Of a DNA stretch of 55,955 bases, positions 1 through 55,955 are shown in pieces. A model generated the notes under the pieces. It made no database searches, was not told where the DNA came from, and saw only the letters and a list, made by a program, of their open reading frames with translations. Source of the stretch: Bdellovibrionales bacterium (GTDB lineage Bacteria; Bdellovibrionota; UBA1018; CAIMNF01); assembly GCA_040380025.1 (NCBI GenBank), contig JBEIJY010000014.1, positions 1 to 55,955 of the forward strand, written 5' to 3'. The position numbers and the translations under genes were made by a program. How positions within the stretch are numbered: position 1 is the first letter of the stretch; every line of letters starts with the position of its first letter.

Positions 1-86
1 AATAAAAAGGGTTCGCCGACTCTCGCGAGCCAGGATGGCGAAAGCGAGGCCGGAGGACCCGGCTCGGAGGCGGAACCCTTTTTATT
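1..86. repeat. Palindromic/REP-like branched stem-loop with two AGGA-loop hairpins (may extend left of the window)
   Basis: 1-14 AATAAAAAGGGTTC is the exact reverse complement of 73-86. Inner hairpins are GCC-AGGAT-GGC (29-39) and GCCGG-AGGAC-CCGGC (49-63). Confidence 0.6.
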
Positions 87-169
87 TGCCAGCCCTTCCG
101 CGAAACCGGTACCAAGTGCCGGGAGCAATCAAAAAAGCTGCTTTTGGCCGGTCAATCTTCTGCGGCCAT

Positions 170-206
170 AAAAAAACCGGGCCGGCAGGAATCCCGCCGA
201 CCCGGT
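170..206 (-). terminator. Rho-independent terminator of the M36 protease gene
   Basis: Minus strand reads ACCGGGTCGGCGGG-ATT-CCTGCCGGCCCGGT followed by a T6 run, 50 nt after the stop at 256. Confidence 0.8.
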
Positions 207-255
207 CGATTGATGAATGATTTTACAGAGAATCTGTTCGGAATCCGCGCAAAAA

Positions 256-1833
256 TCAGCGAACAGTGTAGCCGCGCGCGACGAACTTCTGCACCACGGT
301 CTCGAGGTCTCCCGGGTACAGCCGCTTCGTGGCCACGACATACGACTTCGCCGCATCGAGCTGGCTTGAGCTTGAATTCAAGCTTGCAAGCGCGGTCCAG
401 AAGAGCTTGTCGGCTTTTTCTTTTCCGATCGCCGCGTGGATTTCCATGCACACGGTCGCCCAGAGCTGGCCTGCGCTGTGAATGGACCCTTGCGCACCGG
501 AGGGGTATTTCGCCGCCACATTGACCGAGCGTCCGGGCCAGTACTTGTTGTGGCCGTCATACGAGAACGTCCAGAAGTAGGCCACATGCCCGGGCTTCAT
601 GAACTGACGGCTATAGGAAGCGGCCCAGTAGTCGCCCGATCCTTCTGAAAGCCCCTCGACCTGGGAGAGCTTTCCTTTGGTGATCCAACTATGGAGCGCG
701 TGTCCGAGCTCGTGAATGACCACATCGTGATCCTGCCCGTCGTTCACCCCGCCCTCGCCGAAGGCGAGCTCGTCCGAGAACGGACTATAGTGCGAGTTGT
801 CCTGGCCGTTCAATCCGTACGGATCGACCTTCACTCCGCCCGCGTACTTCATGGGCTTCAGGTTGAACCCCAACTGCCCGTTCAGATACTTCATCTGCTT
901 GTCGATGTGATAGTAGATGTTGAACGCATCGAAACAGGGCTGATTCCTCGCCAATTTGTACGATTCGCCCGAAAACGAGCAATCCGGATTCTTCGGCGAC
1001 TCGGAATCGACCATGACCATGTTCGGACCGGCGATGATGTACTTGCCATCCTGACGCTGGGTCAGGTTATCGAGGGTGACCTCGGTCATGATTTTCGTGA
1101 AAAAATCCGAATTGGCGTTGTTGTTGTCGGTGTATCCGGGAGTCCCATCGACCGCAAAACCCGACTTGATGGTGGGGTTCGGATCAAACACATTCACGCG
1201 GACTGCGGCGCGGTCTTTGTGATTCAGGATCAAATCCTTCGAGCGATAGACTTCTCCCGAGTTGGCATCGATCAGAAGCTCCCAAGCGTACCGGCGATCG
1301 ACCGGAGCCGAAAGCTGAACCTGGAAGACGGGCCGGAGCTTGCGCCCCTTCATGATGAGTTTTCGGGTGATCTCCTCGCGGGTGGGCGATGCGGTAAGCT
1401 TCAGCTTCTCGTAGGCGATCTCGCGCGCCTCGGCCTCTTCCATCGCAAACTGGGGCGAGCTTTCGAGCCGAAGCCCCGACAAGCGGTGGGTGTCGTTCAC
1501 ATAGCTGAGCGGGCTCAGATCGTGGGCAAGCGTGACCACGAGATCAGCCCGATCAATCTCGATTTCATGGGCCATTTGCCGAAAGCGCACCACGAATCCG
1601 GCCGGCGTATCGGTCACCGAGTCGGTCTCGAGATCGGACAGGTCCGGCTGCACGCCGAGATCGGGCGCGTTCGTTTGAAGAAACTCCCGGGCCGCCTGCT
1701 CAGGCGTGGTTGCCTTCTCGAACTGGTATTGCTGACGGACGGAGTCCGGCACGATCACGATCGGAGAAGCCTCTGCCAGCCCCGAAATCATGGTTAAAAG
1801 TAAAATAACGGACGCGAATTGCTTAGGTGTCAT
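256..1833 (-). CDS. Secreted zinc metalloprotease, M36 (fungalysin)/M4-like, with FTP-type propeptide
   Basis: Signal peptide MTPKQFASVILLLTMISGLAEA; HELGH zinc motif followed by EGSGDYWA; GGGGG RBS before ATG 1833. Confidence 0.8.
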   Translation of the reverse strand: MTPKQFASVILLLTMISGLAEASPIVIVPDSVRQQYQFEKATTPEQAAREFLQTNAPDLGVQPDLSDLETDSVTDTPAGFVVRFRQMAHEIEIDRADLVVTLAHDLSPLSYVNDTHRLSGLRLESSPQFAMEEAEAREIAYEKLKLTASPTREEITRKLIMKGRKLRPVFQVQLSAPVDRRYAWELLIDANSGEVYRSKDLILNHKDRAAVRVNVFDPNPTIKSGFAVDGTPGYTDNNNANSDFFTKIMTEVTLDNLTQRQDGKYIIAGPNMVMVDSESPKNPDCSFSGESYKLARNQPCFDAFNIYYHIDKQMKYLNGQLGFNLKPMKYAGGVKVDPYGLNGQDNSHYSPFSDELAFGEGGVNDGQDHDVVIHELGHALHSWITKGKLSQVEGLSEGSGDYWAASYSRQFMKPGHVAYFWTFSYDGHNKYWPGRSVNVAAKYPSGAQGSIHSAGQLWATVCMEIHAAIGKEKADKLFWTALASLNSSSSQLDAAKSYVVATKRLYPGDLETVVQKFVARGYTVR

Positions 1834-1900
1834 TATTTCCCCCTTTTTCATTCCCCACCGAGAGCGTAAGAAACAAATAAGGAATTCGCAAACGCAAATT

Positions 1901-3115
1901 ATGAGCGACACCACCAAGACCGTCTCCGGAAGTCACTATCGGGTCACCCACTCTGTCGGGCCGAACCAGGCAGGAATTCGACTCGATCGATTCCTGATGG
2001 ATCGGTATCCGAAGCGCTCCCGGGAGCGGATCAAAAAGATCATTGATTCAGGCGCGATCACGGTGATCCGTGAGAATGCCCCGCACCAGACCACCGGAAG
2101 AATCAAGGCGAGCCTCGCTCTTCAACCGCACGACATCGTGCAGGTTTTATCGGTGAAGCGACCCGAGCCGGAGGTGAATTTCGACTATAAGATCTTGTTC
2201 GAAGACGAGCACATCCTGGTGATCGAGAAGCCGCCAAATCTTCCGGTCCATCCGGCCGGAAGGTTCTTTTTTCATACGCTTCTGATCCACCTGAAGACCC
2301 AAGGGTTCCGGACAGATTTGAAGAGTGAGAGGAATTATTTTCTCGTTCATCGAATCGACAAAGAGACAAGCGGAATTTTGTTGCTCGCCAAGTCAAAAGA
2401 GTCGTGCAACGCATTGACCGCACAGTTCCGAAACCGCGAGACCGAGAAGTACTACCTCGCGATTGTTCGAGGAGAGCCGAAAGAAGCGCAATTTCGTGTG
2501 ACCGCATCGATCGGCAAGCCCCTGCGCGGAAAAATCAATTTGCGGATGGTGCCACTTGCCACAGAGCAAGGGGGCCTTGAGTCAGAAACCCTGTTCGAAA
2601 AAATCGAGACCCGCTCGGGAAAACACGGTGTCTTTACGCTTCTTGCGTGCTTTCCACGAACCGGACGACAGCACCAGATCCGGGTGCATGCCGAAACAGC
2701 GGGCTACCCGCTCGTGGGCGATAAGATTTACGGCATGAGCGACGAGGAGGCCCTGGCGCTCCTTGACGGCGCGCGAGACCTGGAGGCATCGCAAGTGAGC
2801 CCGCAGCCCGTCGAAGATGCCGAGGTGCCCGATGCAGACGCCGAAACAGAGGGAGACCCGGAGGAATCGATGAGCGATGATTTGCCGCCCGAGGATGCGT
2901 TTGAGATTCCGGGCCCCACAAGCTCGCGCTACGCCGAGGTCGAAGCGCGGCTCCTGATCGAGCGCCACGCGCTCCATGCGGCGGGCCTGCGATTCCGGCA
3001 CCCCGTGAGCAACGAGACCCTGACATTCGAATCGGATCTTCCGAAAGATCTTCGGGAATTTTTTGAATCGCTCGAAGAGCGCCCGCTTGCCCCGTTCCGG
3101 ACGAAGCATTGGTGA
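1901..3115 (+). CDS. RluA/RluD-family 23S rRNA pseudouridine synthase with N-terminal S4-like domain and an acidic insertion
   Basis: RLDRFL S4-like start; KPPNLPVHP; catalytic HRIDKETSG; TGRQHQIRVH; GDKIYG; RHALHA. Confidence 0.9.
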   Translation: MSDTTKTVSGSHYRVTHSVGPNQAGIRLDRFLMDRYPKRSRERIKKIIDSGAITVIRENAPHQTTGRIKASLALQPHDIVQVLSVKRPEPEVNFDYKILFEDEHILVIEKPPNLPVHPAGRFFFHTLLIHLKTQGFRTDLKSERNYFLVHRIDKETSGILLLAKSKESCNALTAQFRNRETEKYYLAIVRGEPKEAQFRVTASIGKPLRGKINLRMVPLATEQGGLESETLFEKIETRSGKHGVFTLLACFPRTGRQHQIRVHAETAGYPLVGDKIYGMSDEEALALLDGARDLEASQVSPQPVEDAEVPDADAETEGDPEESMSDDLPPEDAFEIPGPTSSRYAEVEARLLIERHALHAAGLRFRHPVSNETLTFESDLPKDLREFFESLEERPLAPFRTKHW

Positions 3116-3146
3116 GGGTGGGATCAGGTCCGGATGAGGCCGAACC

Positions 3147-3767
3147 TCACCCCTTGCCGATCGAGTTCGTGATGGATTTCAGTTTTGCGGCGGACTCCGC
3201 TTCGATGTCCTTGTGAAGCGAATTTCCGTGCGCATCGATTGTAACCACAACCGGAAAGCGCTCGACTTTGAGCTTCCAGATCGCCTCAGGGCTTCCGAAC
3301 TGCTCAAGCCCGTACACTCCGTCGACCTCGATAATCCGCTCGGCCAAAACCTGGGCCGCGCCCCCGACCGCATGCAGGTACACGCACCCGAACTTCTGGC
3401 ACGCCTCGCGGGTTTTCTCGCCCATTCCGCCCTTCCCGATCACGGCTTTGATACCGAACCGCTCGATGATTTTGGCCTGATAGGGCTCTTCACGAATCGA
3501 GGTGGTGGGGCCGGCCGCGGTTGCGACCCATTTTTTGCCCCTTTTCATCATCACGGGCCCGCAGTGGTAAATAATGGAATTCCTGAGATCGACCTCGGAC
3601 TTCGGCGGCTCATAGCCCGAATCGAGCCACTTGTGCACGGCATCTCTTCCCGTCAGGAGCTCGCCCGAGATTTCGACCATGTCGCCCACTTTGAGCGCGC
3701 GGATTTTTTCTTCGGTGAAGGGTGCGGTGAGCTGGATCGCACCGCCGGTTTTTTCTAGTACAGCCAT
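3147..3767 (-). CDS. Class I (Fe-S) fumarate hydratase/tartrate dehydratase, beta subunit
   Basis: GRDAVH, YHCGP, GPTTSIREE, IGKGGMG motifs. Start at MAVLEK overlaps the alpha subunit stop. Confidence 0.9.
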   Translation of the reverse strand: MAVLEKTGGAIQLTAPFTEEKIRALKVGDMVEISGELLTGRDAVHKWLDSGYEPPKSEVDLRNSIIYHCGPVMMKRGKKWVATAAGPTTSIREEPYQAKIIERFGIKAVIGKGGMGEKTREACQKFGCVYLHAVGGAAQVLAERIIEVDGVYGLEQFGSPEAIWKLKVERFPVVVTIDAHGNSLHKDIEAESAAKLKSITNSIGKG

Positions 3768-4648
3768 TTTTGAATCCCTCCTTTTTTGTCGACGATCGCG
3801 CCCTGCCTGCGGAACGCCCAGCACATGTACGAGACGCTCACAAAAAACGACGCCGGAACGCGGTTCTGGGCCGTGATCTTGGTGGCAAGAAGCGTGGTCT
3901 TTCCGCCGAAGCCCATCGGTCCGATGCCGAGCTGGTTCGCCTCGCGGGTCACGCGTTCCTCCATCGCGGCAAGCTCCGGGACGGGGTTCTTGTCGATGAT
4001 TTTGCGCAAAAACTGCTCTTTCGAGGCCGCATAGCCGGTTCCCCGGTCGCCCCCGATGCAAACACCCAAGATTCCGGGCCCGCAGCCCTTTCCTTGCGCA
4101 TTCTGAACCGCATCGAGAATGCACTTCTCGACCCCGTTCAGATCGCGGCCCGCGCTGATGCGCGAATCCGGAAGGCTGTACTGGGCACCCACGTTCTCGC
4201 ACCCGCCGCCTTTCAGCATGAGCTTGATCTCGAAAAAGTCCTTCTTCCAGGGCTCGGCATGGATCACGGGAGCGCCCGGTCCGATGTTGTTCCCGCTGTT
4301 TTTGCCAGTGATCGAGTCGACACTGTTTTGCCGGAGGTAGCCTTTTTTGGTTGCCGAAACGACAGCCTTTTTTACCAGCTTTTGAAGAAGGGCATAATCG
4401 GTCTTCATCGGAAAATGAATGTAAAACAGCACCGTGCCCGTGTCCTGGCAGAGGGGCTGGGACTTGCGTTTGGCAATGCCGACGTTGTCGCAAATGATGT
4501 CCATCGCGTATTTTGCCGAAGATCCGGCCGATTCTTCTTTGCGTCCGGCCTCGATCGCGCGAAACACATCATCGGGAAGTTCGGCCGAGGTCTTCCGGAT
4601 CACCTCGACCAGGGAGTCGTGAAGTTTCTTTTGTAGCGTGGGATTCAT
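3755..4648 (-). CDS. Class I (Fe-S) fumarate hydratase/tartrate dehydratase, alpha subunit
   Basis: PLCQDTG, KGGGCEN, GCGPG, GIGPMGFGG, MCWAFRR motifs. Confidence 0.9.
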   Translation of the reverse strand: MNPTLQKKLHDSLVEVIRKTSAELPDDVFRAIEAGRKEESAGSSAKYAMDIICDNVGIAKRKSQPLCQDTGTVLFYIHFPMKTDYALLQKLVKKAVVSATKKGYLRQNSVDSITGKNSGNNIGPGAPVIHAEPWKKDFFEIKLMLKGGGCENVGAQYSLPDSRISAGRDLNGVEKCILDAVQNAQGKGCGPGILGVCIGGDRGTGYAASKEQFLRKIIDKNPVPELAAMEERVTREANQLGIGPMGFGGKTTLLATKITAQNRVPASFFVSVSYMCWAFRRQGAIVDKKGGIQKWLY

Positions 4649-4696
4649 GCGCAAATTCTTACCCCAACCGGCGCGGGAAATGCTAGCTTCATTTTG

Positions 4697-5959
4697 ATGG
4701 TCGGGATCATGGTCAGGACGTGGGTTTTCCTCCTGCTCGGAAGTGCCAGCGTGACCTCCTCGGCTCTCGCGGGACCCACCACGCTCAGCTTCCGCGACTG
4801 TGTCGATCTGCTCGATCGCGCGAACCCCGAACTGCTCGCCGCGCGGGCGGCCCTTCGCGCGCAGGAAGAGACTTGGAAAGGTTCGTATGCGGCGTTTTTT
4901 CCGAGCGTTGAGGCGTCCCTCGGCATGAGCCGCTCGGATCCCGCCGGAATTCCCGACCCCCGCTACACCTCGGGCGTGAATGTCTCGTACAATTTGTTTT
5001 CTGGTCTACGCGATCGGGGCCGAAACCGGCAGGCCGGAGCGAACCTCGAGGTCGCACGCGCAAACCTCGATTCCGTGCGCGCCAAAGTGAGCGCGAACCT
5101 GCGGCAGGTGTTCGCCCAGTACCTTTTTGCCCGCGAGAATATCACGCTGACCGCGGCCATCCACGAGCGACGAATCCAGAACGAGCGCCTCGTGCGCGCC
5201 CAATACGAACTCGGTCGCGAGAACCAGGGCTCGTATCTGTTCTCGAAGACCCTGATGGAGCTCGCCGAATACGAGAATCGCGTGGCCCGCGACCAGCTCG
5301 TGATCGCATCCCAGAACCTTGCCCATGTCGTGGGAGTGGACGCGCTCGATTTCGAGGCCTCAGGCGAGATTCCGCTCTCGGAGCCACCCGAGACGGCGCG
5401 TGCCGAGGACTTGCTTCCGGTCACGCCGGCGCACCGGATCCAGCTGGGCAAGATCAAGCTCGCCGAAAGCACGAGCGAGGTCGCGTTGAGCGGGTTTTCT
5501 CCGAGTCTGGATCTCTCGGGCTCGGTGCGGAACACAGCCTCGCACCTGAGCTTCGACGAGAACCGCCAGTGGACGCTCGGACTTGCGCTCACGATTCCGC
5601 TGTTTTCGGGGCTCAGCACGCTTCGCGACTATCGGAGCGCGCTCGAATCGATCACCTCGGCCGAGAGCAACCGCACGGTCGTCGACTTCGAGACCCTGAC
5701 CTCGCTCCGGCAAAGCTTATTCTCGTTCCGCCAGTCGATTCACAAACTGCGGGTGGATTTGCACATTCTTGAGGCCGCCACCATCCGCGCCACGATCGCG
5801 CGCAAACGCTACCATACGGGGCTTCTGATGTTCGAGCAGTGGGACATCATCGAGAGCGATCTGATCAACCGCCAGAAAACGGCACTTGCGAGCAGGCGCG
5901 ATCGCGCCATCGCCGAAGCGAATTACCGGCAAACCCTGGGAATCGGAGACCATCCATGA
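4697..5959 (+). CDS. TolC-family outer membrane efflux protein
   Basis: Signal peptide; NPELLAARA, two OEP-like repeats (SYNLFSG, TIPLFSG); ATGA overlap with the adaptor gene. Confidence 0.85.
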   Translation: MVGIMVRTWVFLLLGSASVTSSALAGPTTLSFRDCVDLLDRANPELLAARAALRAQEETWKGSYAAFFPSVEASLGMSRSDPAGIPDPRYTSGVNVSYNLFSGLRDRGRNRQAGANLEVARANLDSVRAKVSANLRQVFAQYLFARENITLTAAIHERRIQNERLVRAQYELGRENQGSYLFSKTLMELAEYENRVARDQLVIASQNLAHVVGVDALDFEASGEIPLSEPPETARAEDLLPVTPAHRIQLGKIKLAESTSEVALSGFSPSLDLSGSVRNTASHLSFDENRQWTLGLALTIPLFSGLSTLRDYRSALESITSAESNRTVVDFETLTSLRQSLFSFRQSIHKLRVDLHILEAATIRATIARKRYHTGLLMFEQWDIIESDLINRQKTALASRRDRAIAEANYRQTLGIGDHP

Positions 5960-6933
5960 ATCTGAAAACCAAAAAAATGTTTTGGCTCATCGCCGGAATC
6001 GCGGGGATCGTTGCAGTGGCCGGACTGCTGAGGGGGTTCCGGAAGAAGCCCGAGAAGGCGACCTTTCACGAAGAAAAAGCCACCAAATCGAAATTTCTCG
6101 AGACCGTGATCGCCACCGGTACCGTCTCGCCCGAGAACCGCCTGGTGATCAAGCCACCGATCGCAGGCCGGGTCGAGGAAATCCTCGTCCGCGAAGGGCA
6201 AAGGGTGGCAAAGGGGCGCCTGCTCGCGTGGGTCAGCACGACGGAGCGGGCGGCGCTGCTCGATTCGGCCCGGGCCGAAGGCGAAACCGAGCTCGAACGC
6301 TGGAAGAACTTTTATAAAGCGACTCCGATTTACGCGCCCATCGACGGGATGATCATTCTGCGCTCGCTCGAACCCGGGCAGTCCTTCAATGCGGGCGAGG
6401 GAATTCTGGTCATGTCGGACCGACTCACGATCAAGGCACAGGTCGATGAGACCTCGATTGCAAAAGTGAAACCGAAGCAAAAGGCCAGGATCGTGCTCGA
6501 TGCGTACCCGGAAGAAAAAATCACGGGCTCGGTCGTGCACATCGGGTTTGATGCGCGCACCGTGAACAATGTGACCGGCTATGTGGTCGATGTCCTGCCC
6601 GAAAATGCACCTCCGCACATGCTCTCGGGAATGACTGCGAATGTGATGTTTATTTTGAAGGAGCTCGAAGATGCGATCACGATCCCGAGCGAGGCGCTCC
6701 AGAGCCAGGACGGCCAGGCCTGTGTTCGGCAGAAAACCAGCGATGATCCGCTGAAAGACCCTTGTGTGCCGGTCAAAACGGGTCCTGCGAACGAGAAGCG
6801 CACCGTGATCGTCGAGGGTCTCGCGGATCAGCAAGCGATTTGGGTGCCGGATTTGAAGCCTGTGGAGTTCAAGGCGGGCTCGCTCCCGAAAAACCCGTTC
6901 AGCCCGATCGGATCGGGACGGATGCGCCACTGA
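5956..6933 (+). CDS. macA: Efflux periplasmic adaptor (MacA-like membrane fusion protein)
   Basis: N-terminal TM segment; biotinyl-lipoyl-like IAGRVEEILVREGQRVAKG; IYAPIDG; lies between TolC and MacB. Confidence 0.8.
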   Translation: MNLKTKKMFWLIAGIAGIVAVAGLLRGFRKKPEKATFHEEKATKSKFLETVIATGTVSPENRLVIKPPIAGRVEEILVREGQRVAKGRLLAWVSTTERAALLDSARAEGETELERWKNFYKATPIYAPIDGMIILRSLEPGQSFNAGEGILVMSDRLTIKAQVDETSIAKVKPKQKARIVLDAYPEEKITGSVVHIGFDARTVNNVTGYVVDVLPENAPPHMLSGMTANVMFILKELEDAITIPSEALQSQDGQACVRQKTSDDPLKDPCVPVKTGPANEKRTVIVEGLADQQAIWVPDLKPVEFKAGSLPKNPFSPIGSGRMRH

Positions 6934-6934
6934 C

Positions 6935-8932
6935 ATGAGGACCGAAAAAAAAACGATCCTCGAGCTTCGGAACATCGAGCGGAGTTTTCCGCTCGGTGAC
7001 GAAAAAGTCCAAGTCCTCCGCGGAGTCTCGCTTGCGATCGAAGCCGGAGAATTCGTGGCCCTCATGGGTCCTTCGGGATCGGGAAAATCGACCCTCATGA
7101 ACCTGATGGGCCTTCTGGACCGGCCCGATTCGGGAGAGATTTTTCTCGAGGGCCGGGACATCCGGAAGCTTTCCGACGCCGACCTTGCCGAGGCAAGGCG
7201 GGAGACAGTGGGTTTCGTGTTCCAGCAGTTCCATCTTCTGCCACGGCTCACCGCTCTCGAGAACACCTCGCTCCCCTTGCTCTACTCGATTCGCTCGATG
7301 CCGGAGGCTCCGGCTCTCGCCCTCCTTGCCCGGATGGGGCTCGAATCGCGCGTGCATCATCGTCCGAGCCAGCTGTCGGGAGGACAACAGCAAAGAGTCG
7401 CGATCGCGCGCGCCCTCATCAATCGCCCCCGGATCATCCTCGCCGACGAGCCGACCGGAAACCTCGACTCCAAAAGCTCGGCCGAGATTCTGCGTCTTTT
7501 GAAGGAACTGAACGAAGAAGGGATGACGATCCTGATCGTGACCCACGAGGCCGAGGTGGCCGAGGCCGCAAACCGGATCATCACGATCCGTGACGGACGG
7601 ATCGAGTCGGATCGGACTCGGGAAGCGCCGGCACCGGAAAGCAAGAAAAGCCCGAAGAACACGAAACCCGCCCCCTCTTCGACCCTTGCGGCGGAAGCGC
7701 GCCCCGAGCACGGAAACCGCCTGCGCGAGCTCTTCAAGCAAGCATTCCGGTCGCTGTTTGCGAACAAGCTCAGGACCTTTTTGTCGACCCTCGGTGTTCT
7801 GATCGGCGTCGCGGCCGTGATCGCCATGCTTGCGATCGGAAAAGGCGCGCAGGAATCGATTGAGACCCAGCTTTCTTCGCTCGGCTCGAATCTCTTGAGC
7901 GTGCGCCCCGCCCCCATCCGCGTGGGCGGCGTTTCGACCGAGTCCGACTGGCTCAAGATCACGCCCGAAGATGCCGAGGCCGTCGCACGGCTCATTCCGG
8001 GCGTCAAGAACACAGGCTCGGTCGTTCAGAGCGGAAATCAGCGCGTGTCGTATCTGGACAAAAACGGAATCACGACCGTGTATGGAACGCTTCCCTCGTA
8101 CGCGCGGATGCACGCTGTGATTCCCGAGATCGGCCGCTACTTCACCGAGCAAGAGAATCGCGAACGGGCCCTCGTTGCCGTGATCGGGGCCACCGTATCG
8201 CGGGAGCTTTTTGGCACGCAAAACCCGATCGGATCGACGATCAAGGTGAACCGGGTTCCGCTCCGGGTGATCGGCATCCTGCCCGAGAAGGGCTCGAGCG
8301 GATTCGGCGACCGGGACGATCAGGTGCAAGTGCCGCTTTTGACCGGAATGCGCCGGATTCTGGGCAAGACCTCGCTTGATATCCTCGAAGTCGAGATCGA
8401 AAAGGGCTCCCACATGGGCGAGGCCAAATCAAGAATCGACGAACTGCTCCGGTCCCGCCACGAGATTCCGCCCTCGCAATCCGAGGAAGCGTTCCGGATC
8501 TTGAACATGGCCGACATCCAGTCCGCCCTGACCGAAACCAGCAAGACCCTCTCGGTGTTGCTATTGATCATTGCTGGGATTTCACTCCTCGTGGGCGGGA
8601 TCGGGATCATGAATATCATGCTCGTCTCGGTGACCGAGCGTACCCGCGAGATCGGACTCCGAAAGGCGATCGGGGGAACCCCGGCCGACATTCTGCTGCA
8701 GTTCTTGGTCGAATCGGCCGCAATCGGGGTTTTCGGGGGACTTCTTGGTGTGAGCCTTGGCATCGGGGCCTCTTTGCTCGTCTCGGTCGTTGCCGGCTGG
8801 ACCACCTCGATTTCGATTCCCGCGGTGATCGGGTCTTTTTGGTTCTCGAGCCTGGTCGGCATGGGCTTCGGGCTATGGCCCGCTCGGAAAGCCGCGCTCC
8901 TGAATCCGATCGAGGCGCTGAAAGGCGAATGA
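6935..8932 (+). CDS. macB: MacB-type ABC transporter, fused ATPase and permease
   Basis: Walker A GPSGSGKS, LSGGQQQRVAIARAL, ADEPTGNLD; C-terminal GGIGIMNIMLVSVTERTREIGLRKA. Confidence 0.93.
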   Translation: MRTEKKTILELRNIERSFPLGDEKVQVLRGVSLAIEAGEFVALMGPSGSGKSTLMNLMGLLDRPDSGEIFLEGRDIRKLSDADLAEARRETVGFVFQQFHLLPRLTALENTSLPLLYSIRSMPEAPALALLARMGLESRVHHRPSQLSGGQQQRVAIARALINRPRIILADEPTGNLDSKSSAEILRLLKELNEEGMTILIVTHEAEVAEAANRIITIRDGRIESDRTREAPAPESKKSPKNTKPAPSSTLAAEARPEHGNRLRELFKQAFRSLFANKLRTFLSTLGVLIGVAAVIAMLAIGKGAQESIETQLSSLGSNLLSVRPAPIRVGGVSTESDWLKITPEDAEAVARLIPGVKNTGSVVQSGNQRVSYLDKNGITTVYGTLPSYARMHAVIPEIGRYFTEQENRERALVAVIGATVSRELFGTQNPIGSTIKVNRVPLRVIGILPEKGSSGFGDRDDQVQVPLLTGMRRILGKTSLDILEVEIEKGSHMGEAKSRIDELLRSRHEIPPSQSEEAFRILNMADIQSALTETSKTLSVLLLIIAGISLLVGGIGIMNIMLVSVTERTREIGLRKAIGGTPADILLQFLVESAAIGVFGGLLGVSLGIGASLLVSVVAGWTTSISIPAVIGSFWFSSLVGMGFGLWPARKAALLNPIEALKGE

Positions 8933-8937
8933 GAATC

Positions 8938-8966
8938 TTGCTCCTCATCTCTCTCTCCGGTAGCCT
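8938..8966 (+). promoter_or_regulatory. sigma70-type promoter giving a leaderless DUF885 transcript
   Basis: TTGCTC-N17-TAGCCT, then 6 nt to ATG 8973; no Shine-Dalgarno. Confidence 0.5.
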
Positions 8967-8972
8967 GTCGGC

Positions 8973-10760
8973 ATGCAAAAGTTCCTCATCCTCACGCTCC
9001 TTGTGCTCTCTTCATGCTCGTCGTCTCCTCCGGTAACGGCGAAACAAACCGAGAAAACTGAAGCCTTTCGCGGCATCATGGACCGGTATTTCGAGACTTT
9101 TTTGCAGTTGAATCCGCTCTACGCTTCCTCGATCGGCGACAAACGCTATGATGCCGAACTCGCCACGGGCGTGTCAGACGAATACCGCGCCCGGAGCAGG
9201 GCCGCGATGGAGAGCGCCTTGGTAGAGATTCGCGCGCTCGGATGCGGGGACCTCCCCGATGCGGACCGCTTCAGCTGCCTCACCTTCGAAACGGACCTCG
9301 ATGCGGGAATCGCGCTTTTGAATGCGGATCTCGATTACCTGATGTCCTTCAATCAGTTTGCGAGCTTTTTCTTGGATTTCGCCGAAATCGCCTCGGGATC
9401 GAGCTATGTGACGTTTGATACGGCAAGCGATTACCGGAACTTCCTCTCGAGGATGAAAAAAGTGCCTGGCGTGCTTCGTGCGGCCGAAGAAAAAATGCGC
9501 GAGGGAATGAAGAAATCGATCACTGTACCCCGCGCCCTTGCGGTGAAGGGAGTCCGGCAGTTGAAGAAAATCCTTTCTGCCAAGATCGAAGAGAGCGTTT
9601 TTTACAAACCGCTTTTGAAGTTCCCGGCAAGTATGTCGAAGGCCGAACAGGATGCGATCCGTCCTGAATACGAGACCGCCATTCGCGATGAGGTCTATCC
9701 GGCGTACCGGAATCTCTTGAAGTTCGTCGAAACCACATACTTGCCCCGTTGCCGGAAAACCTCTGGCGTTTCGGCCCTTCGTGGCGGACGCGACTATTAT
9801 CGTGCCCTCGCCCGCTACCACACGACCACTGCTCTGGATCCCGACGCGATTCATGAGATCGGCCTGAAAGAAGTGGCACGCATTCGCGCGGAACTGGAAG
9901 CCGTAAAAAAAGAGCTCGGATTCCGCGGCTCGCTTCCTCAGTTTTTTACCGCGCTCCGGAGCAATCCGGCGCTGTATCCGTTCCGGTCGGCCGACGAAGT
10001 GATGAATGCCTACCGCGACATCCACAAAAAAATGCTTCCCGGCATTGAAGGGTTATTTCGTCTGACACCGAAAGCGGGATTCGAGATCCGCGAGGTCGAG
10101 AAATTCAAGGCCGACACGGCGGGCGAGGCGTATCAAAACCCGAGCGAGGACGGGTCGCGTCCCGGGATCTTCTGGGTGCCGGTGCCGGACCCGAAAAAAT
10201 ACTCGAAAAAGTCGATGGAAACGCTGTTTTTGCACGAGGCGATTCCGGGGCATCATTTTCAGATCGCACTCCAGCAGGAACTCGATCTGCCCAGATACCG
10301 GCGCTTCAACGGCAACAACGCCTATGTCGAGGGGTGGGGCCTTTATGCCGAGAGCCTCGGGCGCGAGCTCGGGCTGTATCAGGACCCCTACTCGCGCATC
10401 GGAAACCTCGAATACGCGATGCACCGGGCGCTCCGCTTGGTGGTCGACACGGGGATTCACTGGAAGGGCTGGAGCCGCGAGCGGGCCATTGCCTACTGCC
10501 TGCAGAATGAGCCCATGGGAAAGGACGACATCGTGGCCGAGATCGAGCGCTACATGGCGATCCCGGGTCAGGCCCTCTCGTACAAGCTCGGGGAACTCAA
10601 AATCCAAGAGCTTCGCGCTCTTGCCCGCTCAAGGTTGAAGAACCACTACCGCGATCCGGCGTTCCATGACGAGATCCTGCGCGATGGCCCCCTGCCCCTG
10701 TCGGTGCTGGAGACCAAGATCCGTGCGTGGATCGGCCGCGAAATCAGCAAGCGCGAATAA
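8973..10760 (+). CDS. DUF885-family lipoprotein (predicted metallopeptidase)
   Basis: Lipobox LSSC; HEAIPGHHFQ; AYVEGWGLYAE; PGQALSYKLG. Confidence 0.88.
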   Translation: MQKFLILTLLVLSSCSSSPPVTAKQTEKTEAFRGIMDRYFETFLQLNPLYASSIGDKRYDAELATGVSDEYRARSRAAMESALVEIRALGCGDLPDADRFSCLTFETDLDAGIALLNADLDYLMSFNQFASFFLDFAEIASGSSYVTFDTASDYRNFLSRMKKVPGVLRAAEEKMREGMKKSITVPRALAVKGVRQLKKILSAKIEESVFYKPLLKFPASMSKAEQDAIRPEYETAIRDEVYPAYRNLLKFVETTYLPRCRKTSGVSALRGGRDYYRALARYHTTTALDPDAIHEIGLKEVARIRAELEAVKKELGFRGSLPQFFTALRSNPALYPFRSADEVMNAYRDIHKKMLPGIEGLFRLTPKAGFEIREVEKFKADTAGEAYQNPSEDGSRPGIFWVPVPDPKKYSKKSMETLFLHEAIPGHHFQIALQQELDLPRYRRFNGNNAYVEGWGLYAESLGRELGLYQDPYSRIGNLEYAMHRALRLVVDTGIHWKGWSRERAIAYCLQNEPMGKDDIVAEIERYMAIPGQALSYKLGELKIQELRALARSRLKNHYRDPAFHDEILRDGPLPLSVLETKIRAWIGREISKRE

Positions 10761-10930
10761 AAAGTGAACCAACCTACAGATGAGGGGTGTCTCGATTTGG
10801 AACCTGAAAGACACCCCTCAGCTGTAGTTTCCACAACCCCCGGATGCAGGGCTTTTGACCCCAAATCCGGGTCAGGCAGAAGGGCACCAATTCAAGGTTC
10901 GTTTGACCTTCTTTCGGCCTGACCAGCATC
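10757..10930 (-). ncRNA. Candidate sigma54-dependent structured small RNA (alternatively a leaderless 51-aa ORF, 10929..10774)
   Basis: Immediately downstream of a consensus -24/-12 promoter. Three successive hairpins: 10870-10883/10907-10924, 10840-10845/10865-10870 and 10774-10792/10809-10827. Confidence 0.5.
10774..10827. terminator. Long hairpin between convergent DUF885 and ftsH; probable bidirectional terminator
   Basis: CTACAGaTGAGGGGTGTCT-N16-AGACACCCCTCAgCTGTAG, 18 of 19 bp paired. Confidence 0.6.
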
Positions 10931-10939
10931 AAAATTGAA

Positions 10940-10955
10940 AGCAAGGGCGGTGCCA
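10940..10955 (-). promoter_or_regulatory. sigma54 (-24/-12) promoter
   Basis: Minus strand TGGCAC-CGCCC-TTGCT, an exact match to TGGCAC-N5-TTGCW. Confidence 0.75.
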
Positions 10956-10958
10956 CGC

Positions 10959-12839
10959 TCAAGATGAAAAAGAGGCAGGCCCCGATGCAGTCATGGCACC
11001 GGAAGTCCCGGCCAGGGACAGTTTCGTCCCGCCCCGGTGCCTCTGCCAGAGATCCCGGAGCTCGGCTTCGTCGAGCACTTCTTTTTCAAGAAGCAGACGC
11101 ACGCACTCATCCAAGAATTCACTGTGGGTCCGGATGATCTTGCATGCGGTCGTGTAGGAATGCTCCAGAATGCGCGCGATCTCATGATCGATCAGGCGTG
11201 CGGTTTCGTCGCTGTAATCGTAGTTCCGCACCTTGAGCTCGGGCGATAAAAACGGACTCGTGGGTTTACCGTAACTCATGAGGCCGAGATCGGCCCCCAT
11301 GCCGTATCGCGTGACCATGGCGTGTGCGATCTCGGTTGCGCGATCAAGGTCGTCTGCGGCTCCGGTCGAGACCTCCTTGAAGAAAATCGACTCGGACGCA
11401 CGGCCTCCGAGAAGAACCGAGAGCTTGTTCTCGAGCTCCCTCCGGTCGATGAGATACCGGTCCTCGGTCGGGCGTCGGAGCGTGTATCCGAGTGCTCCTG
11501 CCCCCCGTGGAATGATGCTCACCTTGTGAACCGTCTCTCCCTCTTCGACCGCAAGCGAGACCACGGCGTGTCCCATTTCGTGATAGGCGACTCTTCGTTT
11601 TTCTTCGGGCCTCAAAATCCGGCTCTTTCGTTCCAAGCCGCCCACAATTCGCTCAATTCCCGCCGTGAAATCCCGCATCTCCACCCGCTCCGCGCCCCTG
11701 CGGGTCGCGATCAGGGTGGCCTCGTTCACGAGGTTCTCGAGGTCCGCACCCGAAAAACCCGCTGTGAGGCCCGAAAGCGCGTCGATATCGACCGCGGGAT
11801 CGTGTTTTGCTTTTTTGAGATGAATGCGAAGGATCGCCGAGCGTCCGCCCCGATCGGGCATGTCGATCACCACCTGCCGGTCAAAGCGCCCTGAACGAAG
11901 GAGCGCCGGATCGAGAATCTCGGGCCGATTCGTCGCCGCAAGAAGCACGACCCCTTTGGAGGGATCGAACCCGTCGAGTTCGGCAAGAAGCTGGTTCAAA
12001 GTCTGCTCTTTTTCGTCGTTCGCGCCCCCGCTCACGAGACTGAACCCCCGGGCTTTGCCGAGCGCATCCATCTCGTCGATGAAGATGATGCAGGGAGCAT
12101 GACTCCTCGCCTGCTCGAACAAATCGCGGACCCGGGCGGCTCCGAGGCCCACGAACATCTCGACGAATTCGGAGCCGTTGATCAAAAAAAACGGCACATT
12201 CGCCTCGCCCGCCACGGCGCGGGCAAGCAGGGTCTTCCCCGTTCCCGGCGGTCCGACCAGCAAAATTCCCTTCGGCATCCGCCCGCCGAGTCGCTGAAAA
12301 TGTTCCGGGGATTTCAAAAACTGTACTACTTCTTGGAGTTCCTGCTTTGCCTCATCGACCCCTGCGACATCGGCAAACCGGACTTTCAGATCGCGCTCGA
12401 CGAAAACCCGGGCACGGGAACGCCCGAGTGTTCCGAGCTGAGCCTGTCCGCGACCCATACGGCCCAGAAGGAACCACCAGAACAACCCGAGGGTGAGCAC
12501 CGGCACGACCCATGATAGAAAGTCGCGGAAAAACGAGCTTTCATGAATCGACTCGAAACGGACGCGGGAGTCGATCAGACGCGGAACGAGCCCTGGATCG
12601 TCCATCTTTGCGGTCGCAAAGCGCGCGGATTCCGTAAGGGGAGGTCTGAGGAACTCACCCTCGATCCGCTCCCCCGCCACCCGCACCGAGAGCACCTCGT
12701 GACGATCCAAAAGCTCGACAAACCGGCTGTAGGGAATCTGCTCGATTCGTGCAACAGGCCGCATCCCCTCCCGCACGAGCATGAGAAGCCAGATCGCGAG
12801 GATCACGAGAAAGATCGTCCCTCCCCGCAGCTTCTTCAT
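10959..12839 (-). CDS. ftsH: ATP-dependent zinc metalloprotease FtsH
   Basis: Two N-terminal TMs; [46 protein letters not shown] overlap with the usp stop. Confidence 0.95.
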
Positions 12840-13813
12840 CGAAGCTCCCGGGGAGGCGCGGGTACGTGGCGCGGAGGTGCGGAGATCATCGGATTCTCGA
12901 ACACCCGTGGACCGCAGACCCAGACGCTGTTTCCGTGGGAGCGGAACACCCGGGTCGAGATGCTCCCCATGACCACCTTCTGAAGCTCGCTTCGTACCGA
13001 AGAAAGTCCGATCAGGGACACGTGCTCGACACGCGCGGTTTTTAGAATGGCGGCGGCGACATCCCCGAGTCCGTCCTCGATCACGGCGCGCGCGCGCATT
13101 CCCCGCTCGCGGGCATGGGCGACCCACTGCTCGCCCTCGTTCACCAGCGACTCCTTCATCACCTTCCAGTACGTCTCGGGAAGATAGGCTCCGACCCCGG
13201 TGAGGCTCATGCCGGTGATCAGGTTCGGGTATTCGGCGACATGAAGGATCACCACCTCGGCATCCATCGGCCGGATTTGCTTCAAGAACAAATCGAACGC
13301 GGTTTTCGAGGCCTCCGAGAAATCCGTGGCGAAAAGGACTTTCCCGAGGGCATCGTGGGGACCGGGTAAGAGACCGAAAAACAGGACCGGAACGGAAGCG
13401 TGAAGAAGGACCTTTTCGGCGAAACTCCCGAGCACCATCCGGCTGAGCCAGCGTCGTCCATGGGAGGACACGAGAATGAGATCCGCGCCCGAATCCCTTG
13501 CGTAATCCGTAAGCAGAATCGCCGGATCCGCACCCGAATCATCCTCATCCCAGAGCATCTTCACACCGACCGGCACCGGCAGATCGAGGTTCCGGACGGC
13601 GAGCTTCATCCGGTCGTAAGCCTTGGTGTATATCTGGTTGAATTTCGGAAGCCGGGGGGACTCCTTCAACACATGCACGGCCTCGACCCCGGAGGCCATT
13701 CGTTTTGCCCAGTGATGAAGCTCCCGCAGGGCTTTCCGCGAAGGGCGAAGTCTTTGCTCGAACGGATCCACCGACAGAATCAGCCTTGATTTGCGAACGG
13801 TCTCAGTACCCAT
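12836..13813 (-). CDS. Universal stress protein (tandem USP domains)
   Basis: ADLILVSSHGR...LGSFAEKVL; second domain KVLFATDFSEAS...MGSISTRV. Confidence 0.88.
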   Translation of the reverse strand: MGTETVRKSRLILSVDPFEQRLRPSRKALRELHHWAKRMASGVEAVHVLKESPRLPKFNQIYTKAYDRMKLAVRNLDLPVPVGVKMLWDEDDSGADPAILLTDYARDSGADLILVSSHGRRWLSRMVLGSFAEKVLLHASVPVLFFGLLPGPHDALGKVLFATDFSEASKTAFDLFLKQIRPMDAEVVILHVAEYPNLITGMSLTGVGAYLPETYWKVMKESLVNEGEQWVAHARERGMRARAVIEDGLGDVAAAILKTARVEHVSLIGLSSVRSELQKVVMGSISTRVFRSHGNSVWVCGPRVFENPMISAPPRHVPAPPRELR

Positions 13814-16238
13814 GTTCCTCCCGCCTTTTTCTTTCCGCCCGTTCCACGATCGGGAGGATCTTCAACACCGAATCAGGGTTGAGAGAAATGCTGTGGATTC
13901 CCTCCCCGATCAAAAACTCCGTGAATTCCGGATCATCACTCGGCGCCTCGCCGCAAATCCCGACCGGCTTGCCGAGGGCGCGAGCGGTCCGGATCACGGA
14001 TCGGATCATTTCCTTGACCGAGGCATCCCGCTCCTGGAAGAGCGGGGCCAGGCGTTCGGAATCCCGATCCACCCCGAGCACAAGTTGGGTCAGATCATTC
14101 GATCCGATCGAGAAGCCGTCAAACAGCTCCAGGAACTCACGGGCAAGAATGACGTTCGAAGGGATTTCGCACATCATCCAGATCTCGAGGCCGCCTTCAC
14201 CACGCCGAAGCCCTGATTTTCCGAGCTCAGCGAGAGAGTTTTTCGCGTCTTCGATGGTGCGGCAAAAAGGAATCATCACCTTCACGTTCACGAGGCCCAT
14301 TTCAAACCGAACCTTGCGAACGGCCCCACACTCCAGGCGGAAGCCGTCGCGGTACGCGTCGTTCCAATAGCGAAACGAGCCGCGGAACCCGAGCATGGGA
14401 TTTTCTTCCTCCTGCTCGAATGCGGAGCCCCCCGCAAGAGCGGCGTATTCGTTCGATTTGAAATCACTCATGCGAAGAATCACGGGCTTCGGATAGAATG
14501 CGGCGGCGATCACTCCGATTTGTTCGGATAGCTTTTGAACGAAGTAGACTTCGGGTGTTTCACCGGGCGGGATCTTCTTTTGGATTCTTTCTTTCTCGGC
14601 GGGATCCGTGACCAGATCCGGATGGGCGATCGCCATCGGATGGATTCCGATGCCGGAACTGATCATGAACTCCATTCGGGCAAGGCCGACTCCCGAATTC
14701 GGAAGAAACGAGTTCCGGATGGCATCGTCGGGCCTTCCGAGGTTGAGCATGATCTGAGTTCGCAGTTCTCCCGAAGAAAAGGCCGGAATTTCCTCGGTCC
14801 GGAACCGGGTCGTTCCACGATACACAAACCCGACATCGCCTTCGGCGCTCGATACGGTGATCGCCTCGCCGTTTCGGATCGAAGTGGTGCCGTTTCCCGT
14901 TCCCACAATCGCAGGAATGCCCAATTCCCGAGCCAGAATAGCGGCGTGACAGGTCCGTCCCCCGCGATTGGTCACCACTGCCGAAGCCCGCCGGAGAACA
15001 GGTTCCCAATCGGGGTCGGTCTTCGAGGTCACGAGAATCTCGGAATCCTTGAGCTGGTGAAGATCCTTCACCGAGTAGATCACGCGTGCGGTTCCGGTCC
15101 GGATCTCATTGCCGACACTTTTTCCGCGGGCGAGCACCGGCCCCGCCTCCTCGATGAAATACTGGAGAGTGCGGGTCCCGGCACCGGGAATCTTCCGGCT
15201 CTGGACCGTCTCCGGTCTCGCCTGAACGATGAACAGCTCCCCGCTCGGTCCGTCCTTCGCCCATTCAATGTCCATCGGGGTGGGGTTTTCTCGTTGCATC
15301 GAAAAATGATGCTCGATCATGGTCCCGGCCCGCGCGAGCTCGATCACCTCGGCATCGGTCAGAGAAAGCCTGATTTTTCTTTCGAGCGGGACCTCGACCT
15401 CGATCGTTTTTGACTTCTGCGATTGGTCATACACGAGGGAGCGTTCCTTCGAGCCGACCTCGCGTTTCAGGATCGGAGAAAATCCGTCTTCGAGAAGCGG
15501 CTTATAGACCCAGAACTCATCCGGATTCACTGATCCCTTTACGATCGATTCGCCGAGGCCATAAGAAGAGTTGATCACGACGAGGTCGCGAAATCCGGTT
15601 TCGGGTTCGAGCGTGAACAGTACTCCCGAGGAAGCAAGATCGGAGCGGATCATCTCCTGCACACCCACCGAGAGAAACACCTTGGTATGACTGATGTTCC
15701 GTTCGGAGCGATACATGATGGCGCGATCCGAGTAGAGGGAAGCGAAACAACTTCGAATGCTGTGAAGCAAATCCCGCTCCCCTTCCACATTCAAAAATGT
15801 GTCTTGTTGTCCGGCAAAACTCGCCTCGGGAAGATCCTCGGCCGTGGCACTGCTCCGGACCGCAACATCGAGCCGTCCCCGGCGGACATCGACAAGTTCA
15901 TGATACGCTCCAAGGACCGCATCTCGCGTATCGTCCCCGAATCGTCCCGACAGGACCGCCGCACGGATTCGCTCCCCGATCGAGGATATCCTGACCGGAT
16001 CCTCGATTCGGGCCTGATCCGAGAGCAGATCTTGGACAAGACCAGAGATCCGATTGCTCTTCATGAATTCCTGAAATGCCCCGACCGTAAGCGCAAATCC
16101 CCGGGGAACACGCACCCCTTCTTTACGGACGGAGTGAAATAGCTCACCGAGTGAGGCATTTTTACCCCCGACAAGGTCCAGGTCTTCGAGCCGGAGAGTG
16201 TCAAACCATCGGATTTTCGAGGAAACCGGATCTTTCAC
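13803..16238 (-). CDS. ppsA: Phosphoenolpyruvate synthase (pyruvate, water dikinase)
   Basis: VGGKNASLGE, AVRSSATAED, phospho-His motif GGRTCHAAI, FSIGSNDLTQL. Probable GTG start at 16238. Confidence 0.95.
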   Translation of the reverse strand: MKDPVSSKIRWFDTLRLEDLDLVGGKNASLGELFHSVRKEGVRVPRGFALTVGAFQEFMKSNRISGLVQDLLSDQARIEDPVRISSIGERIRAAVLSGRFGDDTRDAVLGAYHELVDVRRGRLDVAVRSSATAEDLPEASFAGQQDTFLNVEGERDLLHSIRSCFASLYSDRAIMYRSERNISHTKVFLSVGVQEMIRSDLASSGVLFTLEPETGFRDLVVINSSYGLGESIVKGSVNPDEFWVYKPLLEDGFSPILKREVGSKERSLVYDQSQKSKTIEVEVPLERKIRLSLTDAEVIELARAGTMIEHHFSMQRENPTPMDIEWAKDGPSGELFIVQARPETVQSRKIPGAGTRTLQYFIEEAGPVLARGKSVGNEIRTGTARVIYSVKDLHQLKDSEILVTSKTDPDWEPVLRRASAVVTNRGGRTCHAAILARELGIPAIVGTGNGTTSIRNGEAITVSSAEGDVGFVYRGTTRFRTEEIPAFSSGELRTQIMLNLGRPDDAIRNSFLPNSGVGLARMEFMISSGIGIHPMAIAHPDLVTDPAEKERIQKKIPPGETPEVYFVQKLSEQIGVIAAAFYPKPVILRMSDFKSNEYAALAGGSAFEQEEENPMLGFRGSFRYWNDAYRDGFRLECGAVRKVRFEMGLVNVKVMIPFCRTIEDAKNSLAELGKSGLRRGEGGLEIWMMCEIPSNVILAREFLELFDGFSIGSNDLTQLVLGVDRDSERLAPLFQERDASVKEMIRSVIRTARALGKPVGICGEAPSDDPEFTEFLIGEGIHSISLNPDSVLKILPIVERAERKRREEHGY

Positions 16239-16250
16239 GATGGAAGTGGT

Positions 16251-16266
16251 AGCAAGGGGCGGGCCA
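16251..16266 (-). promoter_or_regulatory. sigma54 (-24/-12) promoter of ppsA-usp-ftsH
   Basis: Minus strand TGGCCC-GCCCC-TTGCT; the GTG start lies 14 nt after the -12 C. Confidence 0.65.
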
Positions 16267-16339
16267 AGACTCGGACAATCTCTTGCCTGCTCAGAATGGC
16301 TTGATTCGTGATGGCCCGATTCCTGAATAAAAAAAATTC

Positions 16340-17476
16340 GTGAGAGTGTTGCTTTTGATTCTGTTTGTCTATTCCTCCTCTCCATCCCGGGCAGACCCGA
16401 AGCTGACCATGAGCGGAATTTCGAGTACCCTGAACTCCCTCCTTGCCCTGTCCCTGCGCGATGAGACCTGGAGGGCTGACAAAAACCGGAGCGAGATCCG
16501 TCGAGGGTTGGAAGGCCTGCTTCAGCTTTCGCATGAGATCCCGAACGGAAAGAATGAGTCGAATGATCCGAGTCTTGTGATCCTCGCCCCGGTCCTTTCG
16601 GACCAGATCCGCCTTGCCCTTTCGGCCCATCAGCTGGGCCAATTCGAGGTTTCACGGCAAATGGTTCGCTCCCTCACGGCCAGTTGCTTCGGATGCCATT
16701 CCCGCGAACCCGAATGGAGCACGCAAGATCAGAAATCCTTGCCCGGATTCGTCTCTTCCCTTTCGGCACTCGATCAAGCCCGATACGCAGTCTCGCTTCA
16801 TCAAACCAAGACCGCTCTGAGCGGATATGAGCGATTTCTGCTGGAGCCCGGCTCGATCAAGCGTGATTTGCAGTCCTGGCATGATGCGCTTCGGGAGTCA
16901 CTGACTCTGATTCTCCGCGTGAACCGGGACCCGCAATCAGCCATAGAGCTGATCGGAAGGATCAAAAAGATTGAGGGAATTCCGTTCTTCTTAAAAAGGG
17001 AGCTTGCTGCCTGGGAGAGGGACCTTCTTTCTTGGAGGAGAGACCGATCCATCCCGAAGGGAGAGGCTCTCTTGCGTCTCGAGATTCAAAAACGATATGC
17101 GGAGGCCTCGGCGCGGCGGACCCATCCGCTTGATCACTCCGCCGATATGGCATTCCTTCGGCTTACTTCACTTTTGTATGAAATGATGCGGCGATATCCG
17201 AAAAGCCGCTTTCTTGCAGAGGCTGAATACCTCCAAGGTGTTTCTTACGAGACCCTCTCGACTCCTCCCTTCGAAAACCTCCATGAATTATTTTACGAGT
17301 CATGCATCCGTCGTGAACCCCACAGCAGAACGGCCGAAAAGTGTTACGAGCGGCTCGAGCGGAGCGTCTACTTCGGGTTCACGGGGAGCTCCGGAACGCA
17401 CATTCCCATCGAGCTTGAGAACAAGCTTCTCGAGCTTTGGGGGCGGGCATTTGTGCCCGGGAAACTTGACCATTGA
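16340..17476 (+). CDS. Exported monoheme c-type cytochrome with a helical/TPR-like C-terminal region
   Basis: Signal peptide; single CxxCH (SCFGCHS) at the end of a helical N-terminal domain; YPKSRFLAEAEY resembles a TPR. Confidence 0.6.
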   Translation: MRVLLLILFVYSSSPSRADPKLTMSGISSTLNSLLALSLRDETWRADKNRSEIRRGLEGLLQLSHEIPNGKNESNDPSLVILAPVLSDQIRLALSAHQLGQFEVSRQMVRSLTASCFGCHSREPEWSTQDQKSLPGFVSSLSALDQARYAVSLHQTKTALSGYERFLLEPGSIKRDLQSWHDALRESLTLILRVNRDPQSAIELIGRIKKIEGIPFFLKRELAAWERDLLSWRRDRSIPKGEALLRLEIQKRYAEASARRTHPLDHSADMAFLRLTSLLYEMMRRYPKSRFLAEAEYLQGVSYETLSTPPFENLHELFYESCIRREPHSRTAEKCYERLERSVYFGFTGSSGTHIPIELENKLLELWGRAFVPGKLDH

Positions 17477-17492
17477 TGAGATCGCCGATCAC

Positions 17493-18635
17493 TCAGGGTG
17501 CTTTCGGGAACTTGAGATGGAACTTCGCGCCTTTTCCGAACTGGCTCTCTACCGAAATGGTGCCGCCCCAGGACTGCACGATTCGTTGACTGAGAGCAAG
17601 TCCGAGCCCGAGACCGCCTCCGATCGGGCGGGCGGAGAAAAACGGGCGAAACAAACGGATCTGATCTTCTGCGCGGATTCCACATCCGGAATCAGAAACA
17701 GTCATCACCCGGCTTTCGTCGGCATCAGCAAGAGACACCCGCACCGAATGGGGACCGGCATTTCCCCCTCTCCGCGCTTCTTCGATCGCCTCGATCGAAT
17801 TCTGAAACAAACTGTGCAAAACCTGATGCAAAGGTTCGCTTCCGGCCCGCGCCTCGAGAATCACACCGTCCGGGATGGAATTCGAGATCGCAATCTCGTG
17901 AAAGCGAAACGAAGTCGCCATGACCTCGATGATCTCGTTCACCACCAATTTCAGGTCAACCCGTCCCGAGCGCTTGGAGTCATCCCCCCGCGCGAGGTTC
18001 AAAAGTGAACGCATGAGATTCGAGATCCGGTCGACCTGCGAGATGATGATTTCGAGATCCCTCTTCAACCCGGGTTGGTCGCGGTTCTTCATGAGCATCA
18101 CCTCCGACCGACCCCGGATCACACCGAGCGGTGTGCCAATTTCGTGCGCCATGCCCGAGGCGAGAACCCCGACCGATGCCAACCGCTCCTGAATGAGCAT
18201 GCGTGCATCCCGCTCCTTCAGATCGGCCTGCAGGCGCATGCGTCCCATTGCATACCGGACCGCGCGCTCAAGAAGTGCCGGGGTCACCTCGTCCCGCACC
18301 AAAAAATCCCCCGCTCCGAGGGCAACTCCATCGGAATCCAATCCGTCTTTTCCCGGATCTCCGATCACGACAACCGGCGGTGCGGAGGTAAGATCCCTCA
18401 GGCGAACCAGAAAATCCCGCGCCTGTTCGACTCCCACAGAATCACTGAGCAGAATCACTCCCGGAAACCCCGTGGAGGCGAGTTCGAGGATGTGGCCGGC
18501 CGAGGAGCTCCACTCGAGCACAAACTCCTGACCCGGCAAGGATTCGATCATGTCAGAAAAACCTTGATACTCATCAAGGTCGACACTGTGGAGCAAGAGG
18601 CGCTTCGATTCATGATGACGCAGAAAGGGACTCAT
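17493..18635 (-). CDS. Cytoplasmic histidine kinase with N-terminal degenerate receiver domain
   Basis: H-box SGMAHEIGTPL, N-box LFQNSIEA, G1 DSGCGI, G2 GLGLGL; receiver-like GAGDFL; no TM segment. Confidence 0.85.
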   Translation of the reverse strand: MSPFLRHHESKRLLLHSVDLDEYQGFSDMIESLPGQEFVLEWSSSAGHILELASTGFPGVILLSDSVGVEQARDFLVRLRDLTSAPPVVVIGDPGKDGLDSDGVALGAGDFLVRDEVTPALLERAVRYAMGRMRLQADLKERDARMLIQERLASVGVLASGMAHEIGTPLGVIRGRSEVMLMKNRDQPGLKRDLEIIISQVDRISNLMRSLLNLARGDDSKRSGRVDLKLVVNEIIEVMATSFRFHEIAISNSIPDGVILEARAGSEPLHQVLHSLFQNSIEAIEEARRGGNAGPHSVRVSLADADESRVMTVSDSGCGIRAEDQIRLFRPFFSARPIGGGLGLGLALSQRIVQSWGGTISVESQFGKGAKFHLKFPKAP

Positions 18636-18796
18636 CCGGCATCGGGTGTATCACACCGGAATCGATTCAAAAAAGCCTTGTTTTCCATCAATTCTTCAAA
18701 CATTCTTTACTGAAAATCCCTGCATTTTCGCTATCCCATTCGAGAATCCTTGGTGTATGAAAATTCACGAAACATGTGAATGGGGTGAAACACATC

Positions 18797-20251
18797 ATGA
18801 GCGACACAAAAGGGAACATCATCATCATCGACGACGACCGCGAAATGCGGGTGCTGGTTTCGGATTTCTTCCGGGGGCTCGGATTCCGAACGCACATCTT
18901 CGGGCTTGCCAAAGAGGCGCTCGATGCCGTCTCGCCGGGCGGGGCCCTGGCCGAGTCCGGTTCTGAGGGAGACATTGACGTCGTGATCTCGGACATCCGG
19001 ATGCCCGAGATGGACGGAATCCAGCTGACGGAACTCCTGCGCGAGAAACGACCCGAGATCCCGGTGGTGCTGATCACCGCTTTCGGAAGCGTGGAAACCG
19101 CAATCGAAGCAATGCACAAGGGCGCCTACCATTATGTTGTGAAGCCCTTCAAGCTGACCGAGCTCGAGGCAACGGTGATCAAGGCCCTAGAGTTCCGGGC
19201 TCTTCAAAAGGACAATACGGCCCTTCGCGCTGAGGTCCGGAAAGGCTGGAACTTCGGGAACGTGATTGGCAAAAGCGACAGCATGAAGCGCATTTATGAT
19301 CTCGTGTCGCGGATCGCCGGTGCGAATTCGAACGTGCTGATCACCGGCGAAAGCGGTACCGGAAAGGAAATGATCGCGAAGGCGATCCATGAGAGCGGAC
19401 CGCGGGCGAACAAACCGTTCGTGGCGATCAACTGTACGGCAATTCCCGAGAACCTGCTCGAGTCTGAACTGTTCGGACACGCGAAGGGCTCGTTCACGGG
19501 TGCGATTCAACGAAAGCGCGGGCTTTTCGAGGAGGCAAACGGCGGTACGATCTTTCTGGACGAGATCGGGGACATGAATGTGCTCTTGCAATCGAAACTG
19601 CTCCGGGTGATTCAGGAGCGGAAAATCCGCGCTGTGGGGGAAAACATTCCGATCGATGTGAACGTGCGGGTGATTGCGGCCACGCACAAGGATCTCCGGA
19701 CTGCCATGAAAGAGGGGCGCTTCCGCGATGACCTGTATTATCGTCTGAGTGTGATTCCGATCCAGATTCCCCCGCTCCGGCATCGGAAGGAGGACATTCC
19801 TCTTCTTGCCGAGCATTTTCTCAAAAAATATTCTGCCTTGAACCAGATGAAGGTAAAGGGCTTCACCAAGCGGGCCATTGCGAAGCTGATCGGAATGAAG
19901 TGGGAAGGAAACGTGCGCGAGCTCGAGAATGTGGTCGAGCGCGCAATCGTTCTTTGTTCGCAAACGCTCGTGGATGAGAATGACATTCCCACTCCCGAAG
20001 CCCAGACACCGGATGAGTTTTTCGGCGAGTCGACCTCGGATTATCCGACACTCACCACGCTCGAAGAGCGATACATTCGCCTGATTCTCGAGAAGACCGG
20101 CGGACGCAAGGACAAGGCATCGCAGATTCTCGGCATCAACCGCAGGACCTTGTATCGAAAAGAGCGGGAATACGGCATGGTTCCGCTTTCCACCCCCGAA
20201 CCTGATGAATTGGGCGAAGAGGACCTGAGCGAGAACATGATGGATGTTTGA
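18797..20251 (+). CDS. sigma54-dependent response regulator (NtrC/AtoC-type enhancer-binding protein)
   Basis: REC (IIDDD, SDIRMP); GESGTGKE, ESELFGH, GSFTGA loop, FLDEIG; Fis-type HTH ASQILGINRRTLYRK. Confidence 0.95.
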   Translation: MSDTKGNIIIIDDDREMRVLVSDFFRGLGFRTHIFGLAKEALDAVSPGGALAESGSEGDIDVVISDIRMPEMDGIQLTELLREKRPEIPVVLITAFGSVETAIEAMHKGAYHYVVKPFKLTELEATVIKALEFRALQKDNTALRAEVRKGWNFGNVIGKSDSMKRIYDLVSRIAGANSNVLITGESGTGKEMIAKAIHESGPRANKPFVAINCTAIPENLLESELFGHAKGSFTGAIQRKRGLFEEANGGTIFLDEIGDMNVLLQSKLLRVIQERKIRAVGENIPIDVNVRVIAATHKDLRTAMKEGRFRDDLYYRLSVIPIQIPPLRHRKEDIPLLAEHFLKKYSALNQMKVKGFTKRAIAKLIGMKWEGNVRELENVVERAIVLCSQTLVDENDIPTPEAQTPDEFFGESTSDYPTLTTLEERYIRLILEKTGGRKDKASQILGINRRTLYRKEREYGMVPLSTPEPDELGEEDLSENMMDV

Positions 20252-20384
20252 GGAGAGAGGAAGCGGATGAATCCCGCCGGCCGGGGAAAGGCTTAAACTT
20301 GCCCGTCCTCCGGCCGGTACCCATCCGGATCAAAAGCTTTGCAAGCGGGGTGCCAAAGGAAACGGTGCGTGCAACAAAACCGAA

Positions 20385-20400
20385 TGGCACCGGCCTTGCT
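20385..20400 (+). promoter_or_regulatory. sigma54 (-24/-12) promoter
   Basis: TGGCAC-CGGCC-TTGCT, exact consensus; ATG 20414 lies 15 nt after the -12 C. Confidence 0.8.
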
Positions 20401-20413
20401 TCGATGAGAGTCG

Positions 20414-20788
20414 ATGAAGTCGAAAAAATACGTGATTTTGGCTCTTTTTTTCGCTCTCGTGATCTCGGGCGGAATCGCCCTCTCCCTGACCGGGGAACCG
20501 CCGCGGGAACCCGTACTCCCGCAGGGGACAATTGTGGAACACAAGGGGCGGAAATATCGCATCGAAACCGACGAGAACCTGCACCGGGTCCGCGTGTTTT
20601 ATGATCTCGATCAAAAACCCTATCCGACCGGGATTGTTCTTTTGCTGAAGCGAAAGGACCAGCCTTCCCGGAGAATCAAGCTCGGGCTCACCGAAACCAC
20701 TCGGGAATCGGTGGTCTACTCGGGCCTTGTGCCTTCGAATGTGTTGATCTCGGGCGGGGTGAGCTTTCAGATCAAAGAGACCAGATGA
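20414..20788 (+). CDS. Small hypothetical exported/membrane-anchored protein (124 aa)
   Basis: Basic N-terminus and hydrophobic stretch, then a beta-rich domain; directly follows the sigma54 promoter. Confidence 0.65.
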   Translation: MKSKKYVILALFFALVISGGIALSLTGEPPREPVLPQGTIVEHKGRKYRIETDENLHRVRVFYDLDQKPYPTGIVLLLKRKDQPSRRIKLGLTETTRESVVYSGLVPSNVLISGGVSFQIKETR

Positions 20789-20827
20789 ATCCTGAGTGAT
20801 TGAGCGGAATCGGAAAATGAAATCCGG

Positions 20828-22516
20828 TCACCATCGTTTTTCGACGAGGCCTGTGCTCAGTTTTTTCAGGTAGGTGGTGGACTTCAGCGCCGGGGGCGGA
20901 AGCTCCGGCACCGGGGACGAAACCGGCTCCCGAAGCCAGCGCGAGGCAAGCTGATCGAACAAGCGCAGATACCCGAGCAAGGTATACCGGCCAAAGTGGG
21001 TGCACGCCCCCTCGTAGGCCTGTGCCTCGTACTCCTGTTCGGTGGTCACATAGCCTGCGTAGGAGTTCGCATAACCCGAGATCACCACGCGCGTGACCCC
21101 AAGCGGCTGTAATCTCGACTGCAGAAGGGAGCGGAGCCGCGCACCCGATTGAGTGGTGAACTCACCCGGTACGGCTGCAAACGCAACAGAACCGATCCGG
21201 AACAACTGGACCGGAATCACGGTCGGAGTCATGGGTTCACCCTTGAAGACCCGGATTCGGGACCAGAACCGGATGATCCGGATCGTCGGATCGATCAGTC
21301 CGGGAATCGGGAGATCCTCGGGTGTGGAATCTCCGAACACGCGCCCCTCGGTGAGATCAATACAGATGATTTTGCTTCCGTGTGCCCGCGTGCGGATTCG
21401 TCGTCCCTTCAAGAAATACGCGATCTGGAGGCCGATCTCGAGCGCCTTCACCATGAGCCATGAAGCACCCCGGCCCTCGGCCGTTCCTTCCATGAAGGGG
21501 CATCCGAGGGCGGCCTTCCCGGTGGTGATTCCGGTCTGTCCCCCCACCCATTCGGGCGGAATGGGAATGGCCGTGCAGTCATGATGGCGAAGAATCGAGC
21601 CGAGCTCATCTCCCGGCATGCGCTTAGACTCTTCGTAGATCCGAAGGGCATGGCGCGCCTGGATCTCGCCATTGAAGTCACAGCTCTTCAGATCGTCGCG
21701 GAAGGCGCCGCGGACCTCGGGCTTGAACCAGTATTTTTTGAAATTCGGGCTCACATCGCCCGAGGCTCCTTGAGCGAAGAGAACCACCGTATCGGCATCG
21801 AGCGACTTGAAGTGCGTCTCGAGGCGGAGGGAGGCCACTCCCTTGTTGTCGGGGTGAACCGCGAAGAAATCGCGATGCACGCTCGTGCAATGAACCGCAA
21901 ACCAGCTGATCAGCGCGATTGGGACGCCCTCGGCGTCCTGCACTCCGAGCACGTCCATCACCCGGTACAAGGCGCGATTCCGCTCCCGTTCCGAGACCTT
22001 CGGCACATCAGGATTCCGGTTCCACGAGGCGACCGAACGATTGAAGGCGACATTCTCTTCGAGCGGAATCTCGCCCGATCCGAACACCAGATGCGCGGGA
22101 ACGCGCGCGCGCCAGGCACCAAGAATCGAGTCGACGATTCCGTTCACATAGGTCTCGTAAATGGCGGGATGATAGCCCCGACTCGGAATATTGTAGAGAA
22201 TCGAATGACAGTACCCGCCGGGCGCGTTGTGGGTGTGAGTGGCGGTCAGGACCACCTCGTGCTCCTGAAACGCCAGATCCGCCGCGCGATCCTGAAGGCG
22301 CTTCATGACCCCGCGACGGATCGACTCTGAAATGAAGCAGATTTCGACACTCACAAAAATGAGCCTTGCGCCCGCATCATTCTCAAACGCGACCGCGCGC
22401 GAGTGGATCTCCGTCTCGACCCGCGTGGCCCAATGCTTCGGATCTCCCCAGCCCAGAAGAGGGATGGATATCTTGATTTCAGGAGTGATTCGCACTCGTG
22501 AGGCGCCTGATCTCAT
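20828..22516 (-). CDS. Neutral/alkaline non-lysosomal ceramidase (no signal peptide; apparently lacks the C-terminal Ig-like domain)
   Basis: THTHNAPGGY zinc motif, FAVHCTS, family signature GDVSPN, PGEFTTQSG, YEGACTHFG. Confidence 0.9.
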   Translation of the reverse strand: MRSGASRVRITPEIKISIPLLGWGDPKHWATRVETEIHSRAVAFENDAGARLIFVSVEICFISESIRRGVMKRLQDRAADLAFQEHEVVLTATHTHNAPGGYCHSILYNIPSRGYHPAIYETYVNGIVDSILGAWRARVPAHLVFGSGEIPLEENVAFNRSVASWNRNPDVPKVSERERNRALYRVMDVLGVQDAEGVPIALISWFAVHCTSVHRDFFAVHPDNKGVASLRLETHFKSLDADTVVLFAQGASGDVSPNFKKYWFKPEVRGAFRDDLKSCDFNGEIQARHALRIYEESKRMPGDELGSILRHHDCTAIPIPPEWVGGQTGITTGKAALGCPFMEGTAEGRGASWLMVKALEIGLQIAYFLKGRRIRTRAHGSKIICIDLTEGRVFGDSTPEDLPIPGLIDPTIRIIRFWSRIRVFKGEPMTPTVIPVQLFRIGSVAFAAVPGEFTTQSGARLRSLLQSRLQPLGVTRVVISGYANSYAGYVTTEQEYEAQAYEGACTHFGRYTLLGYLRLFDQLASRWLREPVSSPVPELPPPALKSTTYLKKLSTGLVEKRW

Positions 22517-22517
22517 G

Positions 22518-24029
22518 TCACACCCGATACAGAACTTCGATGGTTTTCTTCAGCAGATCCGCCACCAATCCCCGAAACGGCAGACTCGAGGCCATTCCGT
22601 ACACCGGCGCCATTCCCGTGCCTCGTGAGGGATTCGTCTTGACCGCGTGGACGCTTTCTTTCAGATCTTCCAGAAATCGCTCCACCACTCCGACCTTGGT
22701 GTGCCGGAGCGTCACCGCAAGATGCACGCACTCGGGCCGATGCAAGCCGTTCAGGCTCCATCCCTTCGCGGTCATCTGGTCCATGACCTCATAGATGTTG
22801 ACCGATTCCGAGCCGAAAGCCAGGACCCAAAGGGGGTTTCCGAGAATCTTCAGCTCCGGAATCGTCGCGATTCCCTCTTTCAGTTTCTTTGCCGCATCCA
22901 GAATCGCCCGCGTCGCATCGAGGTACCCGGCCTCCCCGATCGAAAGCAGTGAGGCCCAGCATGCGGCGCTGAGCGCGCCCGGCCGCGAGCCCGAAAGCGT
23001 CGGAGAGAAATACAAACCTCCCGGCCAATCGGTGATCGTGAAGAACTGTTCGCGCCTGAGCTCCGGGTTTCGGTACAAAACGACCGAGGTGCCTTTGGCG
23101 GAGTACCCGTACTTGTGGGTGTCGACCGACATCGAGGTCACCCCGCGGAGCCTGAAATCAAAGGCCGGAATTCTTTCGCCGAGCTTTTCGGCGAATGGGA
23201 GCACAAAGCCCCCGAGACAGGCATCGGTATGAAAACCGATTCCGCGCGCGTAGGCGATCTCAGAAAGCTCCTCAATCGGGTCGATTCCTCCGTGAGGGAA
23301 TGCCGGCGCCGAACCCACAATCGCAACCGTCCGGCGATTCACCGCACTGGCCACCGCCCCGGGATCGACCGTGAAGTCCCCTCGCACCGGCACATGCACG
23401 AGCTTCATGTTGAAGTACCCCGCGGCCTTATCGAACGCCGCATGAGCGGTCACAGGAGCGATGATTTCGGGGTTTTTCACGCCCCGGAGGCGCCGTGCAC
23501 GATCGCGATACACCTTCATGGCAAGAAGAATGCTCTCGGTTCCGCCCGAGGTGACGGTACCGCAGACGTCCGGAGCGCTCTCCCCGCGTCCCAGAAGATT
23601 CGCAACCATCGAGACAATCTCGGCCTCGAACTTCGTCGCACTCGGAAACAAATCGCTGTGCAGGGGATTGCTCTGCGAATGGAGGGCGTAGACCTCATTC
23701 AAGAATGCAATGTGAGAGGCGTCTCCGTGGTAGATCCCGCCCGAAACAAACCCATCGCGCCACTTCGGCGACTCGAGGTCGCTCATGGAGCGAATTTCAG
23801 AGAGGAGTCTTTCTTTCGGGATTCCACTTCTGGGAAGAGCATCATGCCGCTCGAACCGTCCGTGATAGGGCTTCAGGGAGTGCTCAAGCGACTCGGTCAG
23901 CTTCCGGTCTTCTTCTTCGATTTTTGCCCGAAACCGCGGATCCTGCCGGATCCGGTTCTCGAGCAGAGAGAGCATCGATTTCGGCAAGAGGCGGATGATC
24001 CATTGGTATTTCGCAAGTTCCTTTTCCAT
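22518..24029 (-). CDS. Sphingosine-1-phosphate lyase-like PLP enzyme (group II decarboxylase fold)
   Basis: [42 protein letters not shown]-lysine motif [18 protein letters not shown]. Confidence 0.88.
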
Positions 24030-24030
24030 T

Positions 24031-25608
24031 TCAGCTCCCCGCGTTTTGTTCCCGGAACCACGATTCATTCCGCTTCAGATAATCCAGATAGGCGCCGAAT
24101 TTGCGTTCATAAACCGCCTGATCGGCCCCGGGTTCGAACACCCGGGCGACTTCGATCCGCGATCCGATCTCTTCCATCGACATCTCGCCCGTTGCCACTA
24201 GAGCCAGTGCGGCCGCGCCTTTCGAGTTCGCGGTTAGGGGATCCTTCATCTGTTCGATCGGGATTCCGAGCGTATCGGCAAGGATGCGACCCCAAACCGA
24301 CGAGCGAGCGCCTCCCCCGATGAAGCGAATCGACTCGAAGTCCCGGCCGCAAAACGATTCGGTGTGTTCCTTCAGCCAGCGAAGATTCAGCGCGACGCCT
24401 TCCATCACGGCACGAATCAGGTGCTTCTGCTCGTGACGCAGGGACAGATTCACAAAGCCACCCCGAAGATGCGAGGCATCCGAGGGAGAGCGTTCTCCGT
24501 TCAGCCAGGGGAAATAATATAACCCCTCCGAACCCGCGGGCACTGTCTCGGCCAGAGCATCCATGCGCGAATACGCATCCTCGGGCGCACGCTCGCGGGA
24601 AACGCCGTTTGCTGGGAACAAAATCCGGTTCTTCAAGAACTGCAACGATGCCCCTGCCGTTTGTTGCTCGTTCACCATGAGGTAACGCCCCGGGATCCCC
24701 GATGGAATGCTTGCGATATTATGAAACAAATCAGCCTTTTTGAAGGGCACATGACAGATGATCCACGCCGAGGTTCCGATATACAGATGCGGGTCGAAAT
24801 CGCGCACTCCTCCCGAACCTACGGCGCCCGAGTGAAGATCGGGCGTCCCCGAGACTACGACGGCATCGGCGGGGATTCCGAATCGGGAGGCGACCTCGGC
24901 ACGCACGGTTCCCAGAATGGAATTCACAGGCACAAGCTCGGGGAGTTTTTCGGGGTCGATTCCGCTCTTTGAGATCAATTCGGTAGAGTATCGGATATTT
25001 CCGATCTCACGATTGTCGGTGAGCCAGTGCAGGGTGATCGAATCGAACGAAGCAGCCGCGCGGCCGGTCAGATGAAAATTCAGATAATCCTTCGGTTCGA
25101 GGAACACCGAGGTTTTTTCGTAAATCGCGGGACGCTCGCGCTTCAAAAAAAGAATATGCGAAATGGGGTCTTTTCCGGAGCGGGTCGGAGCCCCACCCGT
25201 GATGCGAATCCACTGAAGGGTCGGAATCAGTCCGTATCCATCGACTTTGATCAGCCCGTCCGTGAGTCGAGCGGCGTCGGGGGCCCCGCGGGAATCCATC
25301 CAGTTGATCGCGTTCATGAGCGGCTCGCCCGAGCGCGAGAGGGCCACCGTTCCCGACCACTGCGAGGTCACGTTCATGACTTTCACCCGAGCCAGAGCAT
25401 CGCGGTGGTCGCAGGCGATGGCATCGATTGCGGCCTCGATGCCGAGAATCCAGTCGGAGGGCCTTTGCTCGACTCCGCGCTCTCCGTCGAACACCAGCGG
25501 CACTTCCCGGAACGCGGAGGCGATCAGGCGAAGCTCAAAATCAAAGACCGAGACCTTCGGCCCGGAGGTTCCGAGGTCGATGATAAGAACAGTGGGCGGC
25601 GCGACCAT
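24031..25608 (-). CDS. FGGY-family carbohydrate/polyol kinase (xylulokinase-like)
   Basis: [53 protein letters not shown]. Confidence 0.9.
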
Positions 25609-25614
25609 ACGAAA

Positions 25615-25623
25615 AGAGTAGCA
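25615..25623 (-). promoter_or_regulatory. Extended -10 promoter giving a leaderless kinase-lyase-ceramidase transcript
   Basis: Minus strand TGcTACTCT, then 6 nt to ATG 25608; no Shine-Dalgarno. Confidence 0.55.
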
Positions 25624-25652
25624 CCGTTCCCTTGATGACTAAGTGCAACAAT

Positions 25653-26615
25653 TTACTTCCGGTCGTCTTTGCCCGAAGAAGACGAGCCAAAGAAGCTGTC
25701 GCGTGCGGTGAGCGCCACCAGATCGCGCACGCTTTTGTTCATGCCGTCCACGGAGCCGTCCAAAAAGAAGAGGTTTCCTTTGGAATTCTCGGTGATCTGC
25801 TTCAGGGACTCGGTCCACATGCTGAACAAAATAAAGGAAGAATCGAGGTTCGACCGCACCAGCTCGCCGGCCGCCGCACTCATTCCTTTCGCCACTTCTT
25901 CCCGGAACCTCGCCACCGCCTGCCCGCGAAGCACCGCCGCGTTCATCTCGGCCTCGGCCTGGATCCGGATGGCGTTCCCCTCGGCCTCAGCCGCCTTGGT
26001 CTTCGTGATCAGCAAGGCCTGGCCCTCGTTCTCGGCGGCCGCCTTCATGTTGTTCGCGGCCACGACCTTGCTCATACTTTTCATGACTTCTTCGTCAAAC
26101 GTCACGTCGTTCACCTGAAGATCGATCAGATGATACCCCCACTCGGCCAGATGATGGTCCATGTTGTCTTTCACGGCGTTCGTGATCTCACTTCGAAGCG
26201 AGAGAATCTCGGATTGTCTCTTCGTCGCGACGAACGAGCGGATGCTTCCCTCGACGCTTCTTGCAAGAGTCTGCATGAAGCTCCGGTAATCCATGAACTT
26301 GAAGGCGACATTCTTGATCGTCTCTTCTTCGGAATTCATGACCGAGTAGAGCAACATGGCCTTGAAGTGCACATTGGCCTGATCCATCGTCACGGCCTGG
26401 AACTGGAGCTCCACCGATTGATTCTGGAGGGAGATCCGCGAGAACACCTGCTCGATGACGGGAATCTTGAAGTTCAGCCCCGCTCGAAGGGTGCGGGAGT
26501 ATTTTCCGAACAGGGTCAGGACCACGACCGTGCCCTGCTGGACCGTCACGATTCCGCTCAGAAGAATGATGATGAAAACAACGACCAGAAAAAAGAACCA
26601 AAGAGAGAATTCCAT
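25653..26615 (-). CDS. SPFH/band 7 domain membrane protein
   Basis: N-terminal TM; FGKYSRTLRAGLNFKIPVIE; C-terminal AEAEG coiled-coil repeats. Confidence 0.9.
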   Translation of the reverse strand: MEFSLWFFFLVVVFIIILLSGIVTVQQGTVVVLTLFGKYSRTLRAGLNFKIPVIEQVFSRISLQNQSVELQFQAVTMDQANVHFKAMLLYSVMNSEEETIKNVAFKFMDYRSFMQTLARSVEGSIRSFVATKRQSEILSLRSEITNAVKDNMDHHLAEWGYHLIDLQVNDVTFDEEVMKSMSKVVAANNMKAAAENEGQALLITKTKAAEAEGNAIRIQAEAEMNAAVLRGQAVARFREEVAKGMSAAAGELVRSNLDSSFILFSMWTESLKQITENSKGNLFFLDGSVDGMNKSVRDLVALTARDSFFGSSSSGKDDRK

Positions 26616-26672
26616 GGGTACCGGTCTTAGCACAATTTCAGATCCTTAAGTAGATTCTGAAAGAATCCGATC

Positions 26673-27422
26673 TCACAATCCATCGGGCAAAACGGCGACC
26701 ACGAAGAACACGACTCCAGAAGAGGAATCCTGACGGATTTCAAAGTGAATGTCGGCCTGTTTGAGCCGGAAGGCAAATCGCTTCCCCTCGCTTGCGGGAT
26801 CGCCGGCCGGATGCCGTTCCCGCTGGGAGCGCGGCCGGGGGTCCCATGCGAGCGTTTCTTCGATCAACTCCTGAAGATTGAGCTCGCGCGCTTTTTGGAG
26901 CGGCTCTTCGAGGAATCGGACCGCATATCGGGGAATTTCTCCCTCCACCCAACCGCTCCGCGCCTCCGGAACTGAATCCGCATAAGCGACATAAGGCTTC
27001 ACATCGAGAACCGGGGATCCATCCAAAATATCGAGCCCGCTCACCCGCAATTCCGCCTGTCCGGCTTCGTTCCAACAAATTCGATCGAGTCGCACCACCG
27101 AAAGCCCGATGGGATTCGGCCGGTGCGGCGACCGCGAGGCGAACACACCGACTCGCGGCGGAGCCTCGAGCCGCGGAGGGATTATCGTATTGGACCATTT
27201 TTTGGGATGATTCGGATTCTGGGCCTTGTGAAACACATACACGACCCAGAGATGACTGAACCCCGAAAGATGCAAGAAGGCATCCGGATGCGAGAATTCG
27301 CGCTCCAAGCGAATCACCCCGCGCGCGGCTGAGGTCATGAGCGATTGCCGGGGAACCCCGAACTTCTCTTCAAAACAGCTCTCGACCGAACCGATGGGCG
27401 TCAAATTCCAATCCCTTGCCAT
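26673..27422 (-). CDS. trmO: tRNA (N6-threonylcarbamoyladenosine37-N6)-methyltransferase TrmO/TsaA
   Basis: KFGVPRQS, GFSHLWVVYVFH, GVFASRSPHRPNPIGLS, DGSPVLDVKPY, DPRP. Confidence 0.9.
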   Translation of the reverse strand: MARDWNLTPIGSVESCFEEKFGVPRQSLMTSAARGVIRLEREFSHPDAFLHLSGFSHLWVVYVFHKAQNPNHPKKWSNTIIPPRLEAPPRVGVFASRSPHRPNPIGLSVVRLDRICWNEAGQAELRVSGLDILDGSPVLDVKPYVAYADSVPEARSGWVEGEIPRYAVRFLEEPLQKARELNLQELIEETLAWDPRPRSQRERHPAGDPASEGKRFAFRLKQADIHFEIRQDSSSGVVFFVVAVLPDGL

Positions 27423-27500
27423 TACCCGACAGGGGTAGACGAAAATCCAACGAAACGCACGATGAAAATCAACTCCAGTTCATTTGATTTCGCCCGCCTC

Positions 27501-27530
27501 CCCTTGACGCGAGCATCTGGAATCCCATTT
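27501..27530 (+). promoter_or_regulatory. Possible sigma32-like heat-shock promoter of the HtrA gene
   Basis: CCCTTGAC-N14-TCCCATTT resembles CCCTTGAA-N13-15-CCCCATNT. Confidence 0.4.
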
Positions 27531-27558
27531 AAAAATCATGATAGAATCCAAAACCGTG

Positions 27559-29043
27559 ATGAACCGAACTCTGCTCCGATCTTTCTGTTCTGGTGTTTTG
27601 TTCCTTGCCCTTGCCCATCCCGTCTCCGCCCAGGTTGCCGATCGCGGGTTCGCCGATCTCGCAAAAAAAGTGAGCCCGGGCGTGGTGAACATTTCGACGT
27701 TTGCGCGACCGCGCCTGCAGCGTCCCGGTCCTCCGGGCGGGTTCCCGGGGCTGTTCGAGGAATTCTTCGGCGGAAGGCTCCCGCCCCAGTGGCGTGAGGA
27801 ACCCCTTCCTCCCCCTTCAAAGAAATCAAAACCCCTTCCTTATTCGCTTGGCACGGGTTTCGTGATCGATGAATCCGGATTCATTCTGACCAATTACCAT
27901 GTGATTCAAGGCGCAGAAGAAGTGAAAATCCAGTTCGATGAAGACGAGGAATCGGTTCCGGCCGAAATTGTCGGACGCGACCCCGAGCTCGACGTCGCTC
28001 TGCTCTCGGTCAAGACCAAAGAAAAAACGATCGCGCTTCCGCTCGGAGACTCGGACCGGATCGAAGTGGGCGAACCGGTGCTCGCGATCGGAAACCCCTT
28101 GGGATACGGCCACAGCGTGACCCACGGAATCCTCTCGGCCAAGGAGCGAAAGGCGCCTGAGATGCGGCTTGCGAAATATCTCCAGACTGACGCGTCGATC
28201 AATCCCGGCAACAGTGGCGGTCCCCTGATCAACATGAAGGGCGAGGTGATCGGCATCAACAACGCCATCGATGCCCGCGGACAAGGAATCGGATTTGCGA
28301 TTCCGATCAATTCCGTGAAGCAGATTCTTGGACAACTGAAGAGCAAGGGCAGCGTCTCCCGCGGCTACCTCGGGGTCAGCGTCGGGGAAGTCACCCCTGA
28401 TCTGGCCGAACAACTGAAGCTCCCGAAGGGAACCAAGGGAGTCCTCATCGCAGAGGTGCTCCCCGGCCAAGCGGCGGCCAAGGCGGGGATCCTTCCGTAT
28501 GACGTGATCACCTCGGTGAATCGCGAGAAGGTTTCGAGCCCGATCGACCTTACCACCCGGATCACGGCGATCCCGGTAGGAGAAGCCGCAGAACTTGTCT
28601 TGATCCGGAAAGGCGAAGAGAAAAAGATCTCCCTGAAAGTCGGAGAGCGTCCGGTGGAATCATTTGCCGGGGGCCCGAAAAAAGAATCTCCGAAAGGAAG
28701 CAAGGACAATAAGAAGATTGAGAGCGCGTTCGCCGTCTGGGGCTTTGAATGCGTCGAGCGAAGCGAGGCCAATGCGAAGGAATTCGGGCTCCCGCTCAAA
28801 GAAGTCGAATCCTCTTCGGGGGTGATCCTCTCGGATCTCGCTTACGGCAAGCCCGCCGCCGAATCCGGGCTTGCCCGCGGCGATTTGATCATCGACATCG
28901 GAGGAATCGAAGTTTCGACCGTGGCCCAAGCCGAAGCGGCAGTCAAAAAAGCAGGAAGCCAATCCCTGATGATGCGAATCCGGCGCTATAATCCGAACGG
29001 CGATTCGGCTGTGATCATCGTGATCCTGAAACCGGGCGCCTGA
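27559..29043 (+). CDS. Do/HtrA (DegP/DegQ) serine protease with two PDZ domains
   Basis: Signal peptide; catalytic triad motifs TNYHV, DVALL, INPGNSGGPL; RGYLGV PDZ entry. Alternative start at 27538. Confidence 0.93.
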   Translation: MNRTLLRSFCSGVLFLALAHPVSAQVADRGFADLAKKVSPGVVNISTFARPRLQRPGPPGGFPGLFEEFFGGRLPPQWREEPLPPPSKKSKPLPYSLGTGFVIDESGFILTNYHVIQGAEEVKIQFDEDEESVPAEIVGRDPELDVALLSVKTKEKTIALPLGDSDRIEVGEPVLAIGNPLGYGHSVTHGILSAKERKAPEMRLAKYLQTDASINPGNSGGPLINMKGEVIGINNAIDARGQGIGFAIPINSVKQILGQLKSKGSVSRGYLGVSVGEVTPDLAEQLKLPKGTKGVLIAEVLPGQAAAKAGILPYDVITSVNREKVSSPIDLTTRITAIPVGEAAELVLIRKGEEKKISLKVGERPVESFAGGPKKESPKGSKDNKKIESAFAVWGFECVERSEANAKEFGLPLKEVESSSGVILSDLAYGKPAAESGLARGDLIIDIGGIEVSTVAQAEAAVKKAGSQSLMMRIRRYNPNGDSAVIIVILKPGA

Positions 29044-29044
29044 T

Positions 29045-30247
29045 CTACCGCGATGGCGGTTTCAAGAGCGACTGACAGATCGCAGGGCCGTTTTTCTTCA
29101 GGTACTCTTCGACCGAGCCGAAAAATCGCTTGAGCCTCGTGCGACCTGCCGCGATCACGGGCAGGGTCACTTCATGAATCGGATCGGTGTACCGATAATA
29201 AGCGGTAAGACCGAGCCCGGTTGCGACCATCGCCCCGAGACTCCAGTACCCGACCTCGACCGCTCGCGAGGACATCAAGATCCCGCCCACGCTCAAGATC
29301 GATCCCACCGCGCTGATCATGCGCATGTTCGCGCGACGGATCGGTTCGACCACTTTTCCTGCACGGGTCTCTTGATACGACCCTTGTGCAAGGTCAAAGG
29401 CGGTTTCGCCGAAATTTCCGACCACGATCGAACCGAAGAATTTGTCCGGAAGAAACGCCATGGGAACCCCACCCAGATGGAACAAACCGTGAATCACCGC
29501 CTGAAGCGACCCCTGAAAGGCCACCTCATACAGGAACGAGAAAAAATAAATCCTCGGAAGCTCCAGGACCTTCCGGAACCGGCTCATCCCGGCGATCTTT
29601 TGGTTGATCTCGACCATCTCGGTATCGGTCAACGCCTTCCATTTCATATAATTCACGGCATTGGTGATCCGCTCGGTGTTGATCACATTGAAGAGCATGG
29701 CCGACATCGTTGCGAGACCGGCACCGATCGGAATCCACGCGGGGACATGGTGGGTGACAAACAGGTGAATGCACTCGACCGAACCCACAACGCCGATTCG
29801 CATGATCCAGACAAAGCGGTCGGCGTTCCGGACATACCGAAGCTGGGACTCCGTAAGCCCCTCTGGCGTCTCTTTCAGTTCGGGAATCCGGATCCGGTGT
29901 CCGTCGACCTCGACCCCCGGCACTTTTTCTGAAATCTCGCGCGCGATCTCCTCGGAGCCATCTCCTGAGGCAAGACCGCGATCGGCCGAAACGGGCACCG
30001 CATCCACCCAGTGAACCGCCACCTTCACATCGCGATTCACCGACCGGGCCTTCTTGACCTCGGCGCCAAAGCCCGCCACCAGCTCCTGCACATCGGCGGC
30101 GTCTTCGAGCACGAGCATGGCCCCGCTGATTTCCTGCCCTTCCTTCTGAAAGGAAAATCCGGCTGCGGGAATCTCGGCGCGGGCGATTCCCGTGACCCCA
30201 AGGACCGGAACACAAGAAAGAGTCAAAAATGCCTTAAATAAAGCCAT
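29045..30247 (-). CDS. Hypothetical exported/multi-TM membrane protein
   Basis: Long ORF with host-like codon usage; signal-like N-terminus, several hydrophobic segments, C-terminal CQSLL. Confidence 0.6.
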   Translation of the reverse strand: MALFKAFLTLSCVPVLGVTGIARAEIPAAGFSFQKEGQEISGAMLVLEDAADVQELVAGFGAEVKKARSVNRDVKVAVHWVDAVPVSADRGLASGDGSEEIAREISEKVPGVEVDGHRIRIPELKETPEGLTESQLRYVRNADRFVWIMRIGVVGSVECIHLFVTHHVPAWIPIGAGLATMSAMLFNVINTERITNAVNYMKWKALTDTEMVEINQKIAGMSRFRKVLELPRIYFFSFLYEVAFQGSLQAVIHGLFHLGGVPMAFLPDKFFGSIVVGNFGETAFDLAQGSYQETRAGKVVEPIRRANMRMISAVGSILSVGGILMSSRAVEVGYWSLGAMVATGLGLTAYYRYTDPIHEVTLPVIAAGRTRLKRFFGSVEEYLKKNGPAICQSLLKPPSR

Positions 30248-30358
30248 CTTTTTCGAAAAAATTGTCTGCAATGCCGTGCTCCTCTCCCGCCGATCCGGAC
30301 TCATCCTCAAAGAACGCGACAATAAATCATTTTGCGGAACAATCAACCCGATTTTGAG

Positions 30359-31033
30359 TCAGCGGCAGAGAACCGAAGGGGCCCCGGAATGATCAGCCGG
30401 ATGGGAGTCCAGCCGCTGATGAAGAGAGAAGAATCCGGCTCCGATCATGGCCACTGCCACCCACTTTCTTGCGCGGGCTCCGAATCGCCGCAAACCATGC
30501 CGCGCGACCACCGGTGCGGCGGTCAGAACCGGCACAGAACCCGCCCAAACCGCGAGAAAGATCAAGACTCCCCAAAGAGCATTTCCCGAACCCATGGCGA
30601 GAATCAGGGCCGTAAGGAGCCATCCACAGGGCAAAAGCGGAGTCAGGAGACCGACTGCGACCGCGCGATGGTTCGGTCCGAGCAAGGCGAGCGTGCGCTC
30701 GTTCAAAAAACAAAGAAACCGCGACCAGACACCGCCCCCCTCGATCGGGCGTCCGCGCCAGAGCAAATGAAGCCCCGAGGCCACAAGAAAAAACGAAAGC
30801 AATATCCCGGCGGCCAGGGAAAGCTCCGGGATTCCATCGGGCGCGGTCACGGCCCCACCGAACCATCCGGCAAGGAATCCGATTGCAAGATACGAAACCA
30901 ATCTTGAGGCCTGATACCGAAACTGAAGCGCGGGAGACGGCCCCACGGCAAGACTGAGGCCCCCGCACATGGCTCCGCAATGCACGCTTCCGGAAAGGGT
31001 CGCAATCAAAACGGCAAGAACCTTAAAGATCAT
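30359..31033 (-). CDS. DsbD_2/TauE-SafE-like membrane protein (cbb3 oxidase copper/heme assembly)
   Basis: GSVHCGAMCGG and LLPCGWL motifs; last gene of the cco cluster. Confidence 0.85.
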   Translation of the reverse strand: MIFKVLAVLIATLSGSVHCGAMCGGLSLAVGPSPALQFRYQASRLVSYLAIGFLAGWFGGAVTAPDGIPELSLAAGILLSFFLVASGLHLLWRGRPIEGGGVWSRFLCFLNERTLALLGPNHRAVAVGLLTPLLPCGWLLTALILAMGSGNALWGVLIFLAVWAGSVPVLTAAPVVARHGLRRFGARARKWVAVAMIGAGFFSLHQRLDSHPADHSGAPSVLCR

Positions 31034-32411
31034 TCGCAGGTCCGATCAGTTTCACGGGAGTCAGGGATCGATCCTCACGGTTCCATCGGGTCAGGAGCTG
31101 AATCTTTCCCTTGCCAGAGCCGGAATCCAAAGCCGACTTCGGGATCTTCACGAACAAATCAAAATCTCTCCGGTCGCCCGATTCCACCGTTCTCCGGACC
31201 GGATCCTCGAATCCGGGAGGAAGAACAAGCTCGATCCCCCGGGCCCGATCCCCCTCTTCGAGCAAAACCTCGGGGGTCAGGGCGTCCCACCCCATATTCG
31301 CCAAATGGACCTTGAAGTGATTCAGCACCAGCTCGGAACCTTCGCGGTCTTTCAGCACCTGATAGGGAATGTCCACCGCGCGCGTCACCTCGATCGAATA
31401 GGCCTCCCGGCCGGCGAGGCGAATGGCCAGGATCGAAAGACTGATCAGCAGAAGCGCCAGATAAACCAAGGGTCTGGCGCGGAGAAACCGGAAGGGTTTT
31501 CCTGCGATCGAAGCAATGCTTGCATACGAGATCAAACCGCGAGGTTTTTTGATCTTGTCCATCACCAGGTCACAAGCATCCACGCATGCCGTGCACGCGA
31601 TGCACTCCATCTGGACCCCGTTCCGGATGTCGATTCCGGTCGGGCACACACTGACACATCGATAACAGTCAATGCAGTCCTGCCGCTCCCGGTGATAATG
31701 AACAAACAAAGAGGAATCATCCATCATCACCGACTGGAAACGCCCGTAGGGGCAGGCAACCAGGCAGAACTGCTCGCGGAACCAGCCAAAATCAAAGAGC
31801 ACCACGCCCGAAAAAAGAAGCACGAGGACAAACGAGCGGGGACTCTCGAAGGGGGAACGGGTCATCATCCCGAATGAGGCTTCACTGCCGACAAAATAAG
31901 CAAGAAAACTGTGACTCAAAACCAGCGCGATCGCGATGAAGGCTCCCCACTTGGCTGATTTTTTCAGGAACTTGCCGATCGTCCACCGCCCCTGGTGGAG
32001 TCTCTTTCGTTCGAGCGCATTTCCCTCCAGCACCCGTTCGACAGCGCGAAACACCCGTTCAATGAAGACCGTTTGCGGACAGGCCCATCCGCACCAGGCC
32101 CGACCGAACCACGCAGTCAGAAGCCCCACTCCGAAAAGAAAAATCAGCGCAAGAAAGACCAGGTTCGGGACCTCGCGAGCAAAAAACAGCTGGCCGAAGA
32201 CTGAAAATCTCCGATTCGCGATGTCGAGGAGCAACAAGGGATGCCCGCCCACCCGAATCCAGGGGATCACAAGATACAGCGCGATCAAGCCCCACTGCAC
32301 CCACTGTCTTCGATTAGTCCATTTGCCACGCACCTCCGCCGGGAAAATCTTGATTCGCTTTCCCTCGGCGGAGGTGGTGGTCAATGCGTCCCGAACGACG
32401 GGTTTCGCCAT
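31023..32411 (-). CDS. ccoG: cbb3 oxidase accessory protein CcoG/FixG
   Basis: GRAWCGWACPQTVF, REQFCLVACPYGRFQ, two 4Fe-4S motifs CIDCYRCVSVCP and CIACTACVDAC. Confidence 0.93.
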   Translation of the reverse strand: MAKPVVRDALTTTSAEGKRIKIFPAEVRGKWTNRRQWVQWGLIALYLVIPWIRVGGHPLLLLDIANRRFSVFGQLFFAREVPNLVFLALIFLFGVGLLTAWFGRAWCGWACPQTVFIERVFRAVERVLEGNALERKRLHQGRWTIGKFLKKSAKWGAFIAIALVLSHSFLAYFVGSEASFGMMTRSPFESPRSFVLVLLFSGVVLFDFGWFREQFCLVACPYGRFQSVMMDDSSLFVHYHRERQDCIDCYRCVSVCPTGIDIRNGVQMECIACTACVDACDLVMDKIKKPRGLISYASIASIAGKPFRFLRARPLVYLALLLISLSILAIRLAGREAYSIEVTRAVDIPYQVLKDREGSELVLNHFKVHLANMGWDALTPEVLLEEGDRARGIELVLPPGFEDPVRRTVESGDRRDFDLFVKIPKSALDSGSGKGKIQLLTRWNREDRSLTPVKLIGPANDL

Positions 32412-32417
32412 AATTTG

Positions 32418-32999
32418 CTACCTTGCTTCCTCACCCTGCGGAGCCTTTGCCACCGCCGGACTCGTTCCTTGCAAAGACTTCACGTGAGCAACCACCCCCA
32501 GAAGATCGTCCTTCGAAAGGAGTCCCTTCCATCCGGGCATGCCCTTGTCGGCAACGCCCCCGGAGATGACCTTGTAGAGATCGCCATAAGAGCCTTTGCC
32601 GTGAATCCAGAATCGATCGGTCAGATTGGGTCCGATCAATCCTCCGCCATCAGCCGCATGACAAGAGGCACAGTTCGTGGCGTAGGTCTTTTTACCGGCA
32701 TCACGGGTGGCCGCAAGCCCTGCGAGCTTTTCGAACTCCTGATCATCCGGGGCAACGCTCGCATTCTTGGACTGAAGCCGGAGGACCTCGGCCATCTCCT
32801 GCCTGAGTCGGGAATCGGAGGACTCGCCTGTGCCCCACTCATAGTAAACATAGTAAAGAACCGCGAAGGCGATTGACAAATAAAAGAACAACTGCCACCA
32901 GAAGGGTGCGCCATTGTCGAGTTCCTGGATTCCGTCATATTCGTGGTCTGCCAGTGGAACATCATATTGGTTTTTTTGTGGGTTTGTTTCCTCACTCAT
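32418..32999 (-). CDS. ccoP: cbb3-type cytochrome c oxidase subunit III (short monoheme form)
   Basis: DHEYDGIQELDN N-terminal motif, one CASCH, GPNLTDRFWIHG, GMPGW. Confidence 0.9.
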   Translation of the reverse strand: MSEETNPQKNQYDVPLADHEYDGIQELDNGAPFWWQLFFYLSIAFAVLYYVYYEWGTGESSDSRLRQEMAEVLRLQSKNASVAPDDQEFEKLAGLAATRDAGKKTYATNCASCHAADGGGLIGPNLTDRFWIHGKGSYGDLYKVISGGVADKGMPGWKGLLSKDDLLGVVAHVKSLQGTSPAVAKAPQGEEAR

Positions 33000-33169
33000 G
33001 TCGATTCTCCTTTTTCTTGAAGAGGAAGCCGGCTCAGTTCGGCATAGACGCTCTGACTCTCCCTCCGGAACACCCAAATCACGGCCCCGAGGAACACCGC
33101 CATGAACAGCATCATGCTCACGACGGGAAGAGCACTCCAATGCAGATGGCTCAGTAATTCGCGGATCAT
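32996..33169 (-). CDS. ccoQ: cbb3-type oxidase small subunit CcoQ (57 aa)
   Basis: Single TM followed by SRLPL; ATGA overlaps on both sides between ccoNO and ccoP. Confidence 0.8.
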   Translation of the reverse strand: MIRELLSHLHWSALPVVSMMLFMAVFLGAVIWVFRRESQSVYAELSRLPLQEKGEST

Positions 33170-35328
33170 TTTCTTGCTCCTTGTCCGAGTTTCTGAAGAT
33201 ACGCAATCAATGCGATGATCTCGTGCTCTTCCTTCGCGTGGGTCACGCCGCCCTCGGCGAGATCCTTCAGGATTCCGGCCGCTTGGGTTTTCGCGTGACC
33301 CGCGGCATCCCGCACCTCTTCGGCGGTGTAGGGCACACCAAGCGTCGCCATGGCAGAGAGGCGCCTCGAAAGGCCGCCGAAATCGACCTTGTCCTTGAAG
33401 AGCCACGAATACGCCGGCATCACCGAACCCGCGACTACTTCCTGCGGATTCAGCATGTGGCGGTAGTGCCAGAGATTCGGATATTTCAGACCTTCCCGCG
33501 CGAGATCCGGTCCGATCCGCTTCGATCCCCACTGGAAGGGATGATCATACATCGAGTCTTCGATCTTCGATGCCGGACCGAATCGGAGCACATCCCCGAC
33601 CGTCTTGCGGATCATCTGGGAATGACAGGTGTAACACCCCTCACGAACATAAATGTCGCGTCCGGCGAGTTCGAGCGGAGTATACGGACGATTCAATTCG
33701 AGATTGTAATTCGACTCCACGAGCCCGTTCGATGCGATCATCGGCGCGAGCGAAATCACCGAACCGATCGAGATTGCCACGACCGAAAGAGCCGCAAGGA
33801 CCATGGGAAGCCCCTCGAGCGTGCGGTGGGAGAATGTCCCCTCGCCCTCGAGTTCGGTCAGAATCGGTTTCGAAACAAACCGCGCGTACCGGTCTTCCGC
33901 GTCTGCAAGAGGAGCCCCTCTGGCGACGCCTATGGTTTTGGCCACGTTGTAGAGCATCACGCAAAACCCTGCGAGATAAACGACTCCTCCGATGGCACGG
34001 ATCACATAAAGCGGAACGATCCGGGTCACCGTCTGAACGAAATCAGGATAGGCGAGCACTCCGTCGGCATTCACTTCGCGCCACATGAGGCCTTGGGTGA
34101 TTCCCGCCGTGTACATCGAGATCACATAAAGCAGGATCCCGATGGTCCCGAGCCAGAAGTGCGTGTTTGCAAGGCGTTTCGAGTACAACTCCCGACCCCA
34201 GAGTTTCGGCACGAGGTAATAAATCATCCCGAACGAGAGAAACCCGTTCCATCCCAGAGCGCCCGCATGGACATGCGCGACGATCCAGTCCGTATAGTGC
34301 CCGAGTTCGTTCACGCTCTTGATCGAAAGAAGCGGTCCCTCAAACGTCGACATTCCATAAAAGGTCATGGCAAGCACCATGAACTTCACCATCGGTTCGG
34401 TACGAAGCTTGTCCCACGCCCCCCTCAGGGTCAGAAGACCATTGATCATCCCGCCCCACGACGGGATCCAAAGCATCACGCTGAACACCATCCCGGTGGT
34501 TTGCGCCCAATCGGGTACCGAGCTGTTCAAAAGATGATGGGGCCCGGCCCAGATGTAAATGAACACGAGAGTCCAGAAGTGGATCACCGACAAACGGTAG
34601 GAATACACCGGCCGGTTCACCGATTTGGGAACAAAGTAATACATGAGCCCCAAGAACGGGGTGGTCAGGAAGAATGCCACCGCATTGTGTCCGTACCACC
34701 ACTGAACGAGCGCGTCACTGACTCCGGCATAGGCGGAATAGCTCTTGAAGAGGCTCACAGGCAGGGCCATTGAGTTTGTCACATGCAAAATGGCAACCGT
34801 GATGAAGGTTGCAATGTAAAACCAGACCGCGACATAAATGTGCTTCACCCTGCGGATCAGGACCGTCCGGAGCAGGTTGTAGCCGAAAGCGAGCCAAACG
34901 ACCGCGATGGCGATGTCGACGGGCCACTCGAGCTCGGCATATTCTTTTCCTTGCGTGATCCCGAAGGGCAACGTGAGAGCCGCCATGACAATGATCGCCT
35001 GCCAGCCCCAAAAATGAAACCGGCTGACCCCGTCGCTGAACATGCGGGTTTTCAGCACTCGCTGGGCTGAATAATAAATACCAGCGAAGATCGCGTTTCC
35101 GGCAAACGCAAAAATCGCGGCGTTCGTATGGAGCGGACGCAGGCGTCCGAAGCCCAAAAACGGAAGATTGAATCCGAGGCCCGGGAATGCCATCTCGAAT
35201 GCAATGTAAATTCCAACCAAAAATGCGACAAAGGCCCACACGAGGGTGGCAAGAGTGAACTTCCGGACGATTTCATCGTCGTACCGGAAGGTCTCCAACG
35301 GACCTGTGTTCAAAGTGTCATCATTCAT
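33166..35328 (-). CDS. ccoN: cbb3-type cytochrome c oxidase fused subunit I/II (CcoN-CcoO)
   Basis: RLRPLHTN, WWYGHNAV, WAGPHHL, HVHAGALGW; C-terminal CcoO domain EGCYTCHSQMIR, WGSKRIGPDLAR. Confidence 0.96.
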   Translation of the reverse strand: MNDDTLNTGPLETFRYDDEIVRKFTLATLVWAFVAFLVGIYIAFEMAFPGLGFNLPFLGFGRLRPLHTNAAIFAFAGNAIFAGIYYSAQRVLKTRMFSDGVSRFHFWGWQAIIVMAALTLPFGITQGKEYAELEWPVDIAIAVVWLAFGYNLLRTVLIRRVKHIYVAVWFYIATFITVAILHVTNSMALPVSLFKSYSAYAGVSDALVQWWYGHNAVAFFLTTPFLGLMYYFVPKSVNRPVYSYRLSVIHFWTLVFIYIWAGPHHLLNSSVPDWAQTTGMVFSVMLWIPSWGGMINGLLTLRGAWDKLRTEPMVKFMVLAMTFYGMSTFEGPLLSIKSVNELGHYTDWIVAHVHAGALGWNGFLSFGMIYYLVPKLWGRELYSKRLANTHFWLGTIGILLYVISMYTAGITQGLMWREVNADGVLAYPDFVQTVTRIVPLYVIRAIGGVVYLAGFCVMLYNVAKTIGVARGAPLADAEDRYARFVSKPILTELEGEGTFSHRTLEGLPMVLAALSVVAISIGSVISLAPMIASNGLVESNYNLELNRPYTPLELAGRDIYVREGCYTCHSQMIRKTVGDVLRFGPASKIEDSMYDHPFQWGSKRIGPDLAREGLKYPNLWHYRHMLNPQEVVAGSVMPAYSWLFKDKVDFGGLSRRLSAMATLGVPYTAEEVRDAAGHAKTQAAGILKDLAEGGVTHAKEEHEIIALIAYLQKLGQGARK

Positions 35329-35491
35329 TGTTTTTCTCCTTTTTCATTTCTTTTTTTTCTTCGATCAAAATCCGGATGGCGGGGGTGATGAGATCCTCGT
35401 ACTGCCCGGACCGCGCGTTCCAGACGAAAATCCACAAAAACCCGAGCCCCATGAGCAAGGCGAACGGCACGAGCGCATACACGATGATCAT
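35321..35491 (-). CDS. ccoS: cbb3 oxidase maturation protein CcoS/FixS (56 aa; absent from the ORF track)
   Basis: Manual translation MIIVYALVPFALLMGLGFLWIFVWNARSGQYEDLITPAIRILIEEKK...; GQYED motif; lies between ccoI and ccoN. Confidence 0.88.
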   Translation of the reverse strand: MIIVYALVPFALLMGLGFLWIFVWNARSGQYEDLITPAIRILIEEKKEMKKEKNNE

Positions 35492-37759
35492 GTGCGTTCT
35501 TCCTTTCCCATGAACACGGTTGTCCCCAAAAACACAGAGCTCGCCGAAAGCGGCATCAATACCGCCGCCCAGAGCGGGCTCATGTGTCCGGTCAGCGCTA
35601 GGAGCGCTCCGGCACAGTTGTAGAGCGTGCTAATCGTGAAGTTCATCACCAGCACGCGCCTGACCTTTTTTGCCATGGCAAGAAATTCCAAAACTCCCGA
35701 AATCCCGGGTCGGAGCGAAACCACATCGCTCGAATCGATGGCCGCTTCCAACCCCCCTTGGACCGCAACCCCGACTCTGGCCTCCAAAAGAGCCAGGGCA
35801 TCATTCACCCCCATCGCCCACCATCATGGCTTCTCTGGCTCGCTCGGCCTTGTCGGCCGGACTCAGGGACGCATGAATCGTCACAGGCAGATCCCCCAGA
35901 ACTCTTCGCGCGCGTTCTTCGTGGTCGCCCGTCAGGACCCGAAGCTCGTATCCGTCACTCTTCAGGGCCGTAGCCACCGAAGCCGAGTCGGGCCTCAGGC
36001 AATCCTGAAACCCGAACTCTGCGATCGCGATCGCATGTCCGTTCTCTTCGCGATAAAATTGGGCACCATAGCGGGCATCGGAGGGGTGTTTGCGGAGGCC
36101 GTATTTCACCCCCTGAACCCACCCTTCGACACCGACGCCGGGAACCTCCACATGATTTTCGAGCGCGATCCCGGGGAGGGTTCCGAAAAGGGCCACAGTC
36201 TCCCGATAGAGCGCTCGGCTCACGGGATGACCGGACCCAGACGTAAGGGAAGCAAGAATGGCCCGCGCGGATTCATCGAGCGCGAGAAGCTCACTCGCGC
36301 TCCCCTTCAGGGTCCCGAATGTCAGGGTTCCGGTTTTATCGAAGGCGATCGTTTTCACGCCGAGGGCTTCATCGAGCGCCTCGGGATTCTTCAAGAGCAA
36401 GCCCTTCGACAAAAGAATGCTTGCGGCGCGGCCGTACACCAGCGGTGTGGCAAGTGCGAGGGCGCAGGGACAGGTCACAATCAGCAAAGCCAAAACCCGC
36501 TTGAAGCCCTCAGAACCCATCCCGGCAGACCAGAACGCGGTCCCTGCGATCAAAGCGATGAGCAGAACCGTCTTCAGCAGGACACCCGCCCAGCGCTCTG
36601 TCGCCCGTTCGGTCCTCGTTCTTTGTCCTCTCGCCTCCTCGAGTCTTGACAGGAACTTTTGGAGTCTCGTGCCTGCACCGACTGCTTCCACCCGGGCCCG
36701 GGCTTGCGCATCCGCATCCACCACGCGGGTTCCGGCATGAATCGCATCTCCCGGATTCACCAACACGGGCTCGGATTCCCCGGTGAAGTGGGATTGATCC
36801 ACCCAGATTTTTCCTGTGAGCAAGCGCCCGTCGAAGGCAATCGCCTCACCGGCATGAAGCAACACTGAGTCACCGACAGATCCCGAAAAGGGCGCATGGA
36901 ACCAGCCGATCAAGGCTGGACTGAGGCCTGTCGCCTGCCGCATCCGCGCAAGGTGGTAGCGGCTCGAAAGAAGAAGAAAGATCAGTGCGGTCAGGCTGTC
37001 AAAATAAAGATCGTGGGTTCCCGAAAAAAGCGAAAACACCGAATAAAAAAACGCAGTCAGGATTGCGAGAAGAATGGGCGCGTCGATCGGAAAAAAACCG
37101 TTTCTTAGTCCCGCAAGGACATTTCCGAAAAAACTGCGTCCGGAATAAAACACCGTAGGAATCGCAAGGCCGAACGAGAGCCATTCGAAGAGCGTCCGGA
37201 ATCCCCCGCTCACTCCCGAATACAACGGAATGCTCATCAGCATGACATTCCCTGCGAGCGCGCCGGCCACGCCGATGTCGACCAGACGCTTGCGGTTTTC
37301 GCGCTCGAGGTGGGAGGTCCCTTCGGCCTCGCTCCCGGTCAGATGGGGGCGATACCCCAAGGATTCGATCATCCGCGCGACGCGACTCCGGTCCGCGCCC
37401 TGATGGAGCCCGACCCGAAGAATCGATTGGGACAAATTCAGGGTCGAGGAACTCACATCGGCAGGCAGTGCCTCCGACAGCTTTTCCAGGAGCCAGACGC
37501 AGGCGGTGCAGTGGACCCCCTCGACATAAATCCGGAGCGGATTTTCAGAGCTTTCATTCCAGAACGCGTAATCCCGCCCCTCAAGGCGGACGGGTCTGCT
37601 TTCAGAAAAGCAGACCCCTTCCTCCTTCATTTCGTAATACTTCGAGAACGGACCCGACATCAAAATGCGATGCACGGCCCGGCATCCGGAACAGCAAAAC
37701 CGGGGATCGTTGAAATCCCCGACCGGTTGTCGGCAATGCAAGCAAAGCGCCGCTTCCAT
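35488..37759 (-). pseudogene. ccoI: Copper-translocating P1B-type ATPase CcoI/FixI with a +1 frameshift (real lesion or sequencing error)
   Basis: N-terminal CxHC/FCCxGC and CxxC, TGES, CPC, DKTGT. The GDGVND motif is split across frames at the C5 run 35808-35812. Confidence 0.85.
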
Positions 37760-37775
37760 TCCCTGCTCCTTGCTC

Positions 37776-38186
37776 CTAGTGGGCGAGACGGGTGGTCAGC
37801 AGTTCCCCGAATGCAGACAAAGCATCGGTGGTGGTGAAAATCCCGACCAGACGGTGATGATCCACGACCAGGACGCTTCCGATTTTCTTCTCGGCCATCA
37901 ACTGAACCACCTCATCGAGCTTGGCATCCGGCTTCACCAAGAACGCCTCCTCGTTCGCGATCTCCCCGACCTTGCAGATCTCGGGGTCCACGCCATTCAG
38001 CGACATGGCGAGCTTCAGGTCGCGATCGCTCAGAATGCCCACCAGCTGGCCGTCCGACATCACGGGAAGGTGGCGGATATGATGCTCCTTCATCAGCTTT
38101 CCGGCGATCGAGAGCGGTTGCTCCCTTCCTACCGAGTGGGGGGTGGTGGTCATGTATTTTTGAATCAACGGAACAGGCTTACTCAT
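37776..38186 (-). CDS. CBS-domain pair protein
   Basis: HIRHLPV...LVGILSDRD; KIGSVLVVD...LVGIFTTTD; AGGAG RBS. Confidence 0.9.
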   Translation of the reverse strand: MSKPVPLIQKYMTTTPHSVGREQPLSIAGKLMKEHHIRHLPVMSDGQLVGILSDRDLKLAMSLNGVDPEICKVGEIANEEAFLVKPDAKLDEVVQLMAEKKIGSVLVVDHHRLVGIFTTTDALSAFGELLTTRLAH

Positions 38187-38254
38187 GGCTTTCGTCTCCT
38201 TACCGATACTCTAGCGAAGGGGGCGTCCGGGGTGTTATGATGGGCCTGATAAAA

Positions 38255-38274
38255 AACATGACGAGCGTCATGTT
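38255..38274. promoter_or_regulatory. Perfect palindrome, probable Crp/Fnr-family operator
   Basis: AACATGAC-GAGC-GTCATGTT (TGA-N6-TCA core) between the divergent cco operon and the Crp/Fnr gene. Confidence 0.7.
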
Positions 38275-38286
38275 CTGGAGGACACA

Positions 38287-38967
38287 GTGAGCCGGGCAAA
38301 GCATGAGTGCGAGAATTGCCAAAGCCGGGGCCAGAGCCTTCTCTGCTCCCTGCACGAAGAGGAATTGAAGTTCCTCGACGAAACCAAGTTCGTGGGAAAA
38401 CACAAACCGGGCCAGTACCTCTTTTATGCAGGAAATCCGGCCACCGGAATTTATTGCATCTCCTCGGGAACCGTCAAACTCGAATCGCTCGACGATACCG
38501 GAAAGTCGCATCTCATGCAGATCTTCAAGAGCGGAAGCATGATCGGATACCGCGCGCTGTTTTCGGACGAGCCCTACCAGAGCTCGGGAATTGTGGTCGA
38601 TGACGCCGAGATCTGTTTCATCCCGAAATCCGCGATTCTCGGACTGATTTCAAAAAACCCCGACCTCGCCCTGAAGTTCCTGATGCAGCTCTCGCATGAC
38701 TTCCGGCAAATGGAGCAACGGTTGAAGAGGGTCGCATCGCATTCCGCCCCGGAGCGGATCGCCGAGGCCCTGCTTTTTTTGCGTGAGAACTTCAACGAGA
38801 AGAACTGGACCCGGAAAGAAATCGCGGAATGGGCAAGCACCACCACCGAGACGGTGATCCGCACTCTGGCCGACTTCGAAAAGGAGGGCCTGATCGAACA
38901 GAAGGGCCGCGCGATCCGGATCCTGAACCGATCGAAGCTCCTCGAGAAATCAAAGATCACCTTCTGA
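38287..38967 (+). CDS. Crp/Fnr-family regulator, FNR-like (putative Fe-S oxygen sensor)
   Basis: N-terminal CENC-x8-C plus a later EICFIP cysteine; HTH TRKEIAEWASTTTETVIRTL; GGAGG RBS with GTG start. Confidence 0.88.
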   Translation: MSRAKHECENCQSRGQSLLCSLHEEELKFLDETKFVGKHKPGQYLFYAGNPATGIYCISSGTVKLESLDDTGKSHLMQIFKSGSMIGYRALFSDEPYQSSGIVVDDAEICFIPKSAILGLISKNPDLALKFLMQLSHDFRQMEQRLKRVASHSAPERIAEALLFLRENFNEKNWTRKEIAEWASTTTETVIRTLADFEKEGLIEQKGRAIRILNRSKLLEKSKITF

Positions 38968-38972
38968 GCGGA

Positions 38973-39356
38973 TCAGATCGAGGCAAGAGCAACGAGTGTC
39001 GCGCCGAAATACACGAACATGTTGGCGGAGCCCTGGTATTCTCCGGTGACCCGGAGCCCGAAGCAAAGAATCGCAAACAAAAACAGCGAGCCGACCAGCG
39101 AGAGCGGCAACAGACCAGGAACCAAAACAGAAAGCACGAACCCCGCGAAGAGAGCGGTCTCGAGAAATGCGATCAACCAGAACCCCATGGCCGCACCCCC
39201 GGGAAGCTTTGACACCACCGTTCCCTCGAATGGTTTCAAAAACCAGTCCGGAGCCTTCCCCGCCTTGAGCTTGTCGAAAGCGGCCGTTCCCATGAGGACT
39301 GCGTAGATCAGCGCGATCGCCAAATTCACTGCCGGTGACACATTCGAAATTTCCAT
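38973..39356 (-). CDS. Small DoxX-like membrane protein
   Basis: Four hydrophobic segments; AFDKL...WF...F pattern; TAGGCT-N6-ATG leaderless promoter. Confidence 0.6.
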   Translation of the reverse strand: MEISNVSPAVNLAIALIYAVLMGTAAFDKLKAGKAPDWFLKPFEGTVVSKLPGGAAMGFWLIAFLETALFAGFVLSVLVPGLLPLSLVGSLFLFAILCFGLRVTGEYQGSANMFVYFGATLVALASI

Positions 39357-39481
39357 GCGCCGAGCCTAGCGGAGGGACACTTCGGATTCAATCGAAATCC
39401 ATGAAACCGCAACCATCGGGGTTTTATCCTGTACATCCGAGACACTCCCCGTTAAGCACTCGACTCATGCGATTGGGTACC

Positions 39482-41653
39482 ATGATTCTTAGGCGAGCGC
39501 TTGCGCTTCTGTTCCTGATTTTGGCCGTCTCCTTCCCGTCTGTTCCTGCGCTGGCAACCCCCGAGGATCCATGCAACGAGCTTCTCGTCGGAGAACCCGA
39601 TCCGAACCGGAACCCCCTCCTTTCGAGCCAGAAAATCATCGAGTGGACGGCGATCACCCCGAACCACGTTCTCGAGGCGGCCCGCCACCAGGCGCGCGTG
39701 TTCAAAAAGGAATTCCTGAAAATCCTGACCTCCGCGGAGCCCCCCACCTTCGAGAACACCATCCTCGCGATCGAGTTCGCCTACGAGGACTTGAATCGCA
39801 CCATGAGCGTCCAAAGCATTCTCGATCTGAACCGGAATACCGCCGAGCTTCAGCGCGTTTTGCCAGAACTGAACCGGATCAGCTCGGACCTCACCCAGAA
39901 GATCTACACCAATCGCGCCCTGTTCAACCGGATCAAGCAAATCAGCGAAACCGTACTGCCGGGATCCGAGGAATCACTGATTCTGAATGAGTATGTGGAG
40001 TCCTTCGAAGAGGCGGGATTTCATCTGTCGAACGAGCATCAACGCGAACTCGACCGGATCGAAGACAAGCTCACCGTGCTCTCGAACCAGTTCGACCAGA
40101 ACATCCTGACCCGCAGAAACGCGATCCGGGTCCGCATCCGCGATCTTTCGGAACTCGACGGGGTCCCGGAGCGAGTTCTTCAGGCCGTACGGAGAACACG
40201 CGACGGGAATGGTGACCATTGGATTCCCTTGAGGGAGTCGTCACTCGTGGGAGTCATCATGGAGAAGGCGAATTCCAGCGAATTGCGCCAAAAACTGTAC
40301 CATGCGTTCGCCCAAGAAAGCGTCGCTTCGCGGTATCTCACGCCCGAAGAGGCGGGAGAAGCCTGGAAGATCGACAATCGCCCTTTGGTGATCGAAATCG
40401 CGAACCTCCGAATCAAGAAAGCGCGCATCCTCGGACACGAACGCTACGCCGATCGGGTCCTGACGAATCGCATGGCGAAAAATGTCGAACAACTGCGAAA
40501 ATTCTACGCCGATCTCGCCCCGCGAATCGAGCACGCCGTCGAACGCGAAAAGCAGGAGCTCCTGGCCTTTGCGCGAACACTCGACCGGAACATCCAAGAG
40601 ATTCCCGCATGGGACGAACCCTACTATGCATCAAGGCTATCGGAACACAAGTTCCGGATCGATCGCGAGAAAGTCCGCGAGTACTTCGAGGTCGGACATA
40701 CCACCCGCAAGGTTTTTGATTTTCTAGAGAACCTGTTCGGACTCAAGATCGAGAAGACTGCGCTGACAAGCTATCTGCCCGAGGTCGAGGTTTACCGCGT
40801 TCTGGATGTCTCGACCGGAAAGCATCTGGCCGAGATCCATCTGGATCTGTTCTCGCGGAGCACGAAACAACCCGGCGCGTGGAAGGCCGGAATCCAAAAG
40901 GCCGGAGTCTCCCGCGCCGGTCGCGACACGGCCATTTTGCAAGTCTCGATGAACATCGACCGCGCCCCCGAGGGCCTCCCGACCCTTCTGCGCGTGAGCG
41001 ACGTAAAAACGCTGTTTCATGAAATGGGCCATGCTCTTCATGAATGCCTTACGACGGTCCGGTACAAGACCTTCGCGGGAACCGCCGTGTACCGCGACTT
41101 TGTCGAGTTCCCGTCCCAGATCATGGAAAACTGGGTCCTTACTCCCGAGTTCCTGAAGACCGCCGCCATTCATTACCAAACCCGCGCGCCCATGCCGGCC
41201 GACTGGGCTGACCGGATCCGGGCGGCCAGCTCCTTCCGCGCCGGAAGAAAAATCCAGAACCAAATGCTTCTCGGGCTGATCGATCTTGAGTGGCATTCCA
41301 TCCGCGAGGAATTCACCGCGGCCGGCCCGGCACTCGTGGATGACTTCGAGAGAGCCATTCACGAACAATCCGGAATCCAGTTCGACGAGGCCCGGGTGAT
41401 CTCGCCCGGATTCGACCACATCTTCAGCGGCGGGTACGCCGCCGGATACTACGGCTATCTGTGGGCGAACTTGCTCGATGCCGACGGGTTCCAGTTCTGG
41501 TACTCGGACCCGGAAAAAATCAAAGAGCGGGCGATGTCCCTCCGGAAACTGATCTTGAGTCGCGGCGGAACCGCCGATCCGAACGAGCTCTATCGGAAAT
41601 GGCGGGGCCAGGATCCCGATCCGGAGTTGTTTTTAAAGCACAACGGGCTTTAA
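39482..41653 (+). CDS. M3-family metallopeptidase (oligopeptidase A/Dcp-like) with signal peptide
   Basis: PTFENTI, LFHEMGHALH, DFVEFPSQIMENW, HIFSGGYAAGYYGYLWA. Start uncertain (39467 or 39482). Confidence 0.92.
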   Translation: MILRRALALLFLILAVSFPSVPALATPEDPCNELLVGEPDPNRNPLLSSQKIIEWTAITPNHVLEAARHQARVFKKEFLKILTSAEPPTFENTILAIEFAYEDLNRTMSVQSILDLNRNTAELQRVLPELNRISSDLTQKIYTNRALFNRIKQISETVLPGSEESLILNEYVESFEEAGFHLSNEHQRELDRIEDKLTVLSNQFDQNILTRRNAIRVRIRDLSELDGVPERVLQAVRRTRDGNGDHWIPLRESSLVGVIMEKANSSELRQKLYHAFAQESVASRYLTPEEAGEAWKIDNRPLVIEIANLRIKKARILGHERYADRVLTNRMAKNVEQLRKFYADLAPRIEHAVEREKQELLAFARTLDRNIQEIPAWDEPYYASRLSEHKFRIDREKVREYFEVGHTTRKVFDFLENLFGLKIEKTALTSYLPEVEVYRVLDVSTGKHLAEIHLDLFSRSTKQPGAWKAGIQKAGVSRAGRDTAILQVSMNIDRAPEGLPTLLRVSDVKTLFHEMGHALHECLTTVRYKTFAGTAVYRDFVEFPSQIMENWVLTPEFLKTAAIHYQTRAPMPADWADRIRAASSFRAGRKIQNQMLLGLIDLEWHSIREEFTAAGPALVDDFERAIHEQSGIQFDEARVISPGFDHIFSGGYAAGYYGYLWANLLDADGFQFWYSDPEKIKERAMSLRKLILSRGGTADPNELYRKWRGQDPDPELFLKHNGL

Positions 41654-41666
41654 ATTCGCAAAAGAA

Positions 41667-44600
41667 TCACTGATTTTGCACAGGCTCGGGAAGCTGGACT
41701 CCACAGCGGAAGCCCGTGGCCCGCTCTCCGCTGCTTCTGATGCGAAACCAGAACCGTCCGGCGATGGAATTCCTGTTCTCGAGAGTATCAGTTTGACTCG
41801 CTCCTCCGTACGCAAGACCCAAAGCCGCATCACCCGTGAACGACATGAATGTGTTCTCACGAAACCGGCTCGCCGAAAACGTGTGGATGGAATGCGCTGA
41901 GTTCGCACTTGCGTTCGTTTCATTCACGGGGATCCCGAGCGGGAGAAGAATTTGGTTCGTTCTCGTGAACTTCACGACCGAAATGGTCGTGCTGTTTTGA
42001 GTCAAGGTCACCCCGGAGAAATCCTGATTCGCGGGATCCCAGGAAGAGACCTCCACTTCTCCATTCGCCGGATATTGCACAGAGTTCTTGAACTTCTCAG
42101 AGGCCCATTGTCTGACATTTCCGACCATGTCCTGAGCCCCGTACCGCGAAACACAGTTACGAGTCACATCACTCCCGATCCGGACCGCCCGGTGTGCCGA
42201 GGCGATCGAATCGGGTGTCAAACTACGCGCCCACTGATCCCGGTCATTCGCGGTGTTGCTATCGTCAAATGCAAGACCTTGACCACCATTCGTATTGCAT
42301 GAGTTGGCGAAAGTTCCGCGCTCGATATTGAGAATCTCGGCATCCGAAAGGGTTTTCTTCCAAGCCGAAACGAGAATTTGCTCTTTTCTGCGAATCAACC
42401 GCTTGGCGAGGGACTGGCCACCGACGGAGATGGTCTGTGCTCCGCAGAGCATCGCAGCCCCGCTCTGGGATAGGTTCACCAAAGGAGGAAGCCCGGGCTC
42501 ATTGGATGCGATTTTATTCAGCACCGCAGGCGAGGTTCCGCCTGTAAGAACCATGGCAGTCCGCCATTGTTTTTGCTCCGGGCGTCCTTCTGAATAACTG
42601 CAGTAACCGCTTTTGCGACTGTAAAAGATTGTTCCTTCGGACGCCGAAATCCTTCCGTCAGGCGAGGTTTCAGCAGTATCATATTCGTCATAATTGCATC
42701 CCTGCCCGTAGGCATCGACGAACATCGAGTACCCGAGATCAAAATGCCCGTTGATCATGCCCGCTGCTCCGTTTTTCACAAAACACCGGTAATGATTATT
42801 CCGTTGGACAGGTCCGGAATCAGTGGCCTGATTTCCGGTTCTCATCATCTCCTCGCACATCTCGCGGTTCGCGGCCCAACGGTGCAAGAGCACCATATTC
42901 GCAGGCGGAGTGATGATCGTGACCTCCCGATCGGTGGAGTTCAAATCATTCTGCATCTGGATCGGAGCCCCCGCGACCACGGGGGCGATGGTGTAGTAAT
43001 AGGTGGCGCCACCGACCACGGCTGCATCGGTGAACTCACGGACTGCGGCCCCAATCAGGGTACCATTCAAAGGTGAATTGTAATCCTGCCCGCCCGGAGT
43101 GGTGGCGCGATAAATATTGTAGCCTTCGATCGGTCCGGACGGGCTCACTTGCGCGGCCTCATCCCAACTCAGAGTGACTTCGGCGGGTTGCTGATCCATC
43201 GGGACAGAATCCCCCACAGCATTGATTTTCCGCGCTTTATTCGAAGGCATCTTCCTGCCCACCGCCTTGATTCCGGTCCATCCCTTGAAGACCGCGCTCC
43301 TCAGCGTAAAAACCCCCGAAACCACCGGTGAAAGAGTCACGCCGCCGCAGGATCCCGAGGCACGGATCCGTTTTGCTCCGACCGTATTGATCGATAGCCC
43401 CGACCAGTTTGCAAGCGCCTGACTCGCTTGAACCGGATCGGTGCTCGACAAAACGCCATCTCCTTCGGCCAGAGACAACTGAAACGAAGAGTTCCCCGTC
43501 GAACAAGCCGGAACTGGGTTGTCGTACTGATCGCGAATTTCCGCCTCGGGTTGGGAGCGAAAAGGGCGTCCCGCGGTATCATTCCCGGGCTCTTTTTTAA
43601 AGGCGAGTCTTGAGGGCGATCCCGGAACAACCATGAGCCCTTCACTCGCAGGCTGAAGCGGGTTCGAACTCGCAGTGATGGTCTTCGCACCGGCAAGGGT
43701 GCTTTTGAAGAACACCACTGTTCCTGATGATCCCGAAGCAATTGTTGTTTGAGCCGTCATCGCTCCAGAGCAGTTATTGGTGTCGTAAAATCCCCCTCCC
43801 CCCGTCACCGAGAGGTTCACCGCCGTGGCCGTCGCCGGGGAGGCAAGGTTCTGATACGAATCCTCCCGCGAAATCACAACCTGAATGCAATCCCCGGCAG
43901 ACGGTGCCAGCGTCGCAGGAAGAAGGGTCAGACGATGAAGCGCTCCTGCCACAGCGGTTGCCGTAAAAGATACATCTCTTCCTTCGTTCGTCACCCGAAC
44001 CGACTGCGAAAGAGAAGCATTCGTTCCCAGCGTGAACCGTGTGCTCGCACGGCCGCTTGCGTCGCTTGCGACCTGAGCGGGGCTCACACTGCCGCCGCCC
44101 GACTGCACCGCAAAACTCATGCTTGCATTCGGAACAGGATTCCCGAACTCATCCCGCACCTCGACCACAAGCGGGATCTCCAGCTGCTCTCCCGCCGTAC
44201 CCGACTGCGAATCGCCCGAAATTCTCACGAGATCTTGAGCCGGACCCGAAGAAATCTCGATTGCGCTCGAACAAGCGCTCTTCAGAATTCCGGCGCTCGC
44301 CTTCACATAGAGCAAACCGGCCCGAGTGGAAGTGATTCGTTCGAGTCGAGCGATCCCCTCCGAGGCGGCCACTTCAAGATTGCCTCCGAGATTTGCCGCT
44401 CCGCCGGGAGCGGGCAAGGCCGGTTCGGTGCACAAAGAATCCCGAAACGCCGCGATCGAGATCCTTGCCGCACTCGAAGCGACTTGCTGTTCGTCCTGAT
44501 CCAACACCATTACGGCGAAGCCAAAGCTTTCGCCTGCTCTTCCCGTTGTCGGAGGCGAAACCGAGAATCGAAGCTGGGCGGCGGTCTGAGTCTTGACCTC

Positions 44601-45110
44601 AGTAATTTGCGGTTGCACCGGCACAGAAGGGACAGCAGGGTTGCCTTGAGGCTCGAGCGTCGCAATGACGGGCGCCGGTGGAACGCTTGCAGGATTCGAC
44701 GCCGGAGCGCGAATGATTCCGATGAAGGGCACCGTTGCAGGACTGGAGGAGGCGGACGGCGCAGGAACCACCGAGGAAGAACGGGCCACAAAACCGACTC
44801 CGAGAAAATCAGTCTTGGGGGAATACCCGCCCGACAAATCAACCTGGTCCGTCCGGACCGATACGGATTCATCTTCCTTGGGAACCGGAGCCTTGTCCTG
44901 CTGTTGTGGCTTCGAAACAGAGGGACTGAGCGCGACCACCGGGGGGCTGACCTCGAGAGCGGCCTTCAACGCAGACACGGTTGCCGGAACAGGCTTAGGC
45001 GCGCTCTGAGATCGGAGCTGGGAAGCAGGGAACTCCGGGGCATCCCGAAAAAGCCACAACAACAGCGCAATCAGGGCCAAGCCCAAACCGACTCTCACTC
45101 TTTTTTTCAT
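41667..45110 (-). CDS. Large membrane-anchored surface protein: Pro-rich stalk, invasin-like Ig domains, FN3-like domain, C-terminal FGE-sulfatase/C-type-lectin-fold domain
   Basis: N-terminal TM; VRDEFGNPVPN and IRDQYDNPV Big_1-like motifs; GYNIYRAT...TYYYTI FN3-like; SRYGAQDMVGNVRQW...GFRC. Confidence 0.7.
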   Translation of the reverse strand: MKKRVRVGLGLALIALLLWLFRDAPEFPASQLRSQSAPKPVPATVSALKAALEVSPPVVALSPSVSKPQQQDKAPVPKEDESVSVRTDQVDLSGGYSPKTDFLGVGFVARSSSVVPAPSASSSPATVPFIGIIRAPASNPASVPPAPVIATLEPQGNPAVPSVPVQPQITEVKTQTAAQLRFSVSPPTTGRAGESFGFAVMVLDQDEQQVASSAARISIAAFRDSLCTEPALPAPGGAANLGGNLEVAASEGIARLERITSTRAGLLYVKASAGILKSACSSAIEISSGPAQDLVRISGDSQSGTAGEQLEIPLVVEVRDEFGNPVPNASMSFAVQSGGGSVSPAQVASDASGRASTRFTLGTNASLSQSVRVTNEGRDVSFTATAVAGALHRLTLLPATLAPSAGDCIQVVISREDSYQNLASPATATAVNLSVTGGGGFYDTNNCSGAMTAQTTIASGSSGTVVFFKSTLAGAKTITASSNPLQPASEGLMVVPGSPSRLAFKKEPGNDTAGRPFRSQPEAEIRDQYDNPVPACSTGNSSFQLSLAEGDGVLSSTDPVQASQALANWSGLSINTVGAKRIRASGSCGGVTLSPVVSGVFTLRSAVFKGWTGIKAVGRKMPSNKARKINAVGDSVPMDQQPAEVTLSWDEAAQVSPSGPIEGYNIYRATTPGGQDYNSPLNGTLIGAAVREFTDAAVVGGATYYYTIAPVVAGAPIQMQNDLNSTDREVTIITPPANMVLLHRWAANREMCEEMMRTGNQATDSGPVQRNNHYRCFVKNGAAGMINGHFDLGYSMFVDAYGQGCNYDEYDTAETSPDGRISASEGTIFYSRKSGYCSYSEGRPEQKQWRTAMVLTGGTSPAVLNKIASNEPGLPPLVNLSQSGAAMLCGAQTISVGGQSLAKRLIRRKEQILVSAWKKTLSDAEILNIERGTFANSCNTNGGQGLAFDDSNTANDRDQWARSLTPDSIASAHRAVRIGSDVTRNCVSRYGAQDMVGNVRQWASEKFKNSVQYPANGEVEVSSWDPANQDFSGVTLTQNSTTISVVKFTRTNQILLPLGIPVNETNASANSAHSIHTFSASRFRENTFMSFTGDAALGLAYGGASQTDTLENRNSIAGRFWFRIRSSGERATGFRCGVQLPEPVQNQ

Positions 45111-45156
45111 GATCCCCTATCCCCCAAACAACCCTTCGAACTGGGCCCCACTTACG

Positions 45157-45184
45157 ATTATACAGCGCATTAAACAAATCTCAA
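45157..45184 (-). promoter_or_regulatory. sigma70 promoter of the surface protein gene
   Basis: Minus strand TTGAGA-N16-TATAAT in an AT-rich intergenic region. Confidence 0.55.
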
Positions 45185-45316
45185 CAACTTCAATCATGTA
45201 TTTTAAACTCATAAATTCAATAACTTAAAAGGCACACCTCAATAAACAACCCCCATGACCCCACCCTTCTCACCCACTCAAACCCGTGTTAGGATTCACA
45301 AAAAAGTGAGGAACCC

Positions 45317-45895
45317 ATGAAATCAAGTTTGATCGCCCTCCTGGCTCTCCTGGGCCTGCTCGGAACCGGGGCCCTTTGGTACATCAGCGCAGGCAATGGC
45401 CTGGTCGCTCTCGATGAAAAAGTGAACAGCTCTTGGTCGCAGGTCGAAAACGTCTACCAACGTCGCGCCGACCTGATTCCGAATCTCGTCAATACCGTGA
45501 AGGGATACGCCAAGCACGAAGCCGAGGTCCTGACCTCGATCACCGAGGCGCGGGCCTCCGTGGGCCAGGTGAAAGTGACCTCGCCCGGGGATCTGAAAAA
45601 ATTCGACGAGGCCCAAGGAAAGCTCTCGGGAGCGCTCTCGCGCCTCCTTGTGGTCGCCGAGCGCTACCCCGAGCTGAAGGCGAACCAGAACTTCATCGAA
45701 CTGCAAAGTCAGCTCGAAGGCGCCGAGAACCGCATCACGGTCGAACGGCAACGCTTCAACGAAGCGGCCCGCGAGTTCAACACCGCCATCCGTCAATTCC
45801 CCCGCTCGTTTGTTGCCGAATCCAAGGGGTTCAAACCCCGCGAGTACTTCGAAGCGAAAGCGGGAGCGGAGAATGTTCCCGAAGTCAAATTCTAG
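45317..45895 (+). CDS. lemA: LemA family protein
   Basis: WSQVENVYQRRADLIPNLV, ERYPELKANQNF, ENRITVERQRFN. Confidence 0.95.
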   Translation: MKSSLIALLALLGLLGTGALWYISAGNGLVALDEKVNSSWSQVENVYQRRADLIPNLVNTVKGYAKHEAEVLTSITEARASVGQVKVTSPGDLKKFDEAQGKLSGALSRLLVVAERYPELKANQNFIELQSQLEGAENRITVERQRFNEAAREFNTAIRQFPRSFVAESKGFKPREYFEAKAGAENVPEVKF

Positions 45896-45935
45896 CAAAC
45901 CAAATCATGCTCGATTCTTCGAGCGCAGATCGCTC

Positions 45936-46694
45936 ATGACCGTCCTGCTTGCAGGACTGGTTGCTTTGCAGGGCGCTTTGATCGGGCAAGCCTGCTTTGC
46001 GCTCGATCTACCCGAAAGCCCTCCCGATTATCTCCACGACGGGGCGGGGATTCTTGCGCCCGAGGACCGGGCCCGAATCAGCCGGCAACTGCGCGAAGAG
46101 GACCTGCGCTCGGGAAATCAAATCGTGATCGCCACCTTTGGCTCGCTCGACGGCGAAGACGCAGTGGATTTCACGAACCGGCTGTTTACGAAATGGAGAC
46201 CCGGGCAAAAGGACAAGAACAACGGCGTCCTGCTTGCGTTCTTCATGAAGGATCGAAAAATCCGGATCGAGGTCGGATACGGGCTTGAGCCCGTCCTGAC
46301 CGACGCAATCAGCAAGCGGATCATCGAAACCCGCATCAAACCGCGGTTTCGCGCCGGAGAATACGCGCAGGGAATCGAAGACGGAGCCCGTTCCGTCATC
46401 GGGCGAATCCGGGGCGACGAGGCCGAAATCCTCGCCACCGATGCCCCGAGCGAGCGAAAAGCCGCACGCCGGGCGGCGCTCTTGTTTCTCTTGCTTCCGG
46501 TCCTCCTTCTGTTCTTTTTTGCAAATGTTCTTCGCACCACCACACTGGGCTCGCGGACCCGTCGACACGGGCACGGCGGATTCGGCGGCTGGAGTGGCGG
46601 CGGGTTAGGTGGTGGCGGATTCGGAGGAGGAGGCGGTGGATTCTCTGGCGGGGGCGGATTCAGCGGCGGTGGAGGTGCGAGCGGTGATTGGTGA
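45936..46694 (+). CDS. TPM-domain (DUF477/YgcG-like) protein with Gly-rich tail
   Basis: NNGVLL, RIEVGYGLEPVLTD; ends GGGGFSGGGGASGDW. Confidence 0.9.
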   Translation: MTVLLAGLVALQGALIGQACFALDLPESPPDYLHDGAGILAPEDRARISRQLREEDLRSGNQIVIATFGSLDGEDAVDFTNRLFTKWRPGQKDKNNGVLLAFFMKDRKIRIEVGYGLEPVLTDAISKRIIETRIKPRFRAGEYAQGIEDGARSVIGRIRGDEAEILATDAPSERKAARRAALLFLLLPVLLLFFFANVLRTTTLGSRTRRHGHGGFGGWSGGGLGGGGFGGGGGGFSGGGGFSGGGGASGDW

Positions 46695-47112
46695 GTTTTG
46701 GATCCGAAAAAAGAAAATCATGGCCGGCATCGAAGCCGCCGAGGCCGGAACAAGCGGCGAGATCCGCGTGCATCTTTCGTATGACCGCAAGGAGCAAGAC
46801 CTCCTCGAACAGGCAAAGAAGCGGTTTCATGAACTCGGCATGACCAACACCCTCGAGCGCAACGCCGTGTTGATTTATGTCAATCCGGCCCTTCGCAAGT
46901 TCGCCCTCTTTGGCGATCAGGGCATCCATGAAAAGGTCGGCGAGGAGTTCTGGCTTGCTCTCACACCTAAAATTTCTGAACGCATCCATCAAAAAAGCCC
47001 CACCGAGGGAATTCTTCTCGCGGTTCAGATCGTCGGAGAAGCCCTGAAGGCTCACTTCCCGGCGCACGAAAAAAACCCGAACGAACTTCCGAACGATCTG
47101 TCCAAAAGCTGA
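46684..47112 (+). CDS. TPM-domain protein (second member of the lemA operon)
   Basis: AEAGTSGEIRVH, TLERNAVLIY, GDQGIHEKV, NPNELPN. Start is GTG 46684 or ATG 46720. Confidence 0.85.
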   Translation: MIGEFWIRKKKIMAGIEAAEAGTSGEIRVHLSYDRKEQDLLEQAKKRFHELGMTNTLERNAVLIYVNPALRKFALFGDQGIHEKVGEEFWLALTPKISERIHQKSPTEGILLAVQIVGEALKAHFPAHEKNPNELPNDLSKS

Positions 47113-47159
47113 GTTTGAGAGCGGAGAAACGGAATCGTTGCCTCTTGAGCAGGAACTCC

Positions 47160-47187
47160 TTGCACGAAGAAACACGACGATTATGAT
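47160..47187 (+). promoter_or_regulatory. sigma70 promoter giving a leaderless transcript
   Basis: TTGCAC-N16-TATGAT, then 6 nt to ATG 47194. Confidence 0.6.
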
Positions 47188-47193
47188 GGACCC

Positions 47194-47514
47194 ATGGTCT
47201 CCCTTGCTCTTGTTTTGACCGCCTCACTGCAGTCAGGACTCTACCATTGCGCTGAAAAGCCCGCCCTTTGCGATCAAAGAGTAGAGGTACACCGGATCGC
47301 CGAAGAAATCCGCCTCTTGCGGGTGGAGTATGTCGGAGACTGCGGGAGCATGGGCCCGTACGATTACCCCTGCATGGACGGGGTTTGCTCCGACCGGAAT
47401 GCTGAGTTCACCCTTTCGGGACCACGCTCGTATCACTGGCGGAATCTCGGCTACCCATTTCGATGTGAATTCCTTCTCCAAACCACACCCGAACCAAGAA
47501 GAAGCACCCCATGA
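47194..47514 (+). CDS. Small six-cysteine hypothetical protein, probably exported
   Basis: Short hydrophobic N-terminus, 6 Cys, own promoter, ATGA overlap with the next gene. Confidence 0.6.
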   Translation: MVSLALVLTASLQSGLYHCAEKPALCDQRVEVHRIAEEIRLLRVEYVGDCGSMGPYDYPCMDGVCSDRNAEFTLSGPRSYHWRNLGYPFRCEFLLQTTPEPRRSTP

Positions 47515-48242
47515 ACCGAGACCACATTCCGTCCATCCCTGATCAGAGCAGTCCTTGGTACCGCTTGAGCGAGTGGCGAAAGCCCAATCTGAAGTGGTGC
47601 GAGGCCCAAAACAACTCGTGGATCATGGAACCGGCGAACACCTGGTCGAACCTGGCGTATCTGCTTGCGGGAGCCTTCATCGCCGTCCACAGCAGAAAAT
47701 TCCAATCGAGGGCGATCCGGTCTTATGCCTGGGTCATGATCGCCATGGGTTTGTGCTCGGCGATCTATCATGCCTCGTTCACCTTCGTGTTCCAGATTCT
47801 CGATTTTTTCGGGATGTACCTGATGACCTCGTTGATGATTTTGATTCAACTGCGAAGGCTCGGGTGGATTCGAGAGGCCATGAACCCCGTGAACTTCTGG
47901 TCGCTCGTCGCGGGAACGACGGCGCTCACCGTGTGGTGCGATTTTTACACGGAATTTCCGATCCAGGCCTTCATTCTCGTGCAGACGCTCCTCATCATCG
48001 GCGCAGAGATCCTGATTTACCGGCGATCAAAGCCAAAACCGAACCTGAATTTCTTCGGGGCCGGCGTCGCATTCATGGCGATTGCCATCACCTTCTCGGC
48101 CCTCGATGCGAGCCGCGTCCTCTGCGATCCCGACAACCACTGGATTCAGGGCCACGCCCTCTGGCATGTCTTCAGCTCGATCGGGGTCACGATGATGTAT
48201 CTTCATCATAGCCGCTTTGATCGCGAACTTGTCGCGAAATGA
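47511..48242 (+). CDS. Alkaline ceramidase-like 7-TM hydrolase (CREST superfamily)
   Basis: WCE...EPANTWSN, SAIYH (SxxxH), QILD, GHALWH (HxxxH); about seven TM segments. Confidence 0.8.
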   Translation: MNRDHIPSIPDQSSPWYRLSEWRKPNLKWCEAQNNSWIMEPANTWSNLAYLLAGAFIAVHSRKFQSRAIRSYAWVMIAMGLCSAIYHASFTFVFQILDFFGMYLMTSLMILIQLRRLGWIREAMNPVNFWSLVAGTTALTVWCDFYTEFPIQAFILVQTLLIIGAEILIYRRSKPKPNLNFFGAGVAFMAIAITFSALDASRVLCDPDNHWIQGHALWHVFSSIGVTMMYLHHSRFDRELVAK

Positions 48243-48249
48243 CCCCGAA

Positions 48250-48957
48250 CTAAAAACTCGCGACAATCGCCGTCGTGAACAGCGTATCGGTCTGAAACGG
48301 GGTTCCGAGTGGCGGCGCGTTGTAGTACCGGACGAGATACCCCGTTTTGATCGAAAAAACCTCGTTCAGCATGGCGGTCAGCGAGACTTCGGAGTTCAGC
48401 TGATACGCCTGCCACAGGGTCAGGTTCGGAAGATACTCCACCCACCATTTCATCGACACGGTTTTGGAAAACAACCGCTCGAGCTCATGATACAGACGCA
48501 CGAACTGGAAGTTCTTGAACCCGTAGGGGTAATTCTCGCGCGAAAACCGGTAGCCGGCCTCGGCGAACCAGGTCCATTGCTCGTTTTTCAGGATCGAATA
48601 AAACCCACCCGCATCGGTGCTGTACCGCTGAAGAAGATTCTGGAATTTATTGCTTTCGATCTTCTGCCCCGCCATGAGGCCGAATCGCGGATTCAACTCC
48701 CGCTTGAATCGGGCGCCGATATCCCACGTGTATGCCGATTCGACCCCCTGATTCGAGGCCGTCAAAAAATCTCCGAAGAGCAATAGCGACGAAGGGCCCC
48801 AGTCCAACTCGCTTTTTTGCTTGAGTGTCAGCGAGGATGTGCGCGCGTTCCCGGTGGTCGCGACCACCCCCGCCGAAGATTCATTCTTGTATCGCGCATG
48901 GGCGGGCCCCGGAGCCAACGCTCCCCATAAAATAGTCAAAACAAGCAGGCGTTTCAT
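48250..48957 (-). CDS. DUF481-family outer membrane beta-barrel protein
   Basis: Signal peptide; TGNARTSS; alternating beta strands; ...TDTLFTTAIVASF terminal Phe; GGAGG RBS. Confidence 0.8.
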   Translation of the reverse strand: MKRLLVLTILWGALAPGPAHARYKNESSAGVVATTGNARTSSLTLKQKSELDWGPSSLLLFGDFLTASNQGVESAYTWDIGARFKRELNPRFGLMAGQKIESNKFQNLLQRYSTDAGGFYSILKNEQWTWFAEAGYRFSRENYPYGFKNFQFVRLYHELERLFSKTVSMKWWVEYLPNLTLWQAYQLNSEVSLTAMLNEVFSIKTGYLVRYYNAPPLGTPFQTDTLFTTAIVASF

Positions 48958-49014
48958 GATGAATTCCTCCGGGAGGGCATCTCATTGCCGACAGCAATCG
49001 ACCCTGCTTAGGCT

Positions 49015-49030
49015 AGCAAAAACTCGGCCA
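49015..49030 (-). promoter_or_regulatory. Possible sigma54 promoter of the DUF481 gene (overlaps an extended -10, TGcTAGCCT)
   Basis: Minus strand TGGCCG-AGTTT-TTGCT. Confidence 0.45.
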
Positions 49031-49051
49031 TGGGGGATCGAAATCGCCCGA

Positions 49052-50197
49052 TCAGCGGCCGCCTCTTGCAACAAAGGAACTCATCAAACACACAATCAGT
49101 GCATAAGGAGCGAGCCCGATGCCAAACAGCTCGATCGACAGAATCGAGCACGCAATCGGAGCACCTGCGGCGCCCGCAAACACAGCCGAGAACCCGAGGC
49201 TCGCCAAGAGAGGCCCGGGCACAGAGAGAATCGCAGAGAGTGCACTGCCCAATGTCGTTCCAATGAACACAAGCGGAATAAACTCCCCTCCCTTGAACCC
49301 TGACCCCAAGGTGAGAGCGGTGAAGACACCTTTCAGGAGCGGATCCGTCCAAGCGGTATGATGAATCAACCCCTCCTGAATGGTCTCGAGGCCAAGTCCG
49401 TTGTAGCGATCCGTTCCGAGGAGCAAGGTAAGCGCGATCAAAATGAACCCTGCGATCATGGGCCTGAGCGGCGGATAGGAAACAAACCGAACCTGAACTT
49501 CTTTCACGAACCTGATCATTTTTTTGAAAACGCGAGCCGAAAGGCCGAAAGCGATTCCTGCGACAGCAAGGGAGGGAGCCCAAACCCACGAGAAATCGGG
49601 GATGACTGAAACCGGATAAACCGTATGATGGACTCCAAAAATACGAGTGACCTGGAACGCGACCATCGATGCAACAAAACAGGGAATGATCATGGCCCAG
49701 CGAAATCCCCGCGCCCGGAATCCCTCCCATCCGAACACGACCCCGGCCAACGGAGCGCCCGCAGCCGCGCCAAAGCCGGCACCGGCTCCGCACATCAGCA
49801 AAACCGCGCGCTCCTCGGGTTTGATTTTGAAGAATCGGCATAACTGATCCGAAAGGGATGCTGCCGCCTGAACAGCGGCACCTTCGCGACCTGCGGATCC
49901 ACCAAACCAATGGGTGAGCAAAGATGCGCTAAGGAGAAAAAACGCGGTGTGAGGCGGTGTGACTTTTTTCGGGTCCCGGACTTCGCTCAGGATCAGTCGA
50001 TGTTCGTCCGAAAACTCACTGCCATAGCGATGATACGCCCAACCGATCGCAAAACCCGCGAGCGGTAAAAGATAGATCAATCCCGGGTGCGAGATTCGAA
50101 ACCGGGTCACGAGTTCGAGCAAAAAAAGGAAGAGGGACGCTACCGCCCCCGAGAGTACGCCGCTCAGCAGTCCGAAAAAAATGAAACGCAGATTCAT
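49052..50197 (-). CDS. CLC-family anion channel/transporter (short form without CBS domains; resembles the fluoride-exporting clade)
   Basis: GGSAGREGAAVQ, GFKGGEFIP, SIELFG; multiple TMs. Confidence 0.85.
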   Translation of the reverse strand: MNLRFIFFGLLSGVLSGAVASLFLFLLELVTRFRISHPGLIYLLPLAGFAIGWAYHRYGSEFSDEHRLILSEVRDPKKVTPPHTAFFLLSASLLTHWFGGSAGREGAAVQAAASLSDQLCRFFKIKPEERAVLLMCGAGAGFGAAAGAPLAGVVFGWEGFRARGFRWAMIIPCFVASMVAFQVTRIFGVHHTVYPVSVIPDFSWVWAPSLAVAGIAFGLSARVFKKMIRFVKEVQVRFVSYPPLRPMIAGFILIALTLLLGTDRYNGLGLETIQEGLIHHTAWTDPLLKGVFTALTLGSGFKGGEFIPLVFIGTTLGSALSAILSVPGPLLASLGFSAVFAGAAGAPIACSILSIELFGIGLAPYALIVCLMSSFVARGGR

Positions 50198-50512
50198 GTG
50201 CTTTCAAAATGGAGCGATCGACAGGGCGCGGTCAAGGGTGGATCTGCGGAATGGCCCTTCCCTCAATGCGCGAGCAGGACGCTCAAGCGTGACCTCTGGT
50301 GACACTGTCGTGAAATTCCAAAAGACCGGGACTGTCTAAAAAAGTCCCCAAAACCGCTTCCAAAGATGGGGGCGATTTTTTTTAGGTATGAAGCGGGAGG
50401 TGCCTTGCCTAATTGTGTCAGGATGACATAAATTAATGCACTAAAACAACACATTACGCCGGTTGATGGGTTATACAAAGAATCGCTAACCCCGGCCCCA
50501 AGGAGATAAGGT

Positions 50513-53500
50513 TTGAACGACCAGTTAGAAGAAATTGCCAAGGGGCGACTTAAGCAGATCTTTTCTTTCCTTAGGGAGCTCACAAAGATCAAAACCCCTC
50601 CAATCAGTCGCCTACAGGCGTATGAGTGGGGACAATCTTTCTCTAAGTTACCGGCCTACCCCACGATTCAGATTGGTGCAATCCCCGAGGGTGATGAGGA
50701 ATTTGATGGTGTTGTATTGAGAGTGAGGCGACCGAAAGAAACCGCCTGCCCTGCTCCCCAGGAATCCCTTTTAAACTGGCTTGCTCCGGGCTGGGAGCAA
50801 CTGGAGAACGAAGCTACCTACATTCCCGCGAAGAACATCACCGACAAAAACGGGCAAACTTTAACAGAAAACTTCAATGATGACAGGCTCAGGGTAACTG
50901 AATTTCAGGAGTGGAACGATAGGCGAGAAAAATGGAAGACCGCGGAAATTCCTGCCAGAGCTGCCTCAGAGGTTTTTTCAAATTTCTTTGAACTTCATGG
51001 CCGTTTGCAAAGAGAGTCTGAAAAGTATCAGCTCTACCTCGGAAATGGCGTCCTTGTTTGGCAAAGCGCCGTTGGGCAAGTGGACCACCCGGTTCTTCTG
51101 AAGAAGCTGGAGCTCGAATTCAACTCCTCGGTGCCAGAGTTTCTACTCCGCGAAACAGACGATACCCCCGAACTGTACAATGCACTTCTTCGACATCACC
51201 AACTCGACGGTTTGGCCATCCGAGATATCAATCAAAGGCTAATCGAAACCGAAGTTCATCCCCTCGCGAGACAAAAAACCGGCGAATACTTTAAGTTTTT
51301 GATCCAAAGGTTCTTCAAGGATGGTCAGTACATCGAAACCAGGGAAGACAACCAGGGCAACTTCCCATCCATCTTTCAAGATCCGGTGGTTTTTCTTGGA
51401 ACACGAGCGCAAGGTCTCGCTGAAGCACTGGATCGCCTGATCGACAACCTACCCGAGATGAAATTCGCTCCAGAAGCTCTGATGCGAGTTGCCGGAATTG
51501 AAAAACAGCAGGACATCGGCTCGAACAATGCCGACAATGACGGCATCACAGCCGAAAGTGATCCGGAAATCGACTTCCTCCTCACAAAACCCGCGAACCA
51601 AGAGCAACAGAGAATCATCACACGCCTCGAAAAGTCGGGCTCCGTCTTGGTGCAAGGCCCGCCAGGGACTGGAAAATCGCATACAATTGCGAACATCATC
51701 GGCCACCTCCTTGCTAACGGAAAAACCATATTGGTAACGAGCCATACAGCCAAAGCTCTGCGGGTCGTAAGGGAAAAGGTTGTTGACCCACTACGACCAC
51801 TTTGCGTCTCAGTTCTAGACAATGACCAGGAGAGTAAGGCTCAGCTAGAGGAATCGATCAACGGGATCGTCACTTACCTTTCAAAAACGGACAGTCAGTC
51901 ACTAACGCTCGAAATCGCTGCGCGCTCTCGGAAACGAGCCGACTTGAAGGAAAAACTAAAAGCAGCGGAAACGGAAGCACTCCATATCCGCAAGAGCGAG
52001 TACACCGACATTATCGTTGCTGGCGAAGGTGTATCGCCCTCGGAGGCTGCAAGACGAGTTCATGAGCTAGAAAAAAATCATGCGTGGATTCCCGGTCCCT
52101 TAGAAGACGGAGCGCCACTCTCGCTGACTGAAGAGGAGCTGAGAGAACTATACACTACAAACGAGAGAATCTCTCCGACCGAGGAGAATTGCCTTCAAGA
52201 AGGCGTACCAGAGCTGACCTCCTTGCCCAAGCCCTCGGAAGCAGCTGCTCTATTTACCGAGATCTCGGCAATCGACGCTCAAAGCGCAAACTATAATGCA
52301 GGAAAATGGCAGCATTCCAATCAAGATCCCGTCAAACTCTCTGCTTTGAGAGATCAACTCCATAGAATCGCCGAAACTTTTTCGTCACACGATTGGATCC
52401 ACAGAGTGATAGGCGATTCAAGCTCGGAGGCCGAGCGACAGCAACCTTGGCTTTCGCTTATTGCTCAGATCCGGCAGAGCAACCAGGATATCGCAACACG
52501 CTCTGAGCTGATCTTTGCGTACGGTCCTTCCGTACCCGTCGAAGCCCCAAATGAACTCGAGGCAACCAATCAAGCTCTAGCTACTTGTCTTAAGATTTTG
52601 GACCACCTTAAATCCGGAAACAGCCTAGGATTTCTGAGTACCTTGTTTCGAGGGGATTGGAAGCTGTTCATGGAGAGGGCTTCTGTTGACGGCGGAAAAC
52701 CATCTAAACCTGAGCACTTTGAGTCTTTGGTCGCACTCCTAGAAACCAGGCGAGCTAGGCTTACCCTCAAGACCCGCTGGGAGAGGCAAGTTACGCAGCT
52801 GGGCGGACCTTCCCTACACGATAAAGAACCCGAACTCACCGCTAAACAGTTTTTGACGCCACTCGAGTTCGCAACTTCTTGGAGTAAGTCGTGGGGTGAA
52901 ATCGAAGCCACCCTTACGGCGCAGGGCCTCGAGATAGCCTCCTCTGGGGGGAAACTTCAGGCCTCTGCCACCCCCAGCACTTACTCGGGCATGATCCGTG
53001 ATCTGATCAATCAACAGATCATTCCGACCATCGATGCGCGGTTGGTCTGGTTAAATTTGAGAGAATTAACCCGTCTAAAGGATCAACTCTTAGGCGATGT
53101 GCAGCTCTACTCGGGCCTTTTGCACAACTCACGCGAATACCTCATTGATTTCGCAAAGGCATTGGAGACTCTCGACTCGCGCAAGTACGAGTCCGCTTAT
53201 TACAGATACCTAGAGATTAAGGGTAAGAAACCGGTTTTCGACCGAAGAAAATCCCTTTTGGAAAGACTCGCTCGTGTAGCGCCAAGTTGGGCAAAGTGCA
53301 TCGAGATCCGACAGGGGATTCACGCTCTTTCTACCTCACCCCAAGCTATCGACCTGGCGTGGAAAGTAGCCCAGTGGCGTCAGGAGCTTGAGAAAAGACA
53401 TTCTCAGAACTACCAAGAGGTGCAGCGCAAGATTTCAGGCCTTAAGCAGGAACTGGCACAGGTCAATGCTGAGTATGTTGAGAAACTAGCTTGGAGATAC

Positions 53501-55117
53501 CAGCAAGAACGCACAGGCCTAAAGGAACAACAAGCCTTAAAGGGCTGGCAACAGATACAAAATAAAATTACTAAGTCAGGAACCGGTAAGAAAGACGCCC
53601 AACTTAAACGCGAATCGAGGCGTTTACTCAGAGACTGTAAAGAGGCAGTTCCTGTTTGGATTATGCCCCTTTCGCGAGCATATGAGAGCTTTGAGCTCGG
53701 GCATCCCCGATTTGATGTCTTGATTCTAGATGAAGCAAGTCAAAGCGACATCACCGCCCTCGCAGCCTTCACGATTGCGAAGCAAGTCCTAGTCGTGGGT
53801 GATGATAAGCAGGTGACCCCTCTAGGCTCATTCACCAAGATCGATCCCGTTTTAGCACTGATCCAACAGATGCTTCAGGGCATCCCAAACCGGCTCCTCT
53901 ACGATGGTTCGACCTCTGTATATGATCTGGCCGCTCAGTCCTTCGGGGAAACCATTCGGCTCGTGGAGCACTTCCGATGCGTGCCAGATATTATCGAGTT
54001 CTCTAACCAGCTCTCTTACAACGGGGAGATCAAACCTCTGCGAGAGGCCACCAGTAGTCCGTTTTCCCGACATGTGGTGGCTCATCGAATTACAAGTACT
54101 AACTCAGACAAAAAGAGAAACTTTGAGGAAGCGAACGAGGTGGCCGCAATGGTGGCTGCCATGACGCAGATGCCAGAATACAGCAACTCCAGCATCGGGG
54201 TCATTGGGCTTCTTGGCACAGAACAGCCGCTTCTCATTGATAGCATCCTCCAAAGACGAATCCCGATGAGTGCCTATTCCAAGCACTCAATCCTGTGCGG
54301 GATTCCTCCGCAGTTCCAGGGTGACGAAAGAGATGTAATCCTACTTTCCATGGTGGATACGTGCCAAGCGCCACCCTTATCCATGCGCCAAGACGACAAA
54401 TTCAAGAAGCGATTCAATGTAGCCGCATCCCGGGCCCGTAATCAACTATGGGTCGTTCACTCCCTGAACCCCACAACAGACCTAAAGCCAGGTGACTTAA
54501 GATTGAGGCTGATTCACCATGCTGAAAACCCCGGAGCGTTAAAAGCTGCGATCACAGCGACACAAATGCGCGCCGATCCGCGCTCACAGGTGTTTGAGCA
54601 AGGTGTTATTGCTGATTTAATGAATGCTGGGTTTCGAATTACCCCTCAGTTCTCAGTGGGAGCTTATGTAATCGACATCGTGGTTGAGGGTGCGCGAAGG
54701 AGAATCGCTGTTGAGTGTGACGGTGATCGCTACCATCCGCCTGAGCGCCTTTCGGACGACATTCAAAGGCAGATGGTGCTGGAGCGTTTGGGGTGGCACT
54801 TCATCCGGATTCGGGGAAGCGAATATTTCCGGGGTAAAGAAAGCACGATAAAGCGGGTCGTAGCTGAACTTGAGTCACTCGGTATAGAGAAACTTGGCCC
54901 TAAGGGAGAGAGCGAACCTTCTTTCATTGAAAATGATCGTTTAAGAGAGCAGCTGTTAATAAAGGCTCAAGAGCTAAAGACTCAGTGGCTCAAAGACCCC
55001 TTGCCTACTGAAACGAATAGCCCTAAGAAAACCCGATGGACCCGATCTACTTCGGCGTTCGATGGAGCTTTAGAAACCAACGAAGGGCAAGATTCATATG
55101 ACGACGCTACGGATTGA
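50513..55117 (+). CDS. Large SF1 (DNA2/NAM7-like, AAA_11/AAA_12) helicase fused to a C-terminal Vsr/MTES_1575-like PD-(D/E)xK endonuclease
   Basis: GPPGTGKS, ILDEASQ, VGDDKQ, EHFRC, FQGDERD, RFNVAASRAR; FEQGV...YVIDIVV...IAVECDGDRYH; AGGAG RBS with TTG start. Confidence 0.88.
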   Translation: MNDQLEEIAKGRLKQIFSFLRELTKIKTPPISRLQAYEWGQSFSKLPAYPTIQIGAIPEGDEEFDGVVLRVRRPKETACPAPQESLLNWLAPGWEQLENEATYIPAKNITDKNGQTLTENFNDDRLRVTEFQEWNDRREKWKTAEIPARAASEVFSNFFELHGRLQRESEKYQLYLGNGVLVWQSAVGQVDHPVLLKKLELEFNSSVPEFLLRETDDTPELYNALLRHHQLDGLAIRDINQRLIETEVHPLARQKTGEYFKFLIQRFFKDGQYIETREDNQGNFPSIFQDPVVFLGTRAQGLAEALDRLIDNLPEMKFAPEALMRVAGIEKQQDIGSNNADNDGITAESDPEIDFLLTKPANQEQQRIITRLEKSGSVLVQGPPGTGKSHTIANIIGHLLANGKTILVTSHTAKALRVVREKVVDPLRPLCVSVLDNDQESKAQLEESINGIVTYLSKTDSQSLTLEIAARSRKRADLKEKLKAAETEALHIRKSEYTDIIVAGEGVSPSEAARRVHELEKNHAWIPGPLEDGAPLSLTEEELRELYTTNERISPTEENCLQEGVPELTSLPKPSEAAALFTEISAIDAQSANYNAGKWQHSNQDPVKLSALRDQLHRIAETFSSHDWIHRVIGDSSSEAERQQPWLSLIAQIRQSNQDIATRSELIFAYGPSVPVEAPNELEATNQALATCLKILDHLKSGNSLGFLSTLFRGDWKLFMERASVDGGKPSKPEHFESLVALLETRRARLTLKTRWERQVTQLGGPSLHDKEPELTAKQFLTPLEFATSWSKSWGEIEATLTAQGLEIASSGGKLQASATPSTYSGMIRDLINQQIIPTIDARLVWLNLRELTRLKDQLLGDVQLYSGLLHNSREYLIDFAKALETLDSRKYESAYYRYLEIKGKKPVFDRRKSLLERLARVAPSWAKCIEIRQGIHALSTSPQAIDLAWKVAQWRQELEKRHSQNYQEVQRKISGLKQELAQVNAEYVEKLAWRYQQERTGLKEQQALKGWQQIQNKITKSGTGKKDAQLKRESRRLLRDCKEAVPVWIMPLSRAYESFELGHPRFDVLILDEASQSDITALAAFTIAKQVLVVGDDKQVTPLGSFTKIDPVLALIQQMLQGIPNRLLYDGSTSVYDLAAQSFGETIRLVEHFRCVPDIIEFSNQLSYNGEIKPLREATSSPFSRHVVAHRITSTNSDKKRNFEEANEVAAMVAAMTQMPEYSNSSIGVIGLLGTEQPLLIDSILQRRIPMSAYSKHSILCGIPPQFQGDERDVILLSMVDTCQAPPLSMRQDDKFKKRFNVAASRARNQLWVVHSLNPTTDLKPGDLRLRLIHHAENPGALKAAITATQMRADPRSQVFEQGVIADLMNAGFRITPQFSVGAYVIDIVVEGARRRIAVECDGDRYHPPERLSDDIQRQMVLERLGWHFIRIRGSEYFRGKESTIKRVVAELESLGIEKLGPKGESEPSFIENDRLREQLLIKAQELKTQWLKDPLPTETNSPKKTRWTRSTSAFDGALETNEGQDSYDDATD

Positions 55118-55200
55118 TGCCTACGGTGCAATCCCCTTCGAAGAGCTAATCTTTTTTGGGATGCGCTATACGTGGCTTCTCAAAACAGAGGAGAACCCAC

Positions 55201-55914
55201 ATGCCTAAAAAAAAATCTAGCGAACCCCCCGTCTCAGAAAAGTACCTAGATGCCCTCAGGCAAATCAACGATTGGACCACTGTTTCCGCTTGGGCCATCA
55301 GAGTCGGTGAAATCTATCCAGACCTCCTCGAAAAGGCAGACAAAGAGGCTAAAGCATATAAACGCCCCTCAACCGGCCTCCGTGAAATTGCCGCCCGCAT
55401 CAGCTCTTGGGTCTCGTCGGATGGCTTCGCGGGAAAAATCGAGGTCGATGAGTCAGAACGCCCAAAACGCGTTCGAATTCTTTCAGAAGAGGCGGCCTCT
55501 CATTACCAAGAGAACTCCCTCGAGGCTGATTTAGAACCGCTAACCCGGGTTCAAAAAATCAAGACACAGGAAGCACAGCTCGGGACCAAAGAAAAATACC
55601 GTCTAGCGGAGTTTGAGGCCATCATCGGACAGCTTAAGAGCTTCTTTAATCTCGACTTCGAGTTCGAACACGCAAAGGCGATCCTGAACCCCAAAGATCC
55701 AGGCAACCACCATCCGGATAATATCCAGATCCTCCTCAAGTCACACAATCGCCTTAAGGGAAACTCTAACTGGGAGCGCTTCACCCTAAAGGAGCAGATC
55801 GAGTACATCGAAGCGGTAGTGAAGGTTCAAAAGCTAGTATCAAAAAAGATGGATATCGACCTACAAGATGAGGTGATCGGCTCGATCATGGAGCGCTTGA
55901 AGCTGGTATATTAG
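55201..55914 (+). CDS. HNH endonuclease-domain protein with an uncharacterised N-terminal domain
   Basis: FEFEHAKAIL...GNHHPDNIQILLKSHNRLKGN fits H-N-N of the HNH family; GAGGAG RBS before ATG 55201. Confidence 0.75.
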   Translation: MPKKKSSEPPVSEKYLDALRQINDWTTVSAWAIRVGEIYPDLLEKADKEAKAYKRPSTGLREIAARISSWVSSDGFAGKIEVDESERPKRVRILSEEAASHYQENSLEADLEPLTRVQKIKTQEAQLGTKEKYRLAEFEAIIGQLKSFFNLDFEFEHAKAILNPKDPGNHHPDNIQILLKSHNRLKGNSNWERFTLKEQIEYIEAVVKVQKLVSKKMDIDLQDEVIGSIMERLKLVY

Positions 55915-55955
55915 CGGTAGCAGAGCGCGCGCCAACATTTAAAGTCAGCCCCCCT

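Follow-up and report, generated by a model that had tools for sequence, protein, structure and literature searches.

Does the gap between two convergent genes, an ftsH paralogue and a gene for a DUF885 protein, give rise to a regulatory RNA under sigma-54 control? The question is raised by a stretch of 55,955 nt from a Bdellovibrionales assembly (GCA_040380025.1, contig JBEIJY010000014.1), which is referred to here in its full length as the window. To our knowledge, little work on regulatory RNAs in Bdellovibrionota goes beyond Bdellovibrio bacteriovorus, and its uncultured freshwater relatives are unexplored in this respect. An earlier note on this DNA had proposed that an orphan sigma-54 promoter drives a structured small RNA in the gap. 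Our best explanation of the locus is a sigma-54-dependent non-coding RNA of ~155-175 nt with its own promoter at the very end of ftsH, a reading to which we assign a probability of roughly 0.6.

Promoter and gene neighbourhood

The promoter is borne at the 3' end of the ftsH paralogue, and the features that define its surroundings are as follows.

8973..10760, plus strand: convergent gene for a DUF885 protein (Pfam PF05960, E 1.8e-157)
10959..12839, minus strand: ftsH paralogue, 626 aa from the ATG at 12839 (Pfam Peptidase_M41, AAA, FtsH_ext)
10940..10955, minus strand: sigma-54 promoter TGGCAC-N5-TTGCT, an exact consensus with GG at -24 and GC at -12
10929, minus strand: predicted +1, at the usual sigma-54 spacing, 12 nt downstream of the C in the -12 GC

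The exact match claimed in the earlier note is present as TGGCACCGCCCTTGCT at 10955-10940 on the minus strand and begins 3 nt past the ftsH stop (TGA, 10961-10959). Its GG and GC dinucleotides lie exactly 10 nt apart within TGGCAC-N5-TTGCW. The window holds four matches to the promoter motif at one mismatch or fewer versus 1.15 expected, and only 1 of 100 shuffles reached four. Elsewhere in the window, two further promoters of sigma-54 type are each separated from a start codon by 3-4 nt, so leaderless translation from such promoters may occur in the organism. Across both strands of the 2.35-Mb genome, eight exact matches were counted, and 20 first-order Markov simulations of the genome gave a mean of 1.4 (range 0-3). 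No sigma-70-like promoter was found in the gap between ftsH and the DUF885 gene. The protein machinery is encoded: rpoN is located on contig C9 (PF04552, 216.8 bits), and PF00158, the domain of enhancer-binding ATPases, scores above 130 bits at 10 places, including one in the window (about 10 full proteins in the genome).

The start of ftsH overlaps the stop of usp as ATGA, and a second ftsH, 46% identical to the promoter-bearing copy, is found on contig C21. The earlier note described the gap as lacking a recognisable gene, and this agrees with Pfam, to which its two open reading frames gave zero matches. Similarly, no known riboswitch, 6S, SRP or tmRNA was recognized: Rfam returned 0 matches at the gathering score over the whole window, and the best matches over 10600-11100, at E 0.27-0.29, scored far under their cut-offs, with none credible even when E up to 10 was allowed. 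The note had itself named a multicopy REP or MITE as grounds for abandoning its reading. A REP, MITE or other palindromic repeat is ruled out, because only one locus matches in the 2.35-Mb assembly: a 202-nt BLAST query hit its own locus and palindrome, and every other match was a fragment no longer than 23 nt.

Which activator would serve the promoter was approached through the neighbouring genes. The nearest activator gene lies 7.8 kb from the RNA locus, the activator gene of the window spanning 18776-20251, and the link between the RNA and the nearby kinase/activator pair is a proposal from synteny only. The activator gene is syntenic in two relatives that carry the element (G002 and G013), and activator orthologues of at least 67% identity are also present in seven genus genomes without the RNA. 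The consensus-type promoters adjacent to the activator in the window were absent around activator orthologues in 10 other genomes under a strict pattern; a looser pattern recovered the antisense activator-adjacent promoter in G013 and G002 only. Further, the 260 nt before the promoter, which are ftsH coding sequence, contain no 6-nt inverted repeat shared by the five genomes carrying the element that could serve as an upstream activator site, which would be expected some 80-200 nt ahead of the promoter.

RNA structure and its retention among relatives

The ~170 nt downstream of the promoter fold into three consecutive hairpins, as the earlier note had described, and their parts are listed below.

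10872..10922, minus strand: hairpin 1 (5' domain), irregular and long in minimum-free-energy folds, closed by GGUCAGGC/GCCUGACC
10839..10871, minus strand: hairpin 2 (CCGGAUU.UGGGGU...GCCCUG.AUCCGG), from folds in five genomes
10828..10837, minus strand: invariant motif GUUGUGGAAA, linker of hairpins 2 and 3 and candidate seed or recognition site
10774..10827, minus strand: hairpin 3, terminator-like, from folds and covariation
10759..10763, minus strand: U5 run, starting at the 11th nt past hairpin 3 and overlapping the DUF885 stop codon

The minus strand of 10757-10935 folds at -75.3 kcal/mol versus -55.4 +/- 3.9 kcal/mol for shuffled sequences (z -5.06), and 0/200 shuffles folded as well. 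In hairpin 3, a single C.U mismatch divides 6 bp of lower stem from 12-13 bp of upper stem, and the palindrome is close enough for both strands to score. The note had placed a U-run shortly after this hairpin; the long near-perfect stem and the U5 are both there, but the U5 begins only at that 11th nucleotide, and a simple consensus terminator scan called no terminator at hairpin 3/U5. Hairpin 3 probably also ends the convergent DUF885 transcript. The overlap with that transcript suggested earlier holds for the common hairpin and the stop codon and is limited to those.

Because flanking DNA is too diverged, BLASTN with 551 nt around the element matched 0 of 40 relatives, and relatives were reached via the DUF885 and FtsH proteins. 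An arrangement of promoter, hairpin 1, hairpin 2, GUUGUGGAAA and hairpin 3 follows the orthologous ftsH in five of the 17 genus genomes (the source genome G000, G002, G013, G010 and G004) and was not found in the other 99 genomes of the order. At the level of sequence, this retention of promoter and structure, whose lack in relatives the note had named as counting against its reading, supports the reading of the element as a sigma-54-dependent structured small RNA. The predicted RNAs are 130-187 nt long in the five carriers, and their 120-nt cores have z scores of -4.1 to -6.4, with 0/200 shuffles as good in each. All five have a 5' hairpin domain of differing sequence and a hairpin at the place of hairpin 2 whose inner sequence is unrelated, whereas GTTGTGGAA is identical in 5/5. 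The seed candidate GUUGUGGAA is invariant in all five and lies between two hairpins, although in some minimum-free-energy folds part of it pairs weakly with the 3' tail over 5 bp.

Paired positions have also changed together. In a four-sequence model alignment, three of the six pairs of hairpin 2 changed on both sides with 100% of cells paired, and for hairpin 3, which would covary even as a mere terminator, the figures are seven of 22 pairs and 94%. Over the whole alignment, 95.3% of cells are paired versus 45-51% when the partners are slid. Double changes occur in 10 of 28 pairs versus 3.3 in shuffles (0/500 reach the observed value), counts that come from an alignment fitted to the model; the element as a whole is represented by five sequences, from about three lineages.

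The promoter itself is kept in a way that bears on its use. An exact TGGCAC-N5-TTGC[TA] stands at the corresponding position in G013, G010 and G004, which with the source genome makes four of the five carriers, while the N5 spacers vary across the five (CGCCC, CGCCC, CCTCC, CTTCT, TCAGT). Relative to the ftsH stop, the promoter starts at +3 in the source genome, at +74 in G004 and at -23 in G013, G010 and G002, where it occupies the last seven ftsH codons. As its position varies, the hexamers are kept whether they are coding or non-coding. G002 has a near match, TGGCAT-N5-TTGGT, in which the near-invariant -12 GC is lost, so its copy may rely on ftsH read-through or be decaying.

These patterns have to be weighed against a simpler view of the locus, in which the hairpins are the 3' UTR of ftsH and the DUF885 gene together with a bidirectional terminator, the sigma-54 site is cryptic, decaying or merely occupied and makes no separate RNA, and any stable small RNA would come solely by processing of ftsH mRNA. 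The location between convergent genes, the two-strand palindrome of hairpin 3, the retention of the RNA part in G002 despite the loss of the -12 GC, and the lack of an upstream activator site in the 260 nt searched in five genomes all suit this view. We nevertheless consider it unlikely. An exact 15-position consensus has been kept in four genomes although spacer and stop-relative position change, termination requires neither hairpins 1 and 2 nor an invariant unpaired 10-mer, and G004 keeps everything in a place that has no convergent gene.

G004 also bears on a second alternative, action in cis. The convergence of ftsH and the DUF885 gene is seen in G002, G013 and G010 as well as in the source genome and is absent in G004, where a ferritin-like gene (PF00210, E 1.2e-24) starts on the same strand ~25 nt past the hairpin. 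The sigma-54 transcript could act by antisense read-through of a weak hairpin-3 terminator into the DUF885 3' end in four genomes, and in G004 the element would be the regulated leader of the ferritin/Dps-like gene. A U-tract adjacent to hairpin 3 is missing in 4/5 genomes, as read-through would have it, the exception being G004, in which the upper stem of hairpin 3 alone is followed directly by UUUU. We regard cis action as very unlikely, since the RNA body is kept while the neighbours differ (DUF885 convergent, Dps co-directional), a canonical hairpin and UUUU precede the Dps-like gene in G004, and antisense action leaves the hairpin-flanked invariant motif unexplained.

Wider searches returned the same five loci. 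A pattern of promoter, 70-140 nt and GTTGTGGAA matched in nine of 116 order genomes, five of these matches being the carrier loci, and a reversed control pattern gave two matches in the order genomes. The other four (G032, G065, G092 and G103) were judged unrelated from their 80-base matched strings alone; three of them start with an exact TGGCAC-N5-TTGC[AT] and have an ATG further on, and that of G032 is a near-match. Covariance models built from three (R1) and four (R2) sequences were run over 19 family and 116 order genomes and found one true copy per carrier genome; extra matches (G004:C309, G009, G016, G085 and G074) were ordinary terminators without the motif. At just 23-30 bits for the true G004 copy, R2 may overlook members that have diverged. 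The pattern GTTGTGGAARN{2,3}CARCYGAG was too loose (at least 120 matches over unrelated phyla), and four matches to a 24-nt pattern in a metagenome scan, none with the hairpin or promoter, were taken as chance. One branch of the FtsH tree separates the five carriers from the other sequences, with support of 99/99 for G000, G010, G002 and G013 and of 70/64 when G004 is added. A single origin of the element is plausible from this tree.

Coding potential, targets and protein partners

The predicted +1 at 10929 coincides with the A of an ATG that opens a 51-aa open reading frame (MLVRPKEGQ...) closing at a UAG inside hairpin 3. The transcript could be translated without a leader into a small protein, 51 aa long here, or be a dual-function RNA, with G-L-W-K-x-Q-L-R as the conserved segment. 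The exact placement of the ATG speaks for this idea, as do the other window promoters of sigma-54 type just ahead of start codons and the frame through the motif (..LWK..), which is open in 5/5 carriers. The ATG at +1, however, is unique to the source genome. The carriers share no start codon: elsewhere starts are TTG or GTG at +18 to +100, and predicted lengths range between 24 aa and over 55 aa. Among the close relatives, G013 differs from G002 and G010 by indels of 2, 1 and 2 nt, and in G004 the loss of 1 nt puts the conserved CA[AG]C[CT]GAG block, after AAA, into a different frame. Third codon positions of the conserved block are invariant, and neither a protein search nor Pfam returned a homologue of the 51-aa peptide. 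With start, frame and length not conserved, a small-protein gene is disfavoured, and the leaderless alternative put forward in the earlier note, now weakened, is highly improbable. Five related uncultured Bdellovibrio-like species retain the element, which, judged by its pattern of change, most likely encodes a non-coding RNA.

For a non-coding RNA with an exposed linker, candidate targets were sought as exact 9-mers complementary to the motif. The genome holds 28 non-self complements, three of them near start codons (C7, C8 and C5). The protein of the C8 candidate had no match in the four other carriers, that of C7 had a weak partial match in G010 only, and C5 has orthologues in G013 and G002 without the site; a conserved target site was found for none of the three. 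The 9-mer is no commoner than its reversed control in five genomes.

The linker might instead be presented to a protein, for example with its GGA in an alternative hairpin, GUUGUG-GAAA-CNCANC, offered to CsrA or another RNA-binding protein. The genome encodes CsrA, a search of it for Hfq found none, and in 5/5 carriers the motif and the first bases of hairpin 3 can form such a 6-bp hairpin, the only changes being A/G opposite U. CsrA decoys carry many loop-exposed GGA sites. The five predicted RNAs have just 2-5 GGA triplets each, about the composition expectation and mostly inside stems, and we see only a very slim chance that protein binding is what the RNA is for.

Proposed action, known systems and significance

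The sigma-54-dependent RNA that we favour would work as follows. Sigma-54 RNA polymerase would bind the -24/-12 elements and be activated by an enhancer-binding ATPase, and transcription would start near 10929. In the folded RNA, two hairpins at the 5' end would be followed by the invariant GUUGUGGAAA, left exposed, and by a long 3' hairpin, which would end the transcript and be common to read-through ftsH mRNA and the convergent DUF885 mRNA. The promoter sequence, the fold, its conservation and covariation and the lack of a conserved reading frame are observed here; transcription, both transcript ends, the activator and base pairing as the way of acting are inferred. The linker would be the working part, most likely as a seed pairing with target mRNAs without Hfq, and a signal sensed through sigma-54 would thereby join ftsH expression in post-transcriptional control.

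Sigma-54-dependent small RNAs and small RNAs with promoters embedded in open reading frames are both already known, and the locus is not a new principle. NrsZ of Pseudomonas aeruginosa was found through the RpoN consensus TGGCAC-N5-TTGCW between tail-to-tail genes, and its transcript is described as promoter-dependent with a stem-loop architecture (PMC4253122). The discovery logic is the same here, a sigma-54 consensus between tail-to-tail genes. As described, NrsZ adjoins ntrC, is controlled by NtrB/C and is processed to three repeated stem-loop units (PMC4253122), whereas the present RNA is without internal repeats, comes from a different phylum and has no sequence match to it. Pxr of Myxococcus xanthus and other myxobacteria is likewise reported as intergenic and confined to one lineage, its host being a former deltaproteobacterium (PMC5568312; PMC5684412). 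Pxr is placed directly after the activator gene nla19, whereas the present RNA follows ftsH and has its nearest activator gene 7.8 kb away; and the conserved part is stem-loops 1 and 2 in the accounts of Pxr, in contrast to an unpaired 10-mer here.

For the position of the promoter, the closest comparison is with MicL in cutC, DapZ in dapB and MicX, whose promoters are described within the 3' end of an open reading frame (PMC9438474). As at the present locus, the promoter is at or just before a stop codon, and the RNA coincides with its host gene's 3' UTR, with which it presumably has a terminator in common (PMC9438474). The promoter lies within the reading frame in G013, G010 and G002 and just outside it in the source genome and G004. 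The MicL promoter also uses an alternative sigma factor, sigma-E in that case and sigma-54 in the present one; MicL, DapZ and MicX are presented as Hfq-dependent and enterobacterial, whereas Hfq was not found in the present genome. Judged by title and abstract, such an RNA is described in none of the listed papers on Bdellovibrio, small RNAs and sigma-54, a weak basis for calling it unpublished.

Qrr, GlmY and CrcZ are small RNAs that need sigma-54 and a dedicated activator, and they differ from the present RNA in sequence, host and context. We know of none among the three at the 3' end of ftsH.

A bolder extension is that a lineage lacking Hfq built a sigma-54 stress island of kinase and activator, PEP-utilising enzyme, Usp and FtsH, with sigma-54 small RNAs, both newly evolved, at its two ends. 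We consider it doubtful. If it were true, one of these RNAs would have been born at the ftsH 3' end, with a promoter doubling in some species as the last seven FtsH codons. FtsH and the RNA would then be partners in one circuit of protein and RNA, comparable to CpxP/CpxQ or sigma-E/MicL, in which the protease would clear damaged membrane proteins and the RNA, via GUUGUGGAAA, would stop their synthesis.

The finding adds a candidate sigma-54-dependent small RNA in a host whose genome yielded no Hfq. Its promoter type implies signal-dependent, all-or-none control, and the locus offers a defined 10-nt candidate seed. In addition, the origin of the element may be traced within one genus, where the promoter overlaps the ftsH 3' end in some species and lies outside the gene in others, which would make it a natural case for the birth of small RNAs at gene 3' ends.

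Promoter and gene setting

The assembly comprises 2.35 Mb in 53 contigs (98% complete, 58% G+C), and the window is its contig C14. A gap of 198 nt separates DUF885 from ftsH, and the following features are relevant to it.

8973-10760, + strand: DUF885 gene, convergent with the ftsH paralogue (- strand)
10955-10940, - strand: sigma-54 promoter TGGCACCGCCCTTGCT, 3 nt past the ftsH stop
upstream of usp: PEP-utilising enzyme gene
17493-18635, - strand: histidine kinase, 7-8 kb from the element
18776-20251, + strand: sigma-54 activator of the response-regulator type, 7-8 kb from the element

The exact sigma-54 consensus that the earlier note placed just after the ftsH stop is indeed there. Sigma-54 is encoded in the genome together with about 10 full-length activators, and exact TGGCAC-N5-TTGCW occurs in 8 copies genome-wide on both strands, 3 of them within the window, against a chance expectation of 1.4 on average and 3 at maximum (20 first-order Markov simulations). 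No sigma-70-type promoter was found by a consensus scan of the gap. The true start of ftsH is ATG 12839, the listed 722-aa ORF being over-extended, and it overlaps the stop of the upstream universal-stress-protein gene usp in an ATGA (12836-12839), which suggests translational coupling of the two. Contig C21 carries another ftsH copy; the one here is a diverged paralogue sharing 46% identity with it.

Divergence within the genus is deep (DUF885 at most 62% and FtsH at most 75% identical), and BLASTN accordingly matched the element in 0 of 40 relatives. Relatives were reached via proteins instead, and the sequence downstream of each orthologous ftsH was compared. The same element follows the orthologous ftsH in four further genus genomes (G002, G013, G010 and G004) and is missing there in ten other genus genomes recovered. 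DUF885 remains convergent with ftsH in G002, G013 and G010. The predicted RNA of G004 faces no DUF885; about 25 nt past it, on the same strand, lies a gene of the ferritin/Dps type (PF00210, E 1.2e-24; locus L214, 7680-8162, - strand).

The promoter hexamers are exact in the window's own genome (G000), G013, G010 and G004, whereas G002 carries TGGCAT-N5-TTGGT and has lost the -12 GC. The N5 spacers are CGCCC, CGCCC (G002), CCTCC, CTTCT and TCAGT. Relative to the ftsH stop, the promoter begins 3 nt downstream in G000, 74 nt downstream in G004 and 23 nt upstream in G013, G010 and G002, where it encodes the last FtsH residues (..LAPSLLV). Because the exact 15-position consensus is kept in both coding and non-coding settings, the predicted promoter is under its own selection, and neither chance nor mere coding constraint explains it.

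A predicted structured transcript

As proposed from the sequence alone, an RNA starting at the predicted +1 (10929) would form three hairpins; the computed fold reaches -75.3 kcal/mol, which none of 200 shuffles equalled (z -5.06). The last hairpin and its U-run are likewise present, although the U5 run begins only at the 11th nt beyond that hairpin, overlapping the DUF885 stop codon, and a consensus scan called no canonical terminator. The element has no Rfam match, in line with the earlier note, which did not recognise it as a known riboswitch, 6S, SRP or tmRNA, and is single-copy in the 2.35-Mb genome rather than a multicopy REP/MITE.

The order of promoter, 5' hairpin domain, hairpin 2, GUUGUGGAAA and hairpin 3 is the same in all five genomes, with predicted RNA lengths of 130-187 nt and 120-nt cores that each fold better than shuffles (z -4.1 to -6.4). 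The sequence of hairpin 2 is of three unrelated types (G000; G004; the G002/G013/G010 group), yet the hairpin forms 8-14 pairs in every genome. Among model-aligned sequences (n=4), 95.3% of cells are paired versus 45-51% with partners slid. Both sides changed in 10 of 28 pairs versus 3.3 in shuffles, a value reached by 0 of 500 shuffles, for a model-fitted alignment of four sequences from two lineages, in which hairpin 3 would also covary as a plain terminator. These comparisons indicate that the putative RNA body is under structural selection.

Alternatively, the transcript could be a leaderless mRNA for a peptide, the 51-aa protein of the earlier note, which we consider very improbable. An ATG coincides exactly with the predicted +1, the motif-spanning frame is open in all five genomes, and start codons also follow two further sigma-54-type promoters of the window at 3-4 nt (20385, +, before ATG 20414; one-mismatch 16266, -, before GTG 16236). 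However, start codons vary in type and place, giving predicted lengths of 24 to >55 aa; the would-be ORF of G013 has indels of 2, 1 and 2 nt compared with G002 and G010; and a 1-nt deletion in G004 shifts the frame of the conserved CAGCYGAG block, whose wobble positions are invariant. Neither a protein homologue nor a Pfam match was found in the searches. The structured RNA driven by a sigma-54 promoter, the main reading of the earlier note, is the one that the conserved promoter and element order in the five genomes and the covariation among the four aligned sequences support.

Other sigma-54 sites in the window

A second exact orphan promoter, TGGCACCCCGCTTGCA (20355-20340, -), lies 104 nt from the activator stop and points tail-to-tail into the 3' end of that gene. 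In G013 (locus L213) and G002 (L212) it has one-mismatch counterparts (AGGCAC.. and CGGCAC..), 122 and 116 nt from the stop. Each is followed by hairpins, among them one whose loop, CAAGUUUAAG, is conserved while its stems covary; no such antisense promoter was found in 8 further genomes of the genus. The stretch 20240-20355 (-) may be a second sigma-54-dependent small RNA, placed by an activator gene as are Pxr and NrsZ.

Back-to-back with it, 30 bp away, another exact promoter (20385-20400, +) lies about 3 nt before ATG 20414 of a 124-aa ORF, promoter and ORF together spanning 20385-20788, so the mRNA would be nearly leaderless. The N-terminus of the product looks like a signal peptide, and Pfam gives no match. 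Around activator orthologues in 10 other genomes, no consensus promoter was found. The one-mismatch site at 16266 (-), TGGCCC-N5-TTGCT, precedes the PEP-utilising enzyme gene by about 15 nt, counted to its probable GTG start at 16236; the listed 950-aa ORF of this gene is over-extended. The PEP-utilising enzyme/usp/ftsH operon may be under sigma-54 control as well, and its leader would then be very short. G013 has an exact consensus between usp and ftsH (L213 position 4905, -). For the 378-aa ORF (16340-17476, +) that separates the kinase from the PEP-utilising enzyme gene, neither Pfam nor tblastn against the syntenic G002 and G013 regions gave a match.

Possible function, parallels and distribution

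The linker motif GTTGTGGAA is identical in all five genomes, and this invariant unpaired 10-mer is, by analogy with described small RNAs, the likeliest candidate for a seed. For this motif, pairing with the opening bases of hairpin 3 (GUUGUG-GAAA-CNCANC) is an alternative, and in G004 the small hairpin so formed takes the place of the hairpin 3 lower stem. Non-self 9-mer complements number 28 in the genome, 3 of them close to start codons, and across the five genomes the 9-mer is no commoner than its reversed control. No conserved target site was found for these three in the four carriers compared: the C8 candidate target protein has no match, the C7 candidate has a weak partial match in G010 only, and orthologues of the C5 candidate lack the complementary site. 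Hfq (PF17209) had no match in the 98%-complete assembly, while control genomes matched; CsrA is encoded by one gene (contig C36). The nearby activator gene is syntenic with the element at 7-8 kb in G002 and G013, but close orthologues also occur in 7 genus genomes without the RNA, and no shared upstream activator site was seen.

Among the nearest described cases, myxobacterial Pxr has a sigma-54 promoter and three stem-loops (PMC5568312). Like the RpoN consensus of the promoter-dependent Pseudomonas NrsZ (PMC4253122), the consensus of the element lies between convergent genes. Its promoter at a gene 3' end recalls the ORF-embedded promoters of MicL, DapZ and MicX (PMC9438474). This anatomy is probably that of a stand-alone regulatory RNA with its promoter at the 3' end of a gene and a terminator shared with that gene.

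A pattern of promoter, 70-140 nt and motif matched 9 of the order's 116 genomes, five being the carrier loci, and its reversed control matched 2. The other four were judged unrelated from their first 80 bases alone; three of them begin with an exact consensus promoter, with an ATG further along. Covariance models retrieve all five loci, the remaining matches being terminators without the motif, and a 24-nt pattern gave 4 matches in a metagenome collection, all chance. Carriers fall on one side of a branch in the FtsH tree (99/99 for G000 with G010, G002 and G013; 70/64 when G004 is added), and a single origin within the genus is plausible. Taken at the level of sequence comparison, the evidence supports an uncatalogued, lineage-restricted structured RNA with a predicted sigma-54 promoter at the ftsH 3' end, of a kind that is already known.

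Follow-up and report, generated by a model that had tools for sequence, protein, structure and literature searches.

In eukaryotes, ceramide is broken down by a neutral ceramidase (ASAH2), a sphingosine or long-chain-base kinase (SPHK1/2 or yeast Lcb4/Lcb5) and a sphingosine-1-phosphate (S1P) lyase (SGPL1 or yeast Dpl1). The known sphingosine kinases are described as having a DAG-kinase fold (PMC6148460). The closest bacterial lyase, StSPL of Symbiobacterium thermophilum (3MAD, 3MAF, 3MAU), has been studied as an isolated enzyme; the paper on it reports S1P degradation by this lyase both in vitro and in blood, and states that its natural role is unknown (PMC3148216). Sphingoid base phosphates are the only substrates demonstrated for the lyase family in these two sources (PMC6148460, PMC3148216). 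Pathogens secrete other members of the same family, S1PL2021/2025 of Burkholderia pseudomallei and LegS2 of Legionella (5K1R, 4W8I). These use S1P made by the host and do not require a kinase of bacterial origin; the main text of the paper on these secreted lyases does not contain the word "kinase" (PMC5234717). Our literature search found no paper describing an arrangement of a ceramidase, an FGGY kinase and an S1P lyase.

The locus described here lies in a window of 55,955 nucleotides, the whole stretch of DNA that was analyzed, from a probable predatory bacterium of a Bdellovibrionota-like genus. Three tightly packed minus-strand genes encode an FGGY-family kinase (24031-25608; 525 aa; assigned from Pfam, synteny with the lyase and trees), a PLP-dependent S1P lyase of the StSPL type (22518-24029; 503 aa) and a short protein of the neutral-ceramidase family (20828-22516; 562 aa). 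The operon resembles the eukaryotic route in its three chemical steps and their logical order, and its ceramidase and lyase are homologous to the eukaryotic enzymes, whereas the kinase is non-homologous and belongs to the FGGY family. Unlike the eukaryotic enzymes, the three proteins are soluble, lack signal and transmembrane segments and are encoded in one operon. The lyase, like StSPL, is without the eukaryotic transmembrane helix, but where StSPL was studied in isolation, its ortholog in the window comes with a constant kinase partner, to which this genus adds a ceramidase.

Gene packing and the transcription unit

Direct reading and the open reading frame listing place the lyase ATG at 24029, one base past the kinase TGA and behind a GGGGAG Shine-Dalgarno sequence, and the ceramidase ATG one base past the lyase TGA. 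This bears out the single-base spacers at 24030 and 22517 that the original prediction had described between three co-oriented genes. The same prediction placed the genes behind one promoter, which the analysis did not confirm. A co-oriented gene for a membrane-anchored SPFH/Band-7 protein (25653-26633, minus strand; Pfam Band_7, 109 bits) stops 44 nt before the kinase begins, a TrmO tRNA methyltransferase gene (26673-27422, minus strand; Pfam TrmO_N and TrmO_C; TIGR00104, 133 bits, above cut-off) lies 39 nt further upstream and heads the same-strand run, and a promoter and terminator scan of 20200-27700 returned sites no more numerous than in shuffled sequence. As many as five genes may thus belong to one transcription unit. 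The SPFH/Band-7 protein is not a conserved part of the cassette: its gene was not found beside the kinase in genomes G002, G013 and G010, where TrmO directly precedes the kinase. TrmO, also found upstream of the kinase in loci L002, L003 and L004, is the conserved upstream neighbor within the genus and is probably functionally unrelated to the cassette.

A 19-residue Kyte-Doolittle scan found no hydrophobic segment, N-terminal or internal, in the kinase, lyase or ceramidase (top means for the three proteins of 0.98, 1.22 and 1.46), in agreement with the earlier view that none has an obvious signal peptide; the N-terminal hydrophobic anchor of the SPFH protein reached 3.14. The window also contains an alkaline-ceramidase-family gene (47511-48242).

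The lyase, its kinase partner and the ceramidase

Pfam matches agree with all three family assignments made at the outset (FGGY kinase, S1P lyase-like PLP enzyme and neutral ceramidase). The lyase falls in Pyridoxal_deC, and phmmer searches against the PDB matched it to StSPL (3mad; E 5.7e-191, 639 bits, residues 46-503), human SGPL1 (4q6r; E 3e-128, 432 bits) and the yeast enzyme (3mc6; E 7e-119, 401 bits). The amino-acid decarboxylases MfnA and GAD scored 111 and 82 bits against the 639 bits of StSPL, and we rejected the idea that the PLP enzyme is such a decarboxylase. Its DTHKYGY stretch, which holds the PLP lysine, aligns with StSPL, and K306 is invariant in nine orthologs. Judged by full-length similarity, the enzyme is a genuine StSPL-type S1P lyase relative, as had been proposed. 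The secreted Burkholderia and Legionella lyases match it as members of the same family (E 6e-117 and 4e-70), whereas the window lyase belongs to a kinase-linked StSPL group.

The lyase gene lies directly downstream of the kinase in all seven orthologous loci of relatives (L002-L008, counting L004, a partial locus at a contig end) and directly after it in 11 of 13 loci from distant genomes, which are MAGs of Chloroflexota, Bacteroidota, Planctomycetota, Spirochaetota and Pseudomonadota. In the reverse direction, we collected 80 metagenome loci with a lyase alignment, 63 of which were assessable (at least 300 nt upstream), and found a kinase ortholog upstream in 55: adjacent and on the same strand in 51 and 1-4 kb upstream in 4, with 8 lacking it. 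Any other neighbor family was shared by at most 5 of the 80 loci, and sugar isomerases, sugar transporters and amino-sugar genes did not recur among them. Pairwise identities of kinase and lyase co-vary (Mantel r 0.84, with 0 of 999 permutations as high), a pattern that shared ancestry alone can produce. Kinase followed by lyase is a conserved two-gene module and the core of the cassette.

The third gene is distributed far more narrowly: the synteny check upheld the kinase-lyase linkage in both directions across many phyla but confined the ceramidase linkage to the genus. The three-gene cluster occurs only in the source genome and three congeners (G000, G002, G004 and G013) and in a near-identical metagenome contig (L043), and none of the remaining 92 loci that were examined had a ceramidase in its flanks (0/92). 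Ceramidase orthologs (E<=1e-100) are found in 5 of 16 congeners, all five of which hold the kinase. In G003 and G006 the ceramidase is on another contig, and in G038 the kinase and lyase are present and a ceramidase was not found. The cassette is accessory, occurring in 6 of the 16 congeners. A phylum-wide sample of 251 genomes contained a ceramidase-like gene in 12, the kinase in 4 and both in 3. Elsewhere in the phylum, other lineages have short ceramidase-like genes whose coupled partners are an FAD enzyme of the alditol-oxidase type and a PLP protein of the Ala_racemase_N fold.

The neutral ceramidase of Pseudomonas is an exported protein of about 650 aa with a C-terminal domain. The window protein shares its catalytic domain, matching Pfam Ceramidase_alk (PF04734) at 307 bits against a gathering score of 32.1 and the P. 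aeruginosa enzyme 2ZWS at E 1.3e-65. H94/H96, an Arg, H209, a Glu and two Tyr align with H97/H99, R160, H204, E411, Y448 and Y460 of that structure, which we take to be the Zn-binding and catalytic residues, and all seven are identical in the phmmer alignment. It differs in having 562 aa, no signal-like segment and no detectable C-terminal domain: Pfam gave no match for this domain, and the alignment stops near residue 489 of the 646-residue 2ZWS chain. Against the NCBIfam neutral ceramidase equivalog it scored 203 bits, far under the cut-off of 1200.

The FGGY enzyme as a candidate sphingoid-base kinase

The kinase matches Pfam FGGY_N (100.9 bits, cut-off 28.8) and FGGY_C (87.9 bits, cut-off 27) and contains no DAGK catalytic domain (PF00781); it may work like a sphingosine kinase, yet it is not a member of the DAGK_cat-fold family. 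Its best NCBIfam and PDB match is XylB, and its named database relatives are all labeled xylulokinase or FGGY carbohydrate kinase. Against the XylB equivalog model TIGR01312, however, it scored 247.1 bits with a cut-off of 380.25, a level that its relatives did not reach either (0 of 93 full-length representatives drawn from the best 150). Xylose isomerase (TIGR02630) had no match in the 98%-complete source genome and matched 5 of 14 control genomes. XylB has xylose isomerase as its genomic partner, whereas this kinase has the lyase. Given the score below cut-off and the lack of a xylose isomerase match, we rejected the identification as XylB; the operon also contains no sugar genes, and the earlier argument against a xylulokinase role stands.

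The AF2 model of the kinase (pLDDT 91.7, pTM 0.91) predicts an ordinary two-domain FGGY fold of the actin/hexokinase type, with Foldseek TM scores of 0.80-0.83 to 3gbt, 5vm1, 2itm and glycerol kinases; the structural neighbors are gluconate, xylulose and glycerol kinases at 18-25% identity. With XylB and GlpK (2ITM, 5VM1, 1GLA) it has this fold, the N-terminal DxGT phosphate-binding loop and the conserved Asp in common. D11-L-G-T and D257 are invariant across 42 clade sequences, and D11 and D257, presumably in the phosphate loop and at the catalytic position, align with D6 and D233 of XylB and D11 and D246 of GlpK. The kinase differs from both in its 22-25% identity, in a pair of insertions (near residues 112-131 and 330-345), and in ligand-aligned motifs, with QWSGT in place of QMHG (XylB) or QRET (GlpK) and D-V/L in place of DN or DQ. 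The clade has W84-S85, V/L258 and W282, and the corresponding residues are M-H, N and V in XylB and R-E, Q and F in GlpK; we take these positions to match glycerol-binding residues of GlpK or the residue after the catalytic Asp. These pocket substitutions are also common to related kinases without lyase linkage. To our knowledge, every characterized FGGY member acts on small polar substrates, and we know of no biochemical evidence for an FGGY enzyme acting on a lipid.

The kinase is a member of an FGGY clade sitting upstream of StSPL-type lyases, and we propose that it phosphorylates the C1 hydroxyl of a sphingoid base, a 2-amino-1,3-diol. DAGK_cat (PF00781) had no match at E<=0.001 in the source genome and matched 13 of 14 control genomes; no DAG-kinase-fold protein was thus found in the genome, which leaves the FGGY enzyme as the one apparent candidate to supply the missing step. 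Its substrate, whether a long-chain sphingoid base or another 2-amino-1,3-diol, is something we infer, as are the direction of flux and the lipid source. The sole alpha-oxoamine synthase of the genome scored 526 bits against the serine palmitoyltransferase (SPT) model, under the NCBIfam cut-off of 640, and 394 and 390 bits against KBL and BioF. It is probably a serine palmitoyltransferase, by these scores, and its gene is core to the genus (16/16 congeners). Because of this probable enzyme the lipids could be the cell's own; prey would be the alternative source. Five distant carriers of the kinase-lyase pair have no SPT-type synthase, their best alpha-oxoamine synthase genes scoring as KBL or BioF, and one of the five has a strong Ceramidase_alk match. 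With no evident SPT and mostly no ceramidase, the pair in these genomes must use an imported substrate or something else.

Proposed pathway and alternative readings

Our best reading, and one we consider reasonably probable, is a cytoplasmic ceramide-breakdown cassette running from ceramidase to FGGY sphingoid-base kinase to lyase. The short neutral ceramidase would release a free sphingoid base and a fatty acid from ceramide or dihydroceramide. The kinase would then transfer phosphate from ATP to the C1 hydroxyl of this base, which carries a polyol-like 2-amino-1,3-diol head group. Cutting of the C2-C3 bond by the lyase would yield phosphoethanolamine together with a long-chain aldehyde, and aldehyde dehydrogenases encoded elsewhere may oxidize the latter. 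We lean slightly toward the broader proposal that this FGGY clade, labeled xylulokinase in databases, is the missing bacterial sphingoid-base kinase, a non-homologous and independent invention of sphingosine kinase activity joined by a ceramidase in this genus. If so, it would account for what StSPL-type lyases naturally do in many phyla, and the genus, by adding a cytoplasmic ceramidase, would have a self-contained ceramide-to-phosphoethanolamine operon.

A different account, which we regard as unlikely, takes the substrate of the pair to be a water-soluble 2-amino-1,3-diol, either an amino-polyol or a short amino alcohol of which a reduced amino sugar would be an example. The products would be phosphoethanolamine and a short aldehyde, and the ceramidase-like enzyme of this genus would free the amino alcohol from a non-ceramide N-acyl conjugate. 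Polar substrates are typical of FGGY kinases, and the ordinary fold of the model and the presence of the pair in genomes without evident SPT or ceramidase favor it. Some variant loci would suit a soluble substrate as well: in L090 the lyase is accompanied by a GntR/UTRA regulator, an MFS transporter and a different FGGY lineage, and in L098 and L104 the place of the FGGY gene directly upstream of the lyase is taken by a glycerate-kinase-type (MOFRL) gene, which in L115 lies 2.8 kb downstream. Class-III aminotransferases adjoin the pair in L017, L108 and L116. Yet the lyase matches an enzyme demonstrated to cleave S1P (E 6e-191), the pair in the source genome shares its translational packing with a gene of the neutral-ceramidase family, the 80 lyase loci have no recurring sugar or amino-sugar genes, and Trp/Ser and Val/Leu stand where GlpK has polar glycerol ligands.

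The cassette might instead target another N-acyl lipid, such as N-acyl-serinol, an N-acyl amino alcohol or some sphingolipid analogue specific to the genus, and serve mainly to detoxify or recycle free long-chain amines during predation instead of catabolizing canonical ceramide. We think this improbable, since the protein aligns with neutral ceramidase at every metal-binding and catalytic residue and sphingoid base phosphates are the only substrates demonstrated for the lyase family, even though the ceramidase is a divergent short form lacking the C-terminal domain, the cassette is accessory where the SPT-like gene is core, and similar short genes elsewhere in the phylum keep other enzymatic company. 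Least credible, and in our view very improbable, is that the kinase is an ordinary xylulokinase-like sugar kinase whose place beside the lyase is functionally meaningless. Its database names and best matches point that way, but its adjacency to the lyase persists in many phyla and variable surroundings, its score is under the XylB cut-off in a genome where no xylA was found, and its identities co-vary with those of the lyase, with the caveat on ancestry given above.

Under the ceramide-breakdown reading, occasional neighbors of the pair fit an aldehyde, amide or lipid theme: an aldehyde:ferredoxin oxidoreductase gene between kinase and lyase in L113 and L114, an amidase after the lyase in L060, DUF1295 in four loci, and acyl-CoA enzymes in L021, L022 and L055.

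Gene packing and family membership

The cassette comprises an FGGY kinase gene (24031-25608; 525 aa, Pfam FGGY_N and FGGY_C), a PLP enzyme gene of the S1P lyase type (22518-24029; 503 aa, Pfam Pyridoxal_deC) and a ceramidase gene (20828-22516; 562 aa, Pfam Ceramidase_alk), all on the (-) strand, and the Pfam matches bear out the three family assignments of the original prediction. ORFs and direct reading of the sequence agree with the co-oriented, single-base-spaced genes it described: a single base separates the kinase TGA from the lyase ATG (24030) and the lyase TGA from the ceramidase ATG (22517), and GGGGAG is the Shine-Dalgarno sequence of the lyase gene. The proteins had also been said to lack an obvious signal peptide, and a hydrophobic segment fit for a signal peptide or membrane span was found in none of the three. 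The single promoter proposed for the cassette is not shown; the kinase gene is preceded on the same strand by an SPFH gene (25653-26633, 44-nt gap) and a TrmO gene (26673-27422, 39 nt from the SPFH gene). A consensus scan of 20200-27700 gave one promoter-like and eight terminator-like sites, no more than shuffled sequence, and is uninformative on the transcription unit. No RNA runs were listed with this stretch; the three matching runs are DNA by record and come from a single study, and one is possibly the source of the DNA. We ruled out the SPFH gene as a member of the system, because the kinase is not adjoined by SPFH in three other genomes (G002, G013 and G010). The best TrmO homologs of G005 and G012 sit in different surroundings from the cassette site.

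The lyase aligns over residues 46-503 with StSPL, the crystallised S1P lyase of Symbiobacterium thermophilum, at E 5.7e-191, and matches human SGPL1 (E 3e-128) and yeast Dpl1 (E 7e-119), whereas tyrosine and glutamate decarboxylases give weaker matches (E 1e-31 to 1e-22). Judged by these alignments the PLP enzyme is a true S1P lyase relative, as had been predicted. StSPL breaks down S1P both in vitro and in blood, and its authors describe the natural function of the enzyme as unknown (PMC3148216).

The ceramidase scored 307 bits for the neutral ceramidase family and matched 2zws at E 1.3e-65, and every residue that serves the Pseudomonas ceramidase as a zinc ligand or in catalysis is aligned with an identical one. 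It is a short form, in which the C-terminal domain was not detected, and it scores 203 bits against an NCBIfam equivalog cut-off of 1200.

For the kinase, the best curated model is XylB (xylulokinase), yet the score is 247 bits against a cut-off of 380, and this cut-off was reached by none of the 93 full-length representatives among its best 150 relatives. The AF2 model has high confidence (pLDDT 91.7) and aligns structurally with gluconate, xylulose and glycerol kinases at TM 0.80-0.83 and 18-25% identity; its Foldseek matches are ordinary sugar and glycerol kinases, and its ESM Atlas matches are FGGY "xylulokinase" clusters only. The nearest named relatives are MAGs labelled Bdellovibrionales or Bdellovibrionia, by which the source organism probably belongs to Bdellovibrionota. 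In the alignment, the kinase clade keeps Q83-W84-S85-G86-T87, D257 followed by V or L, and G-T-S-S-W282, whereas XylB has QMHG, DN and GTSGV and glycerol kinase (GlpK) has QRET, DQ and GTGCF at these positions; the clade also carries two insertions relative to both. The GlpK residues at these positions bind glycerol, and having Trp, Ser and aliphatic residues in their place would fit a substrate of lower polarity. Most of these pocket changes are also common to related kinases without lyase linkage, and the pocket residues are therefore weak evidence.

Coupling of the kinase to the lyase

Among 40 relatives, seven had a kinase ortholog of at least 50% identity: 6 of 16 congeners, plus one member of a different family within the order. 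The lyase is the next gene in all seven loci, with a partial lyase at the contig end in L004. A scan of one genome per species gave 13 further kinase loci at 46-49% identity, in MAGs labelled Chloroflexota, Bacteroidota, Planctomycetota, Spirochaetota, Pseudomonadota, Armatimonadota and Actinomycetota. The lyase directly follows the kinase in 11 of these 13 (the exceptions being L013 and L014), and the remaining neighbours vary between loci.

A reverse search with an alignment of nine lyases retrieved 80 metagenome loci, 17 of which had less than 300 nt upstream and were left out of the kinase count. Where at least 1700 nt lay upstream (n = 42), a kinase ortholog was adjacent on the same strand in 33 loci, at 1-4 kb in four and missing from five; where 300-1700 nt lay upstream (n = 21), the 3' part of the kinase was adjacent in 18 and not in three. 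Clustering of the ORFs from all 80 loci returned only the lyase and kinase as recurrent families, every other family occurring in at most five loci. The kinase lies 4 kb upstream of the lyase in L108, which L116 resembles except that it begins at a contig end, and no kinase was seen in L053, L075, L079 or L087.

At some of the lyase loci lacking the FGGY kinase there is a DUF4147/MOFRL gene of the glycerate-kinase type, immediately upstream of the lyase in L098 (3392-4756) and L104 (3-1145) and 2.8 kb downstream in L115 (4519-5892); it may be a second, non-homologous kinase partner. L090 has the order GntR/UTRA, MFS, lyase and then an FGGY gene of a different lineage. Together, the reverse count and these variants indicate that the StSPL-type lyase nearly always has a kinase partner, in most cases from one FGGY clade.

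In a FastTree phylogeny of 158 sequences, 54 of 55 lyase-adjacent kinases form one clade (SH-like 96), which also includes the L004 kinase and five representatives whose context is unknown. The E. coli kinases XylB, GlpK, AraB, LsrK, LyxK and FucK fall outside it, and the L013 and L014 kinases are in neighbouring clades. A quick free IQ-TREE search on a hand-chosen 60-row subset nested neighbouring groups within the lyase-linked kinases and so broke the group, with weak inner support. Constraining the tree to one clade raised the log-likelihood by 6.65 over the free-search tree (p-AU 0.56), so the data do not reject a single lyase-linked clade and are compatible with one, without proving it. 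The separation of the larger kinase clade from XylB is robust in these trees (SH-aLRT 99), which, with the sub-threshold XylB score, agrees with the expectation that the kinase would not cluster with XylB.

Two observations concern the surroundings of lyase genes. An aldehyde:ferredoxin oxidoreductase gene lies between kinase and lyase in L113 (2862-4598) and L114 (3062-4798), which fits the aldehyde product of the lyase. In many congeners, though not in the window's genome, there is another SPL-like paralog of smaller size (~450 aa, 42-48% identity), for example on contig C11 of G016 (L142:7214-8536) and C3 of G002 (L143:7159-8514); these lack FGGY kinase linkage, and both have an APH-family phosphotransferase and a nucleotidyl transferase 2-3 kb away.

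Ceramidase distribution and genome content

Conserved synteny, which the original prediction put forward as a check, held for kinase and lyase and was narrow for the ceramidase: the three-gene cluster was found in the source genome, G002, G004, G013 and the metagenome contig L043, which has a lyase of 80% identity. G003 and G006 have a ceramidase (40-43% identical) on a separate contig, no ceramidase was found in G038 beside its kinase and lyase, and the G010 contig is too short to judge linkage. Ceramidase orthologs (E<=1e-100) occur in 5 of 16 congeners, only in kinase-holding genomes. Across a phylum sample of 251 genomes, a ceramidase-like gene (E<=1e-50) was found in 12, the kinase (E<=1e-80) in four and both in three, so the cassette is rare and accessory in the phylum. 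In other lineages of the phylum (L151:4573-10308 in G075; L153:8419-12484 in G248), a short and distantly related ceramidase-like gene (30-33% identity) overlaps a gene for an ALO/alditol-oxidase-type FAD oxidase, and a PLP Ala_racemase_N-fold protein and CstA come next in L151; we speculate that the amino alcohol released could be handled there without a kinase.

The window's genome is 98% complete, and a search of it found no DAGK_cat domain gene, although 13 of 14 control genomes give a match. Xylose isomerase was not found in it either, which extends the reported lack of a nearby xylose isomerase to the genome. Six aldehyde dehydrogenase genes lie elsewhere in the genome. Its single alpha-oxoamine synthase (AOS) has its best score, 526 bits, with the serine palmitoyltransferase (SPT) model, short of the cut-off of 640; the KBL and BioF models give 394 and 390. 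This probable SPT gene (contig C6, 84243-85505; L141:8244-9509) overlaps an upstream 170-aa ORF without a family match, is followed by ruvC, ruvA and ruvB, and has an SPT-like counterpart in all 16 congeners and 38 of 41 genomes searched. In five distant genomes with the kinase-lyase pair (three Chloroflexota, one Bacteroidota MAG and one Gemmataceae), the AOS score as KBL or BioF, not SPT, and only the Gemmataceae genome has a strong Ceramidase_alk match, unlinked to the pair. In these five, imported sphingoid bases or some other amino-diol must be the substrate of the pair.

Candidate substrates of the kinase

Bacterial sphingolipid synthesis has been elucidated in recent years, and to our knowledge sphingolipid breakdown in bacteria is poorly described. 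We hypothesize that the ceramidase would release a sphingoid base, the FGGY kinase would phosphorylate its C1-OH, and the lyase would cleave the base phosphate to phosphoethanolamine and a fatty aldehyde. Both the kinase substrate and the pathway flux are what we infer, and we regard this pathway as reasonably probable. Of the loci with the pair, the one in the window is the plainest, since its ceramidase tells which class of lipid is concerned. We know of no FGGY enzyme that acts on a lipid. A role as a ceramide kinase was ruled out on chemistry, since the lyase requires a free amine, as its established PLP mechanism dictates.

That the pair instead acts on a soluble amino-diol seems unlikely, although a soluble substrate would suit both the MFS/GntR variant of L090 and the MOFRL-kinase variants; the residue changes of the pocket and the ceramidase of the window stand on the other side. 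We give still less weight to another N-acyl lipid as the substrate, or to a detoxifying role. That a sugar kinase lies beside the lyase by coincidence appears very improbable given the linkage counts.

If sphingoid-base phosphorylation is correct, the kinase would be a new catalytic solution to a textbook step, by non-orthologous displacement of a DAG-kinase-fold enzyme, and the "xylulokinase" label of its clade would be corrected over at least five phyla. The pair would provide a genetic marker of sphingolipid turnover for soils, sediments and sludge, and the soluble kinase, lyase and ceramidase a set usable in enzymology. Sphingosine kinases belong to the DAG-kinase family (PMC6148460), and in the one bacterial paper found to name both FGGY and sphingoid bases, the FGGY protein is regarded as a putative glycerol kinase (PMC8151288). 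Full-text literature searches turned up no link between an FGGY kinase and a sphingoid base (compare PMC5234717, PMC12134224 and PMC10626005).

Three further loci of the window merit description. About 22 kb from the cassette, 47511-48242 (+) encodes a 243-aa protein of the PF05875 alkaline (ACER/Ypc1-type, membrane) ceramidase family (72 bits against a cut-off of 32.5), a second and unrelated ceramidase-type gene. A cbb3-type cytochrome oxidase cluster at 31023-35328 (-) includes a fused COX1/FixO (720 aa), FixP and a Fer4_18 (CcoG-like) protein. The gene at 50513-55117 (+) encodes a 1534-aa protein with AAA_11/AAA_12 helicase domains and a C-terminal REase_MTES_1575 nuclease domain, and may be part of a mobile or defence island, because G+C falls there from ~0.57 to 0.50.
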